Positions 1 through 46,268 are shown, counted from the first letter of the stretch. The stretch is 46,268 bases of DNA from Ministeria vibrans ATCC 50519 (GCA_943704425.1 CALSCP010001341.1:1-46268); one strand, 5' to 3'. A program made the numbers and translations. The notes: generated by a model from the sequence alone, not told the origin.

Positions 1-57
1 GAAAAAAAAAAAAAAAAAAAAAAAAGCGTTCTTATATTCGTGTATGTTGTTGTTTAG

Positions 58-465
58 GATGGCTGAAGAGCTGTTGACCATTACCAACCGCACGGAGGAG
101 TTGGAAGAGACGATCAAACGACAGGAAGAGACACTCGAGTCGGTCCATCAGCTTCAACGACAGGTAACAACTACCTTATTATTTTCATCCCATGCTACGC
201 CTTAGACAATAATTCATTTTTTTTTGATCAGCACAATGCACTGTTGGAGTTGTATGGGGAGCGGGAAGAGGAGTGTGGTGAGCTGCGGATGGACCTAAAC
301 GATGTCAAAAGTATGTTCCGCACTCAGATTGAACAGCTGCTCGATCAGATTGAGACACTTCAGAGCGGCGCAACACGTATCAAAACGAGCGGCGAGCCCA
401 ATGTTGCTGTCGTTGCCTCGTTTGACCTGAAACAGGACAGGGGGGGAAAGAAGGAAGCCACTTGA
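58..465 (+). CDS. TMF1: 3' end of TATA element modulatory factor 1 (TMF1/Sgm1-like golgin); 5' part lies outside the window
   Basis: Exons 58-163 and 232-465 (GT-AG intron 164-231) give ...MAEELLTITNRTEELEE...HNALLELYGEREEECGELRMDLNDVKSMFRTQIEQLL, matching the conserved TMF C-terminal motif (LELxGEKxEExEELRxDLxDVKxMYRxQI). Confidence 0.82.
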
Positions 466-664
466 GTGCGTCATGGCAAGCCAGCTCACGCGCCTTTTGT
501 GTGTCCTTGTCGAACACTCAAACTCCCCCGCATTGTAAAGCACCCGCCAATTGTACAACCACTATCTTTTTTGGGCTCGAAAAATCGCTTTTCCTTGTTT
601 CTTTTTTCGATTATTTCAATTTCATTCCAAGAGAAAACTGTGTGTGCGTGTGTTTGTGTATGTG

Positions 665-1611
665 CTACGATGACTTTGCAGCCCGCTGTTGCTTGCGAGT
701 GACAACATCTTGGCGCGTAATGTTGACGCAGGCGGCAATGAGCTGGACAACGGAGATGAGTTGTTTGATAGCGCTAAGGGGCAGACTGACGTAAAAGACC
801 CAGTGCCACAGTCCCATTGTGTGCTCCGCAAGAGTGACTGCCACATCAAAAGTGTTATTTATTTCATTCTCTTGGCCATATGGCGTATACATATATATTG
901 TTCTTACTTTGGGGGCCATCAAAGAAGTGTTTGAGGTACATTGAGGCAAAGACCCACTCGTTGGCCGAGCAGAGCACAAAAAGCACAATTCGGTTGTGAT
1001 AGTAGTGACGGAGCAGAGGGTTCTCGCCCAACTCAATCGACTTGTGTGACCCTTTGCCACTTGCGAGTGAGTTGTGCATGTGCACCCAGTGAGAGCCTAC
1101 ACCAGGATCGAATGAGAAGGAGTTGGCCTACTTCTGACGCATGTACCAATGTCAAGTGCAATCAGCATCTGAAGGGCAAACAAGTGTTGTGGGTAGAGGT
1201 GGCACAGACAAGCCATAAGAACAACCGTTCCACAGCGGTCAGTGACCATGTCGAGCACGCTGCCAAACGAGGAGCCTGTCAACGAGAAGGCGCAGCGTTC
1301 AAACGTATCTCCTCTCTCTCTCTCTGTCTGTCTCTGTCTCTCTCTCTCTCTCTCTCTCACTCTCGCCGAAGCATACTCTGATTGAGAAGACGAGCAGCGT
1401 AGCCATCAACAGCATCCAGCAGCGAGCTGACAATGTAGAGGGCAGCGGCCAGCATGGGGTCCGTTGGCATGTAGTAGCAGGAGACGATGGTCCCAATAAT
1501 GCGCGCGTACCCTATAAGAATGTTTTATGATTGACATTGCTTCGTTGACGAGAGGAGCCTACCAATCAAGTTGGGCACAAAGAGAAACACATTTTCGTCT
1601 TTGGGAGACAT
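665..1611 (-). CDS. CDIPT: CDP-diacylglycerol--inositol 3-phosphatidyltransferase (phosphatidylinositol synthase), multi-exon
   Basis: Starts MSPKDENVFLFVPNLIG/YARI; CDP-alcohol phosphotransferase motif LLDAVDGYAARLLNQ..SFGSVLDMVTDR; SHWVHMH, SHKSI...NPLLRHYY...LFVLCSANE; ends KQLISVVQL...AAKSS*. Confidence 0.93.
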
Positions 1612-1989
1612 CGGACGCTGAGGAATATAAATTAGTAAGAAAATAGTGAACTTTAAATCTAACTCTGCTGTCTCTGCACTCGGAGAGCTCCAGGGGTCAC
1701 ACACACTCATACTCTTACTGACAGTCAGTGTCAGTTAACAGTTTTCTCAGTCACAGCGAGTCAGAGTTCACACTTAGAACCCTAGATGGACCTGACGGAG
1801 TCTTTTTTCTTTTTTTTTTTTGCTCCGTTTCTGTCAATACTCAATCGTTGTGTGATAATTTTCAAAAAAATTTCCTTTTTCCTTTTGTTAAGTCGAAACG
1901 CTCTCTCTCTCTCACTCTCTCTCCTCCGCATTCTCTCCTTCTACGTCCCTGCTCCGTGCTCTGCCTTCTCTTGGAGTCAACCTGACACC

Positions 1990-4900
1990 ATGGGCGAAGA
2001 TGACGCAAAGAAGAAGGAGCTGAAACGTTCAAATTTACCTGGCGCGAGTAAAGTGATCCCTGTCGACACGGACACGGCCGCCGTGGTCGCAGCGGTCGCG
2101 ACGTCTGTCGCTGCAGCCGCGTCGGCGCACCCGTCGAATCCGGACGGCGTCCCTGTTGGCGTATTTACAGCCGCCGACCTGCAGCTCATTCTTACCGCTC
2201 GCGGCGCACGCATCCCCAAGGTAGCCCCTTGCGCGCCCCTCAAATATTGTCCCCGTGCCCGTGCCGCTCTATTGCGCCCGCTGCGCCTGCAAACCACCCA
2301 CAACAACCGTCTCTTTTCGTCGTTTTTTCTCTTTTTGCATTTTTCCTTTTTTTTCACCATTCATACCGCATCCTCGCCTATCCTCCTTCCGGTCCGCATC
2401 GCCACATCTGGCCCAGTCTTAGTCATCCCTTCTACTTGTTTTCCGCGCGTTCCAACAAATCAGTCTTCCGCTTTTCTGCCTTTCCGCTTTCATGACGTTT
2501 TCGTTTTTTTTTTTTTTTTTTTTTTTACACAAACAGCAAATACAATTAGCTTCATCTCACGTTTTTGCGCGTCAAAACACAATTGGCTTCTTCTCACATT
2601 GCCTGGTGTGGTCGTGTTTTTTGCTTAGTACCCCATGCACTTGGACCTGAGCAGCTCGTCGTACAACATTGTCGACAGTTCGTTTCTGACGGATGCGCCG
2701 GATGTACTCAAAGAGTAAGAATGCAAACGCTCTCTGTGCGCACTGTGTCGCCTGTAGCGCTCATCCCACAACGCCCTCCTTGTCTTGCAGTCTCAACTTG
2801 GCAGACCATGCCATTGAAGTAATGCCTCGTGCCAATCTACCGCAGCTGAAGCGCCTCAACATGTCAAACAACCGTTTGCGCTCATGCAACCTCGCGCATG
2901 GCATTGGCCCGGGCCTTGTCCAGCTCACCTTTTCGCACAACAAAATCTCCACTCTCTGTGGCTTTGCTTCCGCCACCAAACTGGTTGCTCTCTATCTCGA
3001 CCACAATTCCATTCGAGGTGCGTGCGAGATGGGCGAATGTTTACTTTGTTGACCCTCCTTACTCCCACTTGTATACAGCGGGCTTCTCGGAACTGCGATT
3101 TCTTGCTTCGTTACAACTACTCGACGTGTCGCATAACGACATTAGCATGACCATGGCGCAGTTTTACCGGCACTTTATCGTCAACCTCAGCTCTCTCCAC
3201 CGTCTCTCCTACGTCTCCTTCGCCGGCAACCCCCTCGCCTCGTCCATCGAATACTTTCGCCACTTTCTCATCTCCGAACTGCCTCAGGTCAAATTCATCG
3301 ACTACGAACCCGTCACCAGCAAAGAGCGCAAACGTGCTAAGCAACTCGCCACACTCAATGTCTTTGCTGCAAAGGTGAAAAAAGTTATTGTTATTATTAT
3401 TTTTAATATTATTATAAATGGTGTATAATATTGTTCTGTTATTAACTTTTTTTTTGCTGCAATAGAATGCGAAAACGGGTGCTGCACTAGAGGATGTGAC
3501 GCAAACGGACGCAGACGCAAGCGGCGACACGACCTCGACAGCGATCACAAACGTCAACACGTTTCGCGAAGTCACAGAGCGCATCATCCGCTCTCGCTCA
3601 CTGCGCACTCCTCGTAACCGCCCCATGTCCATTTCACCCGACGCATGTCTGTCGCCCACCCATTCGTCCACGACCAACACTGTCGCCTTCTCCACCAGTT
3701 CTTCCACTCGTGTACCCCCCTCAAGTGCCCTATCTACCTCCATCAGTGACCTCACGGTGGTCGCTGCCCCGCCTGCCTTGTCAAGTGGTCCGTCGTCGCC
3801 ACGCAAAAGCAATCCCGACTTGCCCTCGTCCACCGTCTCCTCGCTCTTTTCTATGCAACAAATGCTCAACAAAGGCAACGTTAGTGGCTTTGTGCGCGCA
3901 CGCAGTCTCCGTCACGCCAAACGTCAAGAGGACACTCTCAATCGCCTGTCGACTTCGGCGTCGGTGGGGGCCGACGCCGCCACCTTCCACGAACGCCTCA
4001 CTTCCCCCGTCGACTCAAAACTCTCCATGGAGTCGTCTGCCGACGACGGCGTGGACCGTCGCGAGAGTGACATGAGCACGGCTTCAAGTTCTGCCACACC
4101 CAGCGGCAATTTGCGACAGCGCAGCGGTGGCTCCTCCTTTCGCCTGCGCAATAGCATTCGTCGCTCCTTTAAGCGTCCCGCCGTATCGCGTAGCTCCGTC
4201 GAAAATGCCCATTCTACTCTCAGCGACTCAAATCCATCGAACGTCATTTCCTTGTCGACATCGTCCGTTTCGTCTGCGTCCGGCGACGGCAGACATCCAC
4301 GCGCGCCCATTGCGGCTGCGTCGTCTACAACGGCGGGGAGCTCGACGTTGGGCACGAAAGAAGAGACGCCCACGAGTGAAATGTTTGGCATGATTCCGTC
4401 GTATGGCACGCCTCTTGGTGCGGGCGTTGACATTGACTTTGACGAACTGTTTCTTGGCAGCGATCTGCTGGGCTACGGTCGCTTTGGTGATGTACGCAAG
4501 GCTGTGCTTCTTGACGAGCCCGTCTCGGTCAAGAGCATTCCCATTGTGCGCGGTACCGTCTGGTCATCGCTCAGGCGCATCCAGCAAGACCTGAGCACTC
4601 TCAACATGCTCGCCCATCGCAACATCGTTACCTTCATTGGTCTGTCGCAACAGGGTGACACAATCTATATTGTCAGCGAGTTTCTTGCGGGTGGCTCTCT
4701 TTTTGAGCTGCTCCATCGCGATCGTGCGGTGCAGGCGGTGGACCTCATCAAGATTGCGCTGGACATTGCCGAGGGCCTGCGCTATCTACATGACCTCACG
4801 CCGCCCATTGCGCATGGCTTTCTCAAGTCTATGAATGTGCTGCTCGATACCTTTGACGAGGGTGCCATTACCGCCAAGATCTCAGATGTGCGTCTCGAGG

Positions 4901-7900
4901 GTATCTGGTGCTCCGTGTGCAACGAGAACCCACTTGACATGCACGACGTCTCGCCGCACTGGTCGGCGCCCGAAGTGTTGCGTGGCGAACCGTCCGAACC
5001 GTCGGCCGACGTATATGCCCTGGGTATCATCATGTGGGAGATGTTCTCGCGCCGTTTGCCCTTCTCACAGCTGCGTCCTTCTGACATTGTCGTTGCCGTG
5101 TGCGACCTCAACGAACGTCCCCAGTTTCCCCCTTCCTTTCCAAACTACCTACGTCGTCTCGTCACCGTCTGCTGGTCGCCCAAGGCCTCGGCACGTCCCA
5201 ACCTCAAGCAGGTGCAGTATGTGTTGCACCATCCCCTCGACATGCTCCTCGACGGTTTTGAGACCGACGTGGCCGGTCGTGTGTCACGTCCCGTCGAGCG
5301 TATGCCCAGTACGGACGATCGCAGCCGCTCCTGGCTTGCCGAACGCTCCCTCATGCACACCAAGGAGGACCGTGCTCGTCTGTCAGAACGAGCGGCCGCC
5401 GCCGCACGTGACATCCCCGAAGACGCTGAAATTGATTTTTCGCCTCCAACCAGTCCCGACTCGGCACAACGCTCCGCCGAACGTCGCCTGCGCAAACTGC
5501 AGCGTCTCAAGGCAACAGAGGCACCCACTCAAGACGAGATTATCAGCTTGCTTGCAACACAGCTCGACACGACGACGTCAGACCAGGCAGGTTCCACATC
5601 TACTTCGAGTCCAAGCACCAGCACAAGCGCAGCCGCCATCTCGTCGTTGCCGGGCGGAGTCAGCCCCAATTCAGGTGCGTCGTCACTCAACGTGGCGCCC
5701 AACACGAACTCTGGCAACGTGCAATCGTCTGTCGTCATTTGTACCACGCCGCCGAGTACCACCTCGTCTGTTGTCAATCTCACCGCAACCAGCCCGTCAC
5801 CGTCGCCCTTTTCGTCGTCGCCTACGCTGGGCCGCGTCCAAAAGGGCATGAATATTTCACTGTCGACGGCCAAATCGGTTGGCAGTGGCCAACGCACCGG
5901 CTCGATTCGAACGGCCCGCGTCAATCGCGTCGTGGTCACTGGCAACAACGGCGGTGTGAGTGGAGCTACTACTACTACTCCTGCTGCTGCTGCTGCTGCT
6001 GCTGGTGGTGGCGGTGGTGGTGGTGGTAATGCCTTCAACGAGTCCAAGACGTCTCTGGGGACGACAAGTCCACGCACCACTCGCGTTGGATCCAATTCGT
6101 CGACCGAGGACATGGATGTCAACTCGTCGGACTACAACTTGTCGATGGCTCGACGTGGCAACAAACCCACCATGGTCAAGACACCGCCGTCGTCTCCCCA
6201 TGCCTCGAGTGTCTTTAACGAGTCGCTTATGTCGAAATCGTCGACGCAGCTCAGCACGCCCTCAGTGCCTTCGAACCGGATTGCGCGTCTTTCACAACCG
6301 TCGCTTTCGACGGCCGCCAAAGAGTCGTCGCTGGGTCCGCGCGTTGCCTCGTCTATCCGCCGTCTCTCCGTTCGATTCCGACGCATTCGTGCCTCGTCGG
6401 ACCCACCACCTATCGACGATGTGGAGCAGGCGAATGCTACAGAGGCGGCACGCGTCAATGTGCTGAAGAGCAAGACAAGCAGTGGGAGTGCGGCAGTGCG
6501 GCTCGACGAGATGGCCAGCGAGGTGCCGCAGTTGCGTACCAACACGGTGATGAGTCTGACACTAAATGCACTGCAAGACACGGACGCACAGTCGCGTCGG
6601 GTTGCTGCCGAGCGCCTTTCGCAGCTTGTCATTGATACGTCGTCGATTCAGTCGCTCATTGCAATCGACGGTCTTGCAGTACTTGCGCGTGTTATTGTGG
6701 CGCCACAAAATCGCAAGGATGTCAATGTGCTTCTGCCCTGTTTGCAGGTGGTGCACGAGATTGGGGCGGTGGCACTTCAGGCGATGCACACGGACGGCAT
6801 GCATGCGACACTCAGCAGTGTAACGGACGCCGCCGAGAGCTGCATTCGCAATGGGATCCTCACGGGCATTGTACCTGCGCTGCAGCTTGACCACGACCCA
6901 TGTGTGGTGGCGGCTCTCGACGCAGCCACGTCGCTCATCCAAGCTTCGCCACGATTGGGAGGCTCGCGTGCGCTCCATCACGGCCTGCTTGGTGTCACAT
7001 CGCTCATCCTGGGTGGACTCTCAAACGAGTCTATCCAGCGCCAAATGTCCGAGGATGTCAAGCGACAGCAGCAGCTTGCGCTGCGTCAGTCGGGCGAAGC
7101 ACCCCGCTTGCACGGTGACTCGGCGCGGGCCGCCGCGGCTGCACTCCTCTCGGCCGTGTGCCAGGTGGAGAATGTCGAACGACAAGAGTGCATTGTGCTC
7201 ATGTGTAGTCACGGTGTGGTGGCGGCCCTGGTCGACCTCATTGCGTGCAGTTCGGAGGGTCACGTTCGCGTGCGTGCCGTCGAGACACTGGCGCGCATTT
7301 TGTGTCTTGGTGACGAGACGTCTCATCGACTGTGCATCGAGACGGGCGGTGCAGATGTGCTTGTGGACATGATGCAGAGTAACCTTGCGGCGGCGCAGCG
7401 CCACAGTCTCCTTGCCATTAATGCGCTGCTCAACGGAACCTCCAGTGCCTCGGCGCCGTCCATGGCGGCCCGTGCGGCCACGGGGACCACGTCCAAGCAC
7501 CACGATGCGCTTGTCTTTGCCGGAGTCATTCCGCCCACACTGCGTCTACTCGACTCGGGCGACCGTCAAGTGCGTCGTCTTGCCGCCGACGTCACCTACA
7601 GCATCTGTGTGTCGGCACGATCTTGTCGGGCCCTGGCGGCGCTTGATGGGATTCCTATTCTTGTGTCGTGTGTGCTGGAGGATATTGATTCGCCGGCTCT
7701 GCCGTCGCGCATCATTGCGTTTCGTCCTGGTTCGAGCAGGGAAGCAGCGACAGCCGAGACGGACGCGGAGCGACGCGGATCAGCTTGGTTTGCGCTCGAG
7801 CTGGTATGTGAACATGTGGAAAATGCTCGTGAGATGCTCCTTTCGGGTGGAGGTGACTCACTCCTTGCCGATCTCGAGGCTTCGCTTGAGCGTGCGACGC

Positions 7901-8181
7901 CCTCGTCCAGCCAGCCATCCAAGCAGGCCTCGGTGACATCGTCCGTCGACGATTTCGTTCCTGTCAATGTGCGCGCCGTGTCACGCAGCAGCACTTGCCT
8001 TCCCTCGTCGCAGCTGCCACGGGTGGGCAACGACAAGGACAAGGAGGAGGTAAATGCGAAGGTGGACAATGAGGAGGAGGAGGCAAAGGTGGAGGTAAAG
8101 GTGGAGGAGAAGGCAAAGGTAGAGGATAAGCCGACGCTGAAGCTGGGCTCGACACCACGACTGTACAGCACGGATGTTTGA
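1990..8181 (+). CDS. Large LRR + TKL-type (probable pseudo)kinase + ARM/HEAT-repeat protein
   Basis: ATG 1990; first intron 2221-2628; LRRs (LKRLNMSNNRL, LVQLTFSHNKI, LVALYLDHNSI, LQLLDVSHNDI, LSYVSFAGNPL plus cap-like YFRHFLISELPQVKFID); kinase fold about 4450-5240 (LGYGRFGDV, VSVK, HRNIVTFIG, WSAPEVLRG, DVYALGIIMWE); helical ARM-like repeats about 6550-7880. Confidence 0.8.
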
Positions 8182-8331
8182 TATATTAGCGTGTACTACT
8201 ATTCTCGTTTATTAATTGCTATTGTTATTCGTCATGAAGATTGATGATAAGACGTTTATTTTTATTATATACAACTCGCTCTATTTATTAAATAAAATTG
8301 GAGTGACTAGTGTGACATAATAATAATAATA

Positions 8332-8370
<39 letters not shown>

Positions 8371-8594
8371 TGGAATATCGAACATTGCCACAAAGGTGTG
8401 AAAGGTTTCACCTGCCATCGATATAAAGTATTGACTATTGAGATATTAAAAAGTTTGAAGACGGGGAACACAATAGAGAGAATCGGAATGAATAAGAGTT
8501 GATAATATAATTATTATTGATATTATTTTGATTTTCTTCACTTTTCATTTTGATTAAACACTTCAAGTTTTCTTCTCTCTCTGTCACTTCCAAC

Positions 8595-9987
8595 ATGGAC
8601 GACGTCTTGGCACTACTAAGAAGGCGACTTGTTACCGGATTGGGATATGCGCCAAGATGTGTCGACGAGGAAATCCGGTGTGTCGCTTCGGACAAGGAGT
8701 GGTTTTGTTGACTGTCGCGCATTGTGTGCCGTAGAACCTTACAAAGCGTGCTTCGACAGTCCACGTCGATGGGCGAAGGCAATTCAATTCTGATTCTGGG
8801 GCCTCGTGGAAGCGGCAAGTCGACGGTGAGCGGAGAGACGCGGAATGAGGCGAGAGAGTGTGTGAGGCGCTGACGATGTCGACCTTTCAGATATTGGAGA
8901 GGACTCTCGCGAATTTACGCGCTCCCAACGAGACGGACTTTATCGTGGTGTACCTGAATGGAATGCTGCAGCTGGACGAGAGGACAGCACTGCGGGAGAT
9001 TGCACGGCAACTCCGAGCAGAATCAAGTTTGGACGAACAACCGCTGATGGTAACGCACTCGTCCTCTGTTGTTGCTACGCGTCGTCGGGGATGACGCGAG
9101 CTTGTCTCGTCGGCTTTCTTTTTATATTCATTGTGTTATTTCCCGAAACACAACCTGGCGGGAGTGTTGGCAGTGGTGTCGCCGCCGACGCTACTCTCAA
9201 CTGTCCTCTACTTTTTCGTAGACGTCGTTTGCCGACTCGTTTGCCTTTCTCCTGTCCGTCCTGCGCGTCGGCAACCGTGACGAGACCCAACCTGTGTTTT
9301 TCATCCTGGACGAGTTTGATCAGTTTGCACTACACCCGAAGCAGACACTGCTCTACACACTATTTGACGTGGCGCAATCGTCACAGAGTCCGCTTGCAGT
9401 GGTGGGGCTGACCTGTCGTCTGGTGAGGCGTGTTTGCTCTGCATGTGTATTGAATTGCATCTTTATTCTGCCGTTTCTCCATTTCTTTTTTTGCACAGGA
9501 TGCCATTGAGCTGTTGGAGAAGCGTGTGAAAAGCCGGTTTTCGCATCGGCAAATCCATGTGTGCAACCGCTTTACGTTTGAAGATTACGTGGAGCATTTT
9601 GTGGAGACGTTGAGAGTGCCGGCAGAAGGGTGTGGAAGGGACGAAGGGAGAGCGGCGGCGGAGTGGAATGGGACGGTGGGGGACGTGGCACGACAGCGGG
9701 GCATGGAGAGTGTGTTGCGGCGGCAGTTTGAACTGAACAAAGATCTGCGGGCACTGCACCAGCTAACTCTGGTGGTGCTGAGTGGTGCGGAGGGGAGTGT
9801 GGGTGGAGCGGCTGGTGCTGTGACGGTGGAGCGCATGGAGAGTGCGTTTGCAGCGCAGACAGCTGATGCCAAGGCTCTCATGCTTAAGGGTGAGTGAGAC
9901 AAGGGGAGTGCGATGACACTCCGATTCTCACTCTGTGTGTTTGTCTGTCTGTCTGTGTTTAATCGTCTCTCTCTATCACTTTGTTTC

Positions 9988-10042
<55 letters not shown>

Positions 10043-10682
10043 GGACTGTCTATTCTTGAGCTATGTGTTGTCATTGCAACCAAACATGTGTGTGCAGCAC
10101 TCGCTGAGCCCGACTCTCCTTTTAACTTTGAGCTGGTGTATGCCGAGTACTGCAAATTTGCAAGACATCGAGCGAATACAGTCGAGGAGTTTAGCAAACC
10201 AGTTGTGCTGAAGGTACAGAGAGAGAGAGGAGGGGGGGGGGGGGGGGGGAGAGAGAGAGAAAAAGACAAACAAAGTGATAGAGAGAGAAGGAGTAGGAGG
10301 AGAAGGAAGAAGTAGAGAGAGGTGGGAGAAAGAAATGCAAAGTGATAGATGGGGAAGAAACGAGAAAAAGGAAGAAACAAAGGGATGGAGAGCCGTTGAG
10401 ACTGAATTTGACCTTATGCTGTTTTAGGCGTTTGAGCACTTGTTGGCACTTGAACTGCTCTGTCCGGTCGACGGACATAATGCAAAGGCTCTCAAGGTAC
10501 TCACTCACTCAACTCTGCATTTGTCTGTCTTTCCTTTTTTTATTGACGTCCATTGCTTTCTCATGTAGGAATTCCGTCTGGTGCGGTCTGTGCTTGTGCC
10601 TGAACAGATCCGCGATGCCGTTGCGTCGTACCACAACTGCCCCACTGCCGTTGCCCGTTGGGGCACTCAGTGGACCGAATAA
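8595..10682 (+). CDS. ORC4: Origin recognition complex subunit 4, multi-exon
   Basis: [18 protein letters not shown] (Walker A), [48 protein letters not shown] (Walker B), [37 protein letters not shown]; ends [15 protein letters not shown]. Confidence 0.93.
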
Positions 10683-10779
10683 TCGTCTTTTGACTTCTCT
10701 GTGCTATCATAATAAATATTACTTTTATTCAATACTGTTAAATCTTGATACAAAATCTAGAAAGTACAATAAAAGACCC

Positions 10780-10919
10780 TCAGCGACGCGAGCGAGAGCG
10801 ATCGCGCGATGAAGAGTCGCGATAGCGATCACGCGACGACGAGTCACGATCACGAGAGCGGTCTCGCGTGTCCCGAGCGGCTCCGTGCCCTCGATCCCTA
10901 TCCCTGTCTCTAACCCTGC

Positions 10920-10959
<40 letters not shown>

Positions 10960-12608
10960 ATCCCTTTCCCGTTCTCGGTGTCGACTAGAGTCTTTGCTTT
11001 CGGTGGTGGCAGTGGAAACTTGGACGGATACGGGGGTGGATGCGCGCGAGGGTTCCGCAGTGGCCGGACGAGTGCGCACGGGACGCAGCACACGGAGAGC
11101 GGCGTCCACGGCAGCATCAAGTTCGGCGTACGGACGAGGCGTGCGCTGGTAGAGCATGCGAATGACACGCGCACACTCCACCAGATCCGCGCGCGACGTG
11201 TCAAAGATGAGGTACCAGGGAGTGCTGAGCGGCAGACTGACAGTGCTCAGCGGATGCACTGATGCCAGGTAAATGCACGCACACGCAATCACCGCACTGG
11301 GAAAGCGCACAAACACGTTGGTTCGCAGACTGTCGTTGACATAGTTCCATGCTCTGCATACAGCGAGAAAAGGTTGATTTAGTTGACATACTCATTTTGA
11401 ACCAAACAGTTTTGCTGCATCATTATTCGTTGTTTCAGAAGGTGTCCCAAGAATGCTCTATCTCCCCATATTTTAAATTTTGATTTGTATCGGGTTGTGT
11501 GTTTAACCATTCTATTCATCACTAACACAAAAAAAAACGCCCCCACAACACGCACAAGGGATTACTGTTTCCTCCTACCTTTGGGCGAGGGACAGACCGA
11601 GTTCGCTGTGAAGCACTTGCAGATAGTTGATCACCAGCTTATATGGGTGTTCCATGTGCACGCAAAAGCCCAGTTCGTACAATATCTGAAAAAATTCAAC
11701 AGCAAAAAAGAGTAGGAAACACAGAATTAGACCACCGAAAAAAAAGACAAGTGTAACTAATAATAATAACAATCTATGCAAGCATAATATGTGTGCGTCA
11801 GAAGGTGTCCCAAGAATGCTCTATCTCCCCATATTTTTAGATTTTGATTTGTATCGGGTTGTGTGTTTAACCATTCTATTCATCAGTCGCAAAACCAAAA
11901 GTACTAATAATAACATAAAAATGACAATAATGAATATCATGACTACCTTTCGTTCCATTTTCACGACCTCGTTGCGTTTCTCGTGGTACAGGTTACGAGC
12001 GGTGTCGAGCGGCAGGCAGCGGACGCCACGGCACTTTTGCATGAGATGGTAAAAGACGTTTGTGGTGTCGCGCAGAGAACGGGGACACTCCTCGACCTTG
12101 CACGCGAGGAACATGGCGGCTGCAGCGACGTCTTCCCACTTGTGCGTGACAAGGCTGCGCTTGTAGTAGAATCGCTGCAGAAGGACGCACGCCGTTGCAA
12201 TGGATGTCTGCGCAAAACGAAATCGGTTAGCGCTCCTCCCGCGCCCACGCTCCCTTATTTCACGTCCACACACCACACCCCCCAATGTACACTCGCTTGT
12301 CTGTGCCATGCGCGCGTGCGATTGCACTGGCGTGTCTCCGACGTTTTTCCACAACACACACAAGAAAAAAAAAAAAAAAAAAAAAAAAAAAGGAGGAGAA
12401 AAATAAATACCTGTGGAACCTCCAAGAGCATGCCTGCTCGCTGAATCCACTCTGTCGCAGTGATACGGATGTCTACTTCGTCATCGACGCTCAGGCCGTC
12501 GTCCATGGACGGCGTAGACGTCAGGATGGCCGCGGGAAGCAATGCTTCATTCAAAGGCAAAAGCTGGACACTGCTTTCATTTGATCGCAGTGGCGACGCC
12601 GTCGTCAT
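10780..12608 (-). CDS. CCNL1: Cyclin L (CDK11 partner) with C-terminal RD/RS domain, 4 exons
   Basis: TPSMDDGLSVDDEVDIRITATEWIQRAGMLLEVPQ, IATACVLLQRFYY, FLACKVEECPR, ERKILYELGFCVHMEHPYK, AWNYVNDSLRTNVFVRF, IACACIYLA and an RDRDR...SRSRR tail. Confidence 0.88.
11435..11522 (-). ncRNA. Intronic C/D-box snoRNA, copy 1 (SNORD58-like guide)
   Basis: Minus strand: GTGATGA (box C) ... CCGA (putative D') ... TGGGGA (putative C') ... ATTCTTGGGACACCTT-CTGA (box D); terminal stem TGTT/AACA; sense orientation inside cyclin L intron 3. Confidence 0.85.
11798..11886 (-). ncRNA. Intronic C/D-box snoRNA, copy 2 (paralog of copy 1)
   Basis: Near-identical to 11435-11522 from box C (CTGATGA) to box D (CTGA); terminal stem TGCG/CGCA; inside cyclin L intron 2. 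Confidence 0.85.
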
Positions 12609-12779
12609 GAGTCATCAAGCAAATCCCTCGCGACGAAGACTGTATTTTGAATAAAAAAAAGTGTCTTCCTCGAAAGTCGAAAATCGAAACTTGAAAATGA
12701 TCAAAACCAATTCAGTCGGGCCAGTCCAATTCTTTCACCTGTCACTACAATTCTATAGACGCCTTCGAATAAGACTACT

Positions 12780-13492
12780 ATGGGTGCGCGTGCATCAGTG
12801 CTGGCCGAGGAAGATCTCGACATCATCACGAACTCGACTGGCTGTACGTTGTGTTGTATTGTGTTGTGTTGTGTTGTGTTGTGTTGTGCTGTGTCGACAG
12901 TCCCCTTCAAAGTTCAAAGTGTCACGTCACGCCGTCCGTGTGACACCCAGCACGCGCTTCTGCCGCCACCCCGCCCCACCCCTCTGCACTCCACCTCCAG
13001 CGACTGCTTCGCTCCCAAAAGGCCCTGTGTCTTCTGCCCCTGTGTGTGTTTTGTGTGTCGACTCATTCCGCTTTTCCTTTCCTCAGTCACCCCTCACGAA
13101 ATTAAGCGCCTTTTCAAGCGATTCAAGCGCCTCGACAAAGACTCGACGGGTAGCATCACGACAGAGGAATTCCTGTCCATTCCAGAACTCTCCATGAACC
13201 CGTTGGTGTCAAGTAAGAAAACGACGAGAGAGAGAGAGAAAAAAAAAAGAAAAGGAAAGGAAAGTGTGTTGTCGACTAACAATCGAATGCACAGGAGTAC
13301 TGGCCATCTTCGACTCGGGGCATACAGACAATGTAAATTTCCAACGATTCGCGGAGGTTTTGTCTGTATTTAGGCCCATGTCGGGCAGTACGGAGACACG
13401 GGACGAGCAGTGTCGAAAGAAGATTGAATGTACGTCTTTGCTCTTTCCTCCCGCTTTTTCTCCTGTCACGCTGTTTCTTTCTCTCTCTTCTC

Positions 13493-13523
<31 letters not shown>

Positions 13524-13562
13524 TCTCTCTCTCTCTCTCTCTATCACTTTGTTTCTTTCTTC

Positions 13563-13650
<88 letters not shown>

Positions 13651-13986
13651 GTTGCTTTTCCAGTTCCTCTCGCTCATTCTCTTTCCCTGTAGATGCGTTT
13701 AAGATATACGATGTTGACGAGGACGGCTACATCTCGCAACAGGATCTCTTAACAGTGCTCCGTCTTATGGTCGGCACAAACATATCCGAAGAAAACCTTC
13801 TCAGCATTGCGGACAAGACCATTGCTGAGGCTGACACCGAAGACAACGACGGTCGCATCTCCTTTGCTGAGTTCCAATCCGTACGCGTCGAAAGGGAAGG
13901 GAAGCATGATAAATAATCGTTTATTTGAATAGGTTTTAATGCGAAACAACACTGACATGGACGCCAAGTTGAGTATTCGCTTCTAA
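12780..13986 (+). CDS. Calcineurin B / calcineurin B homologous protein (CHP)-like EF-hand protein, multi-exon
   Basis: MGARAS (N-myristoylation-type start), [102 protein letters not shown]; ends AKLSIRF*. Confidence 0.85.
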
Positions 13987-14135
13987 TGGCTGCTCTTTGA
14001 GCGGACCCGGCATGAAAGAAACAAAACAAAACAAGAATCGAGATGTACAAATAATATTATTATGAATACAAAATGAAAGAGTGGGCTTGTGTACAATCAA
14101 AATTCAAGAAGGAATGAGGAGAATGAAGTTTTTTG

Positions 14136-16776
14136 TCACAGTGTGGGACATGTCGAGAGCCTTCCGCCATGGGCCAACCAGAGATCGTGAGAGAGGGCGT
14201 CGTCGGGGGCGAGCCAGGGTTTGTGGCGGCCGCTCCAGTGGAGAAGACGAGCGTCGTGGGCCAGGGAGGGCGGCAGGGACGTGCGCCAGCCGAGCCCGTC
14301 GACGTTCCAGGCGGCCGGGAGCAGCTCCCATTTGCGGTAGACGGCAAGCAGAAGAGGCGGTTGCGTACCGTACGCGTACAGGTTGTTGCCTGTGTTGGTG
14401 CGCATCCAGAAGAGCAGCTCTGGCAGGAGGGCAGGCCACATGCGCAGGTTGAGCACCAAGACGCCCGCGTTAAATGTGGGCGCAGATGCACTCATCGCGT
14501 GTCCGTAGCGCTCCTCAAAGAATCGCGACACATGTGGCGACCCAAAGAAAGCTCCGTACGTGGGCTGTGCACGCGGCACGGCTGCAAGCGGGCTCCCATT
14601 GGCAACGAGGCGCGCACCAATGACAGCAAGCTCACCCACGTCCCCGAGCACAATGGTGTCGCAGTCGATGTAGACGGCGTGCGCCACGTCGGGAAAGAGC
14701 GAGTGGAAGAAGAAGCGGGCAAAGTTGGCGTGACTTGCCAGGTTGCCGACGACATGCCGGTCGCCACGTACCAGACGAATGCCGTCAAGGGCTCGGCTCC
14801 CATTGAACACGCGCACCTCAACGCGACCCACCGCTTGTTGCAGTCTGTCCAAATCAAGGTCAAGACACTCACGCAAGTGCCGACGCATCCATTCTTCGCT
14901 CATGTCTGATATACTCAAATGCAATTGTATCAGTGCGGGATCGGCAGCAGCGGCAATCATTGAGCGAATGGCCGCCGCCAGTCCCACAAGATGCTCTGCA
15001 TCCGAGCTCAATATTACGTCGTACGGCTCGAATGCCGTCTCGTCCGACTGCGCCGTACACGTAAAACTGCCGGGCCCTGTCTTTTTGCATCTCTCCAGCG
15101 TCTCGTCACAAGTATGCTGTTGTGTGACACATGGGTCCACATCTATAAAAAAATTAATGTAAGTAATCGTCTTTTTAAGCTTTGATGACAATACCAATAA
15201 TAATTTTTATTATTATTATTTTTTACCGAGCACGTAAAGACCCCGATTTTTTCGATCAGTCCATTTTTTCCAGCTTAGTGACGAGGTAATTTCAGATTTG
15301 AGCACTCCATTGGTGTTAAAGCCCACGCATCCTCGGGTGATGTCGCATAACGTCTAACAGTGGAGGGGGGACGTAATAAAACTTAATAATATTATTGTAT
15401 AATGATGGTGATTTTCACACCTTGAGGGCTGTGGTGTTGTCTTTGAAGAGAGTAGCTGAAAACAAATCGCTTCCCTCGGTGTCAAGGCCCGGAAAGAAGA
15501 CGTAGGCTCGCTTGCCAAGGCGGAGTACGGGATCCCAGGGAGTCGTGAGGTTCTGGTCAGCGGAGGTCGACAACACGCTCATGTTGGCGCACCAGGTGTG
15601 ACCGTCGCCGACAAGACCCTCACGGCATTGGCATGAGTACCAGGTGGGCCCGGTGCTTGTGCACACTGCGTCACGGTGACACTGATCCATGTCTTCGGCA
15701 CAAACATCCATGTCGTTGATGTAGAGGCCGCGCGTTGGATCGCTGGTCCACTTGGTCCACTTGTCGCGCGGTGCAATGTGCAGCTTGAGAATACCGTTGG
15801 TGTTGAAACCGGCGCAAATGCGCGCTTCGGCACACAGCTGCTGCAGCTCCTCGACGTTATCCTTTAGCTCCTTGCGCACAATCACATCGGACTTGGGCGA
15901 GTCAACTCCCGGGTAGAACACAAAGGAGCGCCGGGTGGGCTGCTGCGGCAAGGGGATGCCGTGGGCGCGTGCGTATTTGCGCCATCGCTCACGGTCCCTC
16001 TCCTGCCGTGCCAGTGTCAAGCGTCTGTGGCGTCGCAAGGCGGTGGTGTGCTCTTGATCACGCAAACGAGTCGTTTCACGAGCACTTTGAAGTTTTTCAT
16101 AGACAGTGGCAAAGACACGTTTGCTCGCCGAGTTCATGCAGTCACCCATGCTCGCGTCGCCAGTGCCCGACCTCAGTACAGTCGCCTGCAAGTGCCAGTC
16201 CAGAATGGTCGAGACAAAGGAGCAGCGTGCGGGTTGGCGTCGACGGTTGGTCAGTCCCAGCGTGAAAATGCGAACCCTCTCCGAGCTGTGTTGCGTCGCG
16301 AGCGACTCGAGCGCTCGTTGCCACACATGCGCCACTTGACTTCGAATGTACACGGCCACCAAGGTTGTTGCTGGCGAGAGCAACGCTGTCCGGCTGGCGA
16401 GCACGCGCACGAGATTGCGCAAGTAGACCACGCAGGATGCGGCGCACGGCTGCTCCAGTGCAACAATGCAGAGCGAACGCTCTGTCGCACCCGTCAGCGC
16501 GCTTCTTGAACACGCCAAGGACGCAGCGAGAAATGTTTCGGCATCCTGCGTCTCGTCAATGTGTACTTGAAAGGCGGTGGTGCGCATGAGCGAGCCGACG
16601 ACGAACTGACCGAGAGCGCGATTGGCACCTACGACGACACTCGCGACAATCCGTGTGGGCGGAGCGAGCGCAGCCGATGAGTCGCCCACGTATCGCAGTA
16701 CAGACAAGTACACAGCTATGCCCAGGAGTGCACAAACGCAGACAAAGGCTGCTCTGCCTCGTATCCGAATAATCAT
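14136..16776 (-). CDS. Type II membrane glycosyltransferase family 8 (GLT8D/GATL-like) with two PAN/apple-like repeats and EGF-like modules, 3 exons
   Basis: N-terminal TM (AAFVCVCALLGIAVYLSVL); GT8 motifs NFARFFFHSLFP, YIDCDTIVLGDV (DxD), FNAGVLVLNL, TQPPLLL, WNVDGLG, LLHWSGRHKPW; repeats FYPGVDS...CAGFNTNGILK and FFPGLDT...CVGFNTNGVLK; EGF-like CAEDMDQCHRDAVCTSTGPTWYSCQCREGLVGDGHTWC. Confidence 0.82.
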
Positions 16777-16913
16777 TCAAAAGACTGAATTGAGTGAATT
16801 CTGCAAAAATGTTATTAGTTTTGATCAGTACGCTTCCAACTTTTTTTTCGAGTCTTCGACGCGTTTTTTTAATTTATTTATTTATTGCCTCATCTCTCCG
16901 TGCTACGTGACCT

Positions 16914-18064
16914 ATGCCTACAAGGAATATGCGGGCTTTCTTTCGCATTCCCGAGCGCTATAAGTTTGTTGCGCTGGCCGCCACTGGTTTCATGAATGTT
17001 TACGGTCTTCGCGTCAACCTCTCTGCGGCCGTTCCTGCCATGGCGTACGATTCCGAGACCAAGCCCACGCTCTCTCTATACTCATACGCATGCACGCATG
17101 CCAACGCGCCCGCGTGCGCATTGTATAGATCGCTCTAATCGACGGAATAACAATATTAATTTTAGGGAAGAATTTGACTGGACGCCGCAGGAGCGGGGGC
17201 ACATTCTTGGGGCATTCTTCATCGGCTATATTGTGACACAACTTCCTGGTGGAATGTTGGCCACCCGGTTTGGTGGGAAGTGGGTCTTTTGCGTTGGGAT
17301 TCTGCTCACAAGTTTGTTGACACTTCTGACTCCGATTGTGGCGCGCACTCTTGGCGTCAATGGCGTGATAGCCTTGCGGGTAGGAGAAGGGATTGGCGAA
17401 GGGGGTTCGTTTCCAGCGATGCATTCAATGCTGGCAAGATGGACTCCGCCGGCAGAGAGGTCGCGCATGTCTCTGATGGTGTACTCGGGCGCGTACGCGG
17501 GTACCGTGGTGTACTCCCTTGCGTCCGGTGCTCTTCTCACGACTGCTACTGGCTGGCCTTTGATTTTCTACGTGTTTGGTGCGATTGGAGTGGTGTGGAG
17601 CGCTGCATGGGCCTACCTCGCGTACGACTCGCCAGCAAAGCATCCAGCGCTGCGGCACGACGAGCGTGTCTTGCTCAACAAAAACAGTGCGTCTATGCTA
17701 GGATCGACGCAATCGAAGCCTCGCGTGCCATGGCGCGGCATTCTTTCGTCAACAGCGGTGTGGGCCATTGTAGTGGCCCACACCGCAATGAACTTTGGAT
17801 TCTATCTGCTTCTGACCGAGACACCGACCTACCTGCGTGACGTGCTCAACTTTGATCTGGCGGCGGCTGGTGCTCTCTCGTCCATTCCCTACGTGTGCAT
17901 GTTTGTGTCAACGGTGGTTGCCGGCCGCCTTGCCGACCTGTGCATCAACCGACGTCTGATGAGTGTGCGGGTGACGCGTGCTGTCTTCAATGGCGTCTCG
18001 CAAGTCGCCCAGGGTGCCTGTCTTGTTGCCTGCGGTTATGTTGCGTAAGTTATACTACCCGGAA

Positions 18065-18098
<34 letters not shown>

Positions 18099-18137
18099 AT
18101 ATTATAATAATTATTATTATTATATAATATTATATTA

Positions 18138-18185
<48 letters not shown>

Positions 18186-18889
18186 TTATTAATATTGTTG
18201 TTGTTGTTGTTGCGTGTGTGTGTTGACATTGGACTGGATATTTGGGACATTTTTTAGGTCGCGCTCTTTGGCACTGGGGTTTTTGTCGCTTGCGTTGTGG
18301 TGTGCCGGATTCGCACTGTCCGGCTACGAGATCAACCATCTCGACATTGCGCCGCACTTTTCGGGCATTCTCATGGGTATTTCTAACACGGCAGCAACAG
18401 TGCCCGGGTACCGATCGCCTTTGGTCGACAGTGTGATGATATAGACAACTCTGACACGAGTGTGTGTGTTGTTTGTTTGTTTGTTTTTTTTTTTTTCTGC
18501 CCAGTTTTGTTGCACCTTTGCTAGTTGGAGCACTGACGGGCGCGGCAGAGGACGAAGCGGAATTGCGGCGGCAATGGCACGCCGTGTTCTTCATTGCGTT
18601 TGGTGTGTACTGTGTTGGCGCACTGTTCTTTGCTGTGTTTGCGCGTGGTACAGAGCAGCCGTGGGCTGTGGTGGCTGTGGTGGGGGGAGGCGGGTCGCAG
18701 AGTGGACAGCCGCTGGAGAGTGAGTCGAGCGAGCCGGAGCAGAGTGGCCGACAGGCTCGAGTGGTTGATGAGATGGACCAAGGCGAGCAGTTCGAAATGG
18801 ACCGGCTGCGTCTGCTCGAAAGCGAAGAGGACGAGAGCGACGACGCAACGCTCGTCTCTGTGCTCTCCAGGAGACCACCCGACTACTGA
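16914..18889 (+). CDS. MFS anion:cation symporter, SLC17 (sialin/VGLUT-like)
   Basis: YGLRVNLSAA, FDWTPQERGHILGAFFIGYIVTQLPGG, GIGEGGSFPAMHSMLARWTPPAERSR, YLLLTETPTYLRDVLNF, INHLDIAPHFSGILMGISNT. Confidence 0.9.
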
Positions 18890-19004
18890 CCTGACACCTC
18901 TCGTGCTCGTTGTTTCTTCACTCACTGTACACTTTTAAATTCAACAGAAATAATAAATTTGATTATTATTATTTTACTATGCTATTTCCCGCTTCTGTAA
19001 TCTT

Positions 19005-20202
19005 TTATGTGTTCTGTCCTTGCTGGACATAGCACACAATGTGGTCGTAAACGCGCTCCTGGCACATACCGCAGTGGGTGTATAGGTGGTCGCTGTCGTC
19101 ATGCTCCTGCTGTCGGTCAAAACAGGCCTTGCAGACGGCGAGATGGCGACATGGCAGGAACAGTACGTTGGGCGGCTCCGTCCGACACGTAGTGCAGTGC
19201 GAGGCGTTGCACGCGCGCGTCAGACTCGCCACGTCCTCCTCACGTAGCTCCAGTTTCCGACGTTCCTCGGCAGTCGCCTGTGCAACCTCAGCCTTCACTC
19301 GTTTCTGACATTCCTCTTCAAACTTTTGTTCCATTTCACGACCTTCCTGGGCCAGTTTGGCGCGATCACAAGCAATCTGCTCTTGAGCCACACGCAACTC
19401 TTCGCGACACAGCGCCGCTTCGACAACGGCCGCCTTGGCAAGGCTCTTCTGTCGTTCAGCAGTCGCCACAAGCATGGTGCATTGGTTCGACTGGCGCAAA
19501 ACAACCGCCTCGTAGCGGCACACTGCTGCGCGCAGATCAGCAATCTTCCGCTGCTGCTGCTCATTCTCGATCACAGTGCGGTTGCTGTTGTTGTTGTTGT
19601 TGTTCTCGATGGCAGGCACATCGGGCAAAATAACACAGTTGTCGACAATAGCGGCGACATTCTTTCGACACTGCTCACCACAAAAACAAAAAAAATTATT
19701 ATTAGTGTTAGTGAAATTTAGGAGTTCAGTGGTTTAAAAGAAAAAAAAGGGGGAGAAGATGTGTGGGTGCTATTTACCTCGACAACGTGTGCGGTGGCAG
19801 AGTCGTCGACGTCGGAGGAGGAGGAGGAGGAGGAGGAGGGTTCGTGTTCGTGTGCGGAGACGGAGACGACAGCAAAGTAGTAGGCGAGGCCAAGCAAGGA
19901 AGTCGAGCCAAACGCACGGCGGAGGGTGCGCGTCACGGTCGCTTCAATGGGGGCGGCAATGGTAGACAGGGATGCATTGGGGAGGCCGTTTCGGAGAGAG
20001 TGAAAGGCCGAATTTCGGCCGGACGAAGCAAAAAGAGACGAGTGGGCGATGACAGAATCGCCAGGTAATGTTGCGCGGTTTAAATTCAGAGAAGGAGGAG
20101 CTCGCGCACGGCCCCTAGAGTTTCCCGTCGCATTTGAAACAACTTGATGGTCTGTACGGAAGAAATAAACATGGTTTAGGGTGAATTTGATATCGGTCGA
20201 GC

Positions 20203-20241
<39 letters not shown>

Positions 20242-20343
20242 AGCGTTGTTGATGAAACGCCGAGCTATACGGAAGGTTTCACCGGCCTCCTTTGCTCCGT
20301 AGCTACGGATTGAAGGGAGGACCTTCCGGAATAGGTTCAGCAT
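19005..20343 (-). CDS. Coiled-coil + C-terminal C3HC4 RING (IAP/MUL1/BOI-type) protein with a putative mitochondrial leader; 3 exons, 380 aa
   Basis: Exons 20343-20241, 20151-19778 and 19670-19005 join in frame through GT-AG introns (1143 nt); RING CTTCRTEPPNVLFLPCRHLAVCKAC...CGMCQERV. Exon 1 is absent from the ORF track. Confidence 0.72.
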
Positions 20344-20549
20344 TGGAAAAAAGAATGATTCGGAATTCGGATAATTATTCCTTCATTGTTGTTTGTGGTT
20401 TCGACTCTCTTTTGTCGATCAAAAACTGGTAGATGCTTATTTTATAAAGTAAGTGAATGGGTGACGAGGAAAAGCTCAAGGGAGAAGAGAGGGAGAGAAA
20501 GATGGTTTCTTTTTGTTTTTTTTTTTTAATTTTGGAACGTATGATCATT

Positions 20550-22323
20550 TTAGTCGTCGGCCGCTTGATCGTTGTCGCCGTCGTTGTTGTCGTCCTCGTG
20601 CGTTTCTTTATCGCCTGTCGCCGCTTCCGCTGTCTCTTCTTCTGCCACCACGGCATCCGTTTGTTCTTCTTGCGCCTCCTCTTCCTTCTGATTCTCTTTT
20701 TTGTCGCCGTCGTCCTCTTCCTCTTCCTCGTCGTCGTCGTCGTCGTCGTCGAGTCGACGGCGTCGTCGACGATGGCCCTCTTCGCTTCCTTCGCCTTCTG
20801 CGTCGTTGGTTTCACCGCCCTCGCCCTTGGCGGACGAGTCGTCTTCGCGCTCGCGCTTGCCCTGTCTCGTGGACGACGCCTCAGCATCGGCCACCTTGGT
20901 TTCAGCCGGTCCCGACGCATCGTCTGCGCTCCACACACTCGCCGCCGGCTGTGACCTGTCACGGCGCCCACCGCTGCTAGCACCGCCACCACCACCACTG
21001 CCCACACTGCCTCCGCTACGACTCCCGGGATTGTTTTGGCGGTATTGCGCCGTCTCGGGATGGTCCTTGGCCAAGTGACGGTAGCGGCATGTCTGGCCTG
21101 ACACCTGCCGTGCACACTCGCCCTTGTTCATAAAGTCAAAACACACCTGCATCAATGATGCCTGCGGGTTCAGCTGCAACGGATCAGGCGGCAACAGCTC
21201 CCCACGAGGCCTTGGGGGACCCCCACGTCTGTCATCGCGGTGGTCATAGCCGCCGCCTCCTCCGCGAAAGTCGTCGCGGCGTTCGTAACCGCGTCTGTCA
21301 CTGTAACCACCTCCACCGGCGCCATAGTCGCGTGCCCCGTAATCATACCGGCCGTAGTCACGACCACCACCAGTGCCACCGCCACGGCCACCGTACGGTG
21401 CGCCCATAGGACCGCCACGAGCGCCGTAGCCACCGCCCATTGGAGGGCGTCCATAGTACGCATCGTCGTCGTAGTATCCGCCGCCGCCGGCGGCGGCGCC
21501 GCGGGGAGGTGGTGGCGGGCCTCGGTATCGCTCGTCCTCATAGCCTCCACCACCATAGCCTCCGTGCATGGGTGGCGGCGGTGCTCCACCGCCGCGCATA
21601 CCGCCGTCATAGTCTCCGTAGCCGCGCGGCGCAGGAGCACGCATGTTGTATGCCGCTGGGATGGGCGCCGGTGCAAATCCCGCGTCCATGTGCGGCGGAG
21701 GCGCTGCACCACCACCGCCACCTGAATACACAGGGGGGATGGGAGCAGCCCCGCCGGCACCACTCAAATCATGCGAAAATCGACACGTCTGCCGTTGACA
21801 ACGTCCCGCCTGAAAATCGCGACAGATAATCTGCAAAATGAAACACACAATGCGTCAAAGAAAGAACACAGACGCGCCAAAATCAGCGCAACGAACGCCA
21901 CGGGGTGTTGGTTGCGATTGGAATGGGTTCGGCTGGCCAAGAGAGTCCGCCAAGTGCACAAGAGGCACAGGAGAAACGAGAAAGGAGAACAAGAAGAGAA
22001 AGAAAAAAAAAAAGAAGAGGAAAAAGCAAATCATTCTGGTACATGCTGAGTGCCGCCAGCGGGGCCTGCACCGCCGCCCATGGGAGCACTGTGCGCCCCG
22101 GGCCCGCCTCCACCGGCGTACGGGGGGTTGGATGCCGGAATGGGGCCTTGGCCGTCAGATTGATGTGCAAACCTTTCAAAAAAAAAAAAAAAAAAAAAAA
22201 AAACGTCGTTTTGTGTGAGCAAAAGACACAGTCACAAACAGAGGGAGTCTTATTGCGTGAGCCATACTTGCACACGGTCCTTCGACATTGACCCAGGAGG
22301 TAGTCTCTGCACACTCCCGACAT
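20550..22323 (-). CDS. CCCH zinc-finger RNA-binding protein with RGG/YGG low-complexity region and acidic tail
   Basis: Three CCCH fingers (VCRDYLLGQCRRTVCKY.., ICRDFQAGRCQRQTCRFSH, VCFDFMNKGECARQVSGQTCRYRH); two introns near the 5' end. Confidence 0.75.
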
Positions 22324-22578
22324 CTTGAAACAAAAAAATAATAATAATAATATTATGATGATCGTTTATTCGAGTATGATCATCTGTGTTCTGCTGCTAA
22401 TCTATCATAAGTAACCAGTAACGGGTAACCACCAAATCCGTAAGCAATGACTAAGCATTGTCTGCATTGACATGGACACAACATTGATAAAGATAAAACG
22501 AAAATTTGGAGATAAATTTTCCAATCACATACTTTATTATTACATTCCTTTCACTACTCATAATTTGCATCTCTTTGC

Positions 22579-23735
22579 TCATTTCTACAAGAAACACACA
22601 AAGCACAACCAGAAAAAAAAAAGAAAAAAAAAAACAGAATGATGAGTTACAACAGATGGCATCAAACGTCGTACGTCCTTTGAGTATTCGTCCGTGTCGA
22701 AGGCCTTGCGCGCGCGCTGGATCTCATCGCTCATCACAAGCAGTTCCTTGGCACGCGCAAACTTCTTTCGGTCGTTCCGCAGTATAAACAAGAGGTCCTC
22801 AACGCGCATCTTTGGTCTGATCAACAAAAAAAAAGCAAACCAAAAAAAGGTCATTGGTGACGCGACGAGCCACAAAAGTGTATGTATGCTGTTGTACCTT
22901 CCTTCACCAATTTCAACTGCTTTCGTCGTCACTTCCGTCACAAAATCAACCAGCGCCTCCTCAATCAGCTCCATCGATTCCTTGTAGGGCGTCACCGAGT
23001 CTCCAAATCCGTACATGAGCGCCGGCACTGCAATTGCAGTACACCAATAAAAAAACAAGAATAAAAAAACGAAACTATGAGTGCTTGCTGTCCACTTACG
23101 CTCGCGCGCAAACACATTCTTTGGACGCGCCACACGAGCAATGCCGTTGTGTTCGCCACCACGTGAGAGGAGCATTGATTTCCGTGCAGCGGCCAAGTCG
23201 TACTCGGCGTCCTCGCCATCGTGTCGACGAGTGCCCGCGTCACTGTCGCGTCGCGACTTGACTTCGCTTTCGCGTCGTCGCTTCACCCCACTAGTCGCTG
23301 CTGCTGTCGCCGCCGACGGCCCTGCGTCAGTAGAATGCGATGCTGCTTTGGGAGGGGCCGCCGGTGGCGGTGGAAGCCCCAGGGCGGCGGCACGCTCGGC
23401 TGCCTTCTGCCGCCGCTTCGTCATGTCGTACGGTCGCCTCTTTTTCACCGGTGCCGGCGTCACTGGCACAGTCGGCGTGTCAGCCGTCCCCTCTGCCACA
23501 CACTCCTCTTCTTCTCCTTCTTCCCCTCCACCCCCTTCTTCTTCTTCTTCCATCTCGTCATCTGACTCCTGTTTTTTGCAACGTTTTATGAGTGCTCGTT
23601 GGGCTTTGCGTTTTGTCCTGTTCTTACCGATCCTTCGTCACTCGACGACGATTCTTCTTCAGAATCCACCTCAAACTCTTCGTCGTCCACCCCCTCGTCA
23701 TCGCCACTTCCCTTTCTCTTCTTTCTCAGCGGCAT
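22579..23735 (-). CDS. TAF13: Transcription initiation factor TFIID subunit 13 with long acidic/basic N-terminal extension
   Basis: LMYGFGDSVTPYKESMELIEEALVDFVTE, MRVEDLLFILRNDRKKFARAKELLVMSDEIQRARKAFD; ATG 23735; final micro-exon AAA TGA at 22584-22579. Confidence 0.88.
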
Positions 23736-23815
23736 GGTGAACGACGTGAAAGTTGTGACTTGTGACTTGATGGTTTTGCTTTCCGATCAAATAACATCTG
23801 ACAATCTCCTCAAAA

Positions 23816-23840
23816 CTCCTCTTTTTTTCGTGTTACTTAG
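23816..23840 (+). promoter_or_regulatory. Putative 5'TOP transcription start and non-coding first exon of RPS17
   Basis: Pyrimidine tract CTCCTCTTTTTTTC followed by a strong donor AG|GTAAG at 23841; matching acceptor at 24462, 12 nt before the RPS17 ATG. Confidence 0.55.
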
Positions 23841-24474
23841 GTAAGATATGCTTACTCTTCAGTTTGCGCGAGGCTAGTGTTCCAGTGGAAGCTTGATCGC
23901 TATGGACTGTCGACTTTTTTTTTTGTGTCGACAATTGTGTGTTCCTTCCTCTCTCGCTCCCCTCTGCGCCTCCTGGGCCCCGCTCTGTCGCATCATATGC
24001 CATATCTCTCCCTACACCTCGCCCCCGCACCGCCACAAGCCCCTCGACACGCTCTCTTGTTCTCTCAAGCATCCTTCGTTTCTCTCTCTCTCTTTCGCTC
24101 TCTCTCTCCTCTCTCTCTCTCCCGTTTGACGCCACCTCTCGAATTCCCCATGCCCGTCGTCCTCGCGTTCCCCCCCACGTGCCATGCTCACCGCAACCAG
24201 CGCTCTTCGCACAGCTCTTTTTTTTTTTTTTTTTTTTTTTTTTCGTTTTTATGGTCAAAGACCCTTCTCCCACGTTGTTGGATTTCAGGGGCTATTTTAG
24301 CCGCTCTGAATAGGTGTACTTTGGACTGCGTCTCCACTGGGGTGTGCCTAGAGACTCGACTGTCACCTTACTCATTCACTTTTCGTTTTTTTTCTTTTTT
24401 TTTTTTTTCTCTGTCCCTCACTCGTCGCCAAACTCTCCCCATGTGCTGCTTCACCTCCACAGTCTTAGTCCAGA

Positions 24475-25252
<778 letters not shown>

Positions 25253-25419
25253 TGAGTCATTCGGGTTCTTCATGAGCTACTTTGGTGATCGATCACAATT
25301 AGAGTATATGATGCTGTCGTCTGCCTGATCGGAGAGTGATCCGACTATCGCAGTGAAGTGTGAGAACTCAAAAAAATGACTTGATCACAATAAATTTCTA
25401 TCTTTTTCGCTTCTTTGTC

Positions 25420-28400
25420 ATGGCGAAATCTCCAAAGGGATCTTCTCGTGGTGCTGCGACCAGCGGCACGTCCAAGACAACGCCGCCCTCCTCGTCCAAG
25501 TCGTCTGACCCAAAGAAGGAGTCTGGCTCGTCGACGTACAGCTTCAAACAAGAGAAAAGTTGTTCTTTTTTTTTTTTTTTAACGTCACATCACACGTTTG
25601 ATTTCCTGCAGTCTTCTGATCGCGGTCGCGGTTGTTGCCATTGCGGTTGCAGGTGGTGCTTGGGTTTCCATGCAACCCGATGGCGGGTCGTCGGCATCGA
25701 GTACTGGCTCGGGGCGATCGGCAGCGTCGTCGTCGTCGTCGGGCGCGTCGCAGAGTACTTCCTCGGCCTCCGCCGCATCTGCGGCTCAAGGCCACCCTGG
25801 CCCGTCCGGCTGGCAGTGCGACACCACAGAGTGGCTTGAGCCAGGCCAGGCGTACCTGACGTCGTGCGGCACAGCCGACGGGGCGCGCAAGTATCCTTGG
25901 GCGGGCGCCTGCTTTGGCTACGAAGACAACTGCACCGAGTCCCGCCGCTATGCCTACCCCACCTGCCCGTCTCCGTCCGAGTACAACCGTGCCGGCAATA
26001 AGGAGCAGCGCGAGAAGACCTTTTGGGAACAGGTACCGTATAGGAAGGAGATCAGTGAGTTTTCAAAATCGTATTCGTTAGGGCGATTTTGGACTGGTGT
26101 CGACGTACCGCAAGCAGTTGCGCGACTACTGCGCACCGCGTAAGGACACGGACGACGGCGACGCAGCGAGTTCAGGCGATTTCAACAAACAGGGCAGTCC
26201 TGTGCGCAACTCACGTCTGACCTGCTCCACCAACCTGCGCTACTGTCGTGCCGAGAACCTCTTCATCGACCTGCGCAACGTGAAGAAGGTCGAGCGCAAG
26301 GGCTTCTCAGGCCGTCTCGACGAAGAATACTACAAGGTGGGTCAGCTGGGCGGTGACTGTGCGCTCGACGAGACGCCTTTCTTGCAGCAGAGCAAAGAGC
26401 CCGGCAGCCTCCAAGTACGACATCGAAAAGTTGTATTGTGTGTGTGTGTGGGTGTGACTGAAGCTCATTTTTCCTAGTCGTGGTGGAATGAGCTGCGTAA
26501 CTACCGCGGCTCCGAGGCACCGCCAAAGTGCGATGTGTGGATTGAGAAGCCTACTCTCTTCCTCAAGCTCGACGCGCTCATTAACATGTACGAGCGAGTG
26601 TGCGCGTCTTTCTATCACTTTCTCCCATTTCTCTCTATCACTTTGTTTTCTCACTTCTCTCTCTATTTCTTTGTTTCTCACTTCTCTCTCTATTACTTTG
26701 TTTCTCACTTCTTCCTCTATCACACTTGCTTCTCACCCCTCTCTCTATTACTTTGTTTCTCATCTCTCTTTCTATCACACTTGCTTCTCACTTCTCTCCG
26801 TATCACTTTGCTTCTCGCTCCTCTCTCTATTACTTTGTTTCTCACTTCTCTCTCTATCACACTTGCTTCTCGCTCCTCTCCGTATCACTTTGCTTCTCAC
26901 TCCTCTCCGTATCACTTTGCTTCTCGCTCCTCTCCGTATCACTTTGCTTCTCACTCCTCTCTCTATCTGTCTTTCTCTGTTTCTGATTTTGCACTTGTGT
27001 TCCTCCACTCCAGGTACCACCACTTCTGCGACTACATCAACATTTGGCTCACACAGGTACACACCCTCCTACATTTGCCTTATACTCACGCACACGCTTC
27101 TCTATGTCAATCAGCACGTATGGGGCCACTTTGACCGGGACATTAATATTTGGGACCACGACGTGTCGTACATGCCGCACACGGGCTACTTTGAGAAGAC
27201 CTTTGAGGCTTTCACGTCTAACACCCCTCTCATGCGCCCCAAAGACTACGAAGGAAAGGTCGTCTGCTTCAGAGAGGTACGGTACACTGCAGTCAGCAGT
27301 AGAATTGTAAAATTTTATATAATTGTTAAATCGCGACACATCCAGGCCGTCTTTGGACTGGGTCCGCGCGTGCGTCTGTCGTTGTACTACAACATGTTCC
27401 TTGAGTCGGGCTGCCACGGCAGTTCTCTCTTCCGCACCTTCCGTGACGTTGTCCTCCGTCGTCTTGCTGTGCCCGTCCGTAAGCCCGGGAAAGGCACTGC
27501 CGAGCGCCCTTTCCGCGTTGTCTTTAGCAGTCGAAAGGTACAAACAAGACTTACACTCTGTACCAAGGAATATTGTTCATCTCTATTTTTTATATTTTGA
27601 TAGGGAACTCGAAAGGTGCTCAATGAACGCGAGCTGATGAACGTGCTTAACAGCACTCCTAACATCACTGTCAAGCGACGCGACTACGGCACAATTCCCT
27701 TTTTGCCCGACCAGCTCGAAACGACTGCAAACGCAGACATTTTCATTGGTACGCCAAATACTAAACACGTCACACGACCACACATATGTAATAATAATAA
27801 TAATATTATTATAATAATTTATTTATCATTATATTATATATGATAAAGAGAAACAAACTGATAGAGAGAGGGAGGGAGACAGACACTTCATCCAACTTAT
27901 GTATAGGAATGCATGGTGCGGGTCTGACGCATGTGCTCTTCCAGCCTTACCCTGCCGTCATGTGGGAGCTGCATAACTGTCAAGATCGTCGCTGGTAATG
28001 CAGAGTGTGTGTTGGGGCGGTACTGTCATATGTGTGTCTCACTTGATATTACTTGACTCCGCTAGCTATCTTGATCTGACTCGGCTGACTGGGAATACCT
28101 ACATGACCTGGAACGACCAGACTGCTGTAAGTAGAGCAGCTCACAATGTACCGTACTCACTCACTCACTTCGTTTCTCTCTCGATCACTTTGTTATTTTT
28201 TTTTTCTCTCTCTCTTGTTTTGTTAGGTGACCACGACCAATGCGACGGCCCATCAGAAGTTTGTTGACTACACTTTCGACCCAGATGCCTTCCGAAAACG
28301 CCTGAACGATGCCATCGAGGGCCTCAAGGTACTCCAACGGCACTCACTTCCTTCCTTACACTCGTTTTCGCTCAAACGTGTATTTTTTTTCTTGCTTGCA

Positions 28401-28455
28401 GAAACGACGCGGCAGTGCCGGGTATGACAAGGAAGATATTGTCGAAATTATGTAG
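25420..28455 (+). CDS. EOGT: EGF domain-specific O-GlcNAc transferase-like (GT61), multi-exon
   Basis: [159 protein letters not shown]: colinear with animal EOGT motifs as I recall them. Confidence 0.88.
26612..26965. repeat. Degenerate 27-28 bp minisatellite (about 13 units) in an EOGT intron
   Basis: Repeating unit approximately TATCACTTTG(T/C)TTCTC(A/G)CT(T/C)CTCTC(T/C)(C/G). Confidence 0.85.
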
Positions 28456-28545
28456 ACAAAATTGAAATAAAAAGCAGAACATATTAATAATAGTACAAGT
28501 TGGCTTTTACTTCTTCTACTTCTCTCCCTCCCTCTTATCACTTTG

Positions 28546-28549
<4 letters not shown>

Positions 28550-28591
<42 letters not shown>

Positions 28592-28594
28592 NNN

Positions 28595-28672
<78 letters not shown>
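28550..28672. repeat. (CT)n microsatellite containing an NNN assembly ambiguity at 28592-28594
   Basis: Seen directly; similar (CT)n tracts at about 9992-10039 and 13565-13646, and (ATT)n tracts at about 8318-8370, 18068-18190, 36812-36966 and 40335-40420. Confidence 0.95.
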
Positions 28673-28676
<4 letters not shown>

Positions 28677-28749
28677 CTTTGTTTCTTTCTCCTCTCTCTC
28701 TCTCTCTCTTTATCACTTTGCTTCTTTCTCCCAATCACATTCCCCAGTC

Positions 28750-31254
28750 TCACTCTTCCTGCTTGCTCTTCTTCTTCTTCTTTGTCTTGGGTGCGCCCTC
28801 ATCATCATCATCCTCCCCTGTGCGCTTCTTGCCCTTGCCCTTCTTCTTCTCGCCCTTGAGCAACGACACGAGCGTCTCGTCGACTGCCACAGCGGGCGCC
28901 ACCCGACGCGCACTCGTACCGGCATTTTTACTGTGCGCCCCGCCACCTCCCGCCACCTGCGAGAACAGCCGCTCAATCTCATCGCTCGCTTCGTCTCCTC
29001 CTCCTCGTCCACTTTGCGGCTGCGCTGGCCGATAGTAGTTTTGCCGCTGTCTCCGTCGAAATTGCACCAGACCAATATTCCGCACTACCTTGCGTCCATA
29101 GAAACTTTCGCGCACGAGTGTCTCACGTGCGCCCAGTTCGTCAGCAATGGCCGTTTGGGCTCTCTCGTCGCCCCACTGCCCAGCACGCGCCCACAGGCGC
29201 TCCACCAGATGCGATCCGTACTTGTCCGTCGCCAATGCCACATAGTGCCCTTCCAGCCGGGCCATCAGCGCCCACTGGTCGTCGGCCGACACAGACTCGC
29301 TCGCCATGAACCCTTCCACAATGTGACTGCCAATCGAATGGGCGCTCAGCGAGAATAGTTCGCGGCCGTCCATGTCGAGCAGTCCCCGCACAAACGCCCC
29401 TAACATCTTCTCCGCTGCCTTGCGCTCCTTCTCGTCGCCCTCCACCGCCTGAGGGTTGATCCGCCACACTTCCTGCAGAATCATCGAGCCGTGGTAGTTG
29501 GCCTGCGGCAGTGCCTTGGGCGTCGCCGAGGCACCCCCCTCGCCGCCCGACGCCGTCTCCGATGCGGTGCTGGACGAGGTGCGCTCTTCGTACATGTCAC
29601 GCGCGAGCACATACGCCACCAGACGCGTAATGAGCTTGCGCTGCTCCTTGCTCTCAATGTGAAAGGCATCGCGGAATGCCTGCAAGAGCGCCTTGAAGCA
29701 TGTGTGTGCGCGACGGCAGGCAGCCACCAAACTCGCTGCCACACCCAAATGGTTGTACGCAAGAATATCCTCAAAGTGCTCTAGAATGCCGCTGGCAATG
29801 CGACGCGTGTCCTTGGCTCGCACACACCGACGCAGCAGATGCTGCACCACAAAGTTGCCAACGGGATGTGTGGAGAGCGTCACAAAGCGACCGTCGGGTG
29901 CCGATGCAATAATGCGCGACACTGTCTGCGTCGGCACCACCTGCAAAACCTTCTCCAACACTCGACTGCCCACGGTGTCTTCGGCCAGCGTCCACACATG
30001 CGCAGCTGCACCCTCCTCGCCCTCCTCGCCATCGTTGACGTCGTCGAGCCCCAGAAGCGCATCCGTGACGCGCTCGCAAAGAGAGGGGAAACGATCGTGC
30101 AGCGCCACGAGAAGCACCTGAAGAACGCCACTGGGTCCTTCGGTGGCGGCAAGAAGGCGCACAGTCGTCTTGGACACGACAACGTCGTCCTCACTGTCAT
30201 ACATCGCCGACTCCTCCTCCTCGTCCTCCTCCGCACGCCCTTGCTCCTCCTTCTCCTCTTTCTGCTCCGTCTTGTCTTCAGCACTTTTGGCGCGCTTCTC
30301 TCTGCGATCTTTGGGCTGCGGCGGCGGTTGTTCCTTGAGAAGCACGCCCACAAGACGCAGTAGCTCGGCGATGAAGGTGTCGGGCACGCGAGTGCGCTGT
30401 GTCTTGGTCTGTCGCATTTTGCGCAGGGCGTCTGCTGCGCCCGCATCCAATGCGGCGTACTGTTCGCTCGTGGCGTCCTCGTCCCCATCTTTGGGGGTGT
30501 CCACCATGTCTGCGTCGCCGCTGAGTGCAACCTGACGCGCCGCCGTGGCTACACGACCCGCATAGGCGACACTGTTGCGCGAGCGCATCACACCAAGTTC
30601 AACTTCGGCGCCACTCAAAATCTGAAGGATCAGACGGAGTACATGGCTCGCATAAGGGTTGTAGACAAGTTTGGCCATCTTTGCCGAGAGCAGCAACTCC
30701 TGGGTGGAGCGCACAATCAGCGCGGCAGCCGATGGTAGGGTGCCCTCCTCCTCATCAGCATCAGCATTGTCGTCGTCGTCGTCGCTGTTGTCGTCGTTGT
30801 CGCCGTTGTGGCTCGGTCGCTCCAGCTCACGAACGGCCGTCTGAGCCACAAGCTGGAGCGTCGTCTGCACGAGATGCGACGAGTATTGCCCGCGACACAC
30901 GCGGGCCATTTGGCCGGCAAACGAGTCGAGGAACACCCGGCGCTGAAAGGGCGACGCCGCATGCATGAGCTTCTCAAGGACACGCGAGCACTGTGTGTCC
31001 TGCGACAGAGTGACCTCGTGGCCCCGCACCTCGGAGAGAACATTGCCCACGAACAGGGCAAAGTCCTCCTCGTCGTCGTCGTCGCTGTCGTCGCTGTCGT
31101 GTGCGTCGTCCTCTCGCGTGGCACGGCGATCGCCCTTCTTTGGCGCCCCCGTGGCCCCCTGTCGTTTGTCAAGGATCCGTTCCACTCGAGCGTAGTACTC
31201 AAGCGTGGCGTCGTCCACGAGAGCCGACTTGCGAGCAGCCCCACCACTACTCAT
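28750..31254 (-). CDS. NOP9: Nucleolar protein 9 (Pumilio-like repeats, 18S rRNA maturation), single exon
   Basis: 834-aa ORF; ATLEYYARVE, LSQDTQCSRVLEKL, GQYSSHLVQT, NPYASHVLRLIL, DTVGSRVLEKVL, HPVGNFVVQHLL, IGSHIVEGF, LATDKYGSHLVERLW. Confidence 0.88.
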   Translation of the reverse strand: MSSGGAARKSALVDDATLEYYARVERILDKRQGATGAPKKGDRRATREDDAHDSDDSDDDDEEDFALFVGNVLSEVRGHEVTLSQDTQCSRVLEKLMHAASPFQRRVFLDSFAGQMARVCRGQYSSHLVQTTLQLVAQTAVRELERPSHNGDNDDNSDDDDDNADADEEEGTLPSAAALIVRSTQELLLSAKMAKLVYNPYASHVLRLILQILSGAEVELGVMRSRNSVAYAGRVATAARQVALSGDADMVDTPKDGDEDATSEQYAALDAGAADALRKMRQTKTQRTRVPDTFIAELLRLVGVLLKEQPPPQPKDRREKRAKSAEDKTEQKEEKEEQGRAEEDEEEESAMYDSEDDVVVSKTTVRLLAATEGPSGVLQVLLVALHDRFPSLCERVTDALLGLDDVNDGEEGEEGAAAHVWTLAEDTVGSRVLEKVLQVVPTQTVSRIIASAPDGRFVTLSTHPVGNFVVQHLLRRCVRAKDTRRIASGILEHFEDILAYNHLGVAASLVAACRRAHTCFKALLQAFRDAFHIESKEQRKLITRLVAYVLARDMYEERTSSSTASETASGGEGGASATPKALPQANYHGSMILQEVWRINPQAVEGDEKERKAAEKMLGAFVRGLLDMDGRELFSLSAHSIGSHIVEGFMASESVSADDQWALMARLEGHYVALATDKYGSHLVERLWARAGQWGDERAQTAIADELGARETLVRESFYGRKVVRNIGLVQFRRRQRQNYYRPAQPQSGRGGGDEASDEIERLFSQVAGGGGAHSKNAGTSARRVAPAVAVDETLVSLLKGEKKKGKGKKRTGEDDDDEGAPKTKKKKKSKQEE

Positions 31255-31358
31255 TACGGAATTGGAAATGAAAAGAAAAAAATTATTGATGATTGAACTC
31301 TGAATTTATAAAACACTAAAAACATTTTTTCAAATTCATTTCCTGGACCTGCCCTAGC

Positions 31359-34300
31359 ATGCTGACTGGCTTTGTAGTTGGCAGCGTGTTGGGGGCGCTG
31401 CTCGTGCTGGTGGTCCAAGTGATTGTTTTGACGCGCATCCTCAAGCGCTACTACGCACCCCAACGAATGCTCCCCATCGAGAACCTCCTGGCTTCCGTGC
31501 GCACCCGATACGGAACCGTCTCGCCGGCGGAGGTGCGAGGCATCCAGCGCGAGCTTGCCCACGCCCACAGAGACGACGAGGAGTCCGCGACCTGGCTCAA
31601 CATTCTCATGCAAAAGTGGTATTCCGAACTTCGTCCGACTCCCGTCCGTCGCGCCATTGCCGATCTGCTCCGCTTTGAGTTTGAGATGGTCCGCCGCTCG
31701 CTGCTCGGTCGCGCCTTGAGCATCCTCCATTTCAAAGATTACAGGTGTGTGGTGGTGCAACAAAGTTTTCAATGACTCGTCTGATCGCACTCCTCACTCA
31801 CTCCCTCACTCACTCACTCTCTCACTCCCTCGTCTGATTCATAGCCTTGGAAGTAGACCGCCCGTCATCCATTCGATTCGCTTCATATCAGCCAATCAAA
31901 TTGCCAAGGCAGGCGAGAAGGACGACGAGACGCTGCGGGCAGTTCGTCGTTCGACTGTTCTCACCGCCAGCACCTCCGAGTCGGCTGTTCCCGCTTCCGC
32001 CGATCCCCCATCAATGGGTCGCAACGGCTCTGCACGGAGCACTACCACCACAAAGTCGACCAGCGAAGCGCCGTGGTCGTCGGCCACGCGTGGTGGCTCC
32101 TCCCGCTCACACGCCATCCCCACATCAGCCTGGATTGACGGTGTGCTTGTCGTGGATTTCTCTTTCGCAGGCAACTTCAACATTACGGCCGAGGTCGAGA
32201 CCATTGTGGGTCTGGTGGGCATTTTTAGCATTTCGGTGCGCGCCGTGCGCGGACAGTGTGTCATCAAAATGCCCGCGGACACGCCCGGCACCTACCTGTT
32301 CGGGTTTATCGGCGATCCCGACGTGCGTCTCGACATTAGCGTTTTGCTAGGCGGCCACGAACTCAGCGGCGTAGGCTTTCTTGTCGATCGTGCAGTGCGC
32401 AGTGTCATTCGCGAGCGATACACGCTGCCTAACCTCGTCGAGGTGCACGTCGACATCAATAGTGGCGTGCTCGAGACGCGCGGTGTGCTCTCGGGTGTCA
32501 CCCCCAATTCAGCATCGTCGGCGTTGCTCAGCTCGTCGCAGACTCACACGTGGCAGGAGAACGTCGACTTTGCGTCGGGCACTCGCTGCACCCTCTGTGT
32601 CAATGCCATCCCTCGCTCAGGCATCATCTGCCGCTACTGTTCACTCATCTGCGACCGCAACTGTCGCTCGCGCTCTCTTCTTGACGTCTGTCCCGGCACG
32701 CAAGGCAAACTTCTCGACCGTCTGCGTCTACTTGGTTGGCGCGACAACTCGTATGCAGCATTGCAGTCAACTCCATCGCCCGGTCTCGGTAGCGATGACA
32801 CCACAACACGCGAGGCGACACTGCAACCGCCACAATCACGCGCAAGTTCACGGCCGCCGATCCTCAATTCCAAGGCGTCGTCATCACCATCGCCGTCTCC
32901 CAGTCTGTCGCCGTCGGTCATTCGCACGCAGAACAGCCTGCGCAACACAGTCACTGTCTACGACATGATCCCCGGTCGTCTTTCGGTGCGTGTGCTGCGA
33001 GGCACGAACCTTGCCGCCAAGGACCGCAGCACCAATGCCTCCGATCCCTACGTGATCATGTCGTTGGGTTCGGAGCAGCGCAAGACGCGCAAGATTCGTC
33101 GCGAGCTCAATCCAGAGTGGGATGAGACCTTTGAGTTTGATGTGAGGACCTCGCGCACAGGGATCAAGTGCAATCTGCTGCGTCTCGACGTGTACGACTG
33201 GGATGCCATGAGCCACGACGACTACATGGGCGGCGTGGTGATCTATTTGCACGATCTGTGTCCCTCGGTCAAGCACCAAGAGGCCTTTGAGCTCATGCCG
33301 CGTCGCAACGAGCAAGTAAGCGGCTCCGTTGTGCTCGAGCTGCTCTTCATCGCCGACCAGAGCCGTACGGCTCCATCCACGACTACAAATCCAGTCGCGT
33401 CGTTTGTTGCGGACCGTTCTCGCCGCAGCCACACGTCATGGTTGCTCGACGACGATGCCGCCAACGCCGTCTCTCCCGTGGGCAGTGGTGGCGGCAGTGG
33501 TGACGACCTCCTTGTCATCGACGACCCTGATCACGCTGTGCCCCGCGACAATCTCTCCTCCAAGCTCAAGCGTGAACAGGCCTTTGAAAACTTTGTCACG
33601 TCCGAGCGCTCCTTTGTTGATTCCCTTGAGAATTGTCGAGAGGTACCAACGCAATGATGATTATTTTACATCAATGACTTTTTTTTTTGTACAGGTGTAT
33701 CTGAATCGACTACTTGCGCAAGACTTTTGCGGCGAAGGAACACTAGTTGCGCGACTGTCGACGCTCTTTGGCAATGTGATTTCGGGCTGTCGTGAGTTTG
33801 TGACGGAATTGTCGCAGGTGAAGCGCGAGCGCACCAAACACCCTCTGGCACAGGTGGGCGAGCTTTTCTCGAACAAGACTCGCATGCACGATGCCTTTCT
33901 GGCGTACTCCATGACATCGCCTGAGCTCGTGCAGCAGATCGAGCAGCTTGCCGCCCAGAATGCGTCGTTGAGTACGCTGCTGGCCCACGGCCGTGACGAC
34001 CCGCGTGCCCACGGGCTCAGCGCCGTCACCTTCTTCAACGAGCCGGCCGTGCACTTTCTCGAATATGGCATTTTCTTTGAGCGTCTTCTTGAGCTGTGCG
34101 AGCCCACTGATCCCGAGTACGACCGCCTTGCCGAGTCTCTCTCGCTGGTCAACCGTACACACACACAGATCCTCAAGAACAACGAACGCTCGCGTATGAA
34201 CCGCCTCCTCAGCGACATTCGTCACTCGCTTCAGACCAACGCCTCTACCGATGCTCTCCTTGCCATCAACGATCCCGCGCGTCGTCTCCTCTTTGAGGTA

Positions 34301-35944
34301 CCTTTTTACTTGTGTGTTTTGTGTTTGTGTGTGACACTTGTGCACGTTTGGTTGTGTGTAGGCTCATGTTACGTCCGCTCGGGGTGATCCCTGTGTCTTC
34401 ATTTTGCTTGACAATGTCGTTCTCATTGCGAAAGAAGACGTAAGCTTGACTACTACTAATACGAAAGATATAATAATGTTTTTTTTTATTATTCTAATGT
34501 CCGCAGCGGCACACGTCGATATCGGCGAGGGGAGTGAGCCGTACACTGCGCCCCATCGGCGACCCTTACCCGCTCGAAGACCTGACACTGGCACCCGTTA
34601 GCTGCAACGACGAGTCCGACTCCACCCGCGACCACCATCCGTCTCTGCGCCGCCTCAATTCCGCGAACACCAGCAGTCCCACCAAGGACAAGGACAAGAC
34701 CACTCCCGCAGTTCGCGCAGTCACTTTTCTTGCCACACCCGCTCAGGCCCCTCCTCCTTCCTCTCACGGACGTCTCTCGCTCTTCCCCAGCGATACCTCT
34801 ACTGTCCCAAACTCACAGGGTGTCACCTGCCGCATCAGTCGAATGGATGGCTCCCAACCTTTTGTCGTCACTACCGACACGGAAGCTCAGGTAAACGAGC
34901 AGCTCAATTCTTACCCAAGTCTCTTTTGTTATTACTGACGGTTTTTTCACAGTTGCGGCGCATTATTCGGGCGGTGGAGTCGGCAGTGGATGCGCTGCAG
35001 CACGCGGGGCAGCGTTTGAGCCGCATGCCGAACCTTAACAATGCAATTTCGTGGCTGCAGTCGGCTGTGCTGATGCGTGACAGTGCGCCAAACCCAGAGG
35101 TACAGCAGCAGAGTGAGTGAGCGATAGGCGCATGATTCATGGATTGGTTTTACTAGATATTCGCCAAGGAGGAGCAGATCAAGGCGCTGGCGGCCATGAT
35201 ACGCCTGCACGAAACGGAAGTGGAGGAAGTGATGCTTGCGAGTGGGTCCGTCGAAGAGACGCACACGTCGACCAATCGCGTTGCTGCACTTCAATCCGAA
35301 CTCAACGAGCTCCAACGACGCCACGATGATCTTAAGGTTAGCCAGGCATCGTGCTAATAATAGTTGTAACTATATTCATTTTTATTCAGGCGGAAGTGGA
35401 TGTGATGCGCCATACGGCTTCGTCGGGCGCGTCTTTGCTAGCATCCGGCAGTCGTGTGCAGTCTGTCCCTGTACCCCTCGTCACCAGCTCAGCAGATCAG
35501 GAACAGTTTCAAAAGTCGTTTGAGCTTCCACCTCAAATCCTTTTTATTGCGGGTACAACAATATAACACACAAATTGGACTGTGCGCGCTCTGACTTGTA
35601 TTGTATATTTGTCATAGCATTTTCATGTGCACAGCGTGGCAGTGGCTACTCAACTGGCCTGCTCTTTGTCACTCCCGAGTATGTCTGCTACAAGGCAAAG
35701 TCTTTGCTCCGGCGCACTCTCAAGGTAGAAAGATGTTCGTGGAGACTATTGAACTCAACACGCATTATTATTATTTTGGTGTGTCAAGGTCAAGTTCCAA
35801 CGAGCAGCCATCCAGTCAGTCGCGTCAGTGGGTACCGACACCATCCAGGTTGTGCTTGCCGGTGGCACTATCTATGTGTACACGGGCTTTTCCTCCCAGC
35901 TCGAGTGGCAGAATGCCAAGTCGGTCTTGTCCCAACGTCTGTAA
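31359..35944 (+). CDS. Multidomain protein: N-terminal TM, SMP lipid-transfer domain, atypical C1, C2, RhoGEF (DH), PH-like and GRAM domains
   Basis: TM MLTGFVVGSVLGALLVLVVQVIVL; SMP ESATWLNILMQKWY...LGSRPPVIHSIR...FGFIGDPDVRLDI...IRERYTLPN; C1 about 32545-32690; C2 about 32970-33350; DH REQAFENFVTSERSFVDSL...FFNEPAVHFLEYGIFFERLLELCEPTDPEY; GRAM FQKSFELPP...FSCA...GLLFVTPEYVCYKA; stop TAA 35942-35944. The middle exons are less certain. Confidence 0.72.
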
Positions 35945-36279
35945 CTATTGAAATCCTCAACTGTCTTTCATTTCACAATTTCAATGTCCTGAAATAAATA
36001 CCATTTGCTTAGAGAGCGCCAAGCGGCTCTGTATTTTTTTTTACTTTAGACAGTCCTGCGTGTGCACGTATAGAGTGCGTGCTTTGAAGACCCAACGAGT
36101 CATTTCTTTTCTTCTTTTGATTTACAGATCAAGAAACTATTCATTCATTAATACTTTTTTGTTTTCTTGGCAGTCATTGCCTTGCATCACCCAGTGTCCT
36201 CCCAATAGAGGCCTGTTCGCTGCTGACCGGCGCATTCTAAGGGCTCTTTGTCGCGACACGTGAAACCGATTTTCGCATC

Positions 36280-38620
36280 ATGGGCAAATCCAAGACTGGA
36301 AAGCACCGTCGTGACAAGTTCTACCATCTTGCCAAAGAGTCAGGCTACCGTAGTCGTGCCGCCTTCAAGTTGCTTCAGGTGCGCCGCTCAATGAAAGACC
36401 GAAAATGGGAAATATTATGTCGGCCTTCAACTCACCGTCTTCTTTCTGCCTCTACCGTCGAATCCATTGTAGCTGAATCGCAAGTTTGACTTTCTACGCA
36501 CTGCCAATGTTGTGCTTGATCTCTGTGCCGCACCAGGTAGGTTTATTGTTGCGATTTTCGCGTTTGCATGCGCAGAATAAAAAATGAAAAAAAAAAAAAG
36601 GCAGACAGCTCAGTGTTGTGTATTCTCTCTCTGCACAGGCGGTTGGAGCCAAGTGGCCGCCAAGCACATCCCACAGTCGGCGAGTCCGATCATTGCGATT
36701 GATCTGGTGCCGTTCAAGCCTATCCCGCGCGTGACGGGTCTTGTGGAGGACATTACAACGGAGAAGTGCCGTGCGGCGATCAAGCGCGAGACCAACGGCG
36801 CCAAGGTCAGTTTTATTATTATTATTATTCTTATTCTTGATATTATTATATTGCTGTTGTTATTATTATTCTTATTCTTGATATTATTATATTGTTGTTG
36901 TTATTATTATTCTTATTATTGTTGTTATTATTATTATTGTTGTTGTTGTCGTTGTTATTATTATTGTAAGAAGAAGTCTCGAGAGAGAGAGAGAGAGACG
37001 GAGACAGAGGAGGGAGAAAGAAACAAAGTGATAGAGAGAAAAGAACGAAAAAAAATATCGATAGAGCGAGAGGGAAGGAGACCTTGCATATGTCTTTGTA
37101 CAAAAAATCAATACAACTTATTATTGATGTTTGTTTTAGGCTGATGTCGTGCTTAACGACGGAGCGCCCAACGTGGGTCGTTCGTGGCTGCTCGATGCGT
37201 ACGGCCAGACGACGTTGACTATGCACGCACTGCGTCTGGCAACGGACCACCTGCGCGAGGGAGGCTGGTTCGTCACCAAGGTGTTCCGCTCCAAAGACCA
37301 CAATGCCCTTATGTGGGTGTTTCAGCAGCTCTTCCGCAAGGTGCACATGACCAAGCCGACGGCGTCGCGAAACGAATCCGCCGAGATCTTTGTCGTGTGC
37401 CAGCACTACCTGGCGCCCGCTCACATTGACCCCAAGCTGCTTGATGCGCGCTTTGTCTTTGAGGACGTGGACACGGGCAACAAGGCGACGCCGTCGCGTC
37501 CCGAAGATCTTTTTGGGCCCGAAACGAAGAAGTTGCGCAAGAAGCGACTGCAGGAGGGCTTTGACAACGAGGCGGGCGGCGCAGTCTTCAAGAAGCTGCC
37601 AGTCATGCGACTGATTGGGGCCAAGGAGCCCATTGCACTGCTCGCGGAACACAACCAAGTGGTGTTTGAGCCGCCGCCGGATGCTACCTCATCCGACGTC
37701 GAGTACACGCGTCTCTATGCGGAGCACAAGGCAACCACAACCGAGCTGCGTGCGCTCTTTGAAGATTTGCGTGTCATTGGCAAGAGCGACCTGCGTCACA
37801 TTCTCTCGTGGCGCAACAAGATGCGCGTGTACCGCGGCGAATTGCGCAAGTTGCGCGGCGAGGCGCCGCTCAACAGCGACGACGACGACGACGACATGGG
37901 CGATGCCAACGACAGTGGTGACGACGCCGACGGCCAAAAGGGCACCATCAGCATGCTGCGTCGTGTGGCCGCCGGTGGAGGCACTCTGTCGGCTCGCGGT
38001 GCCACAACGAGCGAGGGTGACGCCATTGAGGAGTCCGAGGACGAGGAGGACGCCATCAACCGACAATTGGACGAGATTGAGGAGCGCACACGGCGCGAGA
38101 AGAAACGTCAACAACGCAAGCTGCTCAAGCGTAAGATCAAGGAGCGCGAACGACTCAATCTCAAGATGGTGGTGCCCGGCGATGTGCCCGAGGTGGGCGA
38201 TGAGGGCGTGCTCTTCTCGGCTAAAAAGGCGCGCGTGGCAGGTACGGCGTTCTCGGGTGCAGCAGACGATGTGAATGTCGACTCGGAGGAGAACGATTTG
38301 GGGATTCACATTGGCAGTGACGAAGAGGAGGAGGAGGAGGAGGAAGAGGAGGAGGAGAATGGCGATGATGATGACGACGATGATGACGACGATGATGACG
38401 ACGATGAGGCGCTGGTCGCGCGACGTGCCTACCACGATAAGTTAGCGAGTGAATTTGACAATGAGTATGAGGACTTCAAGCGACGCCAGGCGATTCAGCA
38501 GAGTGTCACGCGTGTCAAGGTGTCCAAAAAGATCAACCAGCGTCGCGACGATCTACTTGACGAGGCGACGGATCGCGTGGTGGACGGGATCACGCGGGGG
38601 GAGAGTCGGAAGCGACGAGG

Positions 38621-38653
<33 letters not shown>

Positions 38654-40046
38654 AGAGGGTCCTCGTGTTGCTGGAGGCGAAGGGAAGAAACGGGCACGCA
38701 CCACTGCGACGACGACAACAGGCTCGTCACGCAATGCGGCCATGTGGTTTAGTCAGGATACTTTTGCGGACATTGATGATGAAGCAGAGCTGGAGCGTGA
38801 GTTGGAGAAGCATCGCAAGGAAGAGAAGAAGAAGAAGCGCAAGGCACAACGGGTGCGAGAGGAAGAGGAGGAGGCGGCGGCAGCGGCCGCGTACACGAAG
38901 AAGACGCAAAAGAACAAGAAGAACAAGCGCAGCCTTGAAATGAACGAGACTGACGACGTTGCCATGGACGATATGGAGGTAGACAGCGACGACGACGACG
39001 ATGATGATGAGTACGAGGATGTCGACGCGGATGCGTTGGAGGGGGTGCCGGCGCGGAAGAAGCGCAAGGTTGCGTTGGCCATTGAGAAGATTCCCATGGC
39101 AGAGGAGCTACCGAGCGAGGGCGAGAGCGACGACGATGATGAAGGAGCAGTGGGAGCGGATGCGATGGACGACGACGAAGCGATTGTGATGATGATGCAG
39201 GCGGCGGCGGAGGAACGCAAGCGCATGCGACGGCGCGACGAGGAGGAAGAGGAGCAAGAGGCACGACGCAAGGAGAAGGACGATAAGCGCAGCAAGAAGA
39301 AGCAGGCGCGTGCGGCGATTGATCCTTTGAGTGTGCACGACACCACGTCGACGTTCAAGCGCAAGGGCGACGCAGTGCTTGTGGACGGCATTGAGATTGT
39401 GCCCAAACCCAAGCCCAAGGGTGACTATGACGAGGAAGACGCCGAGGACGAGTTGGCGGTGAGTCGGGGTGGAGACGAGGCGATTCCACAGCGGCTCGAT
39501 GCGGAAGGAATGGCATTGGCGAAGCAGATGTTGGACAAGAAGCGGCGTCAGGAGCTCATTGACGGATCATTTGGTCGCTTTGCGTTTGCCGACCATGGCG
39601 GCATGCCGACGTGGTTTTCTGAGGATGAGCGCAAGCACAACTACTTTATGGCGCCCGTGAGTAAGGAGGCAGTAGCCGAGTACCAGTCACGCGAGCGGGA
39701 CATCAATGCGCGCACGGTGAAAAAGGTTGCCGAGGCGATTGGACGCAAGAAGACGCGACTGTCGCGACGCATTGAGAAGGCCAAGGCACGCGCAACGACC
39801 ATCAGCAACACGCCGGATCTGACCGAGCGACAGAAGATGAAGCAGATGGTCAAGGTGATTGGGCGGGCGCAGTCAAAGAAGAAGGAGATCAAGTACGTGG
39901 TGGCCAAGAAGGGAGGTGGACAACGTGGCAAGAAGCCCACGAAGAAGGGCGAGCAGTACAAGGTTGTGGATCCGCGCCTGAAGAAGGACATGCGCGGCAA
40001 GAAGCGCGCGGAAAAGAGGAAGAGCTCATCAAAGAGGCGCAAGTGA
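36280..40046 (+). CDS. FTSJ3: Pre-rRNA 2'-O-ribose methyltransferase Spb1/FTSJ3
   Basis: [87 protein letters not shown]; C-terminal [12 protein letters not shown]...[10 protein letters not shown]. Confidence 0.97.
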
Positions 40047-40184
40047 TCTGTGGAAGAGAGAAACAGGGAGAGCGAGAGGAGGGGATCCGAGAGAGTGAGA
40101 AGCTTTTTTTGAAAAGAGATAGTACAGAAAATCTGTTGTATACAAACGATTCGTGTGTTTTTTTTTATTTGACGGTTCTTCTCG

Positions 40185-40334
40185 TCAGCCTGACATGCGC
40201 GTTGATTGCTTGCTCAATGGTACTGCCCAGTTCAGTGAGACGTACGTCAACCGATCGCAATGACTTGCTCTGTTCAATCGCCTAACAATTACAATAATAA
40301 TGAGTAAAACATAGTAGGAGAAAAAAAAAGTAAA

Positions 40335-40370
<36 letters not shown>

Positions 40371-42530
40371 TATTATAATTATTATAAAATAATAATTTAT
40401 TATAATAATAATAATAATATAATTGTTGCGTACTGAGCAAAGTTGAGTGGCCACTGAGGACCCGAGAGGATTGGAGGAGATGTCAAGAGCGGCAAGCAAG
40501 CAAGGACTAGTGCGGGAGTCCAACACGCGCACAAGGGCACGGGCGGCATGAGGGCCCGCGCGGCACCCACTCAGGTTGAGACGAGTAAGCGGTGACATTA
40601 ACGCTGGATCATCATCGAGTGCATCACCAGCATCATTGTGCGCTGTGACATTAGCTTGACGTATACTCATGATGCCCGTGAGAAGATCGCAGGTGCCGTC
40701 GTCGCCCAGGGGGTTCAGCCGCATACACAGTTCGTCCAGGCGTGTGTTGCCTGCAAGTGCCTCCCCAAGTGCCCCTGCTCCCACTTGACCTGTGGAAAAT
40801 AACAACAAGAATAATAATAATAAATAAATATTATTATTAAGCACGTATCATCACAGTTCGTGGTGTCATGTACAATATGCAGTACCAATGCGATTGTCGG
40901 CGAGAATGAGTCGAGTGAGCGGAGTGACTGCAGCGGAGCGCAGTACGTTGGCCAGCGCACACGCTCCGCGATTGCCAATGCGGTTATGCGACAGGTCCAG
41001 TTCTGTGAGATGAGCGTTGCTCAGAAGACTCTCTGCGATGAGAGCGCACTGTTTGTCGTTGATCTATAAGAGGAAGCAACGAGAATGACCAGCTCAACCA
41101 ATGTATTCTATAAAGATCCTGTCTTTACCAGTGAGCGAGCAATGCGCAGACTGGTAAGGTGAGTCAAATCAGAACTCAGTGACTGAGTTAACCCTTGACA
41201 GTCGATAGGAGACATTCCACAAAGTGACCAACTATAACAGACAATGCAAAGAAGACAGATCAGACTTCGCTGTCGAAAGGAGCAACATCCCCAAGGGGGC
41301 GCTCTGACTCAAAGTTCATGGCACAACGGTCGACAGCAAACACAAGAGAGAGATGACGCAAGGACATCAGACGGGCAAACAGGGCGCGTAGGGGCACGTG
41401 GTCTGGTGTGGATCCGTCGTCGCTCCCTCGCGTATTGCGCGCCATAGTAGTATCGACGTCTGCATTAGGCGAGGACCCTGATCTACTCGCGTCATCATTT
41501 AATGTAGCTGGCCCTCCTTCGCTGTCGCTCTCATCACGCTCAGACGGTAGCAGTTGTTTGATGGAAAGACTGTACACAAATGGCTGCGGAAGAAACAAAC
41601 GCGCGCTCAAGGGTGTCACTCAATTATTGTCATATTTTTTTGTTTGTTTGTTTTTACGGATGCAAGGGCTAGGAGCGACTCGAGAGCGTCGAGGGAGTGT
41701 GTTCCGGGGATGAATAGCTCGAGGGTCTCGACGAGATGTCGCTCAAAGTACATTCGCTTCCACACGTCTCCGTGTCGCGCGGGCGCACACACACCCCAAC
41801 GGGCCGTGCATCGTCGTTGCCAGTAGTCTTCATCGGCTATGTAGGGGGCTGCAATGGGCAAGGGAACATCGACAGTGAGACGGTCGTAGACAGTCTTTTG
41901 CAGAGGGCCATTTAGTCGGGTGAGGTCGGGATGCGTTTCAAAATTGCGCACGAGTGCGTGGACGCAGAGCATCCGCAACGAAGGTACAATGGGACTGTTC
42001 CAATTCGGATCTTCGGCAATGACACGGCGAAGATTGCGTCCAACAAAACCCAGCTCGGCGAGCGGCGTGACTTCGTTGTTAATCTGAATCTGGTTGTCTT
42101 CCTCTCCCTCGGGCACTTGAGACGTTGAACCGTGCGACTCGCTGCCCCGACGAGCTACGCGACTGTTTCTTCCCGTCAACCCGATACGAGGTCCATCCGG
42201 CGCTGTTGCGCTCGTTCGCGTGCTTGAAGACCGCGAGGCGGCCGACGTAGAGCGCTCTAGTGGCATCAACGGTGGCAGACTCACATCTGAAATTTTCTTC
42301 TACAACATTATTTTACATTAATATATATACTCAGTTTACATGTGTTTATTATACGATCTTTACTCACCGTCACTATTCTAGATCGCGTTGATGCATTTGA
42401 GGTGGGTCGTGAGCCAAGTTTCACAGCAGGAGGTCTGAAAAGAGAAAGGCAAAAAATTATATAAAGCAAAACGAGAGAAACAATCGTACAAAGACACTTC
42501 TGCACGAGACGACGAGCGCAACTCAGACAT
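40185..42530 (-). CDS. TCTE1: Dynein regulatory complex subunit 5 (TCTE1), LRR protein, multi-exon
   Basis: LRRVIAEDPNWNSPIVPSLRMLCVHALVRNFE, LPIAAPYIADEDYWQRRCTARW...HGDVWKRMYFERHL, followed by RI-type LRRs; two short upstream exons splice in frame from ATG 42530. Confidence 0.87.
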
Positions 42531-42610
42531 GACTGTATTAAAGAAGAACGAAAACGTAAAAAAAAATGACGCTGAAGCACCTCTTAAATAAATAGCAGTC
42601 AATCTTATAT

Positions 42611-42639
42611 TTTGCCTTGGCAACGGTTGCCTAGGAAAC
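42611..42639. promoter_or_regulatory. Two tandem RFX X-box motifs in the TCTE1/AK7 bidirectional promoter
   Basis: TTTGCCTTGGCAAC (42611-42624) and GTTGCCTAGGAAAC (42626-42639) versus the palindromic X-box GTTGCCATGGCAAC. Confidence 0.8.
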
Positions 42640-42673
42640 GATTTATTTTTTTAACCACTTGTCATTGAGTGTC

Positions 42674-45380
42674 ATGCGTGTGTTTGTGAATCAAGTGGAC
42701 ACGTATGTGTCGGGTGCCGTGAGTAAAGTAGGCACATTACAACCGTAGATGTGTCTGTCTGTGTGTGTGTGTGTGTGTTTATGTGAAAACCGAAAAATTC
42801 TTGTATTTTATTTTTCAGCTCTTCTCGACGACCATTCCCGGCTCCCATCGATCCTTGCGACAACGCGACGACGACCATGATGAGTACGACGGTCAGCACG
42901 AGAGCCAAAGCGAGGCGAACGGCCCGTCACACAACAAAGAGAGGGAACTAGAGCGCTATGAAGTGTGGGGGACGCTGCAAGATCCATTGGCAACACGGCC
43001 CGCTTGGGTACGTCGCATTGTGCGTGTTGCCTCCATGGACGATCTTTTGGCGGCCGTTCTCGAATGTGATGTCGTTGTGTTCAACGTGGAGAGCGACAGT
43101 CACGAGTGTGTTGCGGCGACTGCGGTGATTGAAGCAATCGAGCTGGCACTGACTGCAGGCCAACGCGCACGACCCACGACATTTGTGTGTCTCAGCTCGG
43201 TGATGACGTGGGCGCGCACCAAGCCGGCGGACGTCGATAATCCAGCTACACCCCTGCTCGAGGAAGAGTATCGTCGTCGTCGTGCTCACCCCAACTTTAA
43301 GGAGGCGCAACAGGTAGAGAAAATGACAGTCAAGTTGGGAAAGACGGCGAAGGGTGCCTTGCACGTGGCCGTGATTGCGACTGGCATTGTGTACGGCGGC
43401 GGCGAAGGCCCCTTGCACTTTCTGTTTCGACAGGCATGGGAACACGGCGGTGAGCGGGGTGCAGCGGGAGCACTTCCCATCTTTGGTGACGGCCTAAACC
43501 AACTCGCCATGATCCATGTGCATGACTTGGCGCGTGTGGTGGTCTACGAGAGCGAAGGGGCACGCGTCGGCACCGACAGCGAGAAGCAACGCTACGTAGT
43601 GGCAATCGACAATGGTCAGGTGACCCTTGGCGAGCTTGTGCGCTTTGTTAGTGAGCGACTGGCGGGCGGGCGGGTGCGCACATGTCCAGCAACAGTCGAT
43701 TCTCTTGTGCACGTCCCCGAGCTCACCCAGTCCAGTTACGACAAGCTTGTCACGTCGATCAATATTGAGCCGGCGCTTGTGCAAGACTACGAGTTTGAAT
43801 GGGTTGCACAAGAGGTAAAACAAAAACATAGCCTAGGGATGAGAACTTTTAATAACAATTTCATATCTTTATCATGACGTCTTAATGTAGGGTATCCTTG
43901 AGTATGGAGGGGCGTGCATCGGGGAGTATCGGAGGGCACGAGGACTGGGGGCCGTGCGAGTGGTGGTACATGGACCACCGGGAGTGGGCAAGACACGGCT
44001 GACTGAGCGAATTTGCAAACACTACAAGGTTGAGCGGGTAAACGTGGCATCGGTGGTGGCGGAGGCAGTGGCGCGACTGGAGCGCAGCGAAGCGAAGCTC
44101 AAAAGGGCCCAGGCGGGCAAAAGGGTTGCTTTGGATGACGACGTCGACAAAGATGGTGATGATGATAGTGGTGATGGTGATGGCGATGATGCATTTGCGG
44201 GCGATCGTGAAGAGAGAGTGGGAGAGGAAGAGGGTGAGACGGCGGCAGCTGCAGGTGCGTTGGCGCGCGAGCCAGATGCGGAGTATGAAGAGGCACTGGC
44301 GGAGCTGATGCCAGTGTGGCAGCAAGACACGGAGTACCTGGCAGAGCTGCGAGAGATGGCACAAGAGCACAACGGACGCTATCCCGATGAACATGTCGTG
44401 CAGTTTGTGCGAGACAAGTTGCTATCCCGTCGCTGTCGCAACCGTGGCTATGTGCTCGACGGATTTCCGCGCACCTACGCGCAGGCACAAGAGTTGTTTC
44501 GACGGCCCGAGAACGAAGAGGAGGAGGAAGAGGACGAGGACGACGGCGAGAGGGACACGGAAGAACACGATGACGATGATGAGGAGTCGCGCGAGTACGA
44601 TCGACGTCTCATGCCCGAGCAGGTCTTTGCACTGCAGGCCGACGACTGCTTTCTGCGTGAACGCATTATCAACCTGCCCGAGTCGCTAGTTGCCGGCACG
44701 CACAACACCGAAGAGGGTCATCGACGACGACTGGCGGTGTTTCGTGCGCACAACACAGACGACAGTACGGTGCTTAACTACTTTGACGAGCTTGAGGTGC
44801 ACCCAGTGGAGCTGAAGGTGGCACACGACGACGACGAGGACGTGTGTGTGTGGCCGGCTGTGCTTCGCGCACTAGGCAAACCACGCAACTACGGGTTGAC
44901 CGACGAGGAGAAGGCGGCCAAAGCGAAAGCAGAGCAGCAGCAAATGGTACGCACGCGCGCGAGCGCGGAGACCCGAGAGTCACATGAGATCATATCAATA
45001 CTAATAATTATTATAATGACGAACAAAAATAGGAAGCAAGGGAGAGGGTCGAGCAAGAAGAGCGTGTACGCAAGGAGACCATGCGGGCACGGGAGCAGGA
45101 GCGAGCACAAGCAGATTGGGTAAGAAGATTTTGACCTTGTCCCTGCTGCTAGGGTCACCATCTGACTTTGCTTGTTGGGTAGACAAAGCGCGTGGAGACG
45201 GTGCGACGGGACGAGGCGGTGCTGCTAGAGGCGCAGTCGATGCCGCTGCGACACTATCTGATGCAACATGTGATGCCGACACTCACCAAGGGACTGGTGC
45301 AGATCAGCAAGACGCGGCCAGATGACCCAGTCGACGCGCTCGCAGAGTTTCTGTTGCGTGACAATGTCAGAAATCAGTAG
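42674..45380 (+). CDS. AK7: Adenylate kinase 7 (axonemal; NAD-binding-like fold + AK + Dpy-30 motif), multi-exon
   Basis: MRVFVNQVDTYVSGAVSK, FVCLSSVMTWART, EEEYRRRRAHPNFKE, VHGPPGVGKT, CRNRGYVLDGFPRTYAQA, LGKPRNYG, LEAQSMPLRHYLMQHVMPTLTKGLVQISKTRPDDPVDALAEFL. Confidence 0.93.
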
Positions 45381-45593
45381 CGCACGCGTGGAATGAACAG
45401 CTCGTCTTTCTTCTGTCTTTTTTTTTTTTTGGCAAGTCATGTGAGAACACAATCGTTATGAAGATGGGCTTTAAAAAAGGAAGAAAAAAGAAATAAGAAA
45501 AAACAGTGTTTGAGTTTGAGTTGAGGGTTGTGTGTGTGTGTGCGTGTGTGTGCGGTGTATGTATGTATGTGTGTAGGTGTGTCTGTGTGTGGC

Positions 45594-46266
<673 letters not shown>

Positions 46267-46268
46267 TT

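What the first reader, a model, noticed from the sequence alone, without database searches (positions are those of the whole stretch)
31359..35944. Predicted ER contact-site lipid-transfer protein fused to a RhoGEF: TM-SMP-C1-C2-DH-PH-GRAM
Seen: one gene model with no intervening intergenic gap joins an N-terminal TM, an SMP domain, a C1 domain with the second Zn-ligand His replaced by Asp (CRYCSLIC-D-RNC), a C2 domain retaining all five Ca-binding Asp (KDR..SDPY; YDWDAMSHDD), a DH domain, a PH-like region and a terminal GRAM domain. SMP, C1, C2 and the start of DH are in a single exon (about 31845-33642). Known: TM-SMP-C2 defines extended synaptotagmins/tricalbins, TM-SMP-C1 recalls PDZD8, GRAM senses PM lipids, and DH-PH activates Rho GTPases. 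I know of no described protein combining SMP with DH-PH. Inference: a single-chain module coupling Ca2+/lipid-gated membrane tethering and lipid exchange to local Rho/actin signalling. This is my best candidate for an undescribed system in the window.
Basis: partly seen in the sequence, partly recalled or inferred. Interest (0 to 1): 0.8.

Follow-up and report, generated by a model that had tools for sequence, protein, structure and literature searches.

The report
PDZD8-like lipid-transfer protein with RhoGEF module
A single 10-exon gene of a unicellular relative of animals encodes an ER-anchored lipid-transfer (SMP) protein related to PDZD8, fused to C1, calcium-type C2, a divergent RhoGEF (DH-PH) cassette and a GRAM domain; this architecture recurs in a few other unicellular holozoans and I found no paper that describes it.

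Summary
Window 31359-35944 (+) is one gene of 10 exons. All nine introns are GT-AG and 52-100 nt, no exon has an internal stop, and the CDS is 4002 nt, about 1333 aa.

Domain support:
- C2: strong, with all five Ca-ligand Asp present.
- DH: Pfam RhoGEF above its cut-off.
- SMP: supported by profile-profile homology to PDZD8 (99.7%, E 3e-25) and by an AF2 model whose only PDB matches with Z of 5 or more are Mmm1, Mdm12, E-Syt2 and TMEM24 SMP domains.
- C1: atypical. The second His ligand is Asp in the window only.
- GRAM and PH: supported mainly through colinear orthologues.

The same architecture occurs in Pigoraptor, Capsaspora (CAOG_03028, "hypothetical"), Chromosphaera and one unnamed assembly. 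All other relatives found are canonical PDZD8 (SMP-PDZ-C2-C1). This is therefore a small holozoan paralogue family of PDZD8, not an E-Syt.

The CR3 pair is replaced in every family member. Exchange activity is therefore doubtful.

I found no paper describing SMP combined with DH-PH. The scan's notes hold nothing similar on other DNA.

Verdict: a new variant of a known kind.

The parts
31359..31744 (+). Exon 1: start ATG, N-terminal hydrophobic anchor (aa 2-25, about 31362-31433), linker, and the first SMP helix and strand (from about 31575)
   Evidence: frame, GT donor; orthologue profile positions 1-140, E 1e-18; hhalign aligns the family TM+SMP with the PDZD8 TM+SMP.
31845..33642 (+). Exon 2 (599 codons): rest of SMP, C1, linker, C2, first DH helix (CR1)
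   Evidence: profile positions 138-604, E 1e-94.
31845..32496 (+). SMP (TULIP) barrel, with a disordered Ser/Thr-rich insertion of about 80 aa (about 31891-32136)
   Evidence: AF2 model m93c3f9a74cd9, core pLDDT >90. Foldseek: Mmm1 8e-5, E-Syt2, TMEM24, Mdm12. VIA-wide: the only five chains with Z of 5 or more are SMP domains, Z 7.0-8.0.
32545..32700 (+). Atypical C1 zinc finger; second His ligand replaced by Asp; one extra residue between the first His and first Cys
   Evidence: Pfam C1_1 E 0.002, below cut-off. Orthologues P0009 5e-9 and P0002 5e-7. Ligand columns.
32974..33291 (+). C2 domain with all five Ca2+-ligand Asp
   Evidence: Pfam C2 4e-23. PDB sequence hits to synaptotagmins, ferlins and PKC. 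Asp columns invariant in the orthologues.
33556..33642 (+). DH helix 1 / CR1, with the conserved Glu retained (motif T-S-E-R-S-F-V)
   Evidence: aligned to the Q-T-E-T-T-Y-V of a canonical DH, P0028.
33695..34297 (+). Exon 3: remainder of the DH domain (CR2, CR3, last helix) and the first PH strand
   Evidence: Pfam RhoGEF 5e-9, 37 bits, above cut-off. Weak intersectin matches. E 3e-10.
34362..34439 (+). Exon 4: PH-like strands (motif L-L-D-N-V-V-L-I, as in the orthologues)
   Evidence: Alignment. No significant score on its own.
34507..34890 (+). Exon 5: PH-like strands interrupted by a low-complexity insertion
   Evidence: Reading of the sequence. No significant score. PH is inferred from the orthologues (PH_13 and PH_16 weak hits; DH-PH fold hits).
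34953..35336 (+). Exons 6-7 (34953-35099, 35157-35336): PH C-terminal helix and a helical, coiled-coil-like region
   Evidence: frames. Helices at the equivalent place in the P0009 model. Inference only.
35390..35552 (+). Exon 8: linker and the start of GRAM (motif D-Q-x-x-F-x-K-x-F-x-L)
   Evidence: profile positions 1085-1117, E 0.03. Alignment.
35618..35724 (+). Exon 9: GRAM core strands and basic patch
   Evidence: Pfam GRAM E 0.15, profile positions 20-47. Orthologue profile E 1.5e-7.
35789..35944 (+). Exon 10: end of GRAM, stop TAA at 35942-35944
   Evidence: E 0.3, colinear.

Best explanation
What it is. This is a real single gene. It encodes an ER-anchored lipid-transfer and tethering protein of about 1333 aa, from a small family restricted to unicellular holozoans and paralogous to PDZD8.

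Shown:
- An N-terminal TM helix and an SMP/TULIP barrel homologous to those of PDZD8 and Mmm1.
- An atypical C1.
- A C2 with a complete Ca2+ site.
- A DH fold followed by a PH-like region.
- A helical stretch.
- A C-terminal GRAM.

Inferred mechanism. The TM holds the protein in the ER. The C2 (Ca2+ and acidic lipid) and the GRAM and PH (anionic lipid or sterol) bind a facing membrane, most likely the plasma membrane. The SMP, probably as a dimer, then moves glycerolipids across the gap.

Role of the DH-PH cassette. I take it to be a Rho-family GTPase recognition module that ties the contact site to places where such a GTPase sits. This would be analogous to the Rab7-binding C1-CC of PDZD8. 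Whether it also catalyses exchange is open. Three canonical GTPase-contact positions are substituted, so I lean slightly (about 55:45) to weak or no canonical GEF activity.
For: Gene model. The orthologue profile hits the exons colinearly and nowhere else.

SMP: hhalign of the family profile against a PDZD8 profile gives 99.7%, E 3e-25, over TM+SMP. The AF2 core has pLDDT >90. Foldseek top hits are Mmm1, E-Syt2, TMEM24 and Mdm12. In the VIA wide search the only chains with Z of 5 or more among 48,161 are five SMP domains. PDZD8_N is precomputed on the orthologues.

C2.

DH: Pfam 37 bits against a 27.6 cut-off. The family DH profile aligns to a canonical DH, E 6e-5.

Family-wide architecture: Pfam on P0002, P0003, P0005 and P0009. 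The full-length P0009 model hits E-Syt2 SMP-C2 at 4e-13 and many DH-PH structures at about 1e-7.

Paralogy to PDZD8: the other SMP-matching relatives are SMP-PDZ-C2-C1. The window's genome has a second Mmm1/PDZD8-clade SMP gene. CAOG_03028 is absent from the published Capsaspora SMP set that includes its PDZD8.

Doubt on catalysis: the CR3 motif 'P-x-Q-R-x-x-K/R-Y' reads P-A-V-H-F-L-E-Y in the window. In the alignment, none of the five family members has the Gln or the Lys/Arg at those columns. hhalign confirms the register for P0002 and phmmer confirms it for the window. The Asn of the last helix aligns to Leu in the window. A published precedent states that the CR1 Glu and CR3 Lys matter, and calls a DH lacking the conserved catalytic and contact residues a pseudo-GEF (PMC5727386).
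Against: - No transcript data exist for this genome. PH, coiled coil and GRAM in the window rest on short exons that score weakly alone.
- The exons were never joined for a search or a fold, so there is no whole-protein model of the window's own protein.
- The Pfam SMP models (SMP_LBD, MMM1) do not hit the window's exons.
- The P0009 model is of low confidence, mean pLDDT 52.
- The target membrane and the lipid cargo are pure inference.
- From my own knowledge, some active Dbl GEFs tolerate loss of the CR3 Lys, and the CR1 Glu is retained here. A real GEF cannot be excluded.
Confidence: 0.6

Rival explanations
1. One reading: a fully active Dbl-type RhoGEF tethered to an ER contact site. Ca2+- and lipid-gated tethering would then switch on Rho, Rac or Cdc42 and actin remodelling locally.
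For: The DH passes the Pfam gathering score. The CR1 Glu is retained in the window, P0002 and P0003. DH is followed by a PH-like region as in canonical GEFs. The C2 has a complete Ca2+ site.
Against: The CR3 Gln and Lys/Arg are replaced in all five members. In the window, the last-helix Asn is replaced as well. The window has Glu and P0002 has Asp at the Lys position. Capsaspora and Chromosphaera members no longer match Pfam RhoGEF even at E of 10 or less and lack the CR1 Glu. A DH domain lacking the conserved catalytic and contact residues has been shown to be inactive (PMC5727386).
Confidence: 0.3
2. Annotation artefact: two neighbouring genes (an SMP-C1-C2 tether and a DH-PH-GRAM protein) read together as one.
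For: There are no transcript data for this genome. Exons 4-7 have no significant score of their own.
Against: The C2 and the first DH helix lie in one uninterrupted exon, 31845-33642. There is no stop and no intergenic gap. All splice phases fit. Four orthologues have the same colinear order. One is listed in EukProt as a Pigoraptor protein. Another is an intronless 1307-aa ORF on an independent contig.
Confidence: 0.03
3. It is simply this organism's PDZD8 orthologue after domain shuffling, working at ER-late endosome contacts as PDZD8 does, with the DH-PH and GRAM as decaying passengers.
For: PDZD8 is the closest known family for TM+SMP. Both carry C1, a C2 and a helical C-terminal part.
Against: No PDZ domain is found in the window's exons or in any orthologue. 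The domain order differs: C1 before C2. The genome has another Mmm1/PDZD8-clade SMP gene that matches PDZD8 better, 7.5e-14 against 6.4e-8. Capsaspora is reported to have a PDZD8 orthologue, and CAOG_03028 is not in that data set. GRAM is conserved with Pfam-significant scores in two members, so it is not decaying.
Confidence: 0.07

Closest known systems
PDZD8 (metazoan/holozoan ER-late endosome SMP protein)
   Same: N-terminal TM anchor plus an SMP domain that is clearly homologous (hhalign 99.7%, E 3e-25). It is the nearest family in a scan of 1.8 billion proteins. Both have a C1, a C2 and a helical C-terminal region. Newer Pfam labels the orthologues' N-terminus PDZD8_N.
   Different: No PDZ domain. 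C1 precedes C2. The C2 has a complete Ca2+ site. DH-PH and a C-terminal GRAM are added. The family coexists with another Mmm1/PDZD8-clade gene in the same genome, so it is a paralogue.
Extended synaptotagmins / tricalbins
   Same: ER-anchored TM-SMP-C2 logic, with Ca2+-type C2. The E-Syt2 SMP-C2 structure is the best structural match of the full-length orthologue model (4e-13).
   Different: Only one C2. The SMP is closer in sequence to PDZD8/Mmm1. Pfam SMP_LBD does not hit the window. No E-Syt appears among the sequence relatives.
Dbl-family RhoGEFs, including pseudo-GEFs such as the Bcr DH-PH
   Same: DH helical fold above the Pfam cut-off, followed by a PH-like domain. The CR1 Glu is retained.
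   Different: The CR3 Gln and Lys/Arg, and in the window the last-helix Asn, are replaced. Two family members are unrecognisable to Pfam RhoGEF. No known Dbl protein is fused to an SMP domain in the searched literature.
GRAMD1/Aster and yeast Lam/Ltc proteins
   Same: ER-anchored lipid-transfer proteins that use a GRAM domain to sense the facing membrane. This is established knowledge, not tested here.
   Different: Those carry a StART-like sterol-transfer domain and a C-terminal TM. Here the transfer module is an SMP, the TM is N-terminal and the GRAM is at the far C-terminus.

Membership tests
SMP / TULIP lipid-transfer domain | TULIP barrel fold (long helix wrapped by a highly curved beta-sheet) | tested here: met
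   AF2 model of window:31846-32736 with core pLDDT >90. Foldseek top hits are Mmm1, E-Syt2, TMEM24 and Mdm12. In the VIA wide search the only Z of 5 or more hits are five SMP chains (Z 7.0-8.0); other TULIPs (CETP, BPI, Der p 7) follow at Z 4-5. The exon-1 part of the domain was not in the model.
SMP / TULIP lipid-transfer domain | Sequence homology to a recognised SMP family | tested here: met
   hhalign of the family against PDZD8: 99.7%, E 3e-25. The 72%-identical fragment P0001 hits SMP_LBD at 0.0015, and P0002 hits MMM1 at 0.005. The Pfam SMP models do not hit the window's exons directly.
SMP / TULIP lipid-transfer domain | Binds and transfers glycerolipids | not testable with these tools
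   Needs liposome transfer or lipid-binding assays.
PDZD8 | N-terminal TM followed directly by a PDZD8-type SMP | tested here: met
   the alignment covers TM+SMP. PDZD8 proteins are the next-best hits.
PDZD8 | PDZ domain after the SMP | tested here: not met
   No PDZ hit in any exon or in any orthologue. All 13 PDZD8 hits have it.
PDZD8 | C-terminal C1-coiled coil that binds Rab7 | not tested
   Here the C1 lies before the C2, not before the helical region. Rab7 binding was not examined.
Extended synaptotagmin / tricalbin | SMP of the E-Syt type (Pfam SMP_LBD) followed by several C2 domains | tested here: not met
   One C2 only. No SMP_LBD hit in the window. The sequence neighbours are PDZD8, not E-Syt.
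Dbl-family RhoGEF | DH domain fold and profile | tested here: met
   Pfam RhoGEF 37 bits against a cut-off of 27.6, on exon 3 alone. P0002 7.6e-13 and P0003 5.8e-12.
Dbl-family RhoGEF | PH domain immediately after the DH | tested here: inconclusive
   The window's exons 4-5 align to the orthologues' L-L-D-N strand but have no score of their own. In the orthologues there are weak PH_13 and PH_16 hits and DH-PH fold matches from a low-confidence model.
Dbl-family RhoGEF | Conserved CR1 Glu | tested here: met
   The window's T-S-E-R-S-F-V aligns with the canonical Q-T-E-T-T-Y-V. The Glu is absent in P0005 and P0009.
Dbl-family RhoGEF | Conserved CR3 Gln and Lys/Arg and C-terminal-helix Asn (GTPase switch contacts) | tested here: not met
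   The window has Val, Glu and Leu at these positions. None of the five family members has the Gln or the Lys/Arg. The importance of the Glu and Lys is taken from PMC5727386. The importance of the Asn and Gln rests on my own knowledge.
Dbl-family RhoGEF | Catalyses GDP/GTP exchange on a Rho-family GTPase | not testable with these tools
   Needs a mant-nucleotide exchange assay.
Ca2+-binding C2 domain | Five acidic Ca2+ ligands in loops 1 and 3 | tested here: met
   K-D...S-D-P-Y and Y-D-W-D-x4-D-D in the window. The same columns are invariant in four orthologues (D440, D446, D493, D495 and D501 of P0002).
Typical (DAG/phorbol-ester-binding) C1 | H-x12-C-x2-C-x13/14-C-x2-C-x4-H-x2-C-x7-C, with a Pfam C1_1 score above cut-off | tested here: not met
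   The score is 18.3 bits against a 26.5 cut-off. The second His is Asp, and the spacings are 13 and 8. The P-x-F-C and Q-G motifs of typical C1s are not present; that they are needed for DAG binding rests on my own knowledge.
GRAM domain | Match to the GRAM profile | tested here: inconclusive
   In the window, exon 9 scores only 0.15, at the right profile positions. The orthologues P0003 (26.3 bits) and P0005 (26.1 bits) pass the 23.6 cut-off. The window's exons 8-10 align colinearly to them (exon 9 E 1.5e-7).

The most novel reading that the evidence does not exclude
An ancestral holozoan contact-site protein, lost on the line to choanoflagellates and animals, unites in one chain Ca2+- and lipid-gated ER-plasma-membrane tethering, SMP lipid transfer and genuine local activation of a Rho-family GTPase. 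It would do so through a non-canonical DH interface, directly wiring membrane-lipid homeostasis to actin and cell-shape control in amoeboid relatives of animals.
Probability: 0.25. Interest if true: 0.75.

Novelty: new variant of a known kind. Interest (0 to 1): 0.55.

Why it matters
A 2024 review lists five kinds of SMP proteins: E-Syt/Tcb, ERMES, TMEM24, PDZD8 and Tex2/Nvj2 (PMC11320393). None carries a GEF-type domain or a GRAM domain.

This family adds a sixth architecture. It is a sister of PDZD8 that survives in filastereans and an ichthyosporean, and it was not found in animals. Its Capsaspora member was not in the published SMP phylogeny data set.

The family offers a natural test of whether lipid-transfer contact sites can be coupled in cis to Rho-family GTPases. 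From my own knowledge, Capsaspora is experimentally tractable, which would make that test practical. The family also bears on how PDZD8 acquired its GTPase-dependent targeting.

If the DH is a pseudo-GEF, it would be an example of a Dbl fold reused as a targeting or scaffold module.

Tried and rejected
Steps that led nowhere:
- Exon-wise Pfam did not find SMP and found GRAM only weakly.
- Searching the window's genome with Pfam SMP_LBD found nothing, and its controls also failed, so the result is uninformative.
- PF26547 is not in the local Pfam copy.
- The word-based search with the four-orthologue alignment was swamped by multi-C2 proteins and added no family member.
- The same tool restricted to the SMP-C1 part of P0002 returned only P0002 and the Capsaspora protein.
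- hhalign of the whole-family profile against a canonical DH protein showed only the C2 match. I therefore cut the DH region out in a script.
- The PDB profile search with A3 was dominated by its PDZD8 rows, so it is not an independent test for this family.
- The full-length Chromosphaera model has low confidence, pLDDT 52. Its fold matches are supporting evidence only.
- The scan's notes hold nothing under the words SMP, RhoGEF, GRAM or PDZD8.

Readings rejected:
- Two fused gene models.
- Membership of the E-Syt family.
- Orthology to PDZD8.
- A typical DAG-binding C1.

Steps not done:
- Joining the exons into one protein for any search or fold.
- Complex prediction of the DH-PH with a Rho GTPase. 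No intact GTPase sequence of the same organism was at hand, and a 'no support' result would not have been informative.


Full report
**Gene model**

The region 31359-35944 (+) lies between two ribosome-biogenesis genes. Upstream is a divergently transcribed Nop9-like PUF gene (28750-31254, minus strand). Downstream is an Spb1/FtsJ-type rRNA methyltransferase gene, starting at 36280.

Reading the sequence gives ten exons: 31359-31744, 31845-33642, 33695-34297, 34362-34439, 34507-34890, 34953-35099, 35157-35336, 35390-35552, 35618-35724 and 35789-35944. A per-exon script shows the following:
- All nine introns are GT..AG, 52-100 nt long and AT-richer than the exons.
- No exon has an internal stop in its frame.
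- The phases fit, with two split codons, AG|C and G|CA.
- The CDS totals 4002 nt, about 1333 codons plus TAA.
- An in-frame stop lies shortly upstream of the ATG.

The exons were never joined for any search or fold.

**Domains found directly in the window**

| Domain | Result |
|---|---|
| C2 | Pfam E 4e-23; phmmer against PDB chains finds synaptotagmin, ferlin, PKC and E-Syt2 C2 domains |
| RhoGEF (DH) | Pfam E 5e-9, 37 bits against a gathering score of 27.6, on exon 3 alone |
| C1_1 | E 0.002, below cut-off |
| GRAM | E 0.15 on the 35-residue exon 9, at the correct profile positions |
| SMP models | No hit |

The five Ca2+-ligand Asp of the C2 are present (K-D...S-D-P-Y; Y-D-W-D-x4-D-D).

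The C1 has all Cys ligands and the first His. The second His is Asp (C-x2-C-x4-D-x2-C), and the spacings are 13 and 8 residues rather than 12 and 7. It is therefore an atypical C1.

**Relatives**

I ran a phmmer scan of the SMP-C1 part of exon 2 (window:31846-32736). The library held 1.84 billion representative proteins. Only 20 hits came back at E of 0.001 or better.

The closest hits and their sources:
- A 135-aa fragment, 72% identical, from assembly GCA_025491055.1.
- P0002, Pigoraptor chileana, 1307 aa, 36% identical.
- P0003, 1307 aa, an intronless ORF on a contig assembled from run SRR33270664.
- P0005, Capsaspora owczarzaki CAOG_03028, "hypothetical protein", 1590 aa.
- P0009, Chromosphaera perkinsii, 1157 aa.

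Pfam on the four full-length proteins:
- P0002: MMM1 (weak), C1, C2, RhoGEF, PH_13 (weak), GRAM (just below its cut-off).
- P0003: C2, RhoGEF, GRAM.
- P0005 and P0009: C1, C2, GRAM (P0009's GRAM just below its cut-off).

Of the remaining hits, thirteen are canonical PDZD8 proteins: twelve have SMP(MMM1)-PDZ-(C2)-C1 and P0020 is a PDZ-only fragment. The other two are P0004, a 316-aa metagenome protein without Pfam hits, and P0018, a fish protein matched over about 30 residues in eight stretches; neither was followed up.

Further points:
- All four full-length proteins align colinearly with the window's exons from the TM helix to the last GRAM strand.
- A profile of the four hits exons 1, 2, 3, 8, 9 and 10 in order. 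E-values are 1e-18, 1e-94, 3e-10, 0.03, 1.5e-7 and 0.3. Profile coordinates abut at the splice junctions. Nothing else in the 46-kb window scores at E<1.
- In the window's own genome (29.7 Mb, 2860 contigs) the gene is single-copy.

The orthologues fit the earlier notes of this scan that the genome looks holozoan.

**The SMP domain**

1. Homology. hhalign of the four-orthologue profile against a profile of 13 PDZD8 proteins gives probability 99.7% and E 3e-25 over 246 columns. These cover the TM helix and the whole SMP.
2. Structure model. An AlphaFold2 model of window:31846-32736 was built with a 20-row alignment. The SMP core has pLDDT above 90. The Ser/Thr-rich insertion and the C1 are of low confidence.
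3. Foldseek against the PDB ranks Mmm1 first (5yk7, 8e-5). E-Syt2 (4p42), Mmm1 (5yk6), TMEM24 (5tod) and Mdm12 follow.
4. VIA-align against 48,161 representative chains, independent of Foldseek, finds exactly five chains with Z of 5 or more. All are SMP domains: Mmm1 8.0, Mdm12 7.7 twice, E-Syt2 7.7, TMEM24 7.0. More distant TULIPs (a carotenoid-binding protein, CETP, Der p 7, BPI) follow at Z 4-5.
5. A newer Pfam release labels the N-termini of P0001, P0002, P0003 and P0005 as PDZD8_N.

The SMP fold is therefore supported, and its clade is PDZD8/Mmm1 rather than E-Syt.

**Paralogue or orthologue of PDZD8?**

- No PDZ domain is detectable in the window's exons or in any orthologue.
- The C1 precedes the C2.
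- The window's genome has a second Mmm1/PDZD8-clade SMP gene (G000:C774:55382-55989). It matches a PDZD8 query better than this gene does, 7.5e-14 against 6.4e-8, and passes the Pfam MMM1 cut-off.
- Wideman and colleagues report that Capsaspora has orthologues of PDZD8, Mmm1, Mdm12 and Mdm34 (PMC6069729). CAOG_03028 is not among the Capsaspora sequences in their supplementary list.

I therefore read the family as a paralogue of PDZD8 that earlier SMP surveys did not include.

**The DH-PH cassette**

The DH is real as a fold. It scores above the Pfam cut-off in the window, P0002 and P0003.

The DH-region profile of the five family members aligns to the canonical DH of an unrelated protein (P0028, Pfam RhoGEF 1.6e-67). 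The E-value is 6e-5 over 177 columns.

That alignment, together with the phmmer alignment of exon 3 to intersectin-1 (1ki1), fixes the register of the conserved regions.

| Position | Canonical | Window | Other family members |
|---|---|---|---|
| CR1 Glu | Q-T-E-T-T-Y-V | Kept (T-S-E-R-S-F-V) | Kept in P0002 and P0003; lost in P0005 and P0009 |
| CR3 | P-V-Q-R-I-P-R-Y | P-A-V-H-F-L-E-Y | P0002 P-E-R-R-I-M-D-Y; P0003 P-I-E-R-Q-R-A-Y |
| Last-helix Asn | Asn | Leu, by the intersectin alignment | No Asn 21 residues after the conserved Pro in P0002 or P0003, by my count from the alignment |

No member has the Gln or the basic residue at the CR3 positions.

Reckel et al. state that a CR1 Glu and a CR3 Lys are important for catalysis. 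[quoted passage not shown] They called it a "pseudo-GEF" (PMC5727386).

P0005 and P0009 do not match Pfam RhoGEF even at E of 10 or less. A full-length AF2 model of P0009 is of low confidence, mean pLDDT 52. Even so, it is matched by Foldseek to many DH-PH structures over about 350-380 columns: intersectin 1.2e-7, Xpln, NET1, p115-RhoGEF, Vav1, LARG. It also matches E-Syt2 SMP-C2 at 4e-13 and Munc13 C1-C2.

My reading is that the DH-PH cassette is ancestral to the family and structurally retained, but that its canonical catalytic surface is eroded. From my own knowledge, individual active GEFs lack the CR3 Lys. Activity is therefore not excluded.

**Mechanism**

Shown:
- One chain with an N-terminal hydrophobic anchor.
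- A PDZD8-type SMP barrel.
- An atypical C1.
- A C2 with a complete Ca2+ site.
- A DH fold with a PH-like continuation.
- A helical region.
- A GRAM domain.

Inferred, by analogy with PDZD8, E-Syts and GRAMD1/Aster:
- The TM sits in the ER.
- The C2, GRAM and PH bind the facing membrane, probably the plasma membrane. The C2 would do so in response to Ca2+.
- The SMP shuttles glycerolipids.

PDZD8 is targeted by binding Rab7-GTP through its C1-coiled-coil (PMC11320393). By analogy, I propose that the DH-PH here serves mainly to recognise a Rho-family GTPase. That would place or regulate the contact, with exchange activity possible but doubtful.

**Novelty**

Full-text searches found no paper describing an SMP-DH fusion. 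The term combinations covered SMP, RhoGEF, Dbl homology, GRAM, PDZD8 and unicellular holozoans.

A 2024 review lists five SMP protein classes, none of them like this.

The orthologues are present in public databases as unnamed or hypothetical proteins with automatic domain labels. The novelty is therefore that of an uncharacterised, taxonomically narrow family: filastereans, one ichthyosporean and two unidentified sources. No animal, choanoflagellate or fungal member appeared.

I class it as a new variant of a known kind, namely SMP contact-site proteins. The scan's own notes contain nothing similar on other DNA.

Noticed in passing
window 28750-31254 (-) and 36280-40046 (+): The gene is flanked by two ribosome-biogenesis genes. 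Upstream is a Nop9-like PUF protein (Pfam PUF_NOP9, 1.5e-85), transcribed divergently from a shared gap of only 104 bp. Downstream is an Spb1/FtsJ rRNA methyltransferase (FtsJ, DUF3381, Spb1_C), whose first exons are separated by a low-complexity stretch.
   Followed up: partly
G000:C774:55382-55989 (locus L001/L003): A second Mmm1/PDZD8-clade SMP gene in the same genome (Pfam MMM1 1e-5, above cut-off; 31% identical to a PDZD8 over 127 aa). I did not determine whether it is the Mmm1 or the PDZD8 orthologue.
   Followed up: partly
window 31891-32136: A Ser/Thr/Ala-rich, predicted-disordered insertion of about 80 aa sits inside the SMP barrel, between the first strand/helix and the core sheet. 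Shorter insertions occur at the same place in the Pigoraptor and SRR33270664 proteins, and almost none in Chromosphaera or in PDZD8.
   Followed up: partly
window 31790-31835 (intron 1): A CTCA/CTCC-type pyrimidine-rich microsatellite-like run fills the 3' half of the first intron.
   Followed up: no
window 3496-8181 (+): A long open frame (1561 aa) with a protein kinase domain (2e-38) and a weak Armadillo repeat. Other genes in the window include an MFS transporter (16996-18048), an EGF-containing protein (15415-16776, minus strand) and an adenylate-kinase-like protein (43954-45123).
   Followed up: no
L005 (Logan SRR33270664 contig, 6002 nt), gene 253-4176: The orthologue P0003 is encoded without introns on its contig, unlike the nine-intron gene in the window. 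The source organism is unknown.
   Followed up: no
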